A stretch of DNA of 64,000 nucleotides from Candidatus Dormiibacterota bacterium. GTDB taxonomy: Bacteria > Chloroflexota > Dormibacteria > CF-121. The notes beneath the pieces are model-generated. The model searched no databases. It was not told the DNA's origin and saw nothing but the letters and a program-made list of their open reading frames with translations. The position numbers and the translations under genes are program-made. The stretch covers positions 29,102-93,101 of the forward strand of contig DASWBA010000183.1 of the NCBI GenBank assembly GCA_036390825.1, written 5' to 3'. Every line of letters starts with the position of its first letter. Within the stretch, counting starts at the first letter, position 1. This document shows, piece by piece, positions 1 to 64,000 of the stretch.

Positions 1-1
1 G

Positions 2-523
2 CGAATGCTTCGTGATTGGGGTGCAGAGGAAAAATTCCTGCATGTTGTCAAAGGCTTCAATTTCCGCCTCGACGAGATCCAGGCGGCGATCCTGCGGGTC
101 AAGCTGAAGAGGCTGGGGACCTGGACTGAGCTGCGACGCCGCCTCGCCCGCGAGTATTCGAGTCTCCTCTCAGCGACCGCGGTCCGCTTGCCAGTCGAGG
201 CGCGTGACGTTCGCCACGTCTATCACCTCTATTCGATCCGGACCCCGGCGCGCGACCGGGTCCGCTCGGAACTGCACGCAGTCGGTATCCAGACCGGGAT
301 CCACTACCCAATCCCGGTTCATCTCCAGCCTGCTTACGCGAACCTGGGCTACAGCCAGGGCGACTTCCCGGTTTCCGAGCAGGCGGCGGACGAGGTCCTT
401 TCGTTGCCCCTGTATCCGGAGCTGACCCCAGGAGCGGCCGAGCGGGTCGCCCGAGCGGTGGCCCGGTCGGCTGGAGTGATCCCCCGCCCGTCCCCAAGCC
501 AGGCCATGCGGTGGTCCGCGTGA
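2..523 (+). CDS. DegT/DnrJ/EryC1/StrS-family PLP sugar aminotransferase, C-terminal part only (5' end outside window)
   Basis: Frame is open to the window edge. C-terminal-domain motifs of the family are present ([32 protein letters not shown]). Confidence 0.8.
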
Positions 524-530
524 AGTCGCC

Positions 531-1862
531 GTGCATGGGCGCGAGAGCGAATTCGGGACATGGGTCCTAGACGCGAATCGCCGAGTCCGAACGCTTCGAA
601 ATAACTCCTATTCCGCTCGCGCCCGGAGGTCCATAGCCTTGCCGTCAGTGGAGGGTTCTAACCCGGGTGCACTGGAGCTGTCGCGCTCAGACCCGGACCT
701 CGTCCGGCGGGATTGGGACCAGGCGACCGCGCAGCGCGTGCAAGGCGTCCAGCCGGTTCGGGTTGGTGTGATCGGCTACGGCTACTGGGGTCCGAACCTG
801 GTGCGGAATTTCGCGGAGTACCCTGGCTCAGAGGTCGCCCAGGTCGCCGACGAGCGCGCGGACCGTCTGGCCCCTGTCGAACGCCGGTATCCAGGCGTGA
901 TCACCACCACTGACCACAGGGACCTACTGAAGGACCCGACCATCGACGCGATCGTCATCGCCACCCCAATCTCGACGCACTTCGACCTGGCCATGGAATC
1001 GCTTCAAGCCGGCAAGCACGTCCTGGTCGAGAAGACGCTCACGGCGACCTCGGCGCAGGCCATGCGATTGATCGACGAAGCCCAACGACGTCAGCGCGTG
1101 CTCATGGTGGACCACACCTTCGTGTACTCGGGGGCCGTCCAGAAGATCAAAGAGCTGGTCGACGCGGGCCGGCTCGGACGCGTCTACTACTGGGATTCCG
1201 TTCGGGTCAACCTGGGCCTGTTTCAGTCCGATGTGAACGTGTTGTGGGACCTCGCGGTCCATGACCTCTCGATCATGGACACCATCCTCCACGTCAAGCC
1301 GACGGCCGTCGCTGCCACGGGCATTTCATTCGTTCCGGGCCGGCCCATCAACACCGGCTATCTGACCTGCTTCTTCGACGGAAACCTGCTCGCGCATTTT
1401 CACGTCAACTGGCTCGCACCGGTCAAGATCCGCCGGACACTGATCGGGGGCGACGCTCAGATGATCGTCTACGACGACCTGGAGCCCAGTGAGAAGGTGA
1501 AGATCTACGACCGCGGCATCACGCTGGACACCCACTCGGATGCCGTCTACCAGCTGATGGTCGGCTACCGGGTTGGGGACATGTGGGCCCCACAGGTGAG
1601 CCTCACCGAGGCCCTGCGGGTGGAGACCCAGCATTTCGTGGAATGCATCCGGAACGGTGGGAGCCCGCTGACCGATGGCGGCTCGGGCCTCCGGGTCGTG
1701 CGCATCCTGGAAGCAGCGAGCGCTTCGCTGCATGGGGGTGGGCATCCGGTCGAGATCGACTGGGCCGGGACGAATGGCCTCGGACCAAGCCCGGGCCGGA
1801 TCGGACCCGCGCACCCGGTTGGGATACCGGCCGGATTCGACGGCGCCCGAGCCATCGAGTGA
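531..1862 (+). CDS. Gfo/Idh/MocA-family NAD(P)-dependent sugar oxidoreductase (WbpB-like partner of the aminotransferase)
   Basis: Rossmann N-terminus VRVGVIGYGYWGPNLVRNF and HVLVEKTL motif. The longest ORF starts at 531, but the first ~70 codons look non-native. An in-frame GTG at 738 gives the usual family N-terminus. Confidence 0.8.
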   Translation: MHGRESEFGTWVLDANRRVRTLRNNSYSARARRSIALPSVEGSNPGALELSRSDPDLVRRDWDQATAQRVQGVQPVRVGVIGYGYWGPNLVRNFAEYPGSEVAQVADERADRLAPVERRYPGVITTTDHRDLLKDPTIDAIVIATPISTHFDLAMESLQAGKHVLVEKTLTATSAQAMRLIDEAQRRQRVLMVDHTFVYSGAVQKIKELVDAGRLGRVYYWDSVRVNLGLFQSDVNVLWDLAVHDLSIMDTILHVKPTAVAATGISFVPGRPINTGYLTCFFDGNLLAHFHVNWLAPVKIRRTLIGGDAQMIVYDDLEPSEKVKIYDRGITLDTHSDAVYQLMVGYRVGDMWAPQVSLTEALRVETQHFVECIRNGGSPLTDGGSGLRVVRILEAASASLHGGGHPVEIDWAGTNGLGPSPGRIGPAHPVGIPAGFDGARAIE

Positions 1863-2665
1863 ACGTGGACCTGGCCGGGTTCAAGGCCGTCGCGCGCGCG
1901 TTTGGTTTCCGACGCCGGCACTTCGTGCAGGCCCGTTTGCGGTACGAGCGGGCGCTGATCCCGGCCTTGGCGCGACGCCGCGCCGCGACGCTTGGAAGGG
2001 TGCTCTGCTACCACTCGGTAGGCACTGAGGAGTGGGGCGCCAATGACGTCCCCCCACCACTCTTCAAGAGCCAGCTCGATCTGGCGCTGTCGCTCGGATA
2101 TCGTTTCGTACCGGCGGAAACGATCGCCTCCGGGCGCGGGGGTGTGCGGGACCTGGCGATCACTTTCGACGACGGGCTGATGAGCGTTCACAAGAACGCC
2201 GCTGCGATCCTGGAGCGCCTGGATATCCCGTGGAGCCTGTTCGTCGTTTGTGAGTGGGCCGGTGGCAAGCATGAGCGGCCGAATCTCTTTATGGGCTGGG
2301 AAGAGATCCGTCAGGCGGCTGTCGCCGGCGTCGCGATCGGCAGCCACTCGATGACGCATCCCGACTTCGGACGTCTGAGCAACGCCGAAGCGCGGTCGGA
2401 GCTGGAGGACTCGCGCCGAGTCATTCAGGAGCGAGTCGGCATCGCTGCGGACATGTTTGCGATTCCTTTCGGCGAGTCCCAGAACTGGCGCAGCGACTTG
2501 AGCGCCCTGGCAAGTTCGTTGGGGTATCGGACCATTTACGCACAAGCCGTTGACACCCGCACGGCGGGTACGGTGCCGCGCACATTCATCACGCGTTTTG
2601 ATGATGAGCGCGTGTTCAAGGCCGCGCTCGAAGGCGCCTTCGATGCCTGGAAGGAACCCCTGTGA
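1859..2665 (+). CDS. Polysaccharide deacetylase (NodB/CE4-like)
   Basis: ITFDDG and HSMTHPDF motifs. GTG at 1859 overlaps the upstream TGA (GTGA coupling). The ORF-track start at 1583 lies inside the previous gene. Confidence 0.75.
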   Translation: MNVDLAGFKAVARAFGFRRRHFVQARLRYERALIPALARRRAATLGRVLCYHSVGTEEWGANDVPPPLFKSQLDLALSLGYRFVPAETIASGRGGVRDLAITFDDGLMSVHKNAAAILERLDIPWSLFVVCEWAGGKHERPNLFMGWEEIRQAAVAGVAIGSHSMTHPDFGRLSNAEARSELEDSRRVIQERVGIAADMFAIPFGESQNWRSDLSALASSLGYRTIYAQAVDTRTAGTVPRTFITRFDDERVFKAALEGAFDAWKEPL

Positions 2666-3609
2666 TCTCGGAGTCAATGGTTTCAGGCGGTCAAAAGACG
2701 ATGCCGAACTTTCTCGTCATCGGGGCGGCCAAGTCTGGGACGACTGCTCTCTGCAACTACCTCGACCAGCACCCTCAGGTCTATATCAGCGATGGGAAAG
2801 AACCGAACTTCTTCATCGCGGAAGGGCGATCCGAGGTTCCTTACCGGGGTCCGGGCGATCGAGACGCCTTGCTCAGGCTCGATATGTGGGTTTCGACACG
2901 GGAGCGCTACGAGTCGCTCTTTGCAAACGCAACCGTCGAGAAGGCGATCGGCGAAGGGTCGACGTGGTACCTGTACGACGAGGATGCCCCGCGCCGGATA
3001 CAGCAGCACATTCCGGCCGTGAAGATGATCGCGATTCTGCGCAACCCGGTGGAGCGCGCCTACTCGGCCTTCACGATGCTGCTTCGCGATGGGCGTGAGA
3101 CGACAACGGATTTCATGCAAGCGCTCGCCGCTGAAGACAGGCGTGTCCGGTCGGGCTGGGAGCCGATCTGGCACTACCGGAGGATGGGCTTTTACCACCG
3201 GCAGCTTGCCCGCTACCTCTCCTTCTTCAAGGCGGAGCAGATCCGGGTCGTCCTTCAAGACGACTTCACCGCGAGCCCCAGCGAGACCCTTCGTGATCTG
3301 TTCACCTTCCTCGAGGTCGACCAGGACTTCGAGCCGGACCTGTCCGCCCGAGTCAACGTCTCGCTGGTTCCTGTCCATGCCGGTTATCACCGGCTCGTAG
3401 AGGGCCCGAGCCCGCTCAAGGGCATCGTCAAGATGCTCATGCCGCTGGAGGTGCGGCAGCGCGTCAAGGATCGGCTACCGGCCTCACACATGACCAGGCC
3501 GAAGCCGATGCCGGCGGAGGCGCGGGCGATGCTGGTCGAAGTCTTCCGGGACGATGTGATGGCGCTCCAGGAGCTGCTTCAACGCGACCTGCGGAACTGG
3601 CTTCAGTGA
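2662..3609 (+). CDS. PAPS-dependent sulfotransferase
   Basis: 5'-PSB loop FLVIGAAKSGTTAL and 3'-PB motif LRNPVERAYSAF. The GTG start overlaps the upstream stop (alternative ATG at 2701). Confidence 0.85.
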   Translation: MISESMVSGGQKTMPNFLVIGAAKSGTTALCNYLDQHPQVYISDGKEPNFFIAEGRSEVPYRGPGDRDALLRLDMWVSTRERYESLFANATVEKAIGEGSTWYLYDEDAPRRIQQHIPAVKMIAILRNPVERAYSAFTMLLRDGRETTTDFMQALAAEDRRVRSGWEPIWHYRRMGFYHRQLARYLSFFKAEQIRVVLQDDFTASPSETLRDLFTFLEVDQDFEPDLSARVNVSLVPVHAGYHRLVEGPSPLKGIVKMLMPLEVRQRVKDRLPASHMTRPKPMPAEARAMLVEVFRDDVMALQELLQRDLRNWLQ

Positions 3610-3616
3610 CCGGGTC

Positions 3617-5362
3617 ATGACAGCAGTCGCTGCGGCTCTGGCTCATCAGCTCGTGCGGCCGCATGGCGGAGTGCTTGTGGACTTGATGGCCGATCCTGGG
3701 CGAGCCGCCGAGCTCAGAGTCGAGTCAGCCGGGTGGGTCTCGTGGGATCTCACACCACGTCAGCTGTGCGACCTGGAGCTCCTGCTCGGCGGCGGCTTCT
3801 CGCCCCTCCGCGGTTTCCTCGGGAGACACGATTACGAATCTGTCGTGAGCCGGATGCGACTGACTGACGGGACTCTGTGGCCCATCCCGGTGACGCTGGA
3901 CGTCCCGGCCGACGTCGCCTCGAAGCTTGGGCTCGGCGCGAGTCTTGCGCTTCGTGATCCGGAGGGCGTGATGCTGGCTGCGCTCCACGTGAAGGACATG
4001 TGGCAGCCGGATCTTGCAGCGGAGGCGCGGGCCGTGTTCGGCACCCTGGACCCGGCCCACCCGGGGGTCGACCACCTGCTGACCGCGACGCACCCGTGGT
4101 ACGTGTCGGGCAGCCTCGAAGGCCTGCACCTTCCGACTCACCACGATTACCGAGACCTACGCCGGACGCCGGCGCAGCTGCGGTCGGAATTCACGCGGCT
4201 GGGCTGGCGCAAGGTCGTGGCCTTCCAGACGCGTAATCCACTGCATCGCGCCCATCTCGAGCTGACGCTGCGCGCCGCCAAGGACGTCGGCGCCAACCTG
4301 CTGGTGCACCCGGTCGTGGGGATGACCAAACCCGGCGATGTCGACCACTACACCCGCGTCCGCTGCTACCAGGCTGTCATGCCGGCTTACCCCGAGGGCT
4401 TGGCCATGCTGTCGCTGCTGCCTCTGGCGATGCGCATGGGCGGGCCGCGGGAAGCGCTGTGGCACGCGATCATCCGCAAGAACTACGGCGCCGGTCATCT
4501 GATCGTGGGCCGGGATCATGCCGGACCTGGAGCCGACGGCAGCGGCAAGCCGTTCTACGGGCCCTATGACGCACAGCAGTTGATTCGCCGGCATGAAGCC
4601 GAGCTCGGAGTGGCGATGGTGCCGTTCAGCCAGATGGTCTATCTCGAGGACCGAGACGAGTATCTGCCTGACACCGAGGTGCCCGATGGCGCGCGCGTCC
4701 TGTCGATCTCGGGCACCGACATGCGCCGGCGCCTCGACGAAGGCGAGGAACTGCCCGGCTGGTTTACGCCGCCCGAGGTCGCGGCTGAGCTGCGGCGGTC
4801 CTATCCATCTCGATGCAAGCAGGGCTTCGTGGTGCTTTTTACGGGCCTGTCCGGCTCGGGAAAGTCAACGATCGCCAACGTGCTGCTGGTCAAGCTGCTG
4901 GAGCTTGGTGGCCGGCCGGTGACGTTGCTCGACGGTGACATCGTGCGGAAGCACCTTTCCTCCGAGCTGGGATTCTCGAAGGAGCATCGCGATCTGAATA
5001 TTCGGCGCATCGGCTTTGTCGCTTCCGAGATCTCCAAGAACGGCGGCATCGCCCTTTGCGCTCCGATAGCGCCTTATGCAGCCGCCAGGCGCGAGGTGCG
5101 GAAGATGATCAAGGCGGGAGGAGGGTTCGTGTTGGTGCATGTCTCCACCCCGCTCGCGGTATGTGAGGCGCGCGACCGCAAAGGTCTCTACGCCAAGGCC
5201 CGCGCCGGCATTCTCAAGGAGTTCACCGGCATCTCAGACCCCTACGAAGTTCCTGACGATGCTGAGATCGTCGTCGACACATCCGGTCTGACCGCGGCCG
5301 AGGCGGCCCAGAAAGTCATCTCCTGGCTCGAGCGCGAGGGGTACTTGGGCCCTGTTGGGTAA
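3617..5362 (+). CDS. sat/cysC: Bifunctional sulfate adenylyltransferase / adenylylsulfate kinase (PAPS synthase)
   Basis: ATP-sulfurylase motifs QTRNPLHRAHLEL and GRDHAGPG. C-terminal APS-kinase P-loop FTGLSGSGKSTIA. Confidence 0.9.
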   Translation: MTAVAAALAHQLVRPHGGVLVDLMADPGRAAELRVESAGWVSWDLTPRQLCDLELLLGGGFSPLRGFLGRHDYESVVSRMRLTDGTLWPIPVTLDVPADVASKLGLGASLALRDPEGVMLAALHVKDMWQPDLAAEARAVFGTLDPAHPGVDHLLTATHPWYVSGSLEGLHLPTHHDYRDLRRTPAQLRSEFTRLGWRKVVAFQTRNPLHRAHLELTLRAAKDVGANLLVHPVVGMTKPGDVDHYTRVRCYQAVMPAYPEGLAMLSLLPLAMRMGGPREALWHAIIRKNYGAGHLIVGRDHAGPGADGSGKPFYGPYDAQQLIRRHEAELGVAMVPFSQMVYLEDRDEYLPDTEVPDGARVLSISGTDMRRRLDEGEELPGWFTPPEVAAELRRSYPSRCKQGFVVLFTGLSGSGKSTIANVLLVKLLELGGRPVTLLDGDIVRKHLSSELGFSKEHRDLNIRRIGFVASEISKNGGIALCAPIAPYAAARREVRKMIKAGGGFVLVHVSTPLAVCEARDRKGLYAKARAGILKEFTGISDPYEVPDDAEIVVDTSGLTAAEAAQKVISWLEREGYLGPVG

Positions 5363-5386
5363 CCGCAGCGAATTACGGCGCCAGGG

Positions 5387-5914
5387 ATGAGGGTCTCGGC
5401 CAAAGCGGATTACGCGCTCAGGGGCATGGCGGAGCTCGCCCTGCAGGACACGGGCCATCCGGTAAAGGCTGAGCACATCGCCGCGGCCCAGGGCATTCCG
5501 TTGAAGTTCCTCCTGGTCATCATGTCCCAGCTCAAGCACGCCAAGCTTGTCCGCAGCAGCCGGGGCTCCGACGGCGGCTACTCCCTGAGCCGCCCGGCGG
5601 TGGAGATCAGCCTGGCTGAGGTGCTGCGCGCGGTCGAAGGACCGCTGGTCGACCTGCACGACTCGCGGATTGGCGAGCTCGAGCACAGAGGAGCAGCAGA
5701 GCCACTCATCGAGGTCTGGATGGCAGTTCGGACCAACGTGCGCGCCGTCCTCGAATCCGTCACCGTCTGGGACGTCGCCTCGGGCCGGCTGCCGGCCGAG
5801 GTAAGAGGGCTCGCCGGGCGGTATCGACAGGCGCCGGTTTCCCAATCGCGAGGCGCCTCGTTCCCTGCACCGCACAGGGTGTCCCACCCGGCTCCCAGGG
5901 CTAACGTCCCATAG
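5387..5914 (+). CDS. Rrf2-family transcriptional regulator without any cysteine (CymR-like, cluster-less)
   Basis: N-terminus MRVSAKADYALRGMAELA and wHTH segment typical of Rrf2. The translation contains no Cys residues. Confidence 0.85.
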   Translation: MRVSAKADYALRGMAELALQDTGHPVKAEHIAAAQGIPLKFLLVIMSQLKHAKLVRSSRGSDGGYSLSRPAVEISLAEVLRAVEGPLVDLHDSRIGELEHRGAAEPLIEVWMAVRTNVRAVLESVTVWDVASGRLPAEVRGLAGRYRQAPVSQSRGASFPAPHRVSHPAPRANVP

Positions 5915-6001
5915 ACGATCCCGCGGCTCAACTCCATCATTTCGACAGAATCGGTTGAGATAGCCGCTGGGGGGCGGCCTAGAGAGGGGACTCGACGCAT
6001 A

Positions 6002-6910
6002 ATGCAACTCGACTACGAGCTCGCGATCGTGGGCCTGGTCGTGGGCTTTGTGGTCGGGATCACGGGAATGGGCGGCGGGGCCTTGATGACCCCGATTCTG
6101 GTGATCCTCTTCAAGGTGCAGCCGCTGGCGGCTGTCTCATCCGATCTCGTCGCATCGTTCTTCATGAAGCCGTTGGGTGCGGCCGTGCACTACCGCCGGG
6201 GGACCGTGCACCGCGAGCTGGTCCTGTGGTTGATGGTCGGCTCGGTGCCATCGGCCTTTGCCGGCGTCGTGCTGCTGCGACTCCTGGGCCACGGCCACGA
6301 GATCCAGCAGGTGGTCCAGACCGCCCTGGGGGTGGCGCTGATCCTGGCCGCGGCCGCCATCGTAGTCAAGGCGGTCCTGCAGCTTCGCACCCCTGTGCAT
6401 GGTGCCGGCGTCGATGCAGGCCACGCCGGCGAACCCGTGCGCCGGCTGCCGACGATCCTCGTCGGAGTCGTCGGCGGCCTGGTGGTGGGGATGACATCGG
6501 TCGGGTCGGGCAGCCTGATGATCGTGGCGCTGATGCTCCTGTACCCCCGCTTGACGGCTGCTCGACTGGTGGGGACGGACTTGACGCAGGCGATACCGCT
6601 CGTAGGTTCGGCTGCCATCGGACATGTCCTTTTCGGTGATTTCCGGCTGAGCCTCACAGTTTCGCTCCTCCTGGGCGCGATACCCGGGGTTTACCTCGGG
6701 GCGCGGGCTTCAGCCCAGGCGCCCTCAGGGATCGTCAAGCGTGCGATCGCGTTCGTTCTCCTGGCGTCCGGCCTGAAGCTGATCAACATCGGTACCGTCC
6801 AGCTTGGAGTCCTGCTGCTCGCGGTCGCGATCGCCGGAGAGCCGGTATGGGCCTTGATCCGCCGCACGAGCTCTCGGCCGGCCCCACCGGTGGTTGTCCC
6901 CGAAGCTTAG
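6002..6910 (+). CDS. TauE/SafE (DUF81) family sulfite/organosulfonate exporter-like membrane protein
   Basis: Polytopic membrane protein with a duplicated G-rich helix motif (ITGMGGGALMTPILV; MTSVGSGSLMIVAL). Confidence 0.75.
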   Translation: MQLDYELAIVGLVVGFVVGITGMGGGALMTPILVILFKVQPLAAVSSDLVASFFMKPLGAAVHYRRGTVHRELVLWLMVGSVPSAFAGVVLLRLLGHGHEIQQVVQTALGVALILAAAAIVVKAVLQLRTPVHGAGVDAGHAGEPVRRLPTILVGVVGGLVVGMTSVGSGSLMIVALMLLYPRLTAARLVGTDLTQAIPLVGSAAIGHVLFGDFRLSLTVSLLLGAIPGVYLGARASAQAPSGIVKRAIAFVLLASGLKLINIGTVQLGVLLLAVAIAGEPVWALIRRTSSRPAPPVVVPEA

Positions 6911-7208
6911 GGCCGGCAGTGGTAACGCCGGCCGGCGGCCCGGTTGGCCGGCGCCGGGGCCAGCGTCGCATGCGGGGAAACCATGGCCCTCTCCGGGACA
7001 ACCGGCCCGCGGGGGCCCGGGAATCATCGGCCTGGCGTCGCCCAAGTCCCATTCAACTGGCAAGCAGGTCGTTTTACGCTCATCCCGCAACATGAACCCC
7101 GGCGCAGGCAGGCTTCGGAACGGACTGCATCCCGATCCGCTCGAGGCCGGCCTTCCAGATGAGAGCTCATGGCCTCCCCGCCAGCGCCATGCGGCAGCCA
7201 GCGACGCC

Positions 7209-8087
7209 ATGGTCCATTTTCGCGCGGCTCTGACACTGGCGCCCGACCAGGGGATTCGCGAGTCGATTCTCGATGACCTGAGCACCTACTTCGGCTTGCC
7301 GGCCGAGGAGTGCGTTCGGCGGTGCCGTGAGTGGGAGCAGTGGAGCGTCCGCGAGTGGTCCGCCCGGCCCCGCCAGACGGCCGCGGATCTGCGCGACTTT
7401 TACCTGACCACTGCATCGTGGTGCTTCGACCTCCTGTGGTACGCCTATCTGCAGGCGGAGGGCTACGCGTACCCGGTCAGCGTGGCAGCTGCAGCCTGGC
7501 TGCCAGAATCTGAGCGGGCCGGCAGTCACCTCGATTTCGGCTCTGGCGCGGGGGTCACGGCGCAGCTGTTCCAACGCCTGGGTTACGAAACCGACCTGGC
7601 CGACGTGTCGACGTCGCTGCTTCAATTCGCTCATTGGAGGCTTGAACGAAGGGGCGTCCGAGCGCGTTATATCGACCTCAATGTCTCGCGGCTACCAGGC
7701 CACGCATACGACGTGGTCACGGCGATCGACACCCTCGTCCACGTACCCGACGTGTCTCATACCGTCAGGGAGCTGCATCGGGCCCTCAAGCCGGCCGGGA
7801 TCCTGTTCGCCAACTTCGACGTCCGGCCGCCGACACCCGAGAACGCATGGCATCTGTACTCGGACGATCTGCCGTTGCGTTGGGTGCTCCAGCGCACCGG
7901 TTTCGAGCCGATCACCAGCCTGGACGGAATGATCACCGCCTACCGCAAAGTCGACCCATCGGGAGTCGCGCACCAGCTGCGGGGCGTTCGCGATCTGGTC
8001 GCGCTGCGCAGTCCATTACGGCCCGCATACAGGTTCTTGCAGGGCGAGTCCGGCCGGCTTCGCGAAAATGCTGAACGCAGGCGCTAA
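7209..8087 (+). CDS. Class I SAM-dependent methyltransferase
   Basis: Motif I HLDFGSGAGVTAQ and post-I acidic residue, DVVTAIDTLVHV, LKPAGILF. The ORF is open from 6894, but the upstream 105 codons are Pro/Gly/Arg low-complexity. ATG at 7209 (or 7092) is more plausible. Confidence 0.7.
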   Translation: MVHFRAALTLAPDQGIRESILDDLSTYFGLPAEECVRRCREWEQWSVREWSARPRQTAADLRDFYLTTASWCFDLLWYAYLQAEGYAYPVSVAAAAWLPESERAGSHLDFGSGAGVTAQLFQRLGYETDLADVSTSLLQFAHWRLERRGVRARYIDLNVSRLPGHAYDVVTAIDTLVHVPDVSHTVRELHRALKPAGILFANFDVRPPTPENAWHLYSDDLPLRWVLQRTGFEPITSLDGMITAYRKVDPSGVAHQLRGVRDLVALRSPLRPAYRFLQGESGRLRENAERRR

Positions 8088-9354
8088 GTCCAGGCCCGGT
8101 CATGTCACCGGTGGGCCGGCCGCCGGGTACACGCGTACCTTGCTGATCCTCCAATCATCGACCGCGGGAGGGATGGAAAGCCACTGCATTGAGCTGGCTG
8201 CCGAGCTGGGTCGCCGTGGCGCCACCGTAATGGCTGCGATGCCCGAGGAGGCCGCACTCGATGCTGTGGCTGCGGCCTTGTGGCGGAGCGGAGCCATTGT
8301 CGAGCGCATCGACACCGATGCCCGCAGAGGGCGCCTGGCTCAACTCTTTGGAATCGGGCGACTTGCCCGAAGCGCCCGTCGTTTCGGGCCCGACGTGGTT
8401 CACGTGCATGTCGGCGGGGCAACCGGGGGGCTCGCCGCCGTCCTGATCGCGCGCCTGGCGACCCGAGCGGTGGTCGTGGTTACTGAGCATGACGTGCCGT
8501 CCGCCAGCCCAAGCCTCAAGCAGCGCATCAACAGACGCTTGATGGACCGAGCGCTGCACGTGCTGGTGGCGGTGTCAAGGCACAATGCCCACCTTCGTCT
8601 TCAGCGCCTCGGGGCGCCGGCCGGCAAGCTGGCTGTCGTGCTCAACGGGGCGCCTCTGCCGGCCATCTCGCCCGCGGCTTGCGCCGCCAACCGAGCACGG
8701 ACGCGCTCTGAGCTAGGTCTCCCCCAAGACACGACGGTGATCGGGAGCGTTGTCCGGCTCGCGCCTGGAAAAGGCCTGCCCACGCTGCTGAAGGCATTCG
8801 CCATCGTGCAGAAGCGCCTGGACGCTCGTCTCCTCCTGGTGGGTGGCGGTCCGCTCGAGCCCGACGTTCACAACATGGCGTCGGCCCTGGGGATCCAGGA
8901 CAAGGTGGTCACGGCCGGTCACCAACCCGACCCAGGGCTGTTCGTGGATGCCATGGACGTTTTCGTGCTCGCCGTTCCGGTCGGTTCGGGTTCGATCGCT
9001 CTCCTCGAGGCCATGGCTCGCGGCAAACCTGCGGTCATAACTTTCGGGAACGGTGAGGAGGCCGTCGTCCACGAGAAGACCGGAATCTGGGCGCCTCCTG
9101 AGGATCCCGACGCATTGGCGGCGGCGCTGTTCGGGCTGAGCTCAGACCCCGACCTGAGAGAGCGGCTCGGGCTTGCGGCGGCGCATCACGTGCATCAGCA
9201 CTATTCGATCGAACGTTTCGTCGACGACCTCGTTGATGTCTACGTCAGCGCGGCGAGCGGTGTGATCCCCGCCGGCCTGCGGGCCGCTGATCCCAGCGAC
9301 CGGCAGCCTGGCGCGCGGCGGACCTTCAGGCCGGAGGCCCGACCCCTTCGATAA
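8068..9354 (+). CDS. Glycosyltransferase family 4 (GT-B)
   Basis: GGMESHCIELAAELGRRG N-terminal motif and C-terminal E-x7-E region SIALLEAMARGKPAVI...VVHEKTG. The true start may be TTG at 8140. Confidence 0.8.
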   Translation: MLNAGAKSRPGHVTGGPAAGYTRTLLILQSSTAGGMESHCIELAAELGRRGATVMAAMPEEAALDAVAAALWRSGAIVERIDTDARRGRLAQLFGIGRLARSARRFGPDVVHVHVGGATGGLAAVLIARLATRAVVVVTEHDVPSASPSLKQRINRRLMDRALHVLVAVSRHNAHLRLQRLGAPAGKLAVVLNGAPLPAISPAACAANRARTRSELGLPQDTTVIGSVVRLAPGKGLPTLLKAFAIVQKRLDARLLLVGGGPLEPDVHNMASALGIQDKVVTAGHQPDPGLFVDAMDVFVLAVPVGSGSIALLEAMARGKPAVITFGNGEEAVVHEKTGIWAPPEDPDALAAALFGLSSDPDLRERLGLAAAHHVHQHYSIERFVDDLVDVYVSAASGVIPAGLRAADPSDRQPGARRTFRPEARPLR

Positions 9355-10279
9355 GCGGTCCGGCCGGCGCCATGAGCCGGCGGAGACCGGGCCTACCCAG
9401 CAGCAACCGCACACAGTGCGGCGGTGAGGCCCCGAATGCCCTCCGGAGCGCGCGCCGGGCCCCGGGCACGTCGCCGGCCGCCAGCCGGGCCTCCGCGCTG
9501 CCGATGAGGTAGCTTGCGAACCTCCCTCGATGCCGCGACCACGCCCGGAGTAGGGCCAGCGGAGAAGGGGAGCGCCGGCCGGCATGCCAGGCGCGGGACC
9601 AGAAGACGTGCCGGTGCTCACGGACCCGAAGGAGGATCAACTCGTCGTCTGCCCCCGGTGGCCGGGTTCGGTAGCCGACCGACGGAACCGGTATGAAGCC
9701 GATGGGGTGCTTCAGGGCGAGCCTCAAGTGCCAGTCCCAATCCTCAGATCCGAGCAGGCTCTCGTTCTGGAAGCCAACTGAATCGAGAATCGATGCGCGG
9801 GCCACTGTGGCGCCGATCTGCGGAAAGAACGTATAGAAAGCATGAAAGACGTCTTCACTTGCTGACACGTGCACCGGCCATGCCGGGCCAAGGTTGGTAA
9901 GCGTGGGATCAGCATTGCGAACCTGGCTGATCGCGGCTCGAAGTCGAGGCTGAGCCTTCAACAGGGCGAGGTGAGGCCTCAAATGGCCGGGCAGCCACAC
10001 GTCGTCGTCGTCGAGAAACGCAAGGTACTCGCCGGTGGCGGCACGAAGACCTGCATTTCGGGAGGCGGCCGCACCACGATTGGACGCCCGCACCAGCCGG
10101 GCCCCGAACTCGCCGGCGATCAGCCCCGTACGTGAGCCTACCGTGTCCTCGGCGACGATGATCTCGAAGTCGATATCGGGACCATCGAGTGCGCGAATAC
10201 TGGCCAGCGCCTGTCGCAAGTAGTCAGGACGGTCATGCGTCGGAACAACGACCGACACTCGGCTTGGACCTTCTGTCAT
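9326..10279 (-). CDS. Glycosyltransferase family 2
   Basis: VSVVVPTHDRPDYLRQAL, IIVAEDT and FLDDDD motifs. ATG at 10279 overlaps the stop of the upstream gene (ATGA). The longer track ORF (to 10720) runs antisense-free through the neighbour and is not credible. Confidence 0.8.
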   Translation of the reverse strand: MTEGPSRVSVVVPTHDRPDYLRQALASIRALDGPDIDFEIIVAEDTVGSRTGLIAGEFGARLVRASNRGAAASRNAGLRAATGEYLAFLDDDDVWLPGHLRPHLALLKAQPRLRAAISQVRNADPTLTNLGPAWPVHVSASEDVFHAFYTFFPQIGATVARASILDSVGFQNESLLGSEDWDWHLRLALKHPIGFIPVPSVGYRTRPPGADDELILLRVREHRHVFWSRAWHAGRRSPSPLALLRAWSRHRGRFASYLIGSAEARLAAGDVPGARRALRRAFGASPPHCVRLLLGRPGLRRLMAPAGPLIEGVGPPA

Positions 10280-11451
10280 GCCCGAGCTCCGCGACCGGAC
10301 AGGGAGCGCGTGTAGCGACTCGAGAAGGCCTTGTCCAGCGCTCGCTGGAGCGCATCGACGACAGTCTCCGTTTCGGCTTCCGACATGTCGGCGTAGAGAG
10401 GAAGCAACATCGTCTCCCTGCTGGCGCGCTCCGTGATCGGCAGCGAGTACGCAGGGAACCGTTCTCGATAAAGCGGCTCGAGGTGGATAGCCATCACGCC
10501 TCGGCGGGTGGCGATACCCTGGCTCGCGAGTTCGGACATGACCACTGCGCGGACATCTTCGGATGGCAGCTGGACGCAGTACGACTGGTAGGTGTGACGA
10601 CAGCCCGCGGGTGCGTAAGGAAGGCGCAGTCGTTCGTCGCCTGCGAGCATCTCCGAATACCGGTCCGCCGCCGCACTCCGGGCGGCGAGGATTCGCTCCA
10701 GCTTGGCGATCTGCACGCATCCGATGGCGGCCTGGATGTCAGTCATCCGGTAGTTGAATCCCAACTCGTCGTAGCTTTCGAACCGGACCCGGTCCGACTC
10801 ATGCCTGTCGAGGTCTGAGATCGAGGCGCCGTGGGAGCGTAGCCGGCGCAGGCGGCCGGCGACCTCGCGATCGTTCGTGGTGATCATGCCGCCCTCGCCC
10901 GTGGTAATCGATTTGCGGGGGTGGAAGCTGAAGCAGGTGAGCGGGCTTCGGCTGCCGACTCGCTCGCTCTCGAAAGTGGCGCCCAGCGACGGGGCGGCGT
11001 CTTCGACGACGGCCAGGCGGTGTGCGCGAGCGAGATCACGCAGGTGGCGCAGGTCCGCGGCGAGCCCGATCTGATCGACCGGCATGATCGCCCTGGTGCG
11101 CTTGGAAATCGCCGTTTCCACTGCTCCGGCGTCAATGTTGTAAGTGCGGGGATCGATGTCGGCGAACACCGGCACCGCCCCGGCGTGCAGGATGGCGTTG
11201 GCGGTCGCGATGAAGCTGAAGGATGGGCAGATGACCTCATCGCCGGGCCTGACACCCGCTGCCAGCAATGCCAGATGCAGCGCGGTGGTGCAATTGCTCA
11301 CTGCGATTCCATGCTCTGCACCCACGTAGGCGCAGACCGCTTGCTCGAAATCGTCGACCCGCTTGCCCTGTGACAGCCAGCCCGACCGGATGACCGCCGC
11401 TGCCGCGGTCACCTCCTCCTCATCCAGCGACGGACGCGTGATGGGGATCAT
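10276..11451 (-). CDS. DegT/DnrJ/EryC1/StrS-family PLP sugar aminotransferase
   Basis: Full-length family architecture: MIPITRPSLDEEE, SNCTTALHLAL, FSFHPRKSITTGEGG (PLP lysine region), FNYRMTDIQAAIG. Confidence 0.9.
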   Translation of the reverse strand: MIPITRPSLDEEEVTAAAAVIRSGWLSQGKRVDDFEQAVCAYVGAEHGIAVSNCTTALHLALLAAGVRPGDEVICPSFSFIATANAILHAGAVPVFADIDPRTYNIDAGAVETAISKRTRAIMPVDQIGLAADLRHLRDLARAHRLAVVEDAAPSLGATFESERVGSRSPLTCFSFHPRKSITTGEGGMITTNDREVAGRLRRLRSHGASISDLDRHESDRVRFESYDELGFNYRMTDIQAAIGCVQIAKLERILAARSAAADRYSEMLAGDERLRLPYAPAGCRHTYQSYCVQLPSEDVRAVVMSELASQGIATRRGVMAIHLEPLYRERFPAYSLPITERASRETMLLPLYADMSEAETETVVDALQRALDKAFSSRYTRSLSGRGARA

Positions 11452-12440
11452 CAGACCGGCGCCGCCGCGGTGACAGTCGCATACCAGGCGACGAGCTCGC
11501 TCAGCCCATCCCTGAGCCCGACCTGCGCCTCGAACCCGATGAGGTTCCGGGCGTGCTCGGTGCTGGCACGGCGGCGCGTCACCCCGTTGACCCTGCGTGC
11601 TTCACCGCGTATCGCCTCGAGCTCCGGGTGCCCGGCCGCCTCACAGAGCAGCCTGGACAGCTCGCTGAGGCTCGTCTCGACGCCGGTGCCGACGTTGAGC
11701 GCACCGTCCGTGGCTCCGGACACGGCCGCCAGCAGGTTGGCCCGAGCCACGTCGCCCACGGAGATAAAGTCCATGGTCTGGCTTCCGTCGCCGAAGATCA
11801 CCGGAGGCTGGCCGTGTTGCAGCCGCTCCAGCCACCGGATCATGACTTCCGTGTAGACGCCGAAGGCGTCCATCCGCGGCCCGTACACATTAAAAGGACG
11901 GAGGGCCAGGTACCGCAGCCCGTGCATCTCGGCGTACGCCCGCGCCATCTGCTCGTTGGCGATCTTGGCCGCACCGTAGATCGTCCTGTTGTTGAAGGGG
12001 GCGGATTCCTCTATCGGCAGCCTGTCCGGTTCTCCGTAGACGGAGGCGCTCGACGCCAGGATCACCTTCTCAACCCCCTGCCGGACCGCAGCCTCGAGAA
12101 CGTTCTGGGTGCCTACGATCATCACTCTGATGGCTCGCACCGGGTCCTCGGCGCATTGCGTGATCCGGAGGGCGGCCTGGTGAAAGACGAGGTCGATCCC
12201 GGTGGTGACGCTCTCGACAAGAGGCGCATCGCAAATGTCGCCTTCGACCACCTCGAGTGAAGGGTGGGCTGCCAGCGACGCGAGGTTTTCCCTCCGGCCT
12301 CGGCTGAAGTCGTCCACGACCACCACTCGGGAGGCCCCGGCATCGATGAGATCCTCAACGATCCGGGAGCCCACGAATCCGGCGCCGCCCGTGACCAGCG
12401 CTCGCGCGCCCTTCAACCTGACATCCCGCGCCGTCGTCAT
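11451..12440 (-). CDS. NAD-dependent nucleotide-sugar epimerase/dehydratase (SDR)
   Basis: ALVTGGAGFVGSRIV Rossmann motif and YGAAK catalytic motif. One-nt start/stop junction with the aminotransferase. Confidence 0.85.
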   Translation of the reverse strand: MTTARDVRLKGARALVTGGAGFVGSRIVEDLIDAGASRVVVVDDFSRGRRENLASLAAHPSLEVVEGDICDAPLVESVTTGIDLVFHQAALRITQCAEDPVRAIRVMIVGTQNVLEAAVRQGVEKVILASSASVYGEPDRLPIEESAPFNNRTIYGAAKIANEQMARAYAEMHGLRYLALRPFNVYGPRMDAFGVYTEVMIRWLERLQHGQPPVIFGDGSQTMDFISVGDVARANLLAAVSGATDGALNVGTGVETSLSELSRLLCEAAGHPELEAIRGEARRVNGVTRRRASTEHARNLIGFEAQVGLRDGLSELVAWYATVTAAAPV

Positions 12441-13009
12441 GCCGTTATTTCTTCGCGGGGGGTCCAGGGGGCGATGGAGGACTCGCGCACCACGGCAGGT
12501 ACGCCCACCGCAGTCGCTCCTGCGGGAACGTCATGGATCACAACTGCATTGGCGCCGATCGAGCACCCCCTGCCCAGCCTGACGCCCCCGAGCACTCGGG
12601 CGCCAGCGCCGACGAAGACGCCGTCATCGATGATCGGGAACACCCATTCGTTGCGCATGCCGACGGTCACCGCATGCACGAACGTCACATTGGCGCCGAT
12701 CCGCTCCGCCATCAGGACGCTGCCGTACGGATGCGGCAGATAAAGCCCTGGACCAACGTGCATCCCGCAGCTGATCTCGACCCCGAAGAGGACCATGTTC
12801 AGCCGCTCCAACAGCGTCGGAAGGCCTCGCCAACCGCGCACCTGGCACCAGTGAGAGGCACGGTAGATCGCGGTCGCCCAGAGGGCAGGATGCCTCCAGA
12901 GGATCTGGACGACGTCCCGCGTTCGCAATCGCAGCAGACTCCGAGAATCATCCGTTGGCCGAATGCTTCGGTCCAACCACCGCTTCATGTCCTCAGAGAA
13001 GGCGCTCAC
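12437..13009 (-). CDS. Hexapeptide-repeat (LbH) acyl/acetyltransferase, serine-acetyltransferase-like
   Basis: LbH region IGANVTF..VTVG...DDGVFVGAGARVLGGVRLGRGCSIGANAVV. GTG at 13009 overlaps the upstream stop (alternative ATG at 12988). The track start at 13141 overlaps the neighbour. Confidence 0.7.
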   Translation of the reverse strand: MSAFSEDMKRWLDRSIRPTDDSRSLLRLRTRDVVQILWRHPALWATAIYRASHWCQVRGWRGLPTLLERLNMVLFGVEISCGMHVGPGLYLPHPYGSVLMAERIGANVTFVHAVTVGMRNEWVFPIIDDGVFVGAGARVLGGVRLGRGCSIGANAVVIHDVPAGATAVGVPAVVRESSIAPWTPREEITA

Positions 13010-14043
13010 GCGGCCGCCTCCGGGGCCTGATCGGCCGCCGTCAAGGCGAGCGCCTGAGCGCGACCGAGCTGCTCTGCCACTCCCCGCCAGTAAGCGGCCG
13101 TGAAGAGGGCTGAGCAGACCTTCACGGCAGCGGTCTCCCAACCAAAGCGGCAGCTCGCCACGGCCGCAACGTGCCCGGAGGCGGCGATTGGGCGCCAGAT
13201 TTCGGGTTGGCTCAGCACCGCCCGCGTCAGCAGCTTCGTGTAGGGGTGCCGGTACTGGAACTCTGGCCGGACCCAGTCGGGCAGATCGCCCCCGGTCCGG
13301 ATCCGCTCGAGCATCACGTCGGTCCGACCGTACTCATGCGCCGCCTTCAACCACGCCTCGAAAGAGCGCTCCGCAAGGTGCTCGCCCTCCGCCAGCGGAT
13401 TGAAAACGAAGCGAAGCCCCCGCTTGTGCAGCCGCCACGCCAGCTCGACGTCCTCACCCCGCCTGAATTGCGTATTGAAGCCTCCGACCGCCCTGACGTG
13501 GTCAAGCCTCACCGAGGCGTTGCCCGTGTAGAACTGTCTCGGCGTCGGCTCCCACTCGCCGGCCAGCATGGCGCGGTACTGCTGATTGAGCGTGGCCCAC
13601 TCCCAGGCCGTCCACGGCGACGGTCGCGCGGCGGTGGCGGCGAGAAGCGGACCGATGACGACCACATCCGGCACCCGGTGCGCTTCGGCGTGCTGCCGCA
13701 CAAGAGAAGGCGCCGGAAGGACGTCGTCATCTATGAACAGGACGAACGGCTCGGCCGCCTCGGCGAGACCCCGGTTGCGCGCTGCTGCGGGACCGCTCTG
13801 ACGCTGACTGAAAGCGCGCAGCCGGTATGGATACTGGCGACGACCCAGGGCATGCAGGATGTCGTCATTGCCGCCGTCGGCCACGACGATCGCCTCGAAC
13901 GAATCGAAAGGGTAGTCCTGCGTGGCGAGGGCGTCGAGCATACGCAGCAGCGATTGAGTGCGCCTATGGGTGGGCGTCACGATGCTGAAGCGAACGGGCT
14001 CAGCCACAGGTGTAAGTAAATGCAGTGCGGTGGGCGCCCACAA
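13006..14043 (-). CDS. Glycosyltransferase family 2
   Basis: FSIVTPTHRRTQSLLRMLDAL..QDYP, IVVADGGNDD and FIDDDV motifs. The start may be GTG at 14007. Confidence 0.8.
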   Translation of the reverse strand: MWAPTALHLLTPVAEPVRFSIVTPTHRRTQSLLRMLDALATQDYPFDSFEAIVVADGGNDDILHALGRRQYPYRLRAFSQRQSGPAAARNRGLAEAAEPFVLFIDDDVLPAPSLVRQHAEAHRVPDVVVIGPLLAATAARPSPWTAWEWATLNQQYRAMLAGEWEPTPRQFYTGNASVRLDHVRAVGGFNTQFRRGEDVELAWRLHKRGLRFVFNPLAEGEHLAERSFEAWLKAAHEYGRTDVMLERIRTGGDLPDWVRPEFQYRHPYTKLLTRAVLSQPEIWRPIAASGHVAAVASCRFGWETAAVKVCSALFTAAYWRGVAEQLGRAQALALTAADQAPEAAA

Positions 14044-14130
14044 TGGTCAGGCTCGGCACGGGTGAGTCTTGTGTTCTATGCCCATGGGCGTCTGTCCCAC
14101 CGGGCGTGAGCCTTTGTTCCGAGGCCCAGA

Positions 14131-15171
14131 TCATGCCGCTCGGCGGCCGGCTCGAGCTGCGTCAACCAGGTGGCGGTGAAGCGCCGCAGCGTACAGAGGC
14201 AGGTCGAACCGTTCCAGCACCGCCTCGCGGGCGTTGGCCCCCAGGCGGCGACGTTCAGCCGGATCGGCCAAGAGCCGCTGCAGCTCCGATCTCATGGCCG
14301 GGGGGTCGTACGGAGGCACGAGCACCCCTGTCTCGCCGTCGATCACGATGTCGCGCTGGCCCTCGGTCGCGGTGACAACCACCGGCTTGGCCATCGCCAT
14401 CGCCTCGAGAATCGTGGTCACGCCCGCCTGGAAGTCGCTGGGGATCAAAGGCACGACCACGACCTCCGCCTGGGCGTACAGCTCTCGCAGGGCGTGTGGG
14501 CTGCGCATGCCGACAGAAATGTTGGCGGGCATCAGCTTGGGAAGGCGGCACGGTGCGGACGGGGAAAAAAGGCTCCCGGCCGCGATCACCGTGTGCACAG
14601 GCAGGTCCTCGACCGCGGCTGCCAGCGTCGCGTAGTCGCGATGCTCACGGCCTGCGGAAACGATGAGTCGGTGCTGCTGCACTGGCTGAGGACGCCAGAA
14701 CCGAGCGTCGGCGTAGTACGGGACGAACGCGGCGGAGCCCTGGGTGAATCCAAGCGCTTCGATTGCGATCTTCAGCTGCGCGCGAGAATGAACGAGGACG
14801 CGCGTGATCCCCATATGGCGCAGCCAACGGAGCATCAGGGGCTTCGACCGCGACGTGAGATGGTGGCCAAGCACCACGTGGGGCCGCGCCGGGCCGATGG
14901 CCTCGAGCGCGATGCCGAGGGGGATGCCGACGTGCTCGCCGTCCGAGAAGATCGCGTCCGCCTCGGCGGCGGCCCGAAGTCCAGCGGCGGCCTGCCGCAA
15001 CGAACGCCGGGCCGACCGGCCCGGCTCGATCTTCAGTCGCGACCAATCGAGCAGCCGCACCCCATAATCGCGCTCGAGCGCGATGAATTCAGGCACCGGC
15101 CTGGTGCCGGCCTCGATTTCGATCCGCAGGTCGCGATCGGCGCTGGCCGATACCAGCATTACGGTCCTCAT
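14131..15171 (-). CDS. Glycosyltransferase family 4 (GT-B)
   Basis: C-terminal motif VVVPLIPSDFQAGVTTILEAMAMAKPVVVT..GETG. ATG at 15171 overlaps the stop of the GH44 gene (ATGA). The track ORF to 15720 is an artefactual extension. Confidence 0.8.
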   Translation of the reverse strand: MRTVMLVSASADRDLRIEIEAGTRPVPEFIALERDYGVRLLDWSRLKIEPGRSARRSLRQAAAGLRAAAEADAIFSDGEHVGIPLGIALEAIGPARPHVVLGHHLTSRSKPLMLRWLRHMGITRVLVHSRAQLKIAIEALGFTQGSAAFVPYYADARFWRPQPVQQHRLIVSAGREHRDYATLAAAVEDLPVHTVIAAGSLFSPSAPCRLPKLMPANISVGMRSPHALRELYAQAEVVVVPLIPSDFQAGVTTILEAMAMAKPVVVTATEGQRDIVIDGETGVLVPPYDPPAMRSELQRLLADPAERRRLGANAREAVLERFDLPLYAAALHRHLVDAARAGRRAA

Positions 15172-16907
15172 GCTTTTGGCTTGGTCAGCCTGACCAGGTG
15201 TACCGACAGCGGCTCGAGGCTCAGCGTGCCGGCGGTCGAAGCCAGGGCCTCCGGAGTGATGTCCGAGGACCCTGGGTGGATCACGAACTGTTGTGCTTTG
15301 TAGGCCGCAAAGCCGGACAGCTGAAGCTGAACGGTTGCGGTCTGCGTGAGGCTTTCGTTGGCCAGGACGAGGTCGATCTCGCCGGTGTCCGAGTGGCGCG
15401 ATGCAAACGCCGCCACCTGGGGGGACCCTGAGGTCACTGGTAGTGACAGGTCCCCGAACCTGGCTCCGTGGCCATCGTAGTTGCGGTAGAGGCGAAAGGC
15501 CGCCGCGGCCGGGGTGTTTGGTGGCGGGTTCGTCCAGTAGTTGGCCATGTAAACGCCCTCGCGGCCAAAAACGCCGAGCACCTCCGCGAGCGCCACCGCT
15601 CCGCTGGCGTCGTATTCCCCGCCGAAGTTGTACTCCGAGATCGCGATTCCGGTTCCTGGATACGACCTGGCGATCCATGCTTTCAGCGTCGGTATCAGGT
15701 CGACGGGCTGGGAAATCCACGACTCATCGACGTAGTTCGGGTCGTACAGGCTGTGAACCGAGCGTATGCGCCGAGCCTGAGTGGCCGGATCGGAGGCGTG
15801 GGCCGAGACTACGTTTGGAGCTTGCGGATAGTAGTGCACGTCCAGGTAGTCGAGTGTTCGCTTGCCGAGCGACTGGTCGTGCTGCTTGAGCTGCAGCAGC
15901 CACCACTCGAGAAACGGTACGTTGCCGTGGGCCTGGCGATCGGCGTGCGTCGCGAAGTTGTCAGTGCCACGGTCCAGGGCCGAGAACTGGTAGCCGGTCC
16001 AGCCTGAGACGACCGGTCCGAGAATCTTCGCCGATGGGTCGACCGCTCTGACCGCATCCGCATAGCTGGTGAACTCTTTGACCATGGCGTCATAGCTGGT
16101 TTCGACCGGGCACACGTCGGTATGGGTGATCCACCAGAGGTCTGGTTCGTTGTCCATCTCGAAGTAGGTGACGCCCTTCGGGCCGGTGCCGAACTTGCTC
16201 GTCAGGTAGTGCACCCAGGCGTCCTGGTAGACAACCGGAGCCGACGGGTCGGGTGCTGTCGCCATCGGCCCGTTGCTGGTCGGCAGCGAAGGCACGCTAG
16301 TCCGGGCGCGATTGGCCGATGGATCGTAGCCCGCGATTGCCTGGGAGCCTGGAGCGGCAGGCGCGCCACCCTGGTTGGGCACGCCGATCGCCATGGTGTT
16401 GTTGTCGTTGTTCTTCGCCACCCAGCCGATGGTCGGAATGGTCATCACCGGCTGCGCGCCCGCGGCCAACGACTGGGAGATGAACGTGTCGGCGGCATTC
16501 CCCGACCCGCCCTGGTTGCGAAACTCCCAATCGCGTCCGGCGTTGTCTGCGTTTCCGTTGTCCCAGTTGAATGTGCTGACCGCATTTCCGCCCCAGCGGT
16601 TGGCGGTCGCCCCGAGCTCTTTGAGGTACGCAGGATCGGCGAAGGCGACGCCGTAGATAAGCGGGCTGATCGGCGACGTGGAACCCTGGGTGTCGATTCG
16701 AACCGCCACCCCGTTCAGGGGCGCTGCAGGAGTTGGCTGCGTAGCTCCGGCATCGGACTGAGAGACCAGACTCCGCAGATGCGCCTCTACCCGCGAGACA
16801 AACCCCGGATGCGCGACCAGCAGGTATGTACCGAAGGCCGAGGCCGTGATCGCCCCACCGGCGAACGCCGCGACCAGCGGTATGAAGCGGCCGCGCAAGA
16901 ACGTCAC
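15168..16907 (-). CDS. Glycoside hydrolase family 44-like glycanase with N-terminal membrane anchor
   Basis: ANRWGGNAVSTFNWDNGNADNAGRDWEFRN, YFEMDNEPDLWWITHTDV and IAISEYNFGG resemble the GH44 signature and catalytic Glu regions. N-terminal TM FIPLVAAFAGGAITASAFGTYLLV. GTG at 16907 overlaps the upstream stop. Confidence 0.7.
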   Translation of the reverse strand: MTFLRGRFIPLVAAFAGGAITASAFGTYLLVAHPGFVSRVEAHLRSLVSQSDAGATQPTPAAPLNGVAVRIDTQGSTSPISPLIYGVAFADPAYLKELGATANRWGGNAVSTFNWDNGNADNAGRDWEFRNQGGSGNAADTFISQSLAAGAQPVMTIPTIGWVAKNNDNNTMAIGVPNQGGAPAAPGSQAIAGYDPSANRARTSVPSLPTSNGPMATAPDPSAPVVYQDAWVHYLTSKFGTGPKGVTYFEMDNEPDLWWITHTDVCPVETSYDAMVKEFTSYADAVRAVDPSAKILGPVVSGWTGYQFSALDRGTDNFATHADRQAHGNVPFLEWWLLQLKQHDQSLGKRTLDYLDVHYYPQAPNVVSAHASDPATQARRIRSVHSLYDPNYVDESWISQPVDLIPTLKAWIARSYPGTGIAISEYNFGGEYDASGAVALAEVLGVFGREGVYMANYWTNPPPNTPAAAAFRLYRNYDGHGARFGDLSLPVTSGSPQVAAFASRHSDTGEIDLVLANESLTQTATVQLQLSGFAAYKAQQFVIHPGSSDITPEALASTAGTLSLEPLSVHLVRLTKPKA

Positions 16908-18169
16908 GCCGTGTTCTCTCCCGACCGCACTCGCGGGGCAAACCTCTTGTTGAGCGCCGCATACGCTCGTTTCCGAAACCTGTCCCACTTCGCGGCCAGG
17001 GTTTCGTGGACGAGTCCATACATCGCGACGGCGAACGGCAGCGGATCATCGAGTCCCCAGGTCGCACCTTCGCGGACACCGCGAAAGGAGCGCAGCCAGG
17101 CTGTCAGCGTGAGGCCGTCGAGCCGGCGATAGTGCGTCGAAGCGACCAGGTCCGCGGATTCATTGATCCAACGCCGACCGTCGCTGGGAGCGATGGCCGG
17201 TACAGGCCGGCCGGTCAGGTCGAGGTACATCGCTCGGGCGACGTCCATCCCGTGCTTGTCGACGAACATTCGGAAAGCGCCGCCGAGCCGGGGGTTTATG
17301 TCCAGCACCTTGTACTGGCCGTCCCGACTGTCGAACCTGTACCCGATGTCTACGATGCCGCGATAGCCGACGGCACGCATGAAGTCGCATGTCGCCTCGA
17401 TGACAGTGCTGTTCTGGCGCAGCTCGCCGAGGCTTGCGATGCCCATCTTGGCGGGATGCTGCCGGATCTTGACGCCGGTGAAAGCCGCGAGGCAGCGAGA
17501 CTGAGAGTCGAAGTACCCGTTGAAGATCCAGACGTCACTGTCGGTTCCCGGTATGTACTCCTGGAACATGACGTTCGGGGCCCCCGGCGACTCCTCCATC
17601 CACCTGTATGAATCGACCAGCTGTTGGGCGTTGTTGGCCACGGCCTTTTCGAGCACGTCGGGCCGGCTGCGGACCGGCTTCAGCATCACGGGGTACTGCA
17701 GGCTCGAGGACGCGGACAAAGCCTCATCGCGGCTCGCCGGAAAGACGATGCGCGGGGTCGGCAGACCGTGGGTCGTCGCCAGCCTGTAGAGGCCATCCTT
17801 GGCGGCGAGCTCTTCCACGAGGTGCAGGGGCACGACTGGAAACCGGAACCAGCGGGCGAGCTCAGACGAATGGCTGGCCACAAAAACCGACCACTCGTCG
17901 GAGCCCGGGATCAGAATCGTTCCTCCGCCCAACCGCCGCCCTGCTGCCACGAGGTCGCCCAGCGTCCGCGCTTCGTCCGGCCACGGCCTGCCATCGAGTC
18001 CTACCGACAGGGTGCCCGCGCAGTACCGTGACGAGCTTGCGGCGCTGGATCCATTGTGCGTGAGTCCGTAGACGCCGACACCCAGCCTTCCCAAAGACCT
18101 CATCACGCCCAGCGGACCCACGTATCGCGGCGGCCCCATGACCAGGACCGCCGGCCTGTCTGGGGACAC
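16904..18169 (-). CDS. ATP-grasp superfamily carboxylate-amine/thiol ligase (COG3919-like)
   Basis: AVLVMGPPRYVGPLGVMRSLGRLGVGVYGL pre-ATP-grasp region, YPVMLKPVRS, VMFQEYIPG, YKVLDINPRLGG. Confidence 0.75.
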   Translation of the reverse strand: MSPDRPAVLVMGPPRYVGPLGVMRSLGRLGVGVYGLTHNGSSAASSSRYCAGTLSVGLDGRPWPDEARTLGDLVAAGRRLGGGTILIPGSDEWSVFVASHSSELARWFRFPVVPLHLVEELAAKDGLYRLATTHGLPTPRIVFPASRDEALSASSSLQYPVMLKPVRSRPDVLEKAVANNAQQLVDSYRWMEESPGAPNVMFQEYIPGTDSDVWIFNGYFDSQSRCLAAFTGVKIRQHPAKMGIASLGELRQNSTVIEATCDFMRAVGYRGIVDIGYRFDSRDGQYKVLDINPRLGGAFRMFVDKHGMDVARAMYLDLTGRPVPAIAPSDGRRWINESADLVASTHYRRLDGLTLTAWLRSFRGVREGATWGLDDPLPFAVAMYGLVHETLAAKWDRFRKRAYAALNKRFAPRVRSGENTA

Positions 18170-18174
18170 CTCGC

Positions 18175-18912
18175 TCAGGCTTCGGCGAGCAGGCGCTGTG
18201 CCCCGGGGAGCATCAGGCTCACCTGCTGGCCGTTGAAGACTGCCGAGGCATCGATGTCGTCGACGCGCTTAAGGACGAACTCGAGATCGTCGTGTTGACC
18301 CGTGTCGCGCAGGAAATCGGCGCTCGGGCTGCGGCGCATCGTGCCCACGCTGACGCCGCGCCATTCGCTGAGCTCGGCCACGGTCCGGTCGTCCTCGGGC
18401 GTGTAACCCTGGCTGTTGAGCATCTCAGCGATCCGTGCGCACGCGTACTGGTCTTCGGGCCGCGCCTTTCCGTGGGTGCCGGCGCCGATCAACGCCACAC
18501 GGCGGTGCGTACCGATGAGCTGGGCGGCGGTCGCGATCATGTTGCGCAGGCAGGCGACGTAGATCGAGCTGGCCCCCCGGGCCTCGGACAGCAGTTGGGT
18601 TCCGGCCGACGTGACCAGCACGATCGGGCGGCAATTGGGCAGCCGCTCGATCGCCGCAGGCGAGTTGTTGAGGTCGAAGCCGTCGGGCTTGATGCCTGCC
18701 TGCTCGCCGGCCAGCAGTGGATCATGAAGCCGGGACGCGACCACGATCGCCTCGGCGACGGTTGACACCGGATAGATCGGATGGCCATGGGCAAGGGCGG
18801 TCACGATCACCGTGGTGGCCCGAAACACGTCGACCGCGACCACGGCGTGCGTGTCGCGGTACTTGCTGACCGATTCGGGCGTGGCGTCGATGACGAATGA
18901 CCGCGGGGTCAT
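18175..18912 (-). CDS. comB: 2-phosphosulfolactate phosphatase
   Basis: ComB family signatures VAVDVFRATTVIVTAL, LLAGEQAGIKPDGFDLNNSP, LVTSAGTQ. Confidence 0.8.
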   Translation of the reverse strand: MTPRSFVIDATPESVSKYRDTHAVVAVDVFRATTVIVTALAHGHPIYPVSTVAEAIVVASRLHDPLLAGEQAGIKPDGFDLNNSPAAIERLPNCRPIVLVTSAGTQLLSEARGASSIYVACLRNMIATAAQLIGTHRRVALIGAGTHGKARPEDQYACARIAEMLNSQGYTPEDDRTVAELSEWRGVSVGTMRRSPSADFLRDTGQHDDLEFVLKRVDDIDASAVFNGQQVSLMLPGAQRLLAEA

Positions 18913-19748
18913 CCGCCTGGCTCAGGTAAAGGCAGCGGCGCCAGCAAAGTTCCGTAGGCGTCTGAATGGAGACCACGCCGGTAAATCTCGACTCGAAGCA
19001 GCTCCTCGAGCCGGACGTTGCTCAGGTGAATGTGGGGTCCGAAGTGGTTGAGGAAGTCGAACTGGCTCCGCTTGTTGGGCGCCTCGAAGATCGTGCTCTC
19101 CATGCCGAAAGCCTTCGCGAAAGCCTCAGCCGCATCGAAATTGAGGCGGCCGGAGTCGTCGAACAGCCCGACCTGCTGGGCGCTTTCGCGGGCCTCGACG
19201 ACAATCGCAACCGCGCCCGCGTCGAGCCATTCGTGTCCAATCGCTATGAGCTCCCCGACCACACGCTCGGTGAACGCTCCGCCGTGCTTGTCGCCGAGCT
19301 CCATCTGGACCGAGAGCCCAAAGCGCCGGGCGAGCGCCACGATCTGTGTCGGCGTGTGCTTCATCTCTGTGAAGCCGTGCCCCGCTTCGATGCGATCGAT
19401 GCCGAGGCTCGCGCAAAGCTCGAAATAATCTTCCAGGCGCCCGCGGTCCTTGGCGATCTCGAACGGGCCGCCGCCTGTGACGAGGATCACGTTTCGGCGC
19501 TTCGCCGCAGCGATCTTGGCTCGAGTTGCCGCCTCGTCCGCGATCAGCCAGCAGCACATCGAGAGCTTCAACAGGCTGATGAGGTGCCCGCTCTGCTCGA
19601 TGTGGCTGACCACGGTCGCGACGTCATAGCCGGGATCGAACGGGCTGGTGAGCGGCGGCAGGTCCAGGACCCCTAACGAACGGATAAAGTCGCGAGTCGT
19701 CTTCCTGGCCGACGAGCCGTTGACGGTGGTCACGTTGAGCATTTCCAT
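18909..19748 (-). CDS. comA: (2R)-phospho-3-sulfolactate synthase
   Basis: ComA-like TIM-barrel motifs ILVTGGGPFEIA, LGIDRIEAGHGFTEM, SVQMELGDKH. The stop overlaps the comB start (ATGA). The N-terminal half is divergent. Confidence 0.7.
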   Translation of the reverse strand: MEMLNVTTVNGSSARKTTRDFIRSLGVLDLPPLTSPFDPGYDVATVVSHIEQSGHLISLLKLSMCCWLIADEAATRAKIAAAKRRNVILVTGGGPFEIAKDRGRLEDYFELCASLGIDRIEAGHGFTEMKHTPTQIVALARRFGLSVQMELGDKHGGAFTERVVGELIAIGHEWLDAGAVAIVVEARESAQQVGLFDDSGRLNFDAAEAFAKAFGMESTIFEAPNKRSQFDFLNHFGPHIHLSNVRLEELLRVEIYRRGLHSDAYGTLLAPLPLPEPGG

Positions 19749-19894
19749 CCCAGTCGATTGAGCCAGCGATTGCCAGTCGATTCAATCGGCGGCCCAGGGA
19801 ATCTTGTGGGCGGCTCTATCCAGGTCGATGGGCACCTGTCTCAGGGCGACCCAGGCTCCCCCAGGCTATATGTCATACTCTCCCGGCGGGAAAC

Positions 19895-19914
19895 TCCTTC
19901 ACATTCCTTCACAG
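19895..19914. promoter_or_regulatory. Perfect tandem 10-bp direct repeat TCCTTCACA(T/G) x2 in divergent promoter region
   Basis: Read directly: tccttcacat tccttcacag, ~90 nt upstream of the ATG at 20000. One helical turn spacing is typical of response-regulator sites. Confidence 0.4.
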
Positions 19915-19999
19915 GACGCTCGCAGGTTCTGGTGTGAGGGGTCGTTACACCAGGGGTCTAGCGCCCCGCCTTCGGAATCCACCTCGTCAGGAGGTTCAG

Positions 20000-21574
20000 A
20001 TGCGACGTTTGCTGGCCTGTGCCGCCGTGGCGGCATTCATGGTCCTACTGGTCTCCCCTGTCTTACCAGCAGCCAATACCACTTCCGTCCACGCGGCGAC
20101 TCAGAGCTACACCGATGACTTCAACTATGGCTCGCCGGCCTCTCCGCAGAGCATCGTCCCGGCCGCCATGGACGTGCAGATCAGCAAGCGCGACCAGGGC
20201 GACGACATGGACCCCACCCCGGCTCAGCACGGCACTGACTGCGCTGCACCGCCGGCGGTGCACATGATCACCACCCTGGCGGAGGGAGTGTTTGCCTGCA
20301 AGAACCACTTGATGACGGCCATCGTCGATGGCGGCTACGGCGAGATCGCCCTGACCCCGGCCGCCATGGTCGACTTCTCGTCCGGCACTTCGGTCGTCTC
20401 AGTCTCGGTGAGCACCTTGCAGCAGAACCTTCGCGACTGGGTCGAGGTTTTCATCACCCCGTTCGGTGAAACCATGGCCACGCCGACTGACTTCGCCTCC
20501 CAGGGCCCGCCTGCGCACGGCCTGCGCTTCTCCTTCAACCGAGCCGGCATCACCGCCACCTCAGAGGGAGACGTGGCGCGCTATGACAACTTCGCCAAGA
20601 CCGACCTGCCCAAAGCGCGTTCCCAGTCCCTGGCCGGCCTCGGTCTCAGCAGCCCCACGATACGCACGACCTACGAGATGGACATCTCCAGCGGTCATAT
20701 TCGCTTCGGCCTGCCGGCCTACAACGTCTGGTGGACGGACACCAACATTGCGCCCCTGGGTTTCACCCAGGGAGTGGTCACCCTGACCCACCACAGCTAC
20801 GACCCGGCCAAGAGCGGTCCGCCCTCCAGCTTTGATACCTGGCACTGGTCCGGGTTCTCGATCTCCAACGCGGTGCCCTTCACCATCCTGAACGGCGCCG
20901 AGCGCTCGATCAATGCCGGCGGAGCGACGACCGTTCACTTCCCCGCTCCAGCTCCGGCCAACGCCTTCCTGCGGTTCACCGGCCTGGGCCCGCAGGGAAG
21001 CACCTTCACGGTCAGCTACGACGGCGGCGCGACCTGGGTTTCGCCAGCCCTCCAGAACCATGCGTCTTGGGCTACGCATGCCGAGATCCCTTCCACCTAT
21101 TGGACGCCGGTTCCAGCAGGCACGACCACGGTGATGTTCCGCGGCGTGCACTGGTGGGGTGGCGCCTGGTGGGCACGTGATCCAGCGATCTGGTCGGCGC
21201 AAAGCGGCTCGCAGCCGCCGCCCACCAACCCGCCCACCAACCCGCCTACCAACCCACCGACCAACCCACCGACCAACCCACCGACCAACCCACCGACCAA
21301 CCCGCCGACCAACCCACCGACCAACCCGCCGACCAACCCACCGACCAACCCGCCCACCAACCATCCCACCAACCCACCCGCGGAGCCACCCGGCACAGGC
21401 TCAGGCTCTGGGGCCAACCGAGGCGGTGTGGCCCCCTCGCCTCCGGCCACTCAGAGCGTGTTGACACGGCTGGTGGCGGTGGTCAATCCGAAGCAAGATC
21501 CGACTGTCACCGTGATCCTCATCCTGCTGGCTCTGGGGGCCCTGGTCGCCGTGTACCGGGTCATCCGAGCATGA
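20000..21574 (+). CDS. Secreted/cell-surface protein of unknown family: signal peptide, ~390-aa globular domain, (PPTN)13 linker, C-terminal TM anchor
   Basis: AGGAGG 6 nt upstream of the ATG at 20000. MRRLLACAAVAAFMVLLVSPVLPAA signal-like N-terminus. C-terminal TVILILLALGALVAVYRVIRA. Confidence 0.8.
   Translation: MRRLLACAAVAAFMVLLVSPVLPAANTTSVHAATQSYTDDFNYGSPASPQSIVPAAMDVQISKRDQGDDMDPTPAQHGTDCAAPPAVHMITTLAEGVFACKNHLMTAIVDGGYGEIALTPAAMVDFSSGTSVVSVSVSTLQQNLRDWVEVFITPFGETMATPTDFASQGPPAHGLRFSFNRAGITATSEGDVARYDNFAKTDLPKARSQSLAGLGLSSPTIRTTYEMDISSGHIRFGLPAYNVWWTDTNIAPLGFTQGVVTLTHHSYDPAKSGPPSSFDTWHWSGFSISNAVPFTILNGAERSINAGGATTVHFPAPAPANAFLRFTGLGPQGSTFTVSYDGGATWVSPALQNHASWATHAEIPSTYWTPVPAGTTTVMFRGVHWWGGAWWARDPAIWSAQSGSQPPPTNPPTNPPTNPPTNPPTNPPTNPPTNPPTNPPTNPPTNPPTNPPTNHPTNPPAEPPGTGSGSGANRGGVAPSPPATQSVLTRLVAVVNPKQDPTVTVILILLALGALVAVYRVIRA
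21218..21373 (+). repeat. 13 tandem copies of a 12-bp unit (CCN CCN ACC AAC) encoding PPTN
   Basis: Read directly from the sequence. Units differ only at synonymous third positions, except the last (CAT CCC ACC AAC, HPTN). Confidence 0.95.
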
Positions 21575-21620
21575 GGCCCACTGCCTGACTGGGAACAGCA
21601 ACCGCGCGCGAGTGCTACGA

Positions 21621-21653
21621 CGGCCGCAGCCCCCTGGCTGCGGCCGTTTCAAT
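21621..21653. terminator. Intrinsic (bidirectional) terminator between convergent genes
   Basis: 11-bp perfect stem CGGCCGCAGCC / GGCTGCGGCCG with loop CCCT, followed by TTTCAATT. Confidence 0.7.
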
Positions 21654-22763
21654 TCACGCGATTCGCGACGCCCTCATGGGCGCGGCTGCGACTGTGATCA
21701 TGAGCTCGATGATGCGGCGGTTGTTGGCGTCCGCGTCATGCTCGTGCTCGGCGATGCGACGGCTCGCCAGACCCATCCGGCGTCGCAAGCTGCTCGAGAG
21801 CACGAGCGATTCGAGCGCACGGCTTAAGTCGCCAGGATCGCCGGCTGGAACGAGCCAGCCGTTGATGCCGTTTCGAACCATCTCCGGAATCGCTCCTGTC
21901 CGCGACGCCACGATCGGAAGGCCGCACGCGAGTCCCTCTGCCACTGCTTGCGGGAAACAATCCCCTCGCGAAGGCAGCACGAATATGTCTGCCTCGCGAT
22001 ACAGGTTCACTATCTCGGGCGACTGCGGGCTGAGGCCTCGATGCACGCGGCAGACCACGTCCGGAGGCGGATCCACAGGCGAACCCGTGACCACGTCCAG
22101 CTCTGCGAGCGGCCCGAACCGCCTCATGGCCTGGAGCAGGTCTGCACCGCCCTTACGCTCGAAGTCTCCACCGACGAACAGGATCCGGACCGCTTTTCGA
22201 TTCCCGGCCCGGTCTAGTGGACGGAAGAGCGTCACGTCAACGCCGGGATGAATGACCGAAATCTTGTCCTGTGGCACGCCATAGTCGGCCACGAGCGAGT
22301 CAGCCGCCCACTGGCACCAGGAAACGAGCGCCGCCGCGCGCCGGAAGACAGACCGGTTCAACTGCAACTTGACCGCCTCGACCGCGGGTCGGTTGCGCGA
22401 GTGCCCATACGAGCGGCCCTGTGAGTCGAAGTTCAACGGGGTGGCGTCGAGGGACACCACGGTGGGAATCCTCTGCATGATCGACGCCGCGAGATGAGCC
22501 GCAACCTGGGTATGGATGAAAACGGCGTCGACGGGGCCTCTGCGCAACCGGCGAGCCAGAGCCGACCTGGCTTGCCGGCTGGCATCGAAGGTCCACGTCC
22601 GGAGACCGGGAATTCGCGCGGCCACACCGGGCCGGCGATGGTACTCGATGGGGATCACGGTCGATCGGACGGACCCTGCGTGCTGGTCGAGGGCGCGCCG
22701 GATGTTGCGGGCGTGAGCGACGTGGCCCAGAGTCTGCTCGAGAACGAAAACGAATTCACGCAA
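21654..22763 (-). CDS. Glycosyltransferase family 4 (GT-B)
   Basis: ILFVGGDFERKGGADLL and FVLPSRGDCFPQAVAEGLACGLPIVASRTGAIPEMV..GINGWL. Confidence 0.85.
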   Translation of the reverse strand: MREFVFVLEQTLGHVAHARNIRRALDQHAGSVRSTVIPIEYHRRPGVAARIPGLRTWTFDASRQARSALARRLRRGPVDAVFIHTQVAAHLAASIMQRIPTVVSLDATPLNFDSQGRSYGHSRNRPAVEAVKLQLNRSVFRRAAALVSWCQWAADSLVADYGVPQDKISVIHPGVDVTLFRPLDRAGNRKAVRILFVGGDFERKGGADLLQAMRRFGPLAELDVVTGSPVDPPPDVVCRVHRGLSPQSPEIVNLYREADIFVLPSRGDCFPQAVAEGLACGLPIVASRTGAIPEMVRNGINGWLVPAGDPGDLSRALESLVLSSSLRRRMGLASRRIAEHEHDADANNRRIIELMITVAAAPMRASRIA

Positions 22764-24303
22764 GGCTGCGCTTCTCGGCGGCGGGCTCAGGAAACAGGGC
22801 CGGTAGGACGTTCAACACCCCGAATATCGCGCCGATGAAAATCATGTTTCTGTAGCTTTCGAGCTGCAGGTCCGCGTACGCGACCAAGAGTTCACACACG
22901 ATGGCGCCTCCCACCAGCGCCACCAGGGTGAGCACGAATCGGTCGCGCTGCACAGAAAGCGCACGGCACACCTCGAGCAGCGCGGTCCCGAACAGCGCCC
23001 AGAAAGCGATGCTGCCCACCAGCCCCATGCGCACCCCGACCCAGAGCAGGGTGTTGTGTGGGATGTAGTTCCAGAGCGGATAGATGGTCGAGATGTCCGC
23101 CTGCGCCAGGACGGTCAAGAACGGCATGCCGAAGCCCATGCCGATCAACTTGTTGGTCTTAAAACTCAGCTGTAGGTTGATGTTTTCGGCCTGCCGATAG
23201 ATGTCCGACAGGTAGTCGCGCAGGCTGGGGTCGAACTGCGAACGTACGGGCCGCACCAACTGCCCGATCAGACCGTTCTGTACGTTCCAGAAGGCGATCA
23301 GAAAGGCCGTGACGATGACAGCGGCGATGAGCGCTAGCAGAATCACCCGCCGCCGATTGACCCCGTTGAACCGGATTGCCAGCAGAACGATGACGATCGC
23401 CCCGCCGGCGAGCGCAAGGATGCCTGCACGCCGTTCGTTGGCCAGCAGCGCCCCCGCCGCGATGGCGGTGGCGATCACCAGGAGGGTGAGCGCTCGTGTC
23501 CTGCCGGTCCAGATCAGCGCCGCCAGGGCGGCAAGTGGAAGCAGCGCCAGAAAGTAGGAGTCTTCATGGCCGAGAACGGTTTCGTGAGCGCCGAGGTTGT
23601 GGTTGAGCACGATGAAATAGCGGACGTCGCCGATGACACCTTTGAAGGCGATGGCGACCGCGGCGATCAGGGCCAGGCGTTCGAGGTCCTGGCGAGAGCG
23701 GATGACGAGCGAGGCAATCACGAAGCCTATGAAGCCGTACACCTGGGGGCGCAGCTCCCACAGCGACTTGTTGAAATCGCCTCCGTTGAGGAGACCGTGG
23801 ACCTCGCCCATCAGGACTGCCATCAGGAACAGCAGGTAGGGGGGGAAGAGGCGACCCTTGAAGAGCCGAGCGCGGATCATCGGTCCCGATCGAACCAGCG
23901 CGGCCACGATGGTGACGCCCATCAGCAGCTCGGCCGGCGTGACCGATACACCAATGCCAGCACTGTTGTTGAGGCCGTAGAAAAACGGGACCTCGTCGGT
24001 GAACGAGTCCGGGAAACGCAGGATGAAGACCTCGATGGTGATCGCAGCGCCGACCAGGATTTGCAGGCCGCGCAATGGCGCGGCGAAGATCCAAGGGGTG
24101 AGCACTGCAATTACAACCAGCAAGCCGATCGCGGGCACGGGGCGGGTTGCCTGGCCCAGTGTGACCAGCACAACGATCGCTGTCGCGACTGCGAGCAATG
24201 ATCGAATTCGGACTCGCGAAGGGAGGTTTGAGGGGACCTGTGAGTGGGCTCGCGAAGGGACGACTGCCGGCGCGCGCTGACTCAGTGGGAGTGCGGCGGC
24301 CAT
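22756..24303 (-). CDS. O-antigen ligase/polymerase-like (Wzy_C family) polytopic membrane protein
   Basis: About 12 predicted TM helices with a large loop and a HNTLLWVGVRMGLVGSIAFWALFG-type C-terminal segment. Sits between the GT and the Wzz/kinase genes. Confidence 0.6.
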   Translation of the reverse strand: MAAALPLSQRAPAVVPSRAHSQVPSNLPSRVRIRSLLAVATAIVVLVTLGQATRPVPAIGLLVVIAVLTPWIFAAPLRGLQILVGAAITIEVFILRFPDSFTDEVPFFYGLNNSAGIGVSVTPAELLMGVTIVAALVRSGPMIRARLFKGRLFPPYLLFLMAVLMGEVHGLLNGGDFNKSLWELRPQVYGFIGFVIASLVIRSRQDLERLALIAAVAIAFKGVIGDVRYFIVLNHNLGAHETVLGHEDSYFLALLPLAALAALIWTGRTRALTLLVIATAIAAGALLANERRAGILALAGGAIVIVLLAIRFNGVNRRRVILLALIAAVIVTAFLIAFWNVQNGLIGQLVRPVRSQFDPSLRDYLSDIYRQAENINLQLSFKTNKLIGMGFGMPFLTVLAQADISTIYPLWNYIPHNTLLWVGVRMGLVGSIAFWALFGTALLEVCRALSVQRDRFVLTLVALVGGAIVCELLVAYADLQLESYRNMIFIGAIFGVLNVLPALFPEPAAEKRSLA

Positions 24304-24309
24304 CCAGTT

Positions 24310-24438
24310 TCAGCGGGTGTACGCGATGTAACAGAGGACAAGCGCGATGGCGCCGATCAGGACGTAGGACTTCGCCGAAGAGCGTAAACCGATGAAGCCC
24401 AGACCCAGCGCCAGTGCGGGAATCGCAAGGAGAAGCAT
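24310..24438 (-). CDS. Possible 42-aa hydrophobic peptide
   Basis: MLLLAIPALALGLGFIGL...LIGAIALVLCYIAYTR. The ATG is 13 nt after the upstream stop, with GAGG nearby. There is no family recognition. Confidence 0.3.
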   Translation of the reverse strand: MLLLAIPALALGLGFIGLRSSAKSYVLIGAIALVLCYIAYTR

Positions 24439-24451
24439 GTGCGGCAGAGCC

Positions 24452-25198
24452 TCAGAGAATCCGGCGCAGCCAGCCGGGCGTTTTCGGCTCGTAGTCGTTG
24501 AGGACGACACCCGCAACGCGCTCGCGCCCGAGCAGGAACATCACCTTCTCGAGGTCATCTGTCATCGTTCGTCCATACCGAGCGATCACCAGAATCTTGT
24601 CGGCGAGCCGCGACGCCAGCGAGCTGTACGCGATGTTCAGCATCGGTGGCAGGTCGATGATGATGTTCGGAAAGCTGGCCTTGAACTTTTCGATGAGGTC
24701 ACTGCTGGTGAGGCGGAAGATCAGCCGCGCCGGATCGGATCCAGCGTCGCCCGCGGGCAGTACGAATGCGTTCTCCAGCGGCGCGGCCTGGATCAACCGG
24801 AGCCGATTCGACCCCTCGAGCCACGCGCACAGCCCGGGCCCGCGGTTGAGACCCAGCACCTGGTCGAAGCCTACGGAGCTGGCCAGATCGCTTTCGACCA
24901 GGAGCGTCGGTTCTCCCGTGTCGGCCGCCATCGCGACCGCGATTCCGATCGCGATCGACGTCTTGCCCTCGCCATGGACCGGACTCGTGATGCCAAGGAC
25001 GCGCTGCTGATGTTCGCCCCGTTCCTCGAACGGCACTGAGAGGTACGCCTGCCGGCAGCGGTCGATGAACCACGGGGGCATATTGATGAGCTTGGTTCGC
25101 TCGCGGCCGATGGCGGCGAAACCCGGTGGCGCCGGCTTTGGTTTGAGGGCAGCCGAGATCGCCTCTTCGATGTCCTGGTCGGAGATTGCCTCAGCCAT
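24452..25198 (-). CDS. BY-kinase-like P-loop ATPase (CpsD/Wzc C-terminal domain type) lacking a C-terminal tyrosine cluster
   Basis: Walker A SPVHGEGKTSIAIGIA, A' LLVESDL, B IIIDLPP. The C-terminus VVLNDYEPKTPGWLRRIL has a single Tyr. Confidence 0.75.
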   Translation of the reverse strand: MAEAISDQDIEEAISAALKPKPAPPGFAAIGRERTKLINMPPWFIDRCRQAYLSVPFEERGEHQQRVLGITSPVHGEGKTSIAIGIAVAMAADTGEPTLLVESDLASSVGFDQVLGLNRGPGLCAWLEGSNRLRLIQAAPLENAFVLPAGDAGSDPARLIFRLTSSDLIEKFKASFPNIIIDLPPMLNIAYSSLASRLADKILVIARYGRTMTDDLEKVMFLLGRERVAGVVLNDYEPKTPGWLRRIL

Positions 25199-26247
25199 CA
25201 GGTGGGTTTGGCGTTGAGGTTGCGGATCAAGGTTACGACTCGAACTCCGACCCGGCCCTCGATCTCCTTGGGATTTCGGGTTGTGCGGTCGATCCAGCCC
25301 AGGAACACGAGATACGCGATGCCCGGCAGAGCGGCTCCTGCAGCGATGGCTATGGCCAGCTTCTTGGTCACCGACGTGAACGTGCCCCCGCTGGTTGCCG
25401 GCGGGTCGATGACACGAAGAGCTGTCTGATCGATCTCGGAGGCGGCGTCGTACGAAAACTGGACCGCTTGGAGCTTGTCCTGGAGGTCGATGACCTGGGT
25501 CTGCGCCTGTCGCACATCACTTTGAAGGCGATCGAACTGGGGATCTGGAGCCGGGACGGTGTTGGCCGGGGTTGGGTGGCTGGCCACGTAGGCGTTGAAG
25601 GTGTCGATGGTCGCCTGCTGGTGCTCCTTGGCCTGCTGCAGCTGCGCCGTGTAGAACTTGCTGGCAACGTCGGCTTGCTGCTTTTCGGTCTGGATGAGCC
25701 AATCGCGGTGGACTGCGATCGTCGTGGTCAGCACCTGGACGCACACCGCGGCCATCCTGCATTCGACCTTGATGGTGACCAGGTGTGATCCCGCCGCCGT
25801 GGCCGTGAGCGTGCCTCTCACTTCCCCCAGGACCTGGTTGCTCTGAGACCAACTGTTCACGGTTCCGCTGTCGATCAGCCCCTGGCCCAGCTTCTGGTAA
25901 AAGCTGTCAGTCAGGATCAGCTGGTTGAGCGAGTCGACCGTGTTTTGCGCGGGGGTCAGGTACTGATTCCAGCCGCTGGCAGTCTGGATGTTGCCGATGT
26001 AGCTGGGGGTGTCGACCCACAGCTGAGCGGAGCCGTCTTTGCCCTGGAAGGCAAACAGCGCGGCTCCGCCCGCGATGAGGGGAAGCCCAAGACACAGCAG
26101 GGCAAACCTCACCCAGTGGCGAAAGAGGACTTCGAGGTACTTGAACATTGAATTGGGCGCACCGTGCCCTTGGCTGATGCTAGGGACGCAATCCGCTCGC
26201 TGTAATGAGTCAGCCGTCCCGTCCGGGGTAGGACATTCCGGCTTCAC
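25198..26247 (-). CDS. Polysaccharide co-polymerase / chain-length determinant (Wzz, PCP) protein
   Basis: N-terminal TM (FALLCLGLPLIAGGAALFAF), long coiled-coil ectodomain, C-terminal TM (LAIAIAAGAALPGIAYLVFLGW). One-nt junction with the ATPase gene. The start may be ATG at 26148. Confidence 0.7.
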   Translation of the reverse strand: MKPECPTPDGTADSLQRADCVPSISQGHGAPNSMFKYLEVLFRHWVRFALLCLGLPLIAGGAALFAFQGKDGSAQLWVDTPSYIGNIQTASGWNQYLTPAQNTVDSLNQLILTDSFYQKLGQGLIDSGTVNSWSQSNQVLGEVRGTLTATAAGSHLVTIKVECRMAAVCVQVLTTTIAVHRDWLIQTEKQQADVASKFYTAQLQQAKEHQQATIDTFNAYVASHPTPANTVPAPDPQFDRLQSDVRQAQTQVIDLQDKLQAVQFSYDAASEIDQTALRVIDPPATSGGTFTSVTKKLAIAIAAGAALPGIAYLVFLGWIDRTTRNPKEIEGRVGVRVVTLIRNLNAKPT

Positions 26248-26360
26248 CGCGTTGCCGAGGGCGGCTTAGGACTGCCGCCCAGAGACGTTCGGGACATCAC
26301 ATTCGGGTCGCCGGGGCGGCCGATTCCAGGGAGCGCCCTACTGGCCGAAGCTGTGAGTCG

Positions 26361-27407
26361 ATGAATGTCGATCAGGCGCTCGACCGGTTGCTGGAGTTGG
26401 CCGGCAGTGACCTGCTGATCAGCACCGGCAGCAAGCCGCGTATCCGCAAGGATGGCAAGCTGGAGTCGCTCGAAGGCGACGGCGCCGTGCTCACGGCGGC
26501 CGACGCCGAGCGGATGGTCCGTGACGTCCTGGATGCGGAGCAGCTCAGAGATCTGGAAAAGAAACGTCACGTCGACTTCAGCTTCACGTGGCGCGACCGG
26601 GCCCGGATCCGAGGCAATGCTTATTACCAGCGCAACTCGATGGCTGCTGCTTTTCGGTTGCTTCCACTCGAGATCCCAGGCTTCGACGTCCTCGGCATCC
26701 CCGAGTCGGTGCACAGACTGCTCGAGCGGCAGCGCGGCCTGATCTTGGTGACCGGACCCACGGGCTCTGGCAAGTCGACGACCCAGGCGGCGATGATCGA
26801 CCTGCTAAACGAAACCCGGCCCTACCACATCATCACGATCGAGGATCCGATCGAATACGTGCACAAGCATCGAATGTCGATCGTCGACCAACGCCAGGTC
26901 GGCGAGGATACGCCGTCTTTCGCGGAGGGATTGCGGGCGGCCCTTCGCGAAGACCCGGACGTCGTCCTCATCGGCGAGATGCGCGACCTCGAGACCATCA
27001 GTGCCGCCGTCTCGATTGCGGAGGCAGGTCACCTTGTGCTGGCCACGCTGCACACCAACGACGCCCCGCAAGCCCTCGATCGGATCATCGACAGCTACCT
27101 CGGGGCTCAACAGCAGCAAATCCGGATCCAGCTCGCAGGCTGCCTCGCCGGCGTCATCTACCAGCAGCTCTTGCCGGCAATCGGCGGCGGGCGCGTGGCT
27201 GCGTTCGAAGTCCTGATCGCCAACACCGCGGTCCGGGCGATGATCAAAGAGGGTCGGACGGATCAGATCCGGAGTGTGCTGCAGACCAGTCTTCGGGAAG
27301 GCTCACAGACGCTCGAGCGCTCATTGAATCAGCTGATGCGAGCCGGCCTGATCACTGAGAAAGACGCCCGGAGCCACTCGCTCAACCCAAACGAGATCCA
27401 CGCCTAG
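26361..27407 (+). CDS. pilT: Type IV pilus retraction ATPase
   Basis: ASDLLISTGSKPRIRKDG, LILVTGPTGSGKSTT, GEMRD, ATLHTN motifs. About 348 aa. Confidence 0.9.
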   Translation: MNVDQALDRLLELAGSDLLISTGSKPRIRKDGKLESLEGDGAVLTAADAERMVRDVLDAEQLRDLEKKRHVDFSFTWRDRARIRGNAYYQRNSMAAAFRLLPLEIPGFDVLGIPESVHRLLERQRGLILVTGPTGSGKSTTQAAMIDLLNETRPYHIITIEDPIEYVHKHRMSIVDQRQVGEDTPSFAEGLRAALREDPDVVLIGEMRDLETISAAVSIAEAGHLVLATLHTNDAPQALDRIIDSYLGAQQQQIRIQLAGCLAGVIYQQLLPAIGGGRVAAFEVLIANTAVRAMIKEGRTDQIRSVLQTSLREGSQTLERSLNQLMRAGLITEKDARSHSLNPNEIHA

Positions 27408-27789
27408 AACCGCCGGCTCGACCGAGCGCGACGCTGACCGCAGCCGCCCCTATCAGCGAAACTCCCGCGAATCCGACAAGGACTCCAGGCCACAATCCCA
27501 AAAGGGCCAGCGGCGCCAGCATGGCAGCCCCACATGACGCTTCCACGATCGGTGACCAGGCCCCGATGGCGGCGCCACAGCTGGCGCAGCGGCCTCCCCT
27601 GATCACGTAGCCACCGACCGGAATCAGATCGACAATGCCGAGCTCACGTCCGCACGAACGGCAGTGTGATCGAGGCCGCCAGAGCGACTCGTGGCGAGGC
27701 AACCGGTCGGTCGCGAGGTTGATGAAGCTGCCCAGCATCAAGCCGACGAGGACCAGATACGCGCTCAGGGTCGGGGTGACGCTTACCAA
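27382..27789 (-). CDS. Prepilin peptidase N-terminal (TM + 4-Cys zinc-finger, DiS-P-DiS) domain only; A24 aspartyl-protease domain absent
   Basis: LGSFINLATDRLP, CRSCGRELGIVDLIPV..GGRCASCGAAIG. The ORF ends after 135 aa and its 3' end overlaps the convergent pilT by 26 nt, so there is no room for the catalytic domain. Confidence 0.7.
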   Translation of the reverse strand: MVSVTPTLSAYLVLVGLMLGSFINLATDRLPRHESLWRPRSHCRSCGRELGIVDLIPVGGYVIRGGRCASCGAAIGAWSPIVEASCGAAMLAPLALLGLWPGVLVGFAGVSLIGAAAVSVALGRAGGSRRGSRLG

Positions 27790-27814
27790 TTCATTTCGTT
27801 GTTGTGCAAGGCCG

Positions 27815-27845
27815 AATAAGAAAGGGCGCCGCTGCTGCGGCGCCC
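27815..27845 (-). terminator. Rho-independent terminator after the major pilin gene
   Basis: On the minus strand: GGGCGCCGC-AGCA-GCGGCGCCC followed by TTTCTTATT. Confidence 0.85.
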
Positions 27846-27867
27846 TCCTCCCTCTCCAAACTGGCGA

Positions 27868-28341
27868 CTACTTTGGAACGCAGGCGTTGTTCGGCATCTG
27901 GGTGCCGTTCTTATCGGTGGCGATGGAATTGATCCTGCCGGACGCGTCCCAGGTGTAGAAGAACTGGGTGGTGCCGTTGCGCGTGTAGTTGGGATTTGAG
28001 GCTGATGGGTTGCCGACGTACAGCTTCACCGTGCCATTGAGCGGGGCGGCCCCGCCGGCGCCGGTCATGTCGTTGGTGTAGGTACCCTGGGAACCGGGAA
28101 GGGCAGACAGGTTGTTGTTGGCCATGTAGGCGTCGAGGGCTGCCTGCACCGTCTTGTATTCGGCGTTGCAAGATTGCACTGACGCATTGGTCGTCAGGCC
28201 GACCAGGCTGAGGGTGACGATGGCGGCGAGGACGCCGAGGATGGTCACGACAACGAGGAGTTCGATCAGCGTGAACCCCGCCTGCCCTTTGCGTCCACGC
28301 AGGTTCTTGTTGAACCATCCGTAAAGACCTTGACGATGCAT
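27868..28341 (-). CDS. Type IV (major) pilin with prepilin-type N-terminal cleavage/methylation motif
   Basis: G|FTLIELLVVVTILGVLAAIV. AAGGAG lies 8 nt upstream of the ATG at 28341 (the track GTG at 28350 abuts the SD). The gene is followed by a strong terminator. Confidence 0.85.
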   Translation of the reverse strand: MHRQGLYGWFNKNLRGRKGQAGFTLIELLVVVTILGVLAAIVTLSLVGLTTNASVQSCNAEYKTVQAALDAYMANNNLSALPGSQGTYTNDMTGAGGAAPLNGTVKLYVGNPSASNPNYTRNGTTQFFYTWDASGRINSIATDKNGTQMPNNACVPK

Positions 28342-28508
28342 ATGCTTCACTCCTTAAACCCCAGCTACCCGCCGCAAACGGCGGAATCAGGCTTGCCTTT
28401 GATCTACCTGGGCCCAATCTAGGAGGAGGCCCCGCAAACCTGAATAGAGGGAATGACCCATAGCGTGGGCGGCGGTCCCTATCGGTGCTGGGCCAGAACG
28501 CGATGGGT

Positions 28509-28682
28509 CTAGCGAAGTCCCATGAGAGTGGCGGCCAGGGCCACCAGCACGCCGGCGGCGGGAGCAAACAGGGCGCAGCCCCGGCGCGCGATCTTGGCGG
28601 AGCGCGACTTAGGTTCGCCGATCAGATTGATCTCGACCAGCGGGCGGCGCCGTTCCACCCGCTCCTGTCGCTTCCGCTTCAT
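28509..28682 (-). CDS. Small single-pass membrane protein, PilN-like N-terminal region
   Basis: MKRKRQERVERRRPLVEINLIGEP...FAPAAGVLVALAATLMGL. The ATG overlaps the pilM stop (ATGA). Confidence 0.45.
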   Translation of the reverse strand: MKRKRQERVERRRPLVEINLIGEPKSRSAKIARRGCALFAPAAGVLVALAATLMGLR

Positions 28683-29542
28683 GGGCTCCGCCGCATGAGT
28701 AGGCCCAAGCACGTCAGGTAGGTCGCATGACGAAAGTCCTGTGGCACTCGAGCGGGCATCTGAAGCGGTACCACCGGGTGTTCCAGTTGCAGGCTCAAAG
28801 TGGTCGCGAAGCCCGATGACATGGCCTGCTCGCCGGCGACGATGATTGGCGCAGTGGAATAGAACTCGGTATCGCGGCGCCGCTTGTAGAAGCGCAGGAC
28901 GGTACGCAGCGGACCGGTAAGAGCAGGCGCGACGTCCTCGCCCGCGGCGACATCGAGTCGAAAGCTGTGCCAAACCTGGGGTATGTGGTGGTCGATCAAA
29001 ACAATCTCGACCGGGTTCGAGGACATGTCAACCACCACACAGGCGGCTTCGGTGACCGCCCGCGCCACGCAAGCCGACTTCAGATCGACCGCGATCGGAT
29101 CAACGCCGGCGAATCTGGCAGCTTCGGTGATGTTCTTTACCTGTGACCGATCCCACGCCACCGCGTATACGAGACGATGATCCGGGCCGGATTTCAACTC
29201 GAGCCATCGCGTGGCCATACGCTCCGGGTCGAGCGGCAGCTCCCTCGCCACGGCTGCGTCAACGTCCTGATCGGTGGCAGCCGGCGCAAGCTTGACCACC
29301 CTGAAGGTCGCGACGGAATCGCTGGCGGCTATGAGGGCGCGCGTCTCCTCGATTTCCGTCCGAGCCAAAAGCTGGCGCAGGGCTGTGCCGACGCCGTTCG
29401 TGTCCAGGACCTTGCCGTCAACGAGGGACCCTGCGGGAGTTCCACCGGATCCGCACCGCATCAGGCCGCCCAGGGCGCCGGCGACAACTCGAATCTGGCC
29501 TCCGGTGAGGTCGATGGCTACGCGTGTTGCAGGCCCCGGCAC
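28679..29542 (-). CDS. pilM: Type IV pilus assembly protein PilM-like (actin-like ATPase fold)
   Basis: VAIDLTGGQIRVVAG N-terminal phosphate-1-like motif, appropriate size, and position in the pilus operon. Confidence 0.65.
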   Translation of the reverse strand: MPGPATRVAIDLTGGQIRVVAGALGGLMRCGSGGTPAGSLVDGKVLDTNGVGTALRQLLARTEIEETRALIAASDSVATFRVVKLAPAATDQDVDAAVARELPLDPERMATRWLELKSGPDHRLVYAVAWDRSQVKNITEAARFAGVDPIAVDLKSACVARAVTEAACVVVDMSSNPVEIVLIDHHIPQVWHSFRLDVAAGEDVAPALTGPLRTVLRFYKRRRDTEFYSTAPIIVAGEQAMSSGFATTLSLQLEHPVVPLQMPARVPQDFRHATYLTCLGLLMRRSP

Positions 29543-29545
29543 GTG

Positions 29546-31171
29546 TCAGGGGGAATAGTACGACCAGCCCTGGACGTGGACCGTCTGTGGGCTGCCGGCA
29601 ACTCCCACCTCGACCCGTGTCCACAGACGCGGGTTGGCGCCGGAGCAAGCCGGCGGCGCCGCGCTTATGCAGGTGGTCAAAACAGCGTCGCGGGCATCGA
29701 GCGATACCAGGTAAAGATTCGAATCCGCGGAGCCGAAATATATGCAGATGCCTGCTGGGCACGGGGCCAGGATCGGCGAGCTCCGGATCGCGCCTGCGGT
29801 TCCGTAGTTAGCGGCCAGTGTCATGGCCGTGGTCCCGGCCGGCTTCTGCACCTCATATATCTGTCCGTTGGTGGTGCCGAAGAACCAGTCTCCCCCACCG
29901 TCGGCGGCGGGCGAAGTTCGAATGGACGACCCCCCGGGGTAAGACGCATAAAGGTTCAAGTTCGTGTCGAGCACGTATAGCGTGCCGTTCGTCCCAGCCA
30001 CACCGATCAAATTTCCGGCGGGACAATGACACCAGTAAGGATCGTTCGTGACCCCGGACCCGACCGAGCCGACTGCCAGCGTACTGGGGTCGAAAGTTGA
30101 GTCGATCCGGAGCATCGCGACAGTACCGGATGAGAACGTGACAGCCAGTCTGGTGGGTGCGGTGCTCTGCTCGACCGCCAGGCCGACCGCACCGGAGGTC
30201 GGCAAGGCCCAGTTATCGGACAGGTTGAATCGCCCCGAGCTGTAGGTGTAGTGGAGGAAGCGGCTTGGCGAGGAATTGGCAACCACGAAGACCTCGTCCT
30301 TATTGCCGTTCGCAAGCACGATTGGCCCTCCGACTATCGCGCCGTAGCCCGTAGAGACGCTTGCCTGCCGGGCACATAGACCACTTTCGGTTGCCGAAAC
30401 TGCATACAGCGCGCCATCTGCGTCACCGAGGAAAGTCAGAGCCGGAAACGGGGCTCCCCCTGCAGCGGGAGCGGTTGTCACCGGGGCGGCTGTGGTCATG
30501 TAGCACTGGAGCTGCCATGGGGCGGATCCAGGGGGATCCTCGAGCAGCAATGCCACGCACGCTGAGCCGCAAGGGGGCCCGAAGGCAGGCGATGCGGTGG
30601 CATTCGAGACTGGGACGAGGTTCGAGATCTGGTTGGCGTCGCTGACATCCGGCATCGCCATGGGCGGACCGGTCACCGAGCCACCCAGCGATTGCGACCA
30701 AGTGGCGATGCTCTGGCCGTACTGAAAGGCGAAGACATTGCCGCCGGAATCGCCGACAAGATACTCGTCGCGCCCAATCACGTTGACGTGGCTTGCGTCG
30801 ATTGTGAACGGGGCTGATGACGCGATCTGCCTGAAAGCCGGCAGCGACCTCTGGTCCACTACTGGGGCACAGCTCACGACCGAGACCGCCGCCGTCTGGC
30901 CGTTCAGCGTCAGAGCGCTGGGGGTCGGGCAGCCCGAATTGAGCGCCGTGTTCTGCAGCTGGTTGAGCGCAAGTTCGGCGGCCGAGTTCACGGTCGCCTC
31001 TGTGCCCACCCGATCGACCAACGCGTTTGACAGCAAGAAGTTGGTCGAAAGCTCAGTCATCAAAGCGCCCGCGATGATGGCGAGGAAAGCCACCATGATG
31101 AGCACGCCACTGAGCACGCTGCCCCGTTGAGACCGCCTCCTGTCCGCGAGCAGGGCGCGAAGCGCCTTCAC
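29546..31171 (-). CDS. Membrane-anchored PQQ-like beta-propeller protein with PilX/minor-pilin-like N-terminal helix (no Glu+5)
   Basis: N-terminal hydrophobic helix VLSGVLIMVAFLAIIAGALMTEL. Repeated G-x-(L/V/I)-(Y/F)-(A/V/E) blades (GNVFAF, GALYAV, GTLYVL, GQIYEV, SNLYLV). GTG at 31171 overlaps the upstream stop. Confidence 0.6.
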   Translation of the reverse strand: MKALRALLADRRRSQRGSVLSGVLIMVAFLAIIAGALMTELSTNFLLSNALVDRVGTEATVNSAAELALNQLQNTALNSGCPTPSALTLNGQTAAVSVVSCAPVVDQRSLPAFRQIASSAPFTIDASHVNVIGRDEYLVGDSGGNVFAFQYGQSIATWSQSLGGSVTGPPMAMPDVSDANQISNLVPVSNATASPAFGPPCGSACVALLLEDPPGSAPWQLQCYMTTAAPVTTAPAAGGAPFPALTFLGDADGALYAVSATESGLCARQASVSTGYGAIVGGPIVLANGNKDEVFVVANSSPSRFLHYTYSSGRFNLSDNWALPTSGAVGLAVEQSTAPTRLAVTFSSGTVAMLRIDSTFDPSTLAVGSVGSGVTNDPYWCHCPAGNLIGVAGTNGTLYVLDTNLNLYASYPGGSSIRTSPAADGGGDWFFGTTNGQIYEVQKPAGTTAMTLAANYGTAGAIRSSPILAPCPAGICIYFGSADSNLYLVSLDARDAVLTTCISAAPPACSGANPRLWTRVEVGVAGSPQTVHVQGWSYYSP

Positions 31172-31707
31172 GGATTCACTCGCGGATAGAAACGGAGCGT
31201 CTGGGTCTCCGTGTAGGACTGGACGGTCACTGAAATCGTCACCACCACCGTTTGATGCGAGCCCGAACCATCCAGGTACCACGAGAAGGCGGTCACGCCG
31301 TTCGCTGCCTCGACCGCTGGATTGCTGTTCACCTGACGCGTAAGAAGGCTGGAGCCGTCCCACGCGTATGTCACCTGGTATGAAGACATCACCGGGTTGG
31401 CCGCGTTGCTCGCCTGCACGCCTTGCAGGACGATTGGGGTCGTGCACGGCCTGGCCGCCGTCGCGGCGCAGCCACTCGGGGTCGGAAGATTGCTGAGCGC
31501 AAAATCGTCATAGGCCTCGAACTGGAAATTGCGGATCTGGCCACTGGCCTCGATCCGGCTGGTGGCGGTCGTTCCAGCTCGCCACGTCGTCAACACCACT
31601 GACGTCAGACCCGTCATCAGGAAGAGCCCGATCGCGGACGCGACGATCAGCTCCACCAGCGTGTAGCCGCTCTGGTCTTTGGCGTAACGCAGGAGGGTCG
31701 CCTTCAT
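31168..31707 (-). CDS. Minor pilin / pseudopilin (prepilin-type N-terminal motif)
   Basis: MKATLLRYAKDQSG|YTLVELIVASAIGLFL. The ATG overlaps the upstream stop (ATGA). Confidence 0.75.
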   Translation of the reverse strand: MKATLLRYAKDQSGYTLVELIVASAIGLFLMTGLTSVVLTTWRAGTTATSRIEASGQIRNFQFEAYDDFALSNLPTPSGCAATAARPCTTPIVLQGVQASNAANPVMSSYQVTYAWDGSSLLTRQVNSNPAVEAANGVTAFSWYLDGSGSHQTVVVTISVTVQSYTETQTLRFYPRVNP

Positions 31708-32162
31708 CGGCTGACTTTGATGACCTGGATCGTGTTGCCCACCTGGCCTGCGCCAGGCAAGGAGACGACGGTGATTGACCACAGCTGCGAGTTCGGGCTG
31801 GGCCCGGCGGCCACGGCTACATCCGCTCGGAGCACGTATGAGCTGTCCACGCATACGCCTTGAAAGCTCGCCGCGGGCGTGGGCGGACTCGTAGCGTCCT
31901 CGGTCGCAAAGCAGTCGGAATAGGAGACCGACGAGCTGTTGTAGACCCCACCGCTGATCTGTTCCAGCTCGTACTGGACGACCGCCACCGCGGCAGTGTT
32001 GCGCTTCGCCAGCGTGGCCTGGATGAGGCCGGTGCTGAACGCGCCCACGAGCAAGACAAGCGCCAGACCCATGATCACCATGCTCACGAGCAGCTCGACC
32101 AGCGTCGCGCCGGATTGGGCCTGGCGCCGGTCGCGCGGCCACCACGCAGGCGGGCGTGGCAT
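31704..32162 (-). CDS. Minor pilin / pseudopilin (prepilin-type N-terminal motif)
   Basis: ...RRQAQSG|ATLVELLVSMVIMGLALVLL. The start overlaps the pilC stop. Confidence 0.75.
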   Translation of the reverse strand: MPRPPAWWPRDRRQAQSGATLVELLVSMVIMGLALVLLVGAFSTGLIQATLAKRNTAAVAVVQYELEQISGGVYNSSSVSYSDCFATEDATSPPTPAASFQGVCVDSSYVLRADVAVAAGPSPNSQLWSITVVSLPGAGQVGNTIQVIKVSR

Positions 32163-33376
32163 CAGTGGACGGCTTTGAGCAGGCCGTACATGGGGAGGAT
32201 CACCGAGACCGCGACGAAACCGACGGCTCCGCCGACCGCAATGACCAGCGCCGGCTCCATGAGCGCGATCATGTTCCGGACTTTGTAGTCCATCTCCTCG
32301 CTGAGGAAATCGGCGATCTGCTCGAGGCTCGAGTCAAGAGTCCCCGTCTCCTCGCCGACGCGGATCATGCGAATCATCATCGGAGCGAACAATCCGGTCG
32401 CTTCCAATGGCGCCGAGAAGCCGTCGCCGGTGACCATGCGCTGCTTGACCGACTCGAGGCCGCGCCGGTACTTGATGTTTCCTGATGCGGCGAGGGCGAC
32501 GTCGAACGTCTGGCTGATCGGGATGCCTGCTCTGAGCATCGTCGAGAGCGTTCGAGTGAAGCGCTCGATGATTCCGTAAGTCACGATGCTCCCGAGCACC
32601 GGAAGACGCAGGATCGCGTAATCCCAGAAAACGCGGCCCAGCCGGCTATGCATGAACAGGAGGATTGCGGCGATTATGAAGAAGAGGCCGAGCACGATCT
32701 CGATCCGCCAGGCCTGTGCAAAGACTCCAACCCCCAACAGGATCCGGGTAGGAAGCGGCAACTGAGCCTTGAACTCGTGAAAGATCGATACGAAGTTGGG
32801 CAGCACGAAGACGATGAGGACCGTACAGACGGCGATCGCGAGCAGAAGGATGACCGCCGGGTAGATCATCGCGCTCCGCAGTTTCTTGATGGCCGTATCC
32901 TGCCGTTGCAGGTACGCAGCGACCTGGGCTAGAACTCGGTCTAACGTCCCGCTGTATTCCGCGGCGCGGACCATATCGACGTACAGCTGGTTGAAAACGC
33001 TTGGGTGATGCTGGATGGAAGTCGAAAAGGCTTCTCCGGCGTCGAGGTCTTCGCAAATGTCTTCGAGCGCCGCGCGGAAGGCTCCCGAGCTGGAAGCTCC
33101 CTGCAGAAGCTTGATGGCGTCGGTGATGGGAACTCCGACCTTGATGAAGGTAGAGAGCTGCCGAGAGAACAGAACAAGATCGGAGGTGCTGACTCGGAAA
33201 AACGTGGGCAGCTCGCGGTAGATCCAGCGCCAGCCGTTCCTTGCCGGGCGTACGGACACCACCCGATAGCCACGATCGAGCAAGCTGCGGTGCATCGTCG
33301 CCGCGTTGGCACTCGTGGCGACCTTCTCTTCCAGGTTTCCTTGCGGTGAATAGGCGCGATACGCGAACTTGCCGAT
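32162..33376 (-). CDS. pilC: Type IV pilus platform protein (GspF/PilC family); start proposed at ATC 33376 (first ATG is 33295)
   Basis: Two T2SSF domains. The conserved N-terminus (I)GKFAYRAYSPQGNLEEKVATS lies upstream of the first ATG, in an open frame preceded by GGAGGGG. Confidence 0.85.
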   Translation of the reverse strand: MGKFAYRAYSPQGNLEEKVATSANAATMHRSLLDRGYRVVSVRPARNGWRWIYRELPTFFRVSTSDLVLFSRQLSTFIKVGVPITDAIKLLQGASSSGAFRAALEDICEDLDAGEAFSTSIQHHPSVFNQLYVDMVRAAEYSGTLDRVLAQVAAYLQRQDTAIKKLRSAMIYPAVILLLAIAVCTVLIVFVLPNFVSIFHEFKAQLPLPTRILLGVGVFAQAWRIEIVLGLFFIIAAILLFMHSRLGRVFWDYAILRLPVLGSIVTYGIIERFTRTLSTMLRAGIPISQTFDVALAASGNIKYRRGLESVKQRMVTGDGFSAPLEATGLFAPMMIRMIRVGEETGTLDSSLEQIADFLSEEMDYKVRNMIALMEPALVIAVGGAVGFVAVSVILPMYGLLKAVH

Positions 33377-33391
33377 GACTGATGCCCCTCC

Positions 33392-35116
33392 TCAGATGAT
33401 GTAGACGCTGCGTAGGACTTCGCCGACGGTTGTAACGCCGGCCGTGATCTTGTCCCACGCGTCAACCCGAAGCGGCACCATCCCGGACTTGACTGCGGCT
33501 TCGAGGATCTCCCGGTGACTCGCCTTGGCGATCACGAGGTGCTTGACCTCGTCCGTCATGGTGAGCACCTCGAAGACGCCGATGCGGTCGTAGTAGCCGG
33601 TCATGTTGCAGCGACTGCAGCCCTGGCCATGGAATAGCTGTTTGGGCGCGGGCATGCCAAGCGACGCGGCGAATTCGACTTCTTCCGCATTCGGGACAGT
33701 GGGCACCTTGCAGCCATCACACGTCTTTCGAACCAAGCGCTGGGCCACGATCGCGATTACGGACGACGCGATCAGAAAGCCTTCAATCCCCATGTCCGTG
33801 AACCGCAGCAAAGCGCCGACAGCGTCGGTGGCATGCAGCGAAGACAGAACCAGATGGCCCGTCAACGCGGACTGGACGGCAATCTCGGCGGTCTCCCGGT
33901 CACGGATCTCGCCCACCAGAATGATGTCGGGATCCTGACGAAGGATTGCCCGCAGACCGTTGGCAAAGCTGATGTCGGCCAGCTTGTTGATCTGGCTCTG
34001 GTTGATGTTGTCGAACATGTACTCGACGGGATCCTCGATCGTCATGATGTTGCGGACCTGTTGATCGAGCTCGTGGATCGATGCGTATAGAGTCGTGGTC
34101 TTTCCGCTACCGGTCGGGCCTGAGACGATCATCATTCCGTACGGTGAATGCAGCATGCGGTGGTATTCCTCATACGCGCCGCGCGAGAACCCGAGCTGAG
34201 GCAGAGTGATCAGCGACCGACTTCGGTCGAGCAACCTCATTACCAGCTTTTCTCCCCAGATCGTTTCGATGGTCGCCACCCTGACGTCCAGCTCGCGGCC
34301 GTCAACATTGACGCTGATCTGACCGTCCTGGGCTCGTCGGCGCTCGACGATGTTCATGCCCGCCATGATCTTCACCCGGGAGGCAAGCGCGGCCCCCGTC
34401 GAGGTCGGTAAATGCGCCATGTCCTGAAGCACGCCGTCGATGCGGAATCGGACCCGGAGGAAATCCTTCTGCGGCTCGATGTGGATGTCGGAGGCCCTGT
34501 CTCGCAGTCCTTGCGTTATCAGCAGGTTCACGATCTCAACGGCCGGCGACGCCGCCGTGATGTTCGCGAGCTCCAGAGTCACCACTCGGTCAAACCCCAG
34601 CTGTGGCCGCGACTCCTGCAAGGTTCGCGCGGCTTCCTGCAGGCGCGGACGCATGCTGTGGACTCGACTGAGGTTGGCCAGAATATCCGAAGGGCTGGCT
34701 ATGTAAGCCACGACCGGCAAGCCGGTGATGAGCCGAATGTCGTTCAAGAGCGGAAGGTTGCTCGGGTCGCTCATCGCGACGGCCACGTGGCCGTTATCAC
34801 GACGGAGGGGAATCACCACGTGACGTCGGGCAAAGTCTTCCGGCACCATCCGCGCCACGTCGGCGTCGACCTCGCCGTGCTTCAGGTCTGCGATCGGGGC
34901 ATCGAGGTGGCCGCTCAGGGCCTGAGTCAGGCTGTCCTCACGCAGGGCTCCCTGGATCACGAGCACCACCCCTAGCGGCGCGAGGGTGGTTCTTTGGGTT
35001 GCCAGCGCACGCGCGAGCTGATCCTCTGTGATCAGGCCGTCGCTGACCAGAACCTCTCCGAGGCGTCGTTCGGGCGACGACATAGATGCGGGCGGAGCGT
35101 CGTCGAGCTCGAGCAC
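33392..35116 (-). CDS. pilB: Type IV pilus assembly (extension) ATPase, GspE/PilB family
   Basis: N-terminal GSPII_E_N-like RLGEVLVSDGLITEDQLARAL. Walker A VSGPTGSGKTTT, GEIRD, SSLHATD, and a CxxC...CxxC zinc site. Confidence 0.9.
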   Translation of the reverse strand: MLELDDAPPASMSSPERRLGEVLVSDGLITEDQLARALATQRTTLAPLGVVLVIQGALREDSLTQALSGHLDAPIADLKHGEVDADVARMVPEDFARRHVVIPLRRDNGHVAVAMSDPSNLPLLNDIRLITGLPVVAYIASPSDILANLSRVHSMRPRLQEAARTLQESRPQLGFDRVVTLELANITAASPAVEIVNLLITQGLRDRASDIHIEPQKDFLRVRFRIDGVLQDMAHLPTSTGAALASRVKIMAGMNIVERRRAQDGQISVNVDGRELDVRVATIETIWGEKLVMRLLDRSRSLITLPQLGFSRGAYEEYHRMLHSPYGMMIVSGPTGSGKTTTLYASIHELDQQVRNIMTIEDPVEYMFDNINQSQINKLADISFANGLRAILRQDPDIILVGEIRDRETAEIAVQSALTGHLVLSSLHATDAVGALLRFTDMGIEGFLIASSVIAIVAQRLVRKTCDGCKVPTVPNAEEVEFAASLGMPAPKQLFHGQGCSRCNMTGYYDRIGVFEVLTMTDEVKHLVIAKASHREILEAAVKSGMVPLRVDAWDKITAGVTTVGEVLRSVYII

Positions 35117-35212
35117 CCCTTGATGTTGGCGGCCTCGGACTTGCTTAGTAATGGGGAATTACCCGACGGCGTGGGTCGTTTGTCCCAGTTGGGCTGAGGA
35201 CATTCTCGATGA

Positions 35213-35917
35213 TCAGTTGGCGGTCAGGCCCATCCTCGCGGCCCAGAGCACCGCTTCGGTGCGGCTGCGCAGCTCGAGCTTTCGGTAGATGTTGGCCAGG
35301 TGATTGCGAACCGTCTTGTGGCTGATCCCGCGTGCCGCAGCGATGACTGGGATCGACTTGGCCTCGCCGATCATCGTCAGGATGTCCAACTCGGTCGGCG
35401 ACAACTGGCTTGCCGGTCGGCGGGCGTGCGGCGGGCTGTCGCCAAGGCGCGCGAGCACCAGGCTCATAAGGTGCGACCCCACTGCGCGGTGGCCCGACAG
35501 AACCGTCTGTACCCCGACCAAGAACTCATCGATGGCGGCGTCTTTGGTGAACAGGCCGGCGACGCTGGTGTGGAGTGCAGCCGCCATCAGCCGTTCGTCC
35601 TCCGGTTCTCCGAGCAGGATCACCGGCACGCGCGGGGTGAGCTGGACCAGGCGCTCAGCCAGCTCTACGGCCGGAATCGGTTCCGACCGGACCTCGCAGA
35701 AGACCAGGTGCACGCCCCCCCCGAGCGCGATCTCCAGGCCTGCATCCGTGTCATGCGCGAGTTGAACCCGGGCACGCACGGGTGGAGCGGTCAACAGGCT
35801 GCCGAGCGCCGCCAGGAACAGTGGCTGGCGGTCAATCAGCAGCAGGGACGGCCCATCTTCAGGGTCGAACCGGCCTGCGCCGCTCACCCAGGCGCTGCGG
35901 CCCGGAACAACCACCAC
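35213..35917 (-). CDS. LuxR/NarL-family regulator with atypical receiver (Glu at the phospho-acceptor position)
   Basis: Receiver-like LLLIDRQPLF...VHLVFCEVRS...LFTKD, C-terminal LuxR HTH LSPTELDILTMIGEAKSIPVIAAARGISHKTVRNHLANIYRKL. Confidence 0.75.
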   Translation of the reverse strand: MVVVPGRSAWVSGAGRFDPEDGPSLLLIDRQPLFLAALGSLLTAPPVRARVQLAHDTDAGLEIALGGGVHLVFCEVRSEPIPAVELAERLVQLTPRVPVILLGEPEDERLMAAALHTSVAGLFTKDAAIDEFLVGVQTVLSGHRAVGSHLMSLVLARLGDSPPHARRPASQLSPTELDILTMIGEAKSIPVIAAARGISHKTVRNHLANIYRKLELRSRTEAVLWAARMGLTAN

Positions 35918-35975
35918 TATGGTCGCGACTGTAGGTGCTCGAGCCCATGGGGTTAATGGGATCGTCGTACTAGTT

Positions 35976-35992
35976 CACGGGATGCCGTGGGC
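35976..35992. promoter_or_regulatory. Degenerate copy of the CAC-GGA..CCGTGGGC motif
   Basis: cacgggatgccgtgggc, compared with cacaggaaatccgtgggc at 39398-39415. Lies upstream of the regulator gene at 35917. Confidence 0.3.
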
Positions 35993-36041
35993 CCCGCGTC
36001 CCGGGACTATTGCGTCCGGCTTCGGCTTCAGACTTTGGCGT

Positions 36042-36728
36042 TCAGACTTCGACCAGGCCCTTGCGAACCGCATACAGAACCGCCTGGGCACGATCGTAGA
36101 TGTCCAGCTTTTCGTACATGTTGCTGACGTGGTTGCGCACCGTCTTTTCGCTGATCTTGAGCTTGTACGCAATCTGCTTGTTGGCCATGCCGGTCGCAAG
36201 CAGCTTGAGGATTTCGACCTCGCGCGCCGTGAGGCCGTCGTAGAACTCCTTCGGCGTCGTCCCCCCGGTCAGCATTTCCAGCACACGGTTTGCGACCGCG
36301 CCGGCCATCACGCGCTCGCCGGCCACCACAGCCAGAACGCTGGACACGATGGCGCCTGCTTGAGAGTCCTTGAGGACATAGCCGCTGGCACCGGCTTTCA
36401 ATGCCTGGATCACATGGTTGTCGGCTTCGAAGGTGGTCAGCATCAAGACCTTGATCTTTGGATTCTCCGTCACGATCCTGCGGGTGGCCTCGATACCGTC
36501 GCAGTTCGGCATCTTGATGTCCATCAAGACAACGTCCGGCTTTAGCGCCAGGGCGAGTTTCACCGCGTCCGTACCGTCTACCGCCTCGCCGACGACCGCC
36601 ACCCGCTCGTCTGAGTCGAGGAGTCGGGCCAGGCCCGACCTGAACAGCGTCTGGTCATCGGCAATCAGTACTCGCGCCGCGCGGGTAGCCGTTGTCGCGC
36701 CCGTCGATAGTTGTGTTGCAGTGCTCAA
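36042..36728 (-). CDS. NarL/FixJ-family response regulator (canonical receiver + LuxR HTH)
   Basis: VLIADDQTLFRSGL, DVVLMDIKMP, LMLTTF, YVLKD. HTH LTAREVEILKLLATGMANKQIAYKLKISEKTVRNHVSNMYEKL. The TTG start overlaps the kinase stop (TTGA). Confidence 0.9.
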   Translation of the reverse strand: MSTATQLSTGATTATRAARVLIADDQTLFRSGLARLLDSDERVAVVGEAVDGTDAVKLALALKPDVVLMDIKMPNCDGIEATRRIVTENPKIKVLMLTTFEADNHVIQALKAGASGYVLKDSQAGAIVSSVLAVVAGERVMAGAVANRVLEMLTGGTTPKEFYDGLTAREVEILKLLATGMANKQIAYKLKISEKTVRNHVSNMYEKLDIYDRAQAVLYAVRKGLVEV

Positions 36729-37417
36729 ATCAGTTGCTCCTTTGGGAGAATTGCGCGAACGGTCGTCCCGCCCCCGGCTACGCTTTCGACCTCAAGCTTT
36801 CCGCCGAGGATGACCGCCCTTTCGTGCATCCCGAGCACACCCAGTCCGGGCACGCGGGTACCGGCGCCGGATTCGGCGCCCCGTCCATTGTCCTTGACCT
36901 CAACGGCCACCTGGCTGTCGAGCGCGGGGCCCAGGGCCACTTCGACGTAGCCGGCGCCGCTGTGCAACCGCACGTTAGTAAGTGCTTCTTCGATGATGCG
37001 GTAAATGTTGAGCGCCGCCTGGGCACGAAGGCGCGAAGGCCACGCCGGCGACACCGAAAGGTTCACTTTGACCTGAGTCAGCTCCTGGAAACGCGCGAGG
37101 AGGCTGCGCACCGCGTCGGCAAAGCCATCTTCGATCCCAGTCTCACCGCGAAGGTCATAGAGAACGCGACGGAGGTTCCCCAGCACATCTCGCGTGGATT
37201 CCTGCAGCTCCCCAAGCTGCCGCAAAACGCTCTGCCTGCCCGTCTGCTCGCTCTTGAAGTTTTCGAGCTCGATCAACATCGTGGTGAGGGTCTGAGCCAC
37301 CCGATCATGAAGCTCGCGGGCGAGCTCACGACGAATCTCATCAGAGCTGGCTGTGTCGCCACCCAGAACCAGGTCGCCATCGAGAGCCGAATCGCCAACC
37401 GCCAGCGGCGAAGCCAC
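36725..37417 (-). CDS. Sensor-less cytoplasmic histidine kinase (HisKA_3 + HATPase_c only)
   Basis: H-box ELARELHDRVAQTL, N-box IIEEALTNVRLHSGA, G-box DNGRG..PGLGVLGMHERA. An in-frame stop 13 codons upstream of the GTG start leaves no room for an input domain. Confidence 0.85.
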   Translation of the reverse strand: MASPLAVGDSALDGDLVLGGDTASSDEIRRELARELHDRVAQTLTTMLIELENFKSEQTGRQSVLRQLGELQESTRDVLGNLRRVLYDLRGETGIEDGFADAVRSLLARFQELTQVKVNLSVSPAWPSRLRAQAALNIYRIIEEALTNVRLHSGAGYVEVALGPALDSQVAVEVKDNGRGAESGAGTRVPGLGVLGMHERAVILGGKLEVESVAGGGTTVRAILPKEQLI

Positions 37418-37540
37418 CCTGTCCCCTTCCCCTTTCCGTGAACAACCGCTTACAGGTCACATAACGACCGATCCGAAAACCCAAGGCAAGTACCAGTCGC
37501 AGCGGGTCTTTTTTCCCCAAAAAGCCCTATGAGCACTTAA

Positions 37541-37571
37541 AGCCCACGGGAAATCCCAAGTCAATGGGTAG
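37541..37571. promoter_or_regulatory. Shared cis-motif copy 1 (AGCCCACGGGAAATCC ... ATGGGTAG) upstream of the kinase operon
   Basis: Near-identical to 39388-39409. On the minus strand it reads CTACCCAT-TGACTTG-GGATTTCCCGTGGGCT and overlaps a TTGACT -35-like hexamer. Confidence 0.5.
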
Positions 37572-37638
37572 AAGTAACCATTTTTTCCACAGGGCCCTTT
37601 CCAAACCTTCGCGCCGGGTGTCGAGATAAAGGCCCAGG

Positions 37639-38289
37639 TCAGTCGCCGACGTCCTGACTGGCAGCCGCGGCGGCCTGGGTCCGATTGCGCACCTTGAGCA
37701 CCGTCAGGACCTGATGTACATGCTTGTTCACGGTGCCGGTGGATATGCCCAGTCGAGCCGCGATCTCGCGATTGGTTCGGCCCAGGCGCAGGTGCTCGAG
37801 AACCTGCCTCTGACGAGGGCTGAGGCCGCCGATCCGGCGTGCGGAACCATGGTCAGGGCGAGCGGATCTCGCCCCCGCCCGTCGTCGGGTCGAGCTCGCT
37901 ACGGCCAGATTCCTGATCGAGGTGACCATCTCCGCCACGGGCATGGCTTTGGGCAGGAACATGTCGGCGCCCGCCCGCTTGCTTGCCGGCCCCACCCTTA
38001 CATCGAGGCTTGCGCTGATCACGGCGACCTTGACGTCGGGCCAGTTGTCCGTCAGCTCGCGGGTCGCGGCGATGCCGTCCTTGCCCGCGCCCATATAGAC
38101 GTCCATGAGGATCACGTCGACCGGGGCCTTGCGCATGACCTCATCAAGGTTGGCAGCGGAGCCGATTTCCCAGGGAATGTCGATGTCGGACTCTCGTTCC
38201 AACGCCCGCTTGAGACCCAGCCTGAACATGGGATGATCGTCGACGATCCCGATTCGGATCGCCGACCTGCGCTGACCTGCCCCTGCGAT
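37639..38289 (-). CDS. NarL/FixJ-family response regulator; start proposed at ATC (38289 or 38259), first ATG is 38229
   Basis: The acidic-pocket motif IRIGIVDDHP lies upstream of the first ATG in an open frame bounded by TAA at 38295-38293. GGAGG at 38304-38300. The rest of the receiver is canonical (ILMDVYM, VISAS, FLPKA) with a LuxR HTH. Confidence 0.8.
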   Translation of the reverse strand: MAGAGQRRSAIRIGIVDDHPMFRLGLKRALERESDIDIPWEIGSAANLDEVMRKAPVDVILMDVYMGAGKDGIAATRELTDNWPDVKVAVISASLDVRVGPASKRAGADMFLPKAMPVAEMVTSIRNLAVASSTRRRAGARSARPDHGSARRIGGLSPRQRQVLEHLRLGRTNREIAARLGISTGTVNKHVHQVLTVLKVRNRTQAAAAASQDVGD

Positions 38290-38502
38290 GGCTTATATAC
38301 CTCCAGGCAGCCCGCACGGGCCGCCGCTTCCCCAAACGACGCTGCGCATCATAAAGCACGTTCGGCTCGTGATAAGTGCTTACTTCACCTTCCGCATTTC
38401 GCCACTTCCCGGGACATTCGTCTTATTGGCTTTCGGGCGCACGGCGTGCCAATGTCCGCCTGTATGCGGCTCGGCAGCGACGTTCGCACGGGGGAGGATC
38501 GT

Positions 38503-38859
38503 ATGTTCACAGGATCGTCCGGACGGCTTTTCTACAGAGTGTTCCTACCGCTAGCTGTGTTGGTCAACCTGGGACTCGGTGTCTTCATCTTGAGCGACCT
38601 GCGACCGGAAGGTTGGGTGGGCCGGCTCGAGATTGCCACCGGCGCTTTTTGCTGCGTCGTGGCAGGCTGGTTGGCGGCGGCGGCCTGGTCCAAGTCATAT
38701 TTTGGTCGCGCTATGGCCCGGCAGATTGCGGCCTGGCGCCAGATCGCGGATGCAATCTTCGCCTGGCTGGAGGATGCGCCATTGCCTGCCGAGGCGCTTC
38801 AGCGCCTGAAGCGATCGCTGGACGAGGCGGTGCACCAACCCCGACCGACGTCGCGCTGA
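38503..38859 (+). CDS. Small two-TM membrane protein, unknown function
   Basis: GGAGG 6 nt upstream of the ATG at 38503. Hydrophobic helices VFLPLAVLVNLGLGVFIL and ATGAFCCVVAGWLAAAAW. Divergent from the regulator. Confidence 0.5.
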   Translation: MFTGSSGRLFYRVFLPLAVLVNLGLGVFILSDLRPEGWVGRLEIATGAFCCVVAGWLAAAAWSKSYFGRAMARQIAAWRQIADAIFAWLEDAPLPAEALQRLKRSLDEAVHQPRPTSR

Positions 38860-38939
38860 GCCACCGACAGCGGCCCTGACCGGGTCCTGCTCCAAGGACT
38901 TTCGAAGGCTGGCGGATCAGTCCGCCTGACGATCCCTGG

Positions 38940-39311
38940 TCAGACTCGAGCCTGGTCACGTGTGGGCTCGTGGAGAACGGGTCTTGCCATCTCCGACAAC
39001 CGCCGCAGCCGCTCTAGGGCCTGCCGCACGCTGGCGAGCAATTGCAACGCTTCGGACCTCAATCCTTCCCACTGGGCCTCAAGTTGGTCGTTTTCAAAGG
39101 CGCCTTCGCGCTGCAGGAGCTCGCGCTGGAGCGAGACCATCGAATCGAATCTTTCCATGTCCACGGTGAGCTTCATCAGGATCCGGACAAGATCGTCGCC
39201 GGCATCAACCAGGCCGTATCGCCTCTGGGTCAGCTCCACGTCCTGCCCCGGATTCCCCAACCGCGTAGCAATGGGCTTGGATCGGCGGCGTTTGACTTCC
39301 TTTCCCGTCAC
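38940..39311 (-). CDS. Hypothetical coiled-coil protein
   Basis: Only this frame gives a native-looking sequence; overlapping plus-strand frames are Ser/Arg-rich. GTG start. No family recognised. Confidence 0.45.
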   Translation of the reverse strand: MTGKEVKRRRSKPIATRLGNPGQDVELTQRRYGLVDAGDDLVRILMKLTVDMERFDSMVSLQRELLQREGAFENDQLEAQWEGLRSEALQLLASVRQALERLRRLSEMARPVLHEPTRDQARV

Positions 39312-39387
39312 TTTCCCAAGTTCACCCTAGTGTGTAACTTGACGACCCACCATCCCCAAAATCCACTGCCGCCGACCCTGTAAATCC

Positions 39388-39416
39388 ATGGGTAGCCCAC
39401 AGGAAATCCGTGGGCT
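39388..39416. promoter_or_regulatory. Shared cis-motif copy 2: ATGGGTAGCCCACAGGAAATCCGTGGGCT (7-bp inverted repeat AGCCCAC-N9-GTGGGCT)
   Basis: Read directly. Lies 77-105 nt upstream of the GTG at 39311. Shares a 16-mer (1 mismatch) and an 8-mer with 37541-37571. Confidence 0.5.
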
Positions 39417-39640
39417 GCATACCGGACTCACCCCGGCCTTTAACCTCAGGCACTTCCGGTCGCTCGAACGTTCCCCGAGTGGGGCGGTCACCGCGTGGCC
39501 GGCAGGCTTGGAAACGGCAAGATCAAACCGACCCGCAGTCGAATCGCGCGGCCTTACCTGAGGCTGAAAGGCGGATAGCTGCTCACCATCCGTTCACCTC
39601 TCATCACTGAGTTGCCGGCCGCCTGCTGCCGATTGTCCGC

Positions 39641-41971
39641 TCATTCCGCGTGCAAGACCTCGACCACGTTGGTGCGCGCCGCCCATCGGCCTGGAATGGC
39701 AGCGGCGGCGACCGCCACGAACACGCCCACGATCGGGATCACGATCAGCTCCCAGGTTGCAAAGACGTCATAGAAGACGGGTGGCGTGGTGTTGCCGCCC
39801 AGGGCGCTGAGCTGGTCGAAGAGAAACCTGTAGACCACGACGCCGGCCGGCACCGCGATCAGACCGCCCACCAGCGCCAGGAAGCCGCCCGAGGTGGCGA
39901 CCATCGCGATCATCTGTCTCGGGCTCATGCCCAGCGTTTTGAGGGTGGCGGTGTCGCGCAAGCGCTCCCGCGTGTTCAGCAAAACCGTGTTGAAGACACC
40001 GGCGATCGCGATCAACGCGATGAGGCCCGCGATGGCCAACAGGACGACCGCGATCACGCTGAGGAACGAGGTGTTGCCGGTGGTGGCGACCTGGACGTCG
40101 AGGAGGTCCGGCTGCGCCGCGGCCAGCCGTCTCACATAGGCGTCGACGTTCGAACCGGGTTTGAGCGTGACCATATAGCTGGACGGGGACAGGTCCGGGA
40201 CAGCGGCCGCGAGGGTGGCCCAGTCGAGCATCATGATGTGGCCGCCTGGGCCGGCGGTGAAGTCGTAGACCACGCCCACGATTCGCAGCTTCAAGGCGGC
40301 ACCATTCGCCGTCCCGGTGAAAGTGTCCCCCACCTTGAGATGGGCGTCCTCGAGGAATCCGCCGTTCACGACCACCTCACCTGGAGCACTGAACCATCGG
40401 CCCGAGGTCAACAGGTAGCCGAGCGCCGCCGAGTCGCCGCGGAAGGTCAGGGTATTGACCGGATCGGCGATCCCCTGAGCGGTGATGTTTGAGAACGCCT
40501 GGGCGACCACACGCTTGGTCTCCGGCTGCGAGTTGATCAGCTGGGTGGCATCCGCGTCGGCCAGGGCCGGACTCTTCGCGATGGCGACGTCCACCTTTCC
40601 AACGTGTCCCTCGTAGGAATAGATCTCGTTGAAGGTTCGGGTTTCTCCCAACGCGACCACGACGGTGGCGACGCCGAGAATGACGGCCAGCAGGGTCAGG
40701 AGCGCTCGCACCGGCCGTGCGGCCGATTCGCCGAGGCCGAGAACGATGGGCCGCGGCAGCCTCGCCATCGAAGCCAAACGGCGCAGCCAGCGGCCGCTCT
40801 GACCTCGTGGGGCCGAAGCGTTGGCGATCACGATCGCCGGCTTCAGCCGGCCCGCGCGAAATGCTGGAATCATCGCTGCGACAGTCACGATGAGCATCGC
40901 GCCGGCGAGGGCAAGCAGGCCCAGGACGGGCGAATATGACGGCTGGTAAGCCAGACCCAGCGCCTGCGAGTTGCTCGCCAGCAGCGGCTGGCTGAGAACC
41001 ATGGCGGCCGGTATTCCGACGACGGAGGCGGCCGCGGTGGGAACCAGGATCTGGAGCACGAAGACACCGATCACCTGCGTCGGGGTGAAGCCGACGGCTT
41101 TCATGATCCCGATTTCGCGATATGCGGAGATGACGATCCCCGTCACCAGGTTGGCCACGATCGCCGCCGTCGCGGCCAGCGCGAAGACGCTGAAAGCGAC
41201 CAGAACGCCGGTGAGGATCTCGGTGGAGATGTGAAAGACGGTGCGGGCAAAGATGTAGCTGATCGAGCCCGTGATGCTGTCCGGCGGAAGTGAGGCGCGC
41301 AGCGTGTCCAGGTCGGCCTGCAGCTGCGCGCTTGTCGGGTCGCCGGCGAATCGGTAGTCCACCTGAAAGAAGGAAGCGCCCTTCGTGGTGAGAGACGCGA
41401 AGCCGGATTCGATGACCCACGCATGCTGCTGACCGCCGACGTCCGCGCGGAGCTCGTCTATATCCACGACCACGCCGACGACGGTGAGGATGGGCTCCTC
41501 CGGAACGCTTAGAACTCTGAGCCTGTCGCCGATAGACACGTGGTTGAGGTCGGCGAACGACCGGGTGAGTGCGATCTCGTTGCCGCTGGACGGCCAGCGG
41601 CCGCCAGTGATGCGCAGCTGCCCAACCTCGCCCCCTGGGTTGTCCCGAGCGATGGTGGTCACCGTGTATTTGTGGCCGCCAGACTGAAACTGCATGTCGG
41701 TCGCGCGATATGGACCTTCGAACGCCGAGGCCCCGATCGCGCCCGGCGTGCTCGCGAGCGTGCCCGGATCGACCTTGCCGTCGAAATCCACCACCAGGTG
41801 GGCGCCCTTCTGCGCCTCGAATGCGGTCTGGTAAGGGTCGCTTGTCTGCGCGATGAGCGTCAGCGCGATCGTCCCCGTGCCGACCGCGAGCAGCGTGGTG
41901 ACGAAGACGACCGCGGCCTGCAGCCGCCGCCGGCGGAGATCTCGAATGGCCTTGAGCAGGACGGCGGTCAT
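39641..41971 (-). CDS. ABC transporter permease with two FtsX (MacB-type) domains
   Basis: 776 aa. Two 4-TM FtsX modules, each preceded by a large extracytoplasmic domain. The start overlaps the ATPase stop. Confidence 0.85.
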   Translation of the reverse strand: MTAVLLKAIRDLRRRRLQAAVVFVTTLLAVGTGTIALTLIAQTSDPYQTAFEAQKGAHLVVDFDGKVDPGTLASTPGAIGASAFEGPYRATDMQFQSGGHKYTVTTIARDNPGGEVGQLRITGGRWPSSGNEIALTRSFADLNHVSIGDRLRVLSVPEEPILTVVGVVVDIDELRADVGGQQHAWVIESGFASLTTKGASFFQVDYRFAGDPTSAQLQADLDTLRASLPPDSITGSISYIFARTVFHISTEILTGVLVAFSVFALAATAAIVANLVTGIVISAYREIGIMKAVGFTPTQVIGVFVLQILVPTAAASVVGIPAAMVLSQPLLASNSQALGLAYQPSYSPVLGLLALAGAMLIVTVAAMIPAFRAGRLKPAIVIANASAPRGQSGRWLRRLASMARLPRPIVLGLGESAARPVRALLTLLAVILGVATVVVALGETRTFNEIYSYEGHVGKVDVAIAKSPALADADATQLINSQPETKRVVAQAFSNITAQGIADPVNTLTFRGDSAALGYLLTSGRWFSAPGEVVVNGGFLEDAHLKVGDTFTGTANGAALKLRIVGVVYDFTAGPGGHIMMLDWATLAAAVPDLSPSSYMVTLKPGSNVDAYVRRLAAAQPDLLDVQVATTGNTSFLSVIAVVLLAIAGLIALIAIAGVFNTVLLNTRERLRDTATLKTLGMSPRQMIAMVATSGGFLALVGGLIAVPAGVVVYRFLFDQLSALGGNTTPPVFYDVFATWELIVIPIVGVFVAVAAAAIPGRWAARTNVVEVLHAE

Positions 41972-42699
41972 CGCGACACCTCCTCGCCGCGGACGCGGAT
42001 CACCTCTGATGCAGCCCGTTCCGGGCTCTCGAGGCGAGCGTCGTCGACGATCTTCCCGTCCATGACGCTGATCACCCGCGCTGCGTGTCGAGTCGCCAGC
42101 TTGGCGTCGTGAGTCACGAGCAGAATCGTCTGCCCGTCGCGGTGCAGCCGGCCCAGGAGCTCCATCACCTGGTCGCCGGTGTGCGTGTCGAGCGCGCCGG
42201 TGGGCTCGTCGGCGAGAAGCAGTGTCGGGTTGTTGATCAGGGCGCGGGCGATCGCCACGCGCTGCTGCTGGCCGCCACTCAGGCGCGCCGGATACCGGTC
42301 TGCCACTGCCTTGATGTCGAGCTGCTCCAGCAGCTCACGCGCGCGTCCAGGCACAGCATCGCCTTTGAGCTGGGCGGGGATGAGGATGTTCTCGAGCGCG
42401 GTCAGGTTCGGCAGCAAATAGAAGAACTGGAAGACGAAGCCGATGTGGTCGCGCCGAAACCTGGCCAGACCCGCCTCGCCAAGCTTGCCGAGATCCGTGC
42501 CGCCCACAGTGACCGTGCCCGAGCTCGGCCGGTCCAACCCGGCGACCAGGTTGAGCAGGGTGGATTTGCCGCTACCCGAAGGGCCCATGATCGCGGCGAA
42601 CTCGCCCTTTTCCACGACCACTGAGATGCCGTTGAGGGCGCCCGTGATCCCGCCCTGGTACACCTTGGTCACTTCGGAGAGCCGCACCAGCTCGCTCAT
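41968..42699 (-). CDS. ABC transporter ATP-binding protein (MacB/LolD type)
   Basis: [42 protein letters not shown] at 42699 overlaps the padR stop (ATGA). Confidence 0.9.
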
Positions 42700-43229
42700 T
42701 CCGTTCTTGCCCCCTCCGCCCCGAAACGTTCTGAAGAAAGCTCGTCGATCCATTTGAGGTCTGCCTCCGTGTGAAGTAGTGCGCCGCGTACGAGCCGCGC
42801 CAGGTCTAGTCGGCCGTCACGGCGAGCCCGTTCTTCCAGCCGGTTGAGGTCCCGCAAGCGCTGCAGGTAGGCGCGCTTCTGGCGAGCGAGGATCCCGTCC
42901 AGGTCGCCGTTCGCGATGCGGGTCGCGAGGAGGAGCTTCACGTAGATGTCCTCGTGCAGCTGCTGGGGCCCAGAGTCAGGCTGGGCAAGCCACTGTTTGA
43001 GCGCCTTCTGGCCCTCAGGCGAAAGCTCGTAGAGGAGCTTGCCGCGGTCACCGCGTGGACCAGCGGGCCGCACGAGCCCGTCCCGCTCCAGGCGCTGGAG
43101 GGTCGTGTAGATCTGGCCGATATTGACTTCCCAGGTCCCACCCAGCATCGCCTCAAAACGGTTTTTCACCTCATAGCCGTGGAGCGACTCCTCCGCCAGG
43201 AGCCCCATCACGCCGTACTTAAGGGACAT
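42696..43229 (-). CDS. PadR-family transcriptional regulator
   Basis: VMGLLAEESLHGYEVKNRFE...IYTTLQRLERDGLV wHTH signature with a C-terminal helical extension. Confidence 0.85.
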   Translation of the reverse strand: MSLKYGVMGLLAEESLHGYEVKNRFEAMLGGTWEVNIGQIYTTLQRLERDGLVRPAGPRGDRGKLLYELSPEGQKALKQWLAQPDSGPQQLHEDIYVKLLLATRIANGDLDGILARQKRAYLQRLRDLNRLEERARRDGRLDLARLVRGALLHTEADLKWIDELSSERFGAEGARTE

Positions 43230-43248
43230 AGCCCTCTCTTACATACAC

Positions 43249-43270
43249 AGTATGCATGCTTAGTATGCAT
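43249..43270. promoter_or_regulatory. Candidate PadR operator: AGTATGCAT direct repeat (each containing the ATGCAT palindrome)
   Basis: agtatgcat gctt agtatgcat in an A+T-enriched patch 20-40 nt upstream of the padR ATG. Confidence 0.45.
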
Positions 43271-43322
43271 AGCCTCGTCGGTCCTGTCAAGGCCTGGCTG
43301 AACGCGGTCTACGTGGGGCGGT

Positions 43323-45221
43323 TCAACCGGATCGCTTGAGATAGCCGTCGTGCCACAGCTCGAAGGCGAACAGCGTCCAGAGCTGCTTGCGGTTGTCGCG
43401 CCGGCCGGCCAGGTGGTCGCCGACCAACGACGCCACGGTCGCTGGATCGAAGAAGCCCTTGCGCGCGACTCGCTCAGGCGACAGGACCGACAGCAACTGC
43501 TCCTTGAGCGGGCCGCGAAACCAGTTGGCGACCGGGATCCCGAACCCCTTCTTCGGCCGGTTGAGGATGCTGCCCGGCAGCAGCCCGCGCAGCGCGCGCT
43601 TCAAGAGGAACTTCGAGCGAAGTCCGCGAAGCTTCATGTCCAGCGGAAGGCGCGTCGCGAATTCGACGAAGTCGTTGTTGAGCAGGGGGACGCGGCCCTC
43701 GAGCGAGGCCATCATGCTGGCGCGGTCGAGCTTGACCAGGATGTCGTTCTCGAGGTAAAGCCGCATGTCCATGAGCAGGACCTCGTTGAGTGGTTCGCGC
43801 GACCCAGCGCCGTCATGGTCGACAAGCGGCACGTGAGCTCCTGCGGCCAGCAGGTCGCGCATGTCCGCCGACAGCAATGCCGTCCGCTCCTCGGCCGCAA
43901 ACGATCCCATCCAGCGTTGGTGGCGCTCCGCCAGCGGATGTGAAGCGCTGCCGACAAATCGTTTGGCGCGGAAGTCGAAGCTCAGGTTGTTCCGCGAAAC
44001 GGGCAGCCGGCGCACGACGGGCTCGATCAGGCCCCGGCGGACCAGTCGCGGAGCTCGGTTGTAGTAACCCGCCAGCCGGTGGGCCTGGACGGTGGGATAG
44101 CCCGCGAACAGCTCATCACCGCCGTCGCCGCCGAGGGCGACCTTGACATGGCCGCGTGTGAATGCCGAGAGCAGATATGTGGGGATGACGGAGGCGTCGC
44201 CGAGCGGCTCGTCGAGCAGGTCGGGGAGCTTGGGTATGAGGTCCAGCAGCATCGACGGTTCGAGGGTCATCTCGTGATGGTCGGTGCCCAGATGGGCGGC
44301 CACCTTGCGCGCGTAGCGCGACTCGTCGAAAGAGTGCTCGGCGAACCCGACCGAGAAGCTCTTCACGTCGCCGCCCAGCTGGGACATCATCGCGGTCACC
44401 GCGCTGGAGTCGATCCCGCCCGAAAGGAACACGCCGAGCGGCACATCGCTGATCAGCTCCTTGCGGACCGACTCGCGGAGCACTTCGCGCAGCTCCTCAC
44501 AACGCTCTTCCAGGCGGGGTCTGGTCGGCGCGGCCTCCTCCACGCCCAGCACAGGCGACCAGTAACGATGAAGACGGTGGATCCCGCTGCCCAGCCACCA
44601 CTCGAGCGTGTGAGCGGGCGGGAGCTTGCTGATGCCGCGAACGATGCTGTGTGGAGAAGGCACGTACTCGAGCGCGAGGTACTGGTCCAGGGCAACCGGG
44701 TCTATGTCCCTTCGTAGGGCGGGGTCGCAAAGCAGCGCCTTGAGCTCGGAAGCGAACACCAGGCGGCGATCGTCGACTGCGTAATGGAGCGGCTTGATGC
44801 CCATCCGGTCGCGAGCCAAAAACACCCTTCCCCGGCGGAGGTCGAGCACAGCGAACGCGAACATCCCGTTCAGCCGCTCGACGAGCCGCTCTCCCCACTC
44901 CTCGTAGCCGTGAACGAGGACCTCGGTGTCGGACCGGGTGGTGAACGCATGGCCGGCCGCTTCCAGCAGCTTGCGGAGCTCGAGATGGTTGTAGATCTCG
45001 CCGTTCTCCACGACCCAGATCGTCGAGTCCTCGTTGTGGATGGGCTGGTGGCCACCCTCGACGTCGATGATCGAGAGCCGCCGTATGCCAAGTGTCACGC
45101 CGTCGCGGTGCACACTCCCTTCCTCATCAGGACCGCGATGCACCATCGCTGCGCACATGCGTCCCACCAGCTCGCGGCCTTCGTCCGGCTCGCCGCCGGC
45201 GACCCCGCAGATCCCACACAT
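43323..45221 (-). CDS. asnB: Asparagine synthase (glutamine-hydrolysing)-family amidotransferase
   Basis: N-terminal nucleophile MCGICGV, SGGIDSS PP-loop. 632 aa. Confidence 0.9.
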   Translation of the reverse strand: MCGICGVAGGEPDEGRELVGRMCAAMVHRGPDEEGSVHRDGVTLGIRRLSIIDVEGGHQPIHNEDSTIWVVENGEIYNHLELRKLLEAAGHAFTTRSDTEVLVHGYEEWGERLVERLNGMFAFAVLDLRRGRVFLARDRMGIKPLHYAVDDRRLVFASELKALLCDPALRRDIDPVALDQYLALEYVPSPHSIVRGISKLPPAHTLEWWLGSGIHRLHRYWSPVLGVEEAAPTRPRLEERCEELREVLRESVRKELISDVPLGVFLSGGIDSSAVTAMMSQLGGDVKSFSVGFAEHSFDESRYARKVAAHLGTDHHEMTLEPSMLLDLIPKLPDLLDEPLGDASVIPTYLLSAFTRGHVKVALGGDGGDELFAGYPTVQAHRLAGYYNRAPRLVRRGLIEPVVRRLPVSRNNLSFDFRAKRFVGSASHPLAERHQRWMGSFAAEERTALLSADMRDLLAAGAHVPLVDHDGAGSREPLNEVLLMDMRLYLENDILVKLDRASMMASLEGRVPLLNNDFVEFATRLPLDMKLRGLRSKFLLKRALRGLLPGSILNRPKKGFGIPVANWFRGPLKEQLLSVLSPERVARKGFFDPATVASLVGDHLAGRRDNRKQLWTLFAFELWHDGYLKRSG

Positions 45222-46244
45222 CTATTTGTTGCGGGTTCGGACGGGCGGTCTCCCATTCGTCGCTGTCTGCTTGCGCGGCGATTGGCCTTCGATCACCTCA
45301 CGCACGACATACACCGACTTGCCTTGCGACTCGTGATACGTACGGATCGAGAGCTCGGCGAGCAACCCCATCAGGATGAACTGCACACCCACGATCGCCA
45401 GGAAGACCGCGAGCAACAGGAGCGGGTTGTTGTGCGCGTACGGGTACGGCGGGAGGAGCTTCTGGATGATGACGATGGCCGCAAAGACCAGCGCCAGCGC
45501 CCACAGGCCGAAAGCGGCGAAACCGAAGAAGTAGATCGGTTTGGTCGAGTAGCTGCCCAGGAGCTTGACCGTGATCAGGTCGAGGAGCACGCGAGAGGTG
45601 CGCGAAAGCGAGTACTTCGAGCGCCCGAACACCCGCTGCCGGTGGTTGACCGGCATCTCGGTGATGCGTGCGCCCACCCACGATGCGTACACGGGGATGA
45701 AGCGATGCATCTCGCCGTAGAGCTTCACGTCCTGGATCACCTCGCGGCGATAGGCCTTGAGCGTGCACCCGAAATCGTTCAAGGGAACGTTCGTGACGCG
45801 GGCGATGACCCAGTTGGCGATCTTCGAAGGCACCACTCGCGAGGCGTCGTCCCGACGGTCCTTGCGCCAGCCGCTGACCACGTCATACCCCGCTTCGATC
45901 AGATCCAGCAGGCGCGGGATGTCGTGCGGGTCGTTCTGCATGTCCCCGTCCATGAAGACGACGATCTCGCCGCGGCTGTTGTCGATCCCGGCCTGGACGG
46001 CGGCGGTCTGACCGAAGTTGCGGCGGAAGCTGACCACGCGCACGTGGGGATCCTGGAGCGCCAGCTGGGTCATCTTCTCGGTGCCGCCGTCGCGGCTGCC
46101 GTCGTCGACATAGACGATCTCGTACGAAATGTCGAGTCCGTCGAGCACTCCGCTCAGCTCATCGTGAAGCGGCGCAATGCTCTCGGATTCGTTGTAGACC
46201 AGCACCACAACGGACAACTGAGGATCCGCCATTTTTCCAATCAT
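45222..46244 (-). CDS. Polyprenyl-phosphate glycosyltransferase (GT2, GtrB/ArnC/DPM1-like)
   Basis: LSVVVLVYNESESI, YVDDGSRDGG, FMDGDMQNDP, plus two C-terminal TM helices. Confidence 0.85.
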   Translation of the reverse strand: MIGKMADPQLSVVVLVYNESESIAPLHDELSGVLDGLDISYEIVYVDDGSRDGGTEKMTQLALQDPHVRVVSFRRNFGQTAAVQAGIDNSRGEIVVFMDGDMQNDPHDIPRLLDLIEAGYDVVSGWRKDRRDDASRVVPSKIANWVIARVTNVPLNDFGCTLKAYRREVIQDVKLYGEMHRFIPVYASWVGARITEMPVNHRQRVFGRSKYSLSRTSRVLLDLITVKLLGSYSTKPIYFFGFAAFGLWALALVFAAIVIIQKLLPPYPYAHNNPLLLLAVFLAIVGVQFILMGLLAELSIRTYHESQGKSVYVVREVIEGQSPRKQTATNGRPPVRTRNK

Positions 46245-47689
46245 GGCGGACTGGGCGAGAAGGTGGCGACGCAGATCGTGCTGAAGCAGTCGTAGCGGCG
46301 AAGGCTGTATCCGGTGGGCGGGACCGGCAGCTTATGCCCGGCGTCTTCCACCCAGTAGATGGTGCCCCCTTGCTGGATCGTGCTCGCCGGAAAGACCGGC
46401 GTCACTGCGTTGGGTGGATACGCCGCCGTGCCCCAGAACCAGGCGATGTGATGCGCCACCACCTGGGTGTGCGCGCGCTCGTCGGCATCACCGTAATAAA
46501 GAAGTAGGAGGTAGTCGCCGGCGGACGCCCAGATGAAGTCGTTCTCGTGAAGGCGTGGCTCGAGATACGCCGTCAGCGCGGGCGTGTCGGGGTGCGTGAT
46601 CGCGACCGAGAACGCGGCGGTCGGCGCCACGAGCGCGATCATCAAGAGAGCTCGCAGGAACAGTCGATTCAGGCCGGCGATCGCAACCGCGAGCAGCGCG
46701 AAGAGCGGTCCCCACAAGACGCCGGCGTAGCGCGCCTCGAGGATCGGGTGCCAGATGCTGGCGGCGGCGAGCATAGCCACCGGCACGCCGCCGCACACGG
46801 CGATGAACCCGGCGGGGCTGCCAAGGCGCTTGCGAGCCCGGAACAGGAGGAATCCACACACCAATCCGCCCACGACCCCAAGCAGTTGGATCGCCTGAAT
46901 CGTCAGCTTGCCCTGGGTGCCGGGCTCGATCGCGGGCCCGGACAGGAACTGGGCCAGCGTGCCGCTCACGCTGATCACGTTCAAGGGCGGCACCCAGAAA
47001 GGAGTCTCCGCATGTCCGAACTGCGGCGCCGCGTACACGAGCCAGGGGACGAGCGCGAGCAACGCGAGCCCCGACACGCCGGCTGCCGTGGCCACCGTCC
47101 GCCAGGTTGCCCGCAGAGCGAACCGAAGGGCTATGAGCTGCGCGGGAATCGCAAGAATCACGAAGTACTGCGTGTAGAGGCCGAGCAGCATGACGAGCCC
47201 GTAAACAGCCCAGCGCAGCGGCGTGCCACGCTCGGTCGCCCGCCACAGCGCAAGCGTCGAGAGCGCCACGAGGGTCGTCGCCATCGCGTACATGCGTGCG
47301 TCGCGGCCGCTCATCACGAGCGCCGGCACCAGGGCGAAGACCGCCGCGGCCCACAAGCCGCCGCGGTCGCCGGCACAGCGCCGTCCCAAGGCGGCTCCAA
47401 CCGGAACGATGAGCGTGCCTGCGATCGCCGACGTCAGGCGGAGCGCGGTCGGAGTCTGCCCCAGGAAGAAGAGCGAGACGTGGGTGAGGAGGTAGCTGAG
47501 CGGCGGCGCCGAGTCGTTGTGAATCGCATCCAGCATTCCCGCGATGCTTCGCTGCTCGACCACCGCGGTGAAGGCTTCGTCACGCCAGATCGGTTCGTGG
47601 TTCAGCCACAGGAGGCGCACCGCCAGGCCGGCCGCGGTCAGCAGCACGACGCCGCGCGCATAGGCGCTCCGCACGACAGGGCTTTCCAC
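46241..47689 (-). CDS. GT-C fold membrane glycosyltransferase (ArnT/PMT, GT39/GT83-like)
   Basis: About 11-12 TM helices, with an acidic WRDE motif in the first extracytoplasmic loop. GTG start. Overlaps the GT2 start. Confidence 0.7.
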   Translation of the reverse strand: MESPVVRSAYARGVVLLTAAGLAVRLLWLNHEPIWRDEAFTAVVEQRSIAGMLDAIHNDSAPPLSYLLTHVSLFFLGQTPTALRLTSAIAGTLIVPVGAALGRRCAGDRGGLWAAAVFALVPALVMSGRDARMYAMATTLVALSTLALWRATERGTPLRWAVYGLVMLLGLYTQYFVILAIPAQLIALRFALRATWRTVATAAGVSGLALLALVPWLVYAAPQFGHAETPFWVPPLNVISVSGTLAQFLSGPAIEPGTQGKLTIQAIQLLGVVGGLVCGFLLFRARKRLGSPAGFIAVCGGVPVAMLAAASIWHPILEARYAGVLWGPLFALLAVAIAGLNRLFLRALLMIALVAPTAAFSVAITHPDTPALTAYLEPRLHENDFIWASAGDYLLLLYYGDADERAHTQVVAHHIAWFWGTAAYPPNAVTPVFPASTIQQGGTIYWVEDAGHKLPVPPTGYSLRRYDCFSTICVATFSPSPP

Positions 47690-47717
47690 GTCGGCCCTAT
47701 TCTCCTGGGATTCTGAG

Positions 47718-49196
47718 ATGGCCTTGATTCCGCAGTCTCGCCTTTGGACGCGTTTGCTGCCGGCCGCAGCGGTCCTCGCAGTTCTGGCGTGCGCCGCCGC
47801 GGTCAGGCTGGTGCCGCTGATTCACGGGCAGCCAGGCGGCCTGTATCCCGACGAGGCCTCCGAGGGAATCGCTGCGCTTCGCATCCTCGCCGACCCGGCC
47901 TACCGGCCCGTGTTCATCGACGAGAACGGGGGGCGAGAGGCCCTCTTTGCATATCTCGTCGCCGCCACGTTTCACTTCTTCACCGGGCCCACGGTCGTCG
48001 GCATCCGCGCCACCTCGATCGTGATCGGGCTGGCAGGCATCGCTGCCGCGTGGCCGCTGCTCCGGCGCTATGGCGTGGCGGCCGCGCTGGCCGGAATCGC
48101 GTGGATGGCAGGCTCGCCCTGGCTCATCGCAACGTCGGTCCTCGGACTTCGCAACGGCCTGACGGTTCCGTTCGCCGGGCTGGCGGCGGCCGCGCTGCTG
48201 GCGTGGTCGGACCGGCCCGGTCGGCGCTTCGCATTTCTCGCCGGCTTCGCGGCGGGTGCCGGCCTGTGGACGTACCAGCCTCTGAAGTTGACGCCACTCC
48301 TGGTCGGCGCCTGGCTGCTGTGGCTGAGGCGCTTCGACCGGCCGCTCTTCGATGAGCTGTGGCCCGGTCGCCTCTGGTTCGTCTTCGGATACGTGGTGGC
48401 AGCGGCGCCCTATCTGTGGACGATGGTGAGCGACCCGCTCAACTACTTCGGGCGCATCGCCGGGGTCTCGGCGCTCAGTCCTGGAATGCCTCACACCACC
48501 CTGCTGACACACAGCCTGCAGACATTGGGCATGTTCTTCGTCGCCGGCGATCCCAACCCGCGGCACGACATCTCCGGCCTGCCGGTGCTGCTGTGGCCTC
48601 TGCCGCTGCTCGCCGCCCTGGGTCTCTGGCGCGTGTTCCGCGAGCGGCGGGACCGAGTGTCGGCGCTGGTGCTCATCGGTCTGGTCGTGTATCTGCTTCC
48701 ACCGCTGTACGCGGTCGAGGGCGGCGCGCCGCACCTGCAAAGGAGCCTCGCCCTCGCCCCGTTTGTCGCCGTGCTGGTCGGAGCCGGCGTGGTCGAGGCG
48801 GTGCGGCTCGCGCTCCGGGCGGGACGCGGCTATGCGGCGATCGCCGCCGCCGCATGCGTCGCCGCACTCCTGCTCACCGGCGTTTACGGCGGCCTTGCAT
48901 TCGCCTTCCGGCCGCTGTCCGAGCGATATGCAGCGTTCGACTTCCACACGGTGGCACTGGCCGCGGCCGGCGCGCAGCCGAATACCGCGGTGATCGTCAA
49001 CGCGTACGACGCGCAGGCCGTGCGGTTCCTCGACGGGCCCGCCGTGCCCATCCTCGCGCCGGGCTCCCAGGCCCCGATCGGCTCCGGCCTGGCCGCCCTC
49101 AACCTCAGCGACCTCCCACCTGACGCTCGCGCAAAGGCGACCGTGTACGCGCGCGATCCCAACGGCGAGCCGGCAGTCTGGGTCGTGCCACCGTAG
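47718..49196 (+). CDS. GT-C fold membrane glycosyltransferase (ArnT/PMT, GT39/GT83-like), divergent paralogue
   Basis: Polytopic, with YPDEASEG first-loop motif. Lies 28 bp from the divergent GT-C gene. Confidence 0.7.
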   Translation: MALIPQSRLWTRLLPAAAVLAVLACAAAVRLVPLIHGQPGGLYPDEASEGIAALRILADPAYRPVFIDENGGREALFAYLVAATFHFFTGPTVVGIRATSIVIGLAGIAAAWPLLRRYGVAAALAGIAWMAGSPWLIATSVLGLRNGLTVPFAGLAAAALLAWSDRPGRRFAFLAGFAAGAGLWTYQPLKLTPLLVGAWLLWLRRFDRPLFDELWPGRLWFVFGYVVAAAPYLWTMVSDPLNYFGRIAGVSALSPGMPHTTLLTHSLQTLGMFFVAGDPNPRHDISGLPVLLWPLPLLAALGLWRVFRERRDRVSALVLIGLVVYLLPPLYAVEGGAPHLQRSLALAPFVAVLVGAGVVEAVRLALRAGRGYAAIAAAACVAALLLTGVYGGLAFAFRPLSERYAAFDFHTVALAAAGAQPNTAVIVNAYDAQAVRFLDGPAVPILAPGSQAPIGSGLAALNLSDLPPDARAKATVYARDPNGEPAVWVVPP

Positions 49197-49223
49197 GCGC
49201 GCCTCGTACTCTTAAGGGTCCAC

Positions 49224-52828
<3,605 letters not shown>

Positions 52829-52847
<19 letters not shown>

Positions 52848-54019
52848 CCGGCGTCGTCCTCGGTTTCTCCGACACGTGCTGCCGGCTCTGCCGGCAGCGG
52901 GGCTCCGTCCCTCGCCGGTCGTCCGAATCTCACGGTGGGCGGAATCGCGAGCATGCGACCGTCGTCTGACCGGACCAGCTGCCACCTGCCTTCGTGGACC
53001 ATCCAGTGGTGCCGGTGGCATAAAAGGATGAGGTTGTCGAGATCGGTCGTCCCTCCTTGGACCCAGTGGACGACGTGATGTGCGGCGGTCCACGAGGCCG
53101 GCCGGTCGCAGCCCGGCCAGCGACACGATCCATCGCGAGCGTTGAGCGCTCGACGCGCCGGTCCTGACACCACCCGTTTGGCGCGTCCGACATCGATCAC
53201 GCTCGAGTCGGAGTCGAGCAGGACGCGCGTCACCTTGCAGTCGCAGGCCAGGCGCTCGACGATCTTGGCGGAGATCGGCAGCGAGAACTCCAGGTCAGCA
53301 GCCGCGGCGCCGGCCAGGCCGAGCAGCGTTTCGACCGAGGTCGTGACCTGGAGGCTCGCCGGCTGAGCTCCGCCTGAGGCCAGCTCGACCAGCGCGTCGG
53401 CAAGACGCTGCTCGCGTTCTCGTCGGTCGTGGTCGCCTGACCGGTGGGCGAGCGGCTCGAGCGCCGCTCGCACCGCGGCGCCGCCGAAAGCATCGAGCAC
53501 GCCGGTCAACACCATCGAGCCGTCGATCCACGTGCTGAGCGACAGTCGCCGCTCGTGCACCTGGTCAGCCTCTTCGGCCGCATATTCGTCGGCGTCCGCG
53601 GCATGCCGGGCGTGACGGCAGAAGAAGTGAAACTTGCCGGGCGAGTTCTCGCGTGCGAACTCGATCAATGGCCTTTCATCGAAGCGTTCCTTGAGCGCCT
53701 CTGCCGTCCTCGCCATCACGGTCACGTGCGCCAGTCCGATTTCCCCTTGGCCCACCGCCTCGACGCTTCGCGGCATGCGATTCAGGGTCTTGCCAACCGC
53801 GACCCGGTCGGCGGCGGCGCCGCTCGTCATGTGGCAGTTGAATCGGATCCAGTCGATCGCGCTGACGAAGCCCAGCTCGTCGTATTCGTCCGTAGCCGCA
53901 AAGCGGGCCGCATCCTCCGCGAACGAAAGCTCCATCAGGTCGATGGCTTTGCGCTTGCGCATCATCCGCTCGCGCAGCTCCTCGCCCGAGACTTCCGCTT
54001 CGACAGCAGGCTGGTCCAT
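52829..54019 (-). CDS. DUF222 + HNH endonuclease domain protein (REP13E12-like)
   Basis: C-terminal [44 protein letters not shown]. The N-terminal helical domain is typical of DUF222. Confidence 0.85.
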
Positions 54020-54031
54020 GAGGCGAGCTTA

Positions 54032-54045
54032 CGAACATTCGTTCG
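54032..54045. promoter_or_regulatory. Candidate LexA (SOS/Cheo-type) box CGAAC-ATTC-GTTCG
   Basis: Perfect GAAC-N4-GTTC palindrome 13 nt upstream of the HNH gene ATG. On the minus strand it abuts a TAAGCT -10-like hexamer. Confidence 0.6.
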
Positions 54046-54089
54046 GGATGTGAACCCTGCCCGTTAAGGCCCCGAAAGCACCGGCCGAA

Positions 54090-56318
54090 TCAGCGCTGAG
54101 CCGCCCGGATCGCCTCCCACACCCGCATGGGGTGCATCGGCATGTCGATGTGCCGCACACCCAGATGTGACAAGGCGTCGATGACCGCGTTCTGCACCGC
54201 CGGCGTCGAGCCGGTGGTGCCGGACTCACCGATTCCTTTCGCGCCCAGCGGGTTGAGCGGTGTTGGCGTCTCCATATGCAGCGTCTCGATGTGTGGGAGG
54301 TCGCCGATCCCAGGGATCGCGTAGTCGACCAGGCTCGTCGTGAGGGGATTGCCGTCCGCGTCGTACACGAACTCCTCATACAGGGCCTGCGACGCTCCTT
54401 GCGCGACGCCCCCGTGCACCTGGCCTTCTACCAGCATGAGATTGAGGATCGTTCCGCAATCGTCCACAGCCACGTGCCGCACCAGCCTCGCGTCACCCGT
54501 CTCGATGTCGACCTCGGCCACCGCGACATGACACCCAAAGGTGTAGCTCTGATCCTCCTGCGTGAAATCGTCGTCAGCGGCCAGGACCACCTCGGACGAG
54601 GCGAGCTCCGCCCAGCTCAACGCCGAGCCGGGCACGCCGCTGACCCCGAACCGCCCGTCGTCGAACCGAACGATGTCCTCGACGCCTGCCTCCAGGCGCC
54701 TCGCGGCCTCCTCGCGGGCAATCTCGACCAGCTTCACGCAGGCACCTCGAATCGCGCTGCCGCCCAGCTGCAGCGAGCGCGATCCGAAGGTACCCCGCCC
54801 GCTGCTCACCTCGGCCGTGTCGGACTCGACGACGCGGATGCTGTCCATCGGCACGTCGAGGAAGCGTGCGGCGAGCTGCGCGTACGCCGTCTCATGGCCC
54901 TGGCCGGTCGAGGTCGTGCCGACGCCGACGACGATGGTTCCATCCCGCTCGACGCGCGCCGCCGCGGACTCGGAGGGCGGCGGGACCGCGGTCATCTCCA
55001 CATACGCGCCGATGCCGATTCCAAGCTGCAGCTGTGAGCCGCGATCGCGGCGCCCCTTCTGCTCGCGGCGCAGCTCGTCGTAGCCCACCGCTTCGAGCGC
55101 CATCTCCAGCGCACGGCGATAGTCGCCCGAGTCATAGGTGACATCGGTGGCGGTAGTGTGCGGAAACGGGCCGGTGATCAGGTTGCGACGCCGCAGCTCG
55201 GCCGGATCGATGCCCAGCTCGGCCGCGAGCATGTCCATCGCGCGCTCGATCATCGACGCGGCTTCGGGACGCCCGGCGCCGCGGTACGCCGACATCACGG
55301 TGGTGTTGGTGATGGCGACGCGAGTGCTGTACTTGATCCTGGGGATCTCGTACACGCCTGAGCTCATCTGCCCGGTGACGAAAGGGAGGATCGCCCCTAA
55401 ACCGGGATAGGCGCCGGCATCGCCGGTCACAGTCACCTCCAGGCCGACCAGCTTGCCATCACGCGTCGCGCCCAATGCCACGTCCTGGATCTGGGCACGC
55501 CCGTGCGACATCGCGACCATGTTCTCGCTGCGAAACTCGAACCAGCGCACCGCCCGACCGAGCTTCAGAGCCAGCGCGCCGAGCACGCTCTGCTCCGGGT
55601 ACGTCATCAGCTTCGCGCCGAAGCCGCCGCCGACGTCGGGCGCGATCACCCGCACTTTGTCCTCGGGCAGCCCGACTGCCGCCGCGACATCCATCCGCAC
55701 GCTGAAGGGCACCTGGGTCGAGACCCACATTCGAATACCGCCCTCACCGTCGGGCTCGGCCAGCACGGTGTTGGCCTCGATCGGAACTCCGGCCAGCCGC
55801 TGGTTGAGGAAGCGTGCACGCACGATGACCTCGGCACCTGCGAGCGCAACCTCATCACCGAGCTCGCCCGCGAACGCGAGATTGTCACCTCGGTCGGGGT
55901 GAATGACGGTCGCGCCTGGCTCCAGCGCGGCCTCCGGGTCGACCACCACCGGCAGCGGTTCGTAATCCACCAGGACCGACGCGGCTGCGTCGACCGCCTG
56001 CGCGCGGGTTTCCGCCACCACCACCGCGATCGGGTCGCCGACAAAGCGAGCCGGCTCGGACGATCGAAGCGCGCCGAGAGCATCCACCGGCTCGAGGCCG
56101 AGTTCGTCGGCGCGAAACGCTCCAACGACGCCGGGCATCGACGTCGCGGCCCTGGCATCGAAGTTGGTGATGCGGGCGTGGGCGAACGTCGACCGGACGA
56201 AGACCGCGTGCAGGCATCCGTCGCGGCGCACGTCGTCGGTGTATTGCCCGGCGCCGGTGACGAGACGCGGGTCCTCGCGCCGGCGGACTGCGCCCCCGAG
56301 CGCGGCGCTTACGGCCAC
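54090..56318 (-). CDS. Xanthine dehydrogenase/aldehyde oxidase-family molybdopterin subunit (form-II CoxL-like)
   Basis: AYRGAGRPEA active-site loop and family-wide motifs. 742 aa. GTG start. Confidence 0.85.
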   Translation of the reverse strand: MAVSAALGGAVRRREDPRLVTGAGQYTDDVRRDGCLHAVFVRSTFAHARITNFDARAATSMPGVVGAFRADELGLEPVDALGALRSSEPARFVGDPIAVVVAETRAQAVDAAASVLVDYEPLPVVVDPEAALEPGATVIHPDRGDNLAFAGELGDEVALAGAEVIVRARFLNQRLAGVPIEANTVLAEPDGEGGIRMWVSTQVPFSVRMDVAAAVGLPEDKVRVIAPDVGGGFGAKLMTYPEQSVLGALALKLGRAVRWFEFRSENMVAMSHGRAQIQDVALGATRDGKLVGLEVTVTGDAGAYPGLGAILPFVTGQMSSGVYEIPRIKYSTRVAITNTTVMSAYRGAGRPEAASMIERAMDMLAAELGIDPAELRRRNLITGPFPHTTATDVTYDSGDYRRALEMALEAVGYDELRREQKGRRDRGSQLQLGIGIGAYVEMTAVPPPSESAAARVERDGTIVVGVGTTSTGQGHETAYAQLAARFLDVPMDSIRVVESDTAEVSSGRGTFGSRSLQLGGSAIRGACVKLVEIAREEAARRLEAGVEDIVRFDDGRFGVSGVPGSALSWAELASSEVVLAADDDFTQEDQSYTFGCHVAVAEVDIETGDARLVRHVAVDDCGTILNLMLVEGQVHGGVAQGASQALYEEFVYDADGNPLTTSLVDYAIPGIGDLPHIETLHMETPTPLNPLGAKGIGESGTTGSTPAVQNAVIDALSHLGVRHIDMPMHPMRVWEAIRAAQR

Positions 56319-56722
56319 TAGAGCTCCTCCAGGTTCTCCACGATCGCCTCTTGCGTGGTGCGGGCGATCACGACCACCGCCTCCTCATCGGAGTGGGCGT
56401 TCGACTCGATGTGGTGGACGAAAGGCGGTATGTAGATGTAGTCGCCGGGCTTCGTCCGCAGGCGCACCTCGTGCCCATCCTCCGAATACACGAATTCGGG
56501 GCTGCCCGCGACGACGTAGATGCCGGTTTCGCTCTTGCCGTGATGATGCGGACCGGAGGCAACGCCCGGCGCCACGCGCGTTTCGCCCATCCAGATGGCG
56601 CGGCTGCCGACCGTGTCGCCGGACAGCGCCGCCGTGCGGGACATGCCCGGCGTCTGCGCGGTGGCAGGCGTGCACGCCTCGGCGGGCACGTGATGGAGCT
56701 TGCCGGCCGTGCCTCTCGTCAT
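56318..56722 (-). CDS. Cupin-domain protein
   Basis: GPHHHGKSETGIYVVAG...GDYIYIPPFVHHIESN. The stop overlaps the CoxL-like start. The rest of the 676-aa track ORF is antisense to malQ. Confidence 0.7.
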   Translation of the reverse strand: MTRGTAGKLHHVPAEACTPATAQTPGMSRTAALSGDTVGSRAIWMGETRVAPGVASGPHHHGKSETGIYVVAGSPEFVYSEDGHEVRLRTKPGDYIYIPPFVHHIESNAHSDEEAVVVIARTTQEAIVENLEEL

Positions 56723-56749
56723 CCGGGCGAATGGTAGCTTGGCCGGTAC

Positions 56750-58420
56750 ATGCTTGATCGTGCAGGGCGCTGGGGGATCCTGCCCTCCTATCACGGCTGG
56801 CAGGGTGACCTGGTCGAGACCCCTCGCACGACCACCGACGCCATCCTCGCCGCCATGGGCGCGGCGCAAGACCGGCCGCCTCGCGTCCGGCGCCTGAAGC
56901 TCCAGGACGAGCCTTGCGCGCCCGCGCCGGACCGCACGTGGGGCTGGGCGGTCCAGCTCTACGCGCTGCGGTCGCGCGAGAGCTGGGGCATCGGAGACCT
57001 GGCCGATCTGCGGCGCTTCGGCCGCTGGTCGCGACGGCGCGGCGCATCGCTGATCCTGCTCAACCCGCTGGGGGCGCAAACGCCAACCCTTCCTTACGAG
57101 CCCTCGCCCTATTACGCATCGTCGCGGCGCTTTCGAAACACCCTCTATCTGCGCATCGGAGAGATCGAAGGGGCAGACCGATGCGCGGAAGAGATTCAGC
57201 CTCTGCGTGCGGCCGCAATCGAGCTCAATCAAGAGCGCCTGATCGACTACGACCAGGTGTTTCAGCTGAAGTCGGAAGCGTTGACGTGCATTTTTCAAGC
57301 CGCACCCGATCCGCAAGGCCTCGACGCATGGATCCGCCGGCAGGGTCGTGCACTGCACGACTTCGCGACCTTCAATGCGCTGGCCGAGGTGCATGGACCT
57401 GCCTGGCGGACGTGGCCCGCATACCTCCGGCATCCTCGCAATGACGGGATCGAGCCCAGCCGCCGAAGGCTCGCCGAGCGCATCACGTTTCACAAGTGGC
57501 AGCAGTTCCACGTCGATCGCCAGCTCGCGCGCGCAGCGCGTGAGATCGGGCTCATCACGGACGTGCCGGTCGGCTTCGCCTCGGACGGGTTCGACGCCTG
57601 GCGATGGCAGGACCTGCTGGCGCCGGATGTGCGCGTAGGCGCGCCCCCGGACGAGTTTTTTCGCGACGGCCAGGACTGGGGCTTGCCGGCCTTCAACCCG
57701 TGGCTGATGAGTGGCGCGCACTGGGAGCCGTTCATAGATGCGATCCGCAGCGCGGCCGTTCACGCGGCGGGGGTCCGGCTGGACCACGTCATGGGGCTTT
57801 TCCGTCTCTTCTGGATTCCCAGCGGCAAGGTCGCGGCCGATGGCGCATACGTGCGCTACCCCGCCGCGGCCTTGCTGTCGCTTCTCGCCAACGAGAGCCG
57901 GCGCGCCCGCGCATTCGTGGTCGGCGAAGACCTCGGACTGGTGCCGCCGACGGTGCGCGAGCACCTGCGCCGGCGAGGGTCGCTGTCTTATCGCCTGCTG
58001 TGGTTCGAAGGTTCGGAGCCTGGGCGCTGGCCCCACGACGCGATCGCCGCGATCGGGACGCACGACCTGCCCACGGTCGCGGGCATCTGGACGTTGAATG
58101 AGCCCGAGCGCCGGCTCCACCACCTGCGCGACAAGCTGGTGAGCGTCACCGGCCTGCCTGACGCCACCGCGCCGGTTGACGTAGCGGTGGCGGCTTACAC
58201 GGCGCTTGCGCGCGGGCGGCCGCGCATCGTCCTCGCTTCGCTCGAGGATGCGCTTGGTGTCGTCGAACGACCCAATGTCCCGGGCACTACGACCGAATTT
58301 CCGAACTGGCGGCTCGCGCTGCCCGCCTCGCTCGAGGAGGTCGAACATGCCGACGGCGTGAACCGAATTGCCGACGCGATGAGGGCCGCGGGCCGGTCGG
58401 CTAACCTCTCGCAGGCATGA
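56750..58420 (+). CDS. malQ: 4-alpha-glucanotransferase (amylomaltase, GH77)
   Basis: WGIGDLADL, INPLG, DHVMGLFRLFWIP, VGEDLGLVP, THDLPT motifs. Confidence 0.9.
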   Translation: MLDRAGRWGILPSYHGWQGDLVETPRTTTDAILAAMGAAQDRPPRVRRLKLQDEPCAPAPDRTWGWAVQLYALRSRESWGIGDLADLRRFGRWSRRRGASLILLNPLGAQTPTLPYEPSPYYASSRRFRNTLYLRIGEIEGADRCAEEIQPLRAAAIELNQERLIDYDQVFQLKSEALTCIFQAAPDPQGLDAWIRRQGRALHDFATFNALAEVHGPAWRTWPAYLRHPRNDGIEPSRRRLAERITFHKWQQFHVDRQLARAAREIGLITDVPVGFASDGFDAWRWQDLLAPDVRVGAPPDEFFRDGQDWGLPAFNPWLMSGAHWEPFIDAIRSAAVHAAGVRLDHVMGLFRLFWIPSGKVAADGAYVRYPAAALLSLLANESRRARAFVVGEDLGLVPPTVREHLRRRGSLSYRLLWFEGSEPGRWPHDAIAAIGTHDLPTVAGIWTLNEPERRLHHLRDKLVSVTGLPDATAPVDVAVAAYTALARGRPRIVLASLEDALGVVERPNVPGTTTEFPNWRLALPASLEEVEHADGVNRIADAMRAAGRSANLSQA

Positions 58421-60959
58421 GCGCCCGCTTTGTGGCCACCGTCGGCAACGGCAGGCTCCTCGCGAAGGTCGGCGCGGACGGCAGCCTGATCGGCCTGTGC
58501 GCCCCTCACCTCGATCACGAGCTTCTCGAGAAGCCTGTTCACGGGGTGCTCGAGCAAGGCGCCGGGCGAAGGCGCCGGATCGGCGGCCGCGGTTGGAAGC
58601 ATCGCCGCGAGTACGTGCGCGGCACCAACGTGCTGCGAGTGCTTTCGCGCCACTCGACCGGCATCAAGGTCGAACGTCGTCTCGCCGCCATCGGCGAGAG
58701 CTTGCTCGTGGCCTTCCGATTCGACGGCGACTACACCGTGGGCTGGGAGCTCGGCCTGGATGAGGTCCTGCCTCCGGCAGGCATTCGCTTCGAGGGCGCG
58801 TGGCCCGATGGGTTCGATCCACCGCCGCTGGCCGGGGCCACACGGGCGTCGGTAGTCGCTCGCGTCCCCGACCTCGTGGATCGCGCCGCGATTGCAGACC
58901 TCTACGCCCGCAGCGTGCTGGTGATCGCGCAGCATCACGATCGCTCCGGTGCGTTTGCAGCCGGCCCCTCCGAGGACGTTCTCGTGGCTCACGCGCTCGA
59001 TGTTTGCGGCGAGCGCGGCGCCGCACTGGCGTTCTTCGAGTGGGCCGCCGAACACCGGGCCGGTGGTGCGGCGGAGCCGCCATCGTCGCCCCCGACAACT
59101 GGTACTGGCGCAGCACTCTGGTCGGCGTGGCAAGACGCAATCGCCGGGCGTCGAGCCAACGCCATCGCGGCATTGCAGGGCGCGGCGGCCAGGCGATCGT
59201 CGTTGAGGCTGTTCGTCTCCGGCAGCGGGGTAGACCTCGCGGCGCACGCCTTGCTCCTGCTCACGGTTCACGCTTTGCTCCCGCCGACCGCGCCCACAGA
59301 CGACGGCTTCTTCGAGCACCAGGCGAGCGTGCAAAAAGCACGGCACGCCCGCGCCCTTTACGGCGGTGCGTTCCACTCCGGAATGCCCGAGCCGGGCGGG
59401 CGCCGCCTCACCGCCGAGGTGCGATCGGATCTCGACGTGACCGCGGTCACTATGGAGGTCGACGGGCAGCCCGCCGGGGAGCTCGAGCCGTCGCCTCTGA
59501 CGCGCGGCCACCCGGCTCTATGGAGCGGACCCGTGCCTCCGGCCGCGGCCGGTGAGGTTTGGCGCTACAGGATTCGTGTCCATCTCCGCGATCAAGACGC
59601 GACTCCGATGTGGGCGTCGGACTCGGATCCCCGGCCCGGCGGCCAGGAGTTCGCTCTCGAAGCGGCACCTCCTCCGCCGCCCGACTGGTTGCGCGACGGG
59701 CTGTGCTATCACGTCATGGTCGACCGGTTCTCGCGGCCGGGCGAGAGCTTGCCCGCTCCAGGCGACTCCACCGCGCTGTACGGGGGCACGCTGGACGGCA
59801 TCCGCGAGCATATCGACCACATCGCGGGGCTGGGCTGCAACGTCCTCTGGCTGAGCCCCGTTCATCAGAGTCCTTCGCACCACGGATACGACCACGAGGA
59901 CTTCCTCACGGTGGAGCCACGCTACGGCGGCGATACGGCGCTGGTCCGCCTCGTGGAGGCCGCGCACGACCACGACATGCGCGTGCTGCTCGACTTCGTG
60001 CCCAATCACACGGGGCGCGGCCATCATCTTTTTCGCGATGCGATCGAGAAGGATGGCGACGCCGCCGCCTACTACCGCTTCTGGCAGTGGCCTCACTACT
60101 ACCGCTGTTTCTCGGACACAATCTCGCTGCCCGAGCTCGACACCGGCGATCCCAATGTGCAGCAGCACCTCGTTCGCGCCGCGCAGCACTGGCTGACCGC
60201 GTACGGCGCCGACGGCGTCCGCTGCGACCATGTGGCCGGAGTCGATCCCGCCTTCTGGGTTGAGCTCCGGCGCGGCCTGCGCGCCGTCAAGGCGGACGCG
60301 CTTGTCCTCGGCGAGGCCACCGGCCTTCCGGATTGGCTGGCCCGGTACGCCGGTCGCCTGGATGCGATCTTCGACTTCGACCTGGCGTACTACGTGCGCC
60401 AGGCGCTGGCGCGCGGCCGGATGGACGCGGCCGGGTTCGCGACCTGGCTCGACGAGCACGATCGAGCGTATCCAGGCCTCGGCCTGGCGACGGTGCTCGA
60501 CAACCACGACATGAACCGCTTCTTGTGGATGGCAGGCGGAAACCCGGACCGCCTCAAGCTGGCCGCGACGCTGCTGCTCACATTGCCGGGCATGCCCGTC
60601 ATCTATTACGGCACCGAAGTCGGCCTGAGCCAGCGCTTCGACGGCGTGATCGAGAACGCCGAGGCTCGCCTGCCGATGCTGTGGGGCGGCGAGCAGAACC
60701 AGGACCTGCTGGCGCACTTCCAGGCTCTTGGACGGATGCGACGCGATTCGGTCGCGCTGCGCCGGGGCGAACGACGAACGGTGCTTGCGGACGCGGAGGT
60801 GTTCGCCTATGAACGGAGCACGCCTGACGAAAGCGTGTTGGTCGCGCTCAATTTCAGCGAAACACCACAACGTCGCGAGCTGCCAGTCCTGGATGAGCGT
60901 GTGGAGCTCGGGCCGCTGGGATCGATGGTCGTGCCCATGGAGGCTAGTACGATTCGAAC

Positions 60960-60963
<4 letters not shown>
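58417..60963 (+). CDS. Alpha-amylase family (GH13) hydrolase with ~400-aa N-terminal extension (GH15-N-like)
   Basis: GH13 regions I-IV: LLDFVPNHTG, GADGVRCDHVAG, VLGEATG, VLDNHDMNRF. The ATG overlaps the malQ stop. Confidence 0.8.
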
Positions 60964-63653
<2,690 letters not shown>

Positions 63654-63935
63654 TTGGCCCGCTTGAGCATCGCCACCCGGCGGCGGGCCGCAAATGCCCT
63701 GGGGTCGATCGCGATGGGGGCCCGCCGGCGCTTGACCACCCGCCGGAGAACCGCGAATGCCCTCGGGGCGATGGCGGTGGGCGCGGTGGCGTTCGGCGCT
63801 CTGGCCATCGGCGCGTTCGCGATCGGCCGCCTGGTCATCGGTCGAGCGCGGGTGCGACGCCTCGAGATCGATGAGCTCGTCGTGCACAACCTGGCCTTGC
63901 CCGAGGACCGCCCGACACCCGCACCCAGAGCGTAG
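63654..63935 (+). CDS. Small basic/glycine-zipper protein with internal duplication
   Basis: TTG start directly after the acnA stop. RRR-x-ANALG-x-x-A-x-GA appears twice, then GALAIGAFAIGRLVIGRARVRRLEIDELVV. Confidence 0.45.
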   Translation: MARLSIATRRRAANALGSIAMGARRRLTTRRRTANALGAMAVGAVAFGALAIGAFAIGRLVIGRARVRRLEIDELVVHNLALPEDRPTPAPRA

Positions 63936-64000
63936 GCCATGAACCAGGTTCGCCGGTCGGTTGCTGTATTGAACTCCATTTCGTTGTAGTTCTACAATAA

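Follow-up and report, generated by a model that had tools for sequence, protein, structure and literature searches.

A probable self-supplied glycan sulfation cassette inside a Wzy-type polysaccharide locus of a Candidatus Dormiibacterota bacterium

The 64,000-nucleotide stretch of DNA analysed here (the window) contains five tightly packed genes on one strand, between positions 1859 and 6910, which encode a CE4 deacetylase, a sulfotransferase (ST), a bifunctional PAPS synthase (Sat/CysC), an Rrf2 regulator and a TauE/TSUP permease. Together they probably form a self-supplied glycan sulfation cassette inside a Wzy-type polysaccharide locus; the bacterium is uncultured, of high GC content and from soil. 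As a set, they most likely import sulfate, activate it to PAPS and sulfate a sugar, and every part of the cassette has known precedents. The genes and neighbouring features are as follows.

531 to 1862, plus strand: GFO/IDH/MocA oxidoreductase, UDP-GlcNAc 3-dehydrogenase-like, upstream operon member (PF01408, 92 bits)
1859 to 2665, plus strand: CE4 polysaccharide deacetylase (PF01522, 79 bits)
2662 to 3609, plus strand: PAPS-dependent sulfotransferase (ST) of the heparan-sulfate glucosaminyl (NDST/3-OST-like) type (PF13469, PF00685)
3617 to 5362, plus strand: bifunctional sulfate adenylyltransferase/APS kinase (Sat/CysC, PAPS synthase; NF004040)
5387 to 5914, plus strand: cluster-less Rrf2 transcription factor, CymR-like in kind (PF02082)
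5942 to 5960, no strand assigned: candidate Rrf2 operator or promoter element, 19-nt motif TCGACAGAATCGGTTGAGA (conservation)
6002 to 6910, plus strand: TauE/SafE (TSUP) permease, proposed sulfate or sulfur-oxyanion importer (PF01925)
7092 to 8087, plus strand: SAM-dependent methyltransferase, glycan modification (gene call)
8068 to 9354, plus strand: GT4 glycosyltransferase (PF00534, 98.7 bits; PF13439)
18175 to 18912, minus strand: ComB (PF04029, 142.7 bits)
18909 to 19748, minus strand: ComA (PF02679, 151.3 bits)

The earlier note on this DNA had described four of these genes (ST, Sat/CysC, Rrf2 and TauE); all four lie where it had placed them, on the plus strand, with Pfam support and a GC3 of 0.79–0.83. 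The methyltransferase and GT4 genes do follow TauE downstream, as it had stated, but the methyltransferase start proposed at 6894 was not retained, the gene being called from 7092 after a gap of 181 nt. The deacetylase start, previously put at 1583, is most likely GTG 1859 instead, overlapping the stop codon of the GFO gene (GTGA, 1859–1862); the orthologues in loci L170 and L086, about 265 aa long, speak for this start. The GFO/IDH/MocA protein itself matched NF040723 (1.6e-45) below the cut-off of that model. The CE4 deacetylase contains the TFDDG (metal) and HSMTH (catalytic) motifs, and no obvious signal peptide was seen on it. A phmmer search that took in every ORF of the window with a length of 60 aa or more found neither a second ST, Sat/CysC, Rrf2 or TauE nor any homologue of CysH, CysQ or SsuA. 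The other sulfur module of the window is the ComA/ComB pair (sulfolactate).

ST matched PF13469 (53 bits) and PF00685 (36.9 bits). Its start is ambiguous between GTG 2662, ATG 2677 and ATG 2701. The GTGA overlap (2662–2665) through which ST had been described as coupled to the deacetylase does exist, but the start at 2701 agrees best with gene P0001 as called in the database (302 aa) and with homologues of about 304 aa; whichever is used, it lies no more than 35 nt beyond the deacetylase stop. Both PAPS-binding motifs reported for ST were recovered: the 5'-PSB loop GAAKSGTT (residues 8–15 of the 302-aa form), whose T14 is invariant, and K11 almost so, in 48 relatives, and the 3'-PB motif RNPVERAYS (residues 114–122), with R114, R119 and S122 invariant in the same 48 proteins. 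The catalytic-base motif KEPNFF aligns with GAEPHFF of 3-OST-3, and its residues E34 and F38 are again invariant in the 48 relatives. The nearest solved structure is PDB 3RNL (1e-63). With the ST family profile, NDST1 (1.8e-18) and 3-OST-1, 3-OST-3 and 3-OST-5 (5e-17 to 8e-13) were retrieved, and these and 3RNL were the only significant PDB matches to the single sequence and the profile; SULT1C2, CurM-ST and Teg12 reached E-values of only 0.3–1 against the profile. This comparison, which bears on a question raised by the earlier note, places ST in the carbohydrate and not in the small-molecule group.

Homologues of ST with 40–70% identity lie beside GT2/GT4, CE4, methyltransferase, DegT, epimerase, GT87 or flippase genes (glycan loci L082, L085, L086, L170, L173 and many others), and the methyltransferase co-occurs with ST in related loci. 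On the grounds of this glycan-locus synteny, and of characterised matches confined to NDST1 and the 3-OSTs, ST is predicted to act on a glycan. Another phylum offers an analogous set: in a Planctomycetota genome (L079), a small gene resembling ST occurs with Rrf2, TauE and Sat/CysC. About 40 of the 44 ST homologue loci with at least 5 kb of sequence have no sat/cysC, Rrf2 or TauE nearby, a scarcity that counts against a self-supplied cassette.

The glycan had been proposed to be O-sulfated. A glycan acceptor for ST is supported, but the O-position specifically is not: CE4 lies directly upstream of ST or adjoins it in the window and in L082, L086, L104, L155, L162 and L170, and NDST1 is the top characterised match, so that N-sulfation is also a possibility. 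The two profile scores lie too near each other to tell these types apart (70 bits for NDST1 and 66 bits for 3-OST). Because CE4 adjoins ST in these loci and the N-sulfotransferase domain of NDST1 tops the characterised profile matches, CE4 and ST might be the bacterial equivalent of the metazoan NDST, divided between two proteins, by which a hexosamine in the lipid-linked repeat unit would be N-deacetylated and then N-sulfated, with a sulfate permease and a PAPS synthase of its own. We hold this reading to be unlikely; if true, it would mean a bacterial polysaccharide with N-sulfo-hexosamine (sulfamate). The likeness to the NDST of metazoan heparan sulfate lies in the coupling of N-deacetylase activity to a homologous sulfotransferase domain, whereas the window has two separate proteins and its deacetylase is a CE4. 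CE4 deacetylases cluster apart from the heparosan-specific NDST deacetylases (PMC13353177).

Sat/CysC scored 894.2 bits against NCBIfam NF004040 (cut-off 669), consists of PUA_2, ATP-sulfurylase and APS_kinase domains (Pfam) and has intact QTRNPLHRAH (204), GRDHAG (298) and P-loop GLSGSGKST (410) motifs. The fusion of ATP-sulfurylase with APS-kinase described earlier is thus borne out by NF004040, but the gap that separates its gene from ST is 7 nt (3610–3616) and not 8 nt.

The regulator matched PF02082 (111.9 bits) and TIGR00738 (105.7 bits, cut-off 73.3). As had been noticed, it contains no cysteine and hence none of the three that would bind an Fe-S cluster. It belongs to a large Cys-less clade, and 114 of its 120 closest relatives have no cysteine either. 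Its best PDB matches are 4CIC and then CymR 2Y75 (1.3e-12). It is comparable to CymR of Bacillus subtilis and Staphylococcus aureus, a repressor of the Rrf2 family that has no Fe-S cluster and governs both cysteine metabolism and the transporters for sulfur sources; however, it is neither an orthologue nor the equivalog of Firmicutes CymR, with 74.9 bits against NF047409 (cut-off 195). Sulfur transporters or sat/cysC were present in six of the eight Rrf2 contexts (the window, L086, A8i5kyf7, L168, L169/170 and L171), in agreement with the proposed link between a Cys-less Rrf2 and sulfur metabolism.

The conserved motif TCGACAGAATCGGTTGAGA precedes the TauE start by 42 nt. It is partly palindromic, agreeing with its reverse complement at 15–16 of 21 positions. 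Even when as many as 3 mismatches are allowed, it is unique in the 64-kb window, 0.02 occurrences being expected by chance; no promoter was predicted, and the motif presumably does not resemble the CymR box. In L169/L170 a sequence that fits its degenerate pattern exactly precedes TauE, and in L086 one precedes the SsuA-like gene; in L168, a match at 14 of 21 positions stands 17 nt ahead of the gene for a CysP-like binding protein. The motif thus sits upstream of the transporter whatever the transporter type. Rrf2 had been thought to tie the expression of the locus to sulfur status: of this, control of the transporter gene is probable but control of the whole locus is not, because the single conserved motif in the window lies just upstream of TauE.

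In the mechanism that we propose, the TauE/TSUP permease would bring in a sulfur source, most likely sulfate, and the fused Sat/CysC, judging by family membership and motifs, would convert sulfate and 2 ATP into PAPS. The cytoplasmic heparan-sulfate-type ST would move the sulfo group onto the lipid-linked repeat unit, where homology and synteny suggest a hexosamine-type sugar as the acceptor; the CE4 enzyme, whose gene lies immediately upstream, would plausibly have N-deacetylated this sugar shortly before. The Cys-less Rrf2 would be a cluster-free repressor of the CymR kind, probably acting on the motif upstream of TauE, and would couple sulfur-transporter expression to sulfur status. Sat/CysC, Rrf2 and the transporter would constitute a sulfur-supply unit in which the transporter is exchangeable (TauE in the window, an SsuABC-like system in its nearest relative), and ST and CE4 would belong to the glycan pathway.

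Other explanations were weighed against this cassette. ST could modify a lipid, a peptide or a small metabolite, its position in a glycan locus being incidental: 3RNL has no assigned substrate, and L097, L118 and L152 contain no recognisable glycan genes in the available sequence. This is very improbable, given that only HS glucosaminyl sulfotransferases were significant among the characterised structures, that across relatives ST is consistently accompanied by genes for CE4, a methyltransferase, GT4, DegT and an epimerase, and that ST is packed in an operon with the CE4 and GFO genes. We consider it rather unlikely that Sat/CysC, Rrf2 and TauE are a general unit for sulfate uptake, activation and regulation that lies by chance inside the glycan locus, feeding cysteine synthesis via CysH and sulfite reductase encoded elsewhere and also providing sulfite for ComA and PAPS for ST; the module would then be neither "second" nor "independent", as it had been called. 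Relatives of Sat/CysC with 72% identity adjoin CysH, an assimilatory arrangement (L004), and the enzyme type can therefore be housekeeping. The Rrf2 clade is also found outside glycan loci, beside general sulfur importers (SsuABC-like and CysPTWA-like). In L169/L170 the Rrf2-TauE pair is kept while Sat/CysC is absent and ST is an in-frame remnant, so L170 has neither function and the pair is not strictly dependent on sulfation genes. ComA requires sulfite, which must come from elsewhere since CysH is not encoded in the window. We take B. subtilis yitB to encode a PAPS-reductase homologue, a counterpart of which is absent from the window; the B. subtilis system is not known to include a sulfotransferase. 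B. subtilis offers a precedent, its sulfate-activation operon yitBA-yisZ lying in one region with ComA/ComB homologues and serving, with yitCD, phosphosulfolactate synthesis (PMC517825). In the window, however, Sat/CysC is wedged immediately after ST within the glycan operon, and sat/cysC lies next to ST homologues in three separate lineages (ST then SatCysC in L086; cysC, sat, ST in L082; sat and cysC flanking ST in L141). Assimilatory sat genes usually cluster with CysH, sulfite reductase and CysK, and these three were not found within 64 kb; moreover, the APS-kinase step is required only when PAPS itself is the intended end product or when reduction depends on a PAPS-specific enzyme.

In the proposed cassette TauE is an importer; the earlier note had suggested that TauE may balance sulfite for ComA. 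TauE matched PF01925 with 142.5 bits (gathering threshold 32.6) over profile positions 1–237 of 237, and its internal repeat is apparent from the N-terminal half also aligning with the C-terminal half of L007 TauE (E 3e-13). It is 35% identical over 258 aa (full length) to the TauE of acidobacterial SatCysC-TauE-CysQ cassettes, and 41 of 77 related Sat/CysC loci have the order Sat/CysC, TauE, CysQ. A TauE that exports or balances sulfite (or a sulfonate), protecting the cell from the sulfite pool used by ComA or tuning it, would agree with the Pfam family name, with the characterised exporters C. necator TauE and SafE (sulfite or sulfoacetate out; cited in PMC5840216) and with the presence of ComA and ComB in the same locus. 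Yet we find this weaker reading decidedly unlikely: the conserved partners of TauE are Rrf2 and Sat/CysC rather than ComA, none of the related loci was seen to contain ComA or ComB, and ComA lies 12 kb off on the other strand. In addition, the same TauE subfamily occurs between Sat/CysC and CysQ in the 41 loci, and the slot after Rrf2 in L086, the closest relative, holds a binding-protein-dependent SsuA-family ABC importer (SsuABC-type). In the TK06_RS10770 / Ac3H11_578 study, sulfate uptake and complementation of an E. coli cysA deletion were reported for a TauE-family protein, and its Acidovorax homologue showed co-fitness with sulfate adenylyltransferase (PMC11535334). With these proteins and with CysZ of C. 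glutamicum, a TSUP protein (PMC5840216), the window TauE shares PF01925 and a genomic association with sulfate-activation genes, a likeness at the family level in a family whose other members export sulfite or sulfoacetate. Because of the 41 loci, the importer slot of L086 and sulfate uptake by one family member, import of sulfate (the sulfur source) is a likelier role for TauE than the balancing of sulfite.

Dedicated PAPS supply paired with a carbohydrate ST is known from rhizobial NodH with NodPQ (Nod factor) and from cysDNC / Stf0 of M. tuberculosis, the acceptors being a lipochitooligosaccharide (NodH) and trehalose (M. tuberculosis). NodPQ and cysDNC contain a CysD/CysN (GTPase-type) sulfurylase, whereas the window encodes a homo-oligomeric Sat fused to CysC. 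We take M. tuberculosis Rv1287 to be an Rrf2 protein. It is listed with cysD and cysNC in one transcript table, where they fall together (PMC10470581). In Actinoplanes, a fused Sat/APS-kinase gene that lies by an HS-type ST cluster is itself required for sporangium formation (PMC13390465). This system, wps-1 of A. missouriensis with the adjoining AMIS_7390 (fused sulfate adenylyltransferase/APS kinase), resembles the window by its gene content: its EPS locus is of the Wzx/Wzy type and encodes an ST of the heparan-sulfate type together with a glycoside hydrolase and a SAM methyltransferase, sulfation of its product being inferred there (PMC13390465). It differs in having two STs, which come from separate families, and a GH26 in place of GH44, and Rrf2 and TauE are not described in the cluster (PMC13390465). 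The xss cluster of Synechocystis, which directs synechan synthesis, likewise has STs inside a Wzx/Wzy EPS locus and yields a sulfated bacterial exopolysaccharide, but with regulators of a different type and in a different phylum (PMC8205485).

The window (G+C about 65%) opens with a run of high-GC3 genes at 5-9354, all on one strand, in the following order:

first gene of the run, truncated by the window start (+): DegT-type aminotransferase
531-1862 (+): GFO/IDH/MocA oxidoreductase (GFO)
1859-2665 (+): polysaccharide deacetylase (CE4)
2662-3609 (+): sulfotransferase (ST)
3617-5362 (+): fused ATP-sulfurylase/APS-kinase, a PAPS synthase (Sat/CysC)
5387-5914 (+): Rrf2 regulator
6002-6910 (+): TauE/SafE (TSUP) permease (TauE)
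start called at 7092 (+): SAM methyltransferase
next in order (+): GT4

Downstream, the opposite strand carries GT2s, a second DegT, an epimerase/dehydratase and a hexapeptide acyltransferase, as well as a GH44, an ATP-grasp protein, ComB, ComA, a Wzy-like polymerase and a BY-kinase-like ATPase; from this gene content on both strands, the setting of the cassette is a Wzy-type polysaccharide locus. Elsewhere in the window, 26361-38229 holds type IV pilus/T2SS-like genes (a PilT-like ATPase, a prepilin with an N-methylation motif, a T2SSF platform protein and a PilB-like ATPase with a MshEN domain) followed by three LuxR-type response regulators, and 39641-47689 a second envelope-glycan-related group made of a MacB-like ABC exporter pair, an asparagine synthase, a GT2 and a PMT_2 (GT-C). 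At 52829-54019 there is a gene for a DUF222-HNH endonuclease, and at 49224-52847 a high-GC3 ORF of 1207 aa; three other high-GC3 ORFs, at 19934-21574 (546 aa), 25198-26247 (349 aa) and 47718-49196 (492 aa), gave no Pfam match.

The four genes ST, Sat/CysC, Rrf2 and TauE, on which the earlier note had built its sulfur module, are present where it placed them and have their defining motifs intact. The GTGA overlap that it described between CE4 and ST is real (2662-2665), but the ST start is ambiguous (2662, 2677 or 2701, the last being favoured by homologues and by the gene call in the database), and the gap between ST and Sat/CysC is 7 nt instead of 8. GTGA stop/start overlaps occur at two successive junctions, GFO-CE4 (1859-1862) and CE4-ST, a pairing that suggests translational coupling along the operon. 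A search of positions 1-22000 against Rfam (E <= 1) gave neither a riboswitch nor a leader for the spacer between Rrf2 and TauE, its sole match being a sub-threshold ribozyme at 9339-9402, and a sigma-70 promoter scan of 1-10000 found none. No terminator is proposed after TauE, since the folding of the GC-rich hairpin there does not surpass that of shuffled controls (z = -0.14).

The PAPS synthase scored 894 bits against an NCBIfam equivalog cut-off of 669, and contains the Sat motifs QTRNPLHRAH and GRDHAG and the APS kinase P-loop GLSGSGKST. The genome collection held no close match to it, the best being only 75% identical, meaning that the species of the source organism is absent from that collection; the MAGs with this match are labelled Streptosporangiaceae, Acidimicrobiales or 'Actinomycetes'. 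Among the relatives' genomic loci compared with the window (handles L002 to L173), L086 carries a fused sulfate-activation gene next to its ST homologue, L082 a split pair (cysC and sat), and L141 also has sulfate-activation genes there; about 40 of 44 further ST loci lack them over a distance of 10 kb. In L004 a 72%-identical Sat/CysC adjoins a PAPS reductase; the fused type serves in assimilation as well. Within the 64-kb window, phmmer detected no CysH, CysQ or SsuA, nor a second ST, Sat, Rrf2 or TauE.

We then considered the sulfotransferase, whose motifs are GAAKSGTT (5'-PSB), RNPVERAYS (3'-PB) and KEPNFF. Its top PDB match was 3RNL, an uncharacterised bacterial sulfotransferase (1e-63), and the only other significant ones were heparan sulfate 3-O-sulfotransferases and the NDST1 N-sulfotransferase domain. 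When a profile of 48 family members was searched against the PDB, NDST1 came first among characterised chains (1.8e-18), followed by 3-OST-3, -5 and -1, while small-molecule sulfotransferases reached E values of 0.3-1; on the placement raised in the earlier note, carbohydrate versus small-molecule, this profile search thus groups ST with the carbohydrate enzymes. The public protein collection contains 5730 ST homologues at E <= 1e-10, the few named ones being labelled Dormibacteraeota, Ktedonobacterales or Chloroflexota, and the neighbourhoods of ST relatives are consistently those of glycan loci, for instance:

L082: hexapeptide transferase, GT2, GT4, epimerase, DegT, GT87, cysC, sat, ST, CE4, methyltransferases, GTs, DegT, GFO
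L085: ST, GT4, epimerase, DegT, CE4, methyltransferase, GT4, flippase
L173: GT87, CE4, GTs, methyltransferase, ST

Many more distant loci have 2-4 tandem ST paralogues with GT4s, as seen adjoining GT4 genes in the metagenome loci L096, L101, L107, L109 and L112; such arrays hint that uncultured soil bacteria make glycans with several sulfate groups.

CE4 directly adjoins ST in the window and in L082, L104, L155 and L162; in L086 and L170 a single gene separates the two. This pairing, together with the similarity to NDST1, leaves open the idea that the sulfation site may be the amine freed by CE4; by sequence comparison, either N- or O-sulfation would fit. That the two proteins would form a bacterial two-protein analogue of NDST yielding N-sulfo-hexosamine is a reading we consider unlikely. 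If the pair does N-sulfate, it could find practical use in making heparin-like polymers with microbes, where NDST expression in bacteria is a recognised bottleneck (PMC13353177).

The earlier note had seen in the permease a possible balancer of sulfite. TauE is a full-length match to PF01925, and in 41 of the 77 Sat/CysC loci with sufficient downstream sequence, all 41 from Acidobacteriota, Sat/CysC is followed directly by a TauE and then by a CysQ-type PAP phosphatase; one such cassette lies at 10001-13363 of L007, the 40 others among L002-L081. The window TauE is 35% identical to an acidobacterial cassette TauE over 258 residues (3e-33) and is a member of a TSUP subfamily habitually tied to PAPS metabolism. 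Taken as a whole, the module has its nearest relative in L086 (ST 69%, Sat/CysC 80% and Rrf2 78% identical), which shows the order CE4, GT2, ST, Sat/CysC, Rrf2, then an SsuA-family binding protein, an ABC ATPase and a permease, meaning that an SsuA-family ABC system fills the slot occupied by TauE in the window. Binding-protein-dependent ABC systems only import. As precedents, complementation of an E. coli cysA mutant has been reported for a TauE-family protein of Pseudomonas fluorescens, co-fitness with sulfate adenylyltransferase for the Acidovorax homologue of that protein (PMC11535334), and membership of the TSUP family for CysZ of C. glutamicum (PMC5840216). On the strength of the 41-locus synteny, the importer of L086 and these precedents, a role in the uptake of sulfate, or of some other source of sulfur, is better supported than sulfite balancing, the weaker reading; direction and substrate are both inferred. 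The annotation 'sulfite exporter' is probably wrong for the Sat/CysC- and CysQ-linked subfamily, which would probably be better labelled as sulfate importers.

The Rrf2 protein contains no cysteine at all, and neither do 114 of its 120 nearest homologues (53-88% identical), which share EGPLV(D/N)LHD where IscR and NsrR have their cluster ligands; these two observations make cluster loss a character of the clade. The closest structures by sequence are 4CIC and the B. subtilis CymR, and the score is far under the CymR equivalog cut-off. Eight contexts of the clade were inspected, the window included, two of which showed unrelated genes and the others the following:

window: Sat/CysC and TauE
L086: Sat/CysC and SsuABC-like genes
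a JGI contig: SsuABC-like genes
L171: sat, cysC, DASS/CitMHS permease, Rrf2, SsuA-like gene
L168: Rrf2 adjoining a CysPTWA-like ABC system
L169/L170: Rrf2-TauE within a syntenic glycan locus

The sole conserved block in the spacer between Rrf2 and transporter, TC(G/T)ACAGAATC(A/G)GTTGAGA, lies at 5942-5960 of the window, 42 nt 5' of the TauE start, and is also found 5' of TauE in L169/L170 and 5' of the SsuA-like gene in L086. With up to 3 mismatches allowed, no other copy of the block occurs in the 64-kb window (chance expectation 0.02), and it agrees with its reverse complement at 15-16 positions out of 21. A 14/21 match at 12228-12248 (-) of L168, 17 nt 5' of a CysP-like binding-protein gene and beside a 65%-identical Rrf2, is the sole match of that quality across the 16 kb of the locus, and is no more than suggestive. 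Given the conserved candidate operator 5' of the transporter and the sulfur-linked contexts, Rrf2 probably regulates the adjacent sulfur transporter and not the glycan locus at large. The link to sulfur drawn in the earlier note is thus borne out by the gene association, whereas control of the whole locus is not, the single motif being 5' of TauE. An association of Rrf2 with sulfate adenylyltransferase genes is already in the SEED annotation (PMC8557817); the gain here is a large Cys-less clade with a candidate operator beside sulfur transporters.

Natural variants showed that the parts of the module are separable. L169/L170 are syntenic with the window (hexapeptide transferase, GFO, CE4, GT2, a 151-aa ORF, Rrf2, TauE and GT4, with DegT and epimerase on the opposite strand) and lack Sat/CysC. 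The 151-aa ORF (L170 3596-4051; L169 324-779) is an ST from which residues ~75-225 are deleted in frame, the 3'-PB motif being gone. Apparently the sulfation function was lost and Rrf2-TauE kept, and this persistence argues that Rrf2-TauE would be a sulfur-supply unit with no part in the glycan chemistry itself. In a MAG of Planctomycetota (L079, 7951-12592) there are an Rrf2 with 1 Cys, an unknown 207-aa gene, a TauE, a Sat/CysC and a small ST-like gene. We rejected orthology of this set, since BLASTP detected no similarity between its TauE and that of the window; it is apparently a convergent assembly of the same functions, analogous and not orthologous.

On the minus strand at 15168-19748, GH44, the ATP-grasp protein, ComB (2-phosphosulfolactate phosphatase) and ComA (phosphosulfolactate synthase) stand in a row, a predicted sulfolactate-making module inside the glycan locus in which the ATP-grasp enzyme beside ComB is a candidate ligase. 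ComA condenses sulfite and PEP. In the 64-kb window, phmmer found no enzyme making sulfite from APS or PAPS, and ComA/ComB occurred in none of 84 ST-related loci, whose 10-kb flanks barely span the distance to ComA/ComB seen in the window; within that scope, their co-presence with the cassette is not a conserved feature. The independence of the two sulfur modules, stated in the earlier note, is therefore not established. They may share sulfate uptake and activation via a reductase encoded elsewhere, or the cassette and ComA/ComB may be unconnected. B. subtilis shares its uptake and activation steps in the former way, through yitBA-yisZ and yitCD (PMC517825). The two sulfur decorations of the earlier note stand as a hypothesis.

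Should the cassette function in this way, the few non-cyanobacterial bacteria predicted to sulfate polysaccharides would gain an uncultured soil lineage of high GC, and glycan sulfation in soil bacteria may be much commoner than the literature implies, since ST homologues number in the thousands and many are in tandem arrays with glycosyltransferases. As far as we found, the combination of ST, Sat/CysC, Rrf2 and TauE, with its exchangeable transporter and candidate operator, is undescribed as such. Each pairing within it has a precedent, and the principles are known throughout. Rhizobial NodH/NodPQ and mycobacterial Stf0/cysDNC pair a sulfotransferase with dedicated PAPS synthesis. Rv1287, which we take to be an Rrf2 protein although a literature search found no support for this, lies beside cysDNC, as Rrf2 adjoins sulfate activation in the window. 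Actinoplanes wps-1 with AMIS_7390 has a sulfotransferase with dedicated PAPS synthesis in a glycoconjugate locus (PMC13390465), and TauE-family sulfate uptake is found beside sulfate-activation genes (PMC11535334).

Follow-up and report, generated by a model that had tools for sequence, protein, structure and literature searches.

Enzyme pairs of the ComA and ComB families are known from coenzyme M biosynthesis in methanogens and from Bacillus subtilis, where a pair of the yitCD type yields the sulfolactate of the spore as an end product. Surface glycans or their precursors are decorated by several amidoligases of the ATP-grasp type, such as the D-aspartate ligase of E. faecium (an enzyme type in which a small acid is activated and then acylates an amine on a UDP-linked precursor), the glucuronamide ligase of Campylobacter jejuni HS:2 and TupA-like enzymes. 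To our knowledge, a sulfonated hydroxy acid, the presumed acid of the ligase described below, is a substrate of none of these amidoligases. The EPS system of Myxococcus xanthus, for which we know of no ComA, ComB or ATP-grasp genes, and the nickel-pincer LarA racemases, for which we are aware of no report of sulfolactate as a substrate, are further points of comparison.

The window analysed in this work (a stretch of 64,000 nucleotides from a Candidatus Dormiibacterota bacterium) carries an operon of ten minus-strand genes, running from 19748 to 9326, with comA, comB and an ATP-grasp ligase at its head:

18909..19748, minus strand: comA-like phosphosulfolactate synthase, 279 aa, operon gene 1 (PF02679, 151 bits, threshold 25)
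18175..18912, minus strand: comB-like 2-phosphosulfolactate phosphatase, 245 aa (PF04029, 143 bits, threshold 26)
16904..18169, minus strand: ATP-grasp carboxylate ligase, 421 aa, of an uncharacterised comA-comB-linked clade (AF2 fold)
15168..16907, minus strand: membrane-anchored GH44 glycoside hydrolase, M. xanthus EpsB-like (PF12891, 195 bits)
14131..15171, minus strand: GT4 glycosyltransferase, EpsE-like in its C-terminal half (PF00534, 67 bits)
13006..14043, minus strand: GT2 glycosyltransferase, EpsD-like (PF00535, 68 bits)
12437..12988, minus strand: hexapeptide-repeat acyltransferase, serine O-acetyltransferase/EpsC-like (PF00132)
11451..12440, minus strand: SDR sugar-nucleotide epimerase/4,6-dehydratase (PF01370, 198 bits)
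10276..11451, minus strand: DegT/PseC-type sugar aminotransferase (PF01041, 388 bits)
9326..10279, minus strand: second GT2 glycosyltransferase, last operon gene (PF00535, 85 bits)

The genes at the head are translationally coupled: the comA stop and the comB start share an ATGA (18912-18909), the comB TGA ends at 18175 and is followed, after five bases (GCGAG), by the GTG start of the ligase at 18169, and the ligase TGA (16906-16904) overlaps the GH44 GTG (16907-16905) in a GTGA. This GTG opens the GH44 frame immediately ahead of a hydrophobic N-terminal segment (MTFLRGRFIPLVAAFAGGAITASAFGTYLLVA). Further couplings were read from the sequence at GH44/GT4 (ATGA), acyltransferase/SDR (ATGA), SDR/DegT (TGATG) and DegT/GT2 (ATGA), and it is these overlaps down the row that make the ten genes one compact operon. 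Two ORFs were corrected to internal ATG starts (GT4 at 15171 and the second GT2 at 10279), the acyltransferase probably starts at the ATG at 12988 (with GAGGA upstream), and the ligase as deposited (P0001, 399 aa) probably lacks its first 22 codons, since conserved residues lie upstream of that start. The head ORFs, their junctions and a one-strand row of glycan genes from GH44 to DegT had already been described in a sequence-only reading of this DNA; all are present, the row is borne out by family matches, and the operon extends further, to the second GT2.

With coenzyme M biosynthesis the locus shares both enzyme families, their order and the charged residues of ComA. It differs in that comC, comDE and bacterial xcb-type genes were found neither among the window genes scanned nor among the conserved neighbours examined in other genomes, in that an ATP-grasp ligase and polysaccharide genes come next, and in that ComA and ComB both score under the NCBIfam equivalog cut-offs, so that the same substrate use is not guaranteed. 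The likeness to the B. subtilis yitCD type consists of a bacterial ComA-ComB pair, a predicted sulfolactate that is not a coenzyme M intermediate, and sulfate-activation genes nearby; the window has, nevertheless, no sporulation context, and the presence of a dedicated ligase suggests that sulfolactate would be conjugated, rather than stored as in Bacillus. The amidoligases resemble the cassette in having an ATP-grasp gene inside a cell-envelope glycan locus and an amide formed via an acyl phosphate (for the cassette, a prediction), whereas the best solved relatives of the cassette ligase are generic ATP-grasp folds only. Finally, the best NCBIfam models for the GH44, GT4, GT2 (13006..14043) and serine-acetyltransferase-like proteins are M. 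xanthus EpsB, EpsE, EpsD and EpsC, all four below cut-off (NF041873 EpsB, 371 bits against 1250; NF041875 EpsD, 297 against 370; NF041874 EpsC, 121 against 150), and the window has a set of type IV pilus genes close by (26-35 kb). The SDR protein (best models LegB-type and dTDP-glucose 4,6-dehydratases) and the DegT protein (TIGR03588 PseC, 343 bits against 423) also remain below the cut-offs.

The family assignments of ComA and ComB, proposed from the sequence alone, passed the Pfam thresholds widely. ComA aligns over its full length with the Methanocaldococcus jannaschii enzyme (1qwg, 100 bits, 28% identity) and is more distant from the Bacillus-type homologue 1u83 (64 bits), while its score against the archaeal equivalog TIGR03849 is 142, under the cut-off of 280. 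In an alignment that includes the M. jannaschii enzyme, cassette ComA proteins from other phyla share 55-71% identity with that of the window, and 40 columns are invariant between the cassette proteins and the archaeal one, including D38, K61, E97, E121, E150, K154, E185, R187, E188, E222, K226, R257, R258 and D263. ComB matches the solved structures of its family (1vr0, 2yyv and 2z0j) with 61-67 bits.

For the ligase the Pfam evidence is weak (CPSase_L_D2, 24.8 bits for a threshold of 19.8; ATPgrasp_Ter, 25.9 bits where 29.1 is required), and the assignment made earlier was confirmed by structure prediction: the AF2 model (pLDDT 91) has the ATP-grasp fold, and Foldseek matches it to biotin carboxylase, PurK and L-amino-acid ligases with a probability of 1.0. 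The fold search gave no clue to the substrate (top TM-scores 0.55-0.59, at 12-19% identity), no specific family model was matched in Pfam and NCBIfam, and the ligase has no close characterised relative; the JGI annotation of the family is D-aspartate ligase. Conserved residues include K164, Q203/E204 and D290-x-N292-x-R294. The cassette-linked ligases form a single clade, to which additional paralogues from the same loci are deep outgroups, and the clade has four invariant arginines (R278, R282, R300 and R332) that are mostly other residues in the paralogues; an anionic substrate would suit them.

The neighbourhood of the trio in other genomes, whose survey the sequence-only reading had proposed, nearly always consists of polysaccharide genes. 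With the ligase as query, ComA and ComB were found nearby in 67 of 81 loci, from more than ten phyla, with carriers in Dormibacterota/Chloroflexota, Nitrospirota, Acidobacteriota, Bacteroidota, Ignavibacteria, Desulfobacterota, Proteobacteria, Zixibacteria, Bathyarchaeota and Methanomicrobiales; in 59 of these 67, all three genes share a strand and run comA-comB-ligase. With ComA as query, among metagenome loci with sufficient downstream sequence, ComB follows directly in 40/40 and the ligase is present in 34/40. The six ComA-ComB loci with no ligase nearby, of which three (L094, L150 and L156) retain a methyltransferase beside ComA, indicate that the pair can be encoded without an adjacent ligase. 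All close homologues found come from uncultured organisms, both bacteria and archaea. Because the trio recurs in dozens of unrelated genomes, its linkage is not due to chance: it is a conserved cassette, almost always within polysaccharide loci, and this makes the functional tie of ComA and ComB to the ligase much stronger than could be seen from the window sequence by itself. This conservation and context, like the gene identities and the operon structure, are matters of observation.

Family scans identified Bac_transf, GT2, GT4, DegT and NodB-type deacetylases as recurrent neighbours, to which inspection of representative sequences by eye added Wzx, Wzz, tyrosine-kinase-like, NusG-like, Wzy-like and FemAB-like proteins; no coenzyme M genes occur among the frequent neighbour clusters examined. 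Two additional partners stand out by their frequency: a SAM methyltransferase, which some loci have as a fusion with the ligase, and an enzyme of the LarA type, which is absent from the window and present in 18 of the 56 long loci. Among solved structures, the LarA-type enzyme is closest to the malate racemase Mar2 (PDB 6d6z, E = 2.7e-34), and malate is the carboxylate analogue of sulfolactate, so we count this partner as support for a free 2-hydroxy acid intermediate. In the cassette LarA, the D-x-x-R-P-T-P and G-T-H motifs are intact, as is the GGxK lysine, although several members have the second catalytic histidine at a shifted position or another residue in its place.

Outside the operon, further genes of the window include:

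531..1862, plus strand: GFO/IDH/MocA oxidoreductase, WbpB/GnnA-like by family (PF01408, 92 bits), of the same locus, in the block on the opposite strand
1961..2665, plus strand: NodB-type polysaccharide deacetylase (PF01522, 80.5 bits)
2662..3609, plus strand: sulfotransferase (PF13469, PF00685)
3617..5362, plus strand: bifunctional ATP sulfurylase/APS kinase (PF01747 and PF01583)
5387..5914, plus strand: Rrf2 regulator (PF02082, 112 bits)
6002..6910, plus strand: TauE/SafE-family membrane protein (PF01925, 142 bits)
21654..22763, minus strand: GT4 glycosyltransferase (PF13692/PF00534)
22756..24303, minus strand: Wzy_C-type polymerase/ligase (PF04932, 34 bits)
24452..25198, minus strand: tyrosine-kinase-like P-loop protein (56 bits to neighbour cluster C27)

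No sulfite source is encoded within the operon; the Rrf2/TauE pair (5387..6910) may, judging from the family name, be tied to sulfite or sulfonate traffic. In the other genomes, a PAPS synthase homologue accompanies the cassette in one of 67 loci and a sulfotransferase in none of the 67, while the GFO/IDH/MocA family occurs near it in related loci (L001, L003, L017 and L166). The P-loop protein is called tyrosine-kinase-like after C27, a cluster assigned by eye and without a family scan, and its sole Pfam match is a weak, sub-threshold one to the CbiA/MinD-type P-loop. Queries with representatives from related loci found neither a Wzx flippase nor a Bac_transf initiating transferase in the window. 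The earlier statement that no coenzyme M genes lie nearby holds: comC, comD and comE-type genes are missing among the window ORFs scanned against Pfam, a scan that spanned the window apart from ORFs at ~35.2-37.4, 42-43.2, 47.7-49.2 and 56.7-58.4 kb.

On balance, we lean towards reading the trio as a self-contained unit for making sulfolactate and for attaching it in the course of a polysaccharide pathway. Every chemical step of this proposal, and above all the acceptor, we infer from gene families and context. ComA would join sulfite and phosphoenolpyruvate into (2R)-phospho-3-sulfolactate, from which ComB would remove the phosphate to give 3-sulfolactate; the ATP-grasp enzyme would then phosphorylate the sulfolactate carboxylate and pass the sulfolactyl group on to a nucleophile borne by a sugar precursor or by the lipid-linked repeat unit. 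The likeliest nucleophile would be a free sugar amine, supplied by the DegT aminotransferase branch or by a NodB-type deacetylase (the window carries both amine makers), with an N-(3-sulfolactyl) amino sugar as the predicted product. Building, polymerising and trimming a polysaccharide that bears a permanently charged sulfonate would fall to the glycosyltransferases, Wzy-type polymerase and GH44 hydrolase encoded in this locus. In other lineages, inversion of the sulfolactate stereocentre is probably the task of the LarA-type enzyme, and the attached group is probably methylated, perhaps at its 2-hydroxyl, by the SAM methyltransferase.

The amino sugar of the DegT branch had been proposed earlier as a possible acceptor, and the loci support this only in part: an amine-generating enzyme (DegT or NodB-type deacetylase) occurs in 31 of the 56 long loci, but the DegT link is not general, since no more than 13 of 67 cassette loci have a DegT homologue within ~10 kb, and deacetylases are found in 23/56. 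A UDP-sugar dehydrogenase is present in 7/56, and 22/56 have neither an amine maker nor a uronate maker in the stretch fetched. The ratio of amine makers to UDP-sugar dehydrogenases (31 against 7) favours, and does not prove, an amide to an amino sugar as the linkage. The two amine makers of the window and the D-aspartate ligase label given to the ligase family speak for an amine as well. The opposite polarity, in which the ligase activates the carboxylate of a glycan uronic acid or peptide side chain and the sulfolactate 2-hydroxyl forms a (depsi) ester, would be in keeping with D-Ala-D-lactate ligases, which use a hydroxy acid as nucleophile, and with the Campylobacter capsule amidoligase, which activates glucuronate; the ATP-grasp fold alone does not tell which substrate bears the carboxylate, and a LarA-type partner would set the stereochemistry of the nucleophilic carbinol. 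Three of the seven loci with a UDP-sugar dehydrogenase lack an amine maker, and in an Acidobacteriota-type subset (L066, L074, L082 and L084) the dehydrogenase stands beside the cassette. We consider this polarity unlikely, given how much rarer uronate-forming than amine-forming enzymes are near the cassette, that the scan of window genes turned up no UDP-sugar dehydrogenase and that, in general, esters of uronates are labile and only a minority of ATP-grasp enzymes form esters. Attachment to an amino acid, peptide or small amine, capping a short peptide-like side chain that further ligases of the locus would assemble on the polysaccharide, deserves about as little weight: many long loci do contain a second ATP-grasp family (26/56) or, by eye from representatives, FemAB-like (21/56), AMP-dependent ligase (12/56) or asparagine-synthase-like proteins (8/56), yet such additional ligases are absent from the operon studied here (the sole asparagine synthase of the window, at 43323-45221, is 24 kb off), and loci of the Dormibacterota type (L001, L003 and L007) hold, besides the cassette, only a methyltransferase, DegT and glycosyltransferases.

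The remaining alternatives seem to us less probable still. A soluble product (stored sulfolactate, a sulfolactyl conjugate used as an osmolyte or a cofactor precursor), with the polysaccharide location incidental, would recall the free sulfolactate of Bacillus ComA-ComB pairs and the loci with methyltransferase, ComA and ComB and no ligase nearby; moreover, a Streptomyces NRPS/PKS cluster holds a 52%-identical ComA, which places the family in small-molecule pathways also. Such a product is hard to reconcile with polysaccharide genes flanking the cassette across more than ten phyla, with its translational coupling to GH44 and glycosyltransferases in the window and with frequent neighbours devoid of coenzyme M genes. 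It is similarly improbable that the ComA of this clade uses a nucleophile other than sulfite on phosphoenolpyruvate, or another enol-phosphate, and that the ligase handles another 3-substituted lactate. The distance to the archaeal equivalog and to M. jannaschii ComA, together with clade-specific motifs (e.g. SPFDPGYD and KISMACW) at which the archaeal enzyme differs, would allow it; on the other side stand the retention of all conserved charged residues common with the archaeal enzyme, the greater nearness to that enzyme than to 1u83, the ComB phosphatase that is always next, and the sulfate-activation and TauE genes beside the cassette in the window.

The attachment of sulfolactate to an amino sugar within a polysaccharide pathway, which we prefer, would be novel: in agreement with the earlier reading, no description of sulfolactate in a glycan was found in the searchable literature. 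As judged from gene content, the cassette is probably the signature of a new and widespread glycan modification, and its place in polysaccharide operons suggests that microbial polysaccharides bear a sulfonate decoration not described before.

The comA-like, comB-like and ATP-grasp frames were confirmed by ORF calls at the minus-strand positions assigned to them in the sequence-only reading. Read base by base, an ATGA is common to the comA stop and the comB start, and the ATP-grasp gene opens with a GTG after a 5-base gap behind the comB stop. The GTG opening the GH44 frame overlaps the ATP-grasp TGA, just ahead of a hydrophobic anchor, and ATGA/TGATG coupling is also found at the GH44-GT4, acyltransferase-SDR, SDR-DegT and DegT-last GT2 junctions. 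Given these couplings, the ten genes from 19748 to 9326 form one compact operon with the three-gene cassette (comA, comB and the ligase gene) at its head. A promoter/terminator scan of the operon region gave no signal inside it above shuffled background, and an Rfam scan of the window (G+C about 65%) returned zero matches. The deposited ligase protein (P0001, 399 aa), which belongs to a Candidatus Dormibacteraeota metagenome-assembled genome, begins 22 codons 3' of the GTG at 18169 (18104-18169, minus strand); residues P13, P14, G18, L20 and G21, which lie upstream of that start, are kept in homologues, and for this reason the longer form is favoured and probably correct.

Genes of the operon and of the remainder of the window
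18909-19748, minus: comA
18175-18912, minus: comB
16904-18169, minus: ATP-grasp ligase
12437-16907, minus: EpsB/E/D/C-like block (GH44, GT4, GT2, hexapeptide acyltransferase)
After the acyltransferase to the operon end, minus: 4,6-dehydratase-like SDR, PseC/ArnB-like DegT aminotransferase and second GT2 (family models)
Upstream, opposite strand to the operon: GFO/IDH/MocA oxidoreductase (family scan)
Upstream, opposite strand to the operon: NodB-type polysaccharide deacetylase (family scan)
Upstream, opposite strand to the operon: methyltransferase and GT4 (family scan)
2662-6910, plus: sulfotransferase, fused ATP sulfurylase/APS kinase, Rrf2 regulator and TauE/SafE membrane protein (family scan)
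19934-21574, plus: TNPP-repeat protein of 546 aa, divergent from comA, proline/threonine-repeat, secreted
Beyond comA: GT4, Wzy_C protein (34 bits) and tyrosine-kinase-like protein (family scan or similarity)
26361-35158: type IV pilus set (two T2SSE-family ATPases, PilC-like T2SSF protein, weak PilM match, pilin)
43323-47821, minus: asparagine synthase (glutamine-hydrolysing), GT2 and PMT_2/ArnT-like GT-C transferase
52829-54028, minus: DUF222 and HNH endonuclease gene, between methionine synthase and molybdopterin oxidoreductase

Both sulfolactate-synthesis proteins pass their Pfam thresholds, as their proposed family membership demanded: ComA matches PF02679 with 151.3 bits (threshold 25.2; positions 13-243 of the 243 in the profile) and ComB matches PF04029 with 142.7 bits (threshold 26.4; positions 3-213 of 226). 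The NCBIfam equivalog cut-offs are not reached, either by ComA against TIGR03849 arch_ComA (142.3 bits, cut-off 280) or by ComB against its best model, NF002057 (104 bits, cut-off 235), and the two belong to their families without being close orthologues of their archaeal counterparts. ComB matches solved structures of its family with 61-67 bits, while the archaeal reference for ComA, the M. jannaschii enzyme (1qwg), aligns over the full length with 100 bits and the Bacillus-type 1u83 is less close (64 bits). When the window ComA is aligned with its M. jannaschii counterpart and with eleven ComAs from cassettes of other phyla, 40 columns are invariant, conserved acidic and basic residues included. 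Among the residues shared with M. jannaschii are D38, K61, E97, E121, E150, K154, E185, R187, E188 and S189, as well as E222, K226, Q229, N244, E249, E254, R257, R258 and D263, a list that denotes conservation in the alignment and not catalytic roles taken from the structure paper. The cassette ComA is unusually conserved: members from different phyla share 49-71% of their residues with the window ComA in this alignment and 52-87% in a tblastn survey.

The cassette is widespread. A profile of ligase homologues retrieved 262 relatives from one-genome-per-species GTDB contigs, and the loci of the best 80 of these, together with one non-redundant locus from direct look-ups, gave the 81 loci of the ligase-side survey. 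The best 80 come from Chloroflexota/Dormibacterota, Actinomycetes, Nitrospirota, Acidobacteriota, Bacteroidota, Ignavibacteria, Desulfobacterota, Beta- and Gammaproteobacteria, Zixibacteria, Krumholzibacteria, Bathyarchaeota and Methanomicrobiales. ComA and ComB both lie near the ligase in 67 of the 81 loci (some of those without them being truncated contigs), and 59 of these 67 keep the one-strand order comA-comB-ligase. Starting from the other partner, a scan of JGI metagenomes gave more than 553 relatives of ComA; among the best 40 of their loci, each with at least 2.1 kb downstream, ComB comes next in all 40 and the ligase is present in 34. Related protein clusters number in the thousands. 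A chance juxtaposition of the three genes was rejected on these grounds, given that the trio is seen again in phylum after phylum and is recovered from either partner.

The ligase is not always encoded beside the pair, because six of the 40 best ComA loci carry ComA-ComB with no ligase close by; a methyltransferase is retained in three of the six. Loci of this ligase-less type are L094 (7082-10774), L103, L150, L154 and L156, and in L094, L150 and L156 the methyltransferase stands directly upstream of ComA; an ORF downstream in L094 was assigned by eye as polysaccharide-deacetylase-like. As for cultured carriers, the plasmid collection yielded no ligase of the cassette type (identities did not exceed 31%), and a protein search with a Nitrospira ligase as query returned uncultured sources only. 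The sole close ComA of the plasmid collection belongs to Streptomyces sp. NBC_00211 (plasmid locus L165, 345027-369800); it is 52% identical to the window ComA, has no ComB, and sits in an NRPS/PKS-type cluster with SbnB, a cysteine-synthase-like protein, an ACP, ketosynthases, MbtH and an adenylation protein. The ATP-grasp protein of this cluster is unrelated to the cassette ligase (24% identity), and the gene content gives a hint that a cultured strain may make a sulfonated natural product.

The third member of the cassette was assigned mainly through its predicted structure, its Pfam match being marginal (CPSase_L_D2, 24.8 bits against a threshold of 19.8). The AF2 model (pLDDT 91.2, pTM 0.88) has the three-domain ATP-grasp fold and gave 572 PDB matches at E <= 0.001, the best 50 of which are all ATP-grasp enzymes; biotin carboxylase, PurK and L-amino-acid ligases are matched at probability 1.0, with TM-scores of 0.55-0.59 and 12-19% identity. 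The ATP-binding lysine K164, the pair Q203/E204 and D290-I-N292-P-R294, which conforms to the E/D-x-N-x-R motif, are invariant across 25 homologues, and K164, Q203 and R294 are also present in the ligase paralogues. Sequence and fold searches found no characterised close relative (generic ATP-grasp enzymes only, cyanophycin synthetase among them), and no solved or curated family close to the ligase was matched. From its sequence and model, the window protein is an ATP-grasp carboxylate ligase whose specificity is not readable from homology, since the matches are generic. JGI labels the family as D-aspartate ligase; among the curated models compared, none for that enzyme matched the window ligase, and the neighbours of the cassette ligase are polysaccharide genes rather than murein genes. 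In a neighbour-joining tree the cassette-linked ligases form one clade, with the extra ATP-grasp paralogues of the same loci as deep outgroups. Among the invariant residues peculiar to this clade are R278, R282, R300 and R332, three of which are near the catalytic D-x-N-x-R loop in sequence, and we infer that these arginines would suit an anionic substrate.

The surroundings of the cassette were surveyed in the 81 loci by clustering the ORFs up to 9 kb away from the ligase; the top eight real neighbour clusters were annotated with Pfam and the others were read by eye from representative sequences. The context is consistently that of polysaccharide biosynthesis. Recurrent neighbours are (mostly by eye) Bac_transf initiating transferases, Wzx flippases, Wzz/GumC-like, tyrosine-kinase-like and NusG-like antiterminator proteins, and also GT2, GT4, Wzy-like, NodB deacetylase, FemAB-like, asparagine-synthase-like, AMP-ligase and acyltransferase-3 proteins. 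No coenzyme M genes occur among the frequent neighbour clusters examined. In the window itself, comC, comDE and the bacterial xcbCDE are absent from the ORFs scanned (all but a few). Although the first two predicted steps of the cassette resemble the start of coenzyme M synthesis, as they do sulfolactate synthesis in Bacillus spores, membership of the coenzyme M pathway was rejected because its downstream genes turned up neither among the scanned window ORFs nor among the frequent neighbours.

Two further partners bear on the chemistry. A SAM methyltransferase (neighbour clusters C6 and C11) is found in 33 of the 56 cassette loci that span 15 kb or more, usually directly ahead of comA or directly after the ligase. 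In a metagenomic locus (L166, 4760-12127) the order is ComA-ComB-ligase-methyltransferase-LarA-[ligase::methyltransferase], the last gene encoding a protein of 708 aa in which a ligase paralogue and a methyltransferase are fused (P0069); this fusion, a single case, argues that the methyltransferase is functionally tied to the ligase step. A LarA-family protein, with the malate racemase Mar2 as nearest solved relative (E = 2.7e-34), occurs in 18 of the 56 long loci; it keeps the cofactor-binding and first-histidine motifs, and some members have the second histidine at a shifted position or another residue in its place. Sulfolactate corresponds to malate with a sulfonate in place of one carboxylate, and the LarA enzymes characterised so far use free 2-hydroxy acids as substrates, which makes this Mar2-like partner the best indirect evidence for free sulfolactate as a pathway intermediate.

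Which group would receive the sulfolactyl moiety is where the sequence-only reading needs amending. It had proposed that the ATP-grasp enzyme ligates sulfolactate onto the amino sugar made by the DegT branch. This fits the window and three related loci (L001, L003 and L007) in which DegT lies one or two genes 3' of the ligase; a DegT homologue is nearby, however, in only 13 of the 67 cassette loci, and the DegT branch was rejected as the universal source of the acceptor. Within the 56 long loci, an amine-generating enzyme (DegT or a NodB deacetylase) is present in 31 as against a UDP-sugar dehydrogenase in 7, while 22 have neither within the fetched stretch. On account of this ratio, an amide to a sugar amine would be the likeliest outcome, a preference that we hold tentatively and rate somewhat short of an even chance. 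Attachment of sulfolactate as an ester through its own hydroxyl is a live alternative to which we give a low probability, and so, to the same degree, is a sulfolactyl group capping a peptide side chain. With the sugar amide still preferred, the broader proposal finds support in outline and gains considerable strength from the conservation of the cassette, the particular acceptor (the DegT amino sugar) being unproven. Judging by gene content and conservation, we lean, if only slightly, towards a cassette that produces sulfolactate and conjugates it as part of a polysaccharide pathway. The fuller version, in which it would place a C-bonded sulfonate as N- or O-(3-sulfolactyl) groups, often methylated and stereo-inverted, on the exopolysaccharides of many uncultured lineages, appears to us evenly balanced; the lineages meant are dominant uncultured ones of soil, sediment and groundwater, including Dormibacterota, Acidobacteriota, Nitrospirota, Bacteroidota and Bathyarchaeia.

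Other genes of the window add local features. The sulfotransferase, Rrf2 and TauE genes lie near no other of the 67 cassette loci, and a PAPS synthase homologue lies near one; sulfotransferase, PAPS synthase and TauE were rejected as cassette members accordingly. These genes probably serve either O-sulfation, as a second sulfur decoration independent of the first, or sulfur supply in this organism, and their position adjoining the operon suggests that the window polymer may also be O-sulfated. The TNPP-repeat protein, which has no Pfam match, starts with a signal-like segment, continues with about 13 TNPP repeats in tandem and has a hydrophobic anchor at its C-terminus; a surface location or glycosylation is possible, and a long antisense ORF over the repeat is probably spurious. 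Queries representing related loci, which carry Bac_transf (Pfam) and proteins read by eye as Wzx, Wzz and Wzy, found no homologue of Bac_transf or Wzx in the window. Of the parts of a Wzx/Wzy-dependent polysaccharide locus (initiating phosphoglycosyl transferase, flippase, polymerase, chain-length regulator), the window shows the Wzy_C protein and the tyrosine-kinase-like protein. The asparagine synthase group constitutes a second small glycan-related set, 24 kb from the operon, and in other phyla, too, cassette loci repeatedly include asparagine-synthase-like genes. The DUF222 and HNH endonuclease gene is probably a mobile or selfish element.

The four genes after the cassette have as best NCBIfam models EpsB (GH44; 371 bits, cut-off 1250), EpsE (GT4; 68, cut-off 400), EpsD (GT2; 297, cut-off 370) and EpsC (serine-acetyltransferase-like hexapeptide protein; 121, cut-off 150), all below cut-off and all models of what we take to be Myxococcus xanthus EPS proteins. 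The block lies about 10 kb from the type IV pilus set, and this proximity echoes the link between EPS and pili that is known in Myxococcus. Envelope glycans or their precursors are decorated by ATP-grasp amidoligases such as D-aspartate ligase, the Campylobacter capsule amidoligase and TupA-like enzymes; the predicted ligase step of the cassette would work in the same way, with membership demonstrated in none of these families. Searches of full texts that paired sulfolactate with ATP-grasp, glycan or polysaccharide, or looked for "sulfolactyl" and variants of it, gave nothing relevant within their coverage, which excludes the ATP-grasp survey of Iyer et al. 2009; the sulfolactate papers retrieved were catabolic, concerned coenzyme M or were unrelated. 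Our results support, in outline, a combination of known enzyme families and a known glycan-acylation logic into a modification not yet described.

Charged groups govern the binding of microbial polysaccharides to water, metals, minerals, phages and host receptors, and the known anionic groups of glycans are carboxylates, phosphates and sulfate esters, with sulfosugars or taurine as rare cases. The sulfolactyl group would be a hydrolysis-stable strong acid built from the central metabolites PEP and sulfite and, if our reading is true, would represent a previously unknown class of glycan modification. Lineages of soil, sediment and groundwater, with a surface chemistry not yet described, account for most carriers of the cassette. 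Part of the soil organosulfonate pool could then arise from this cassette, an unrecognised biosynthetic source distinct from sulfate esters and sulfoquinovose, and the biosynthetic counterpart to the widespread bacterial pathways of sulfolactate degradation. Additionally, the proposal offers a candidate function for a large ATP-grasp family now annotated as "hypothetical" or "D-aspartate ligase", and a candidate substrate, sulfolactate, for a clade of LarA-family racemases.
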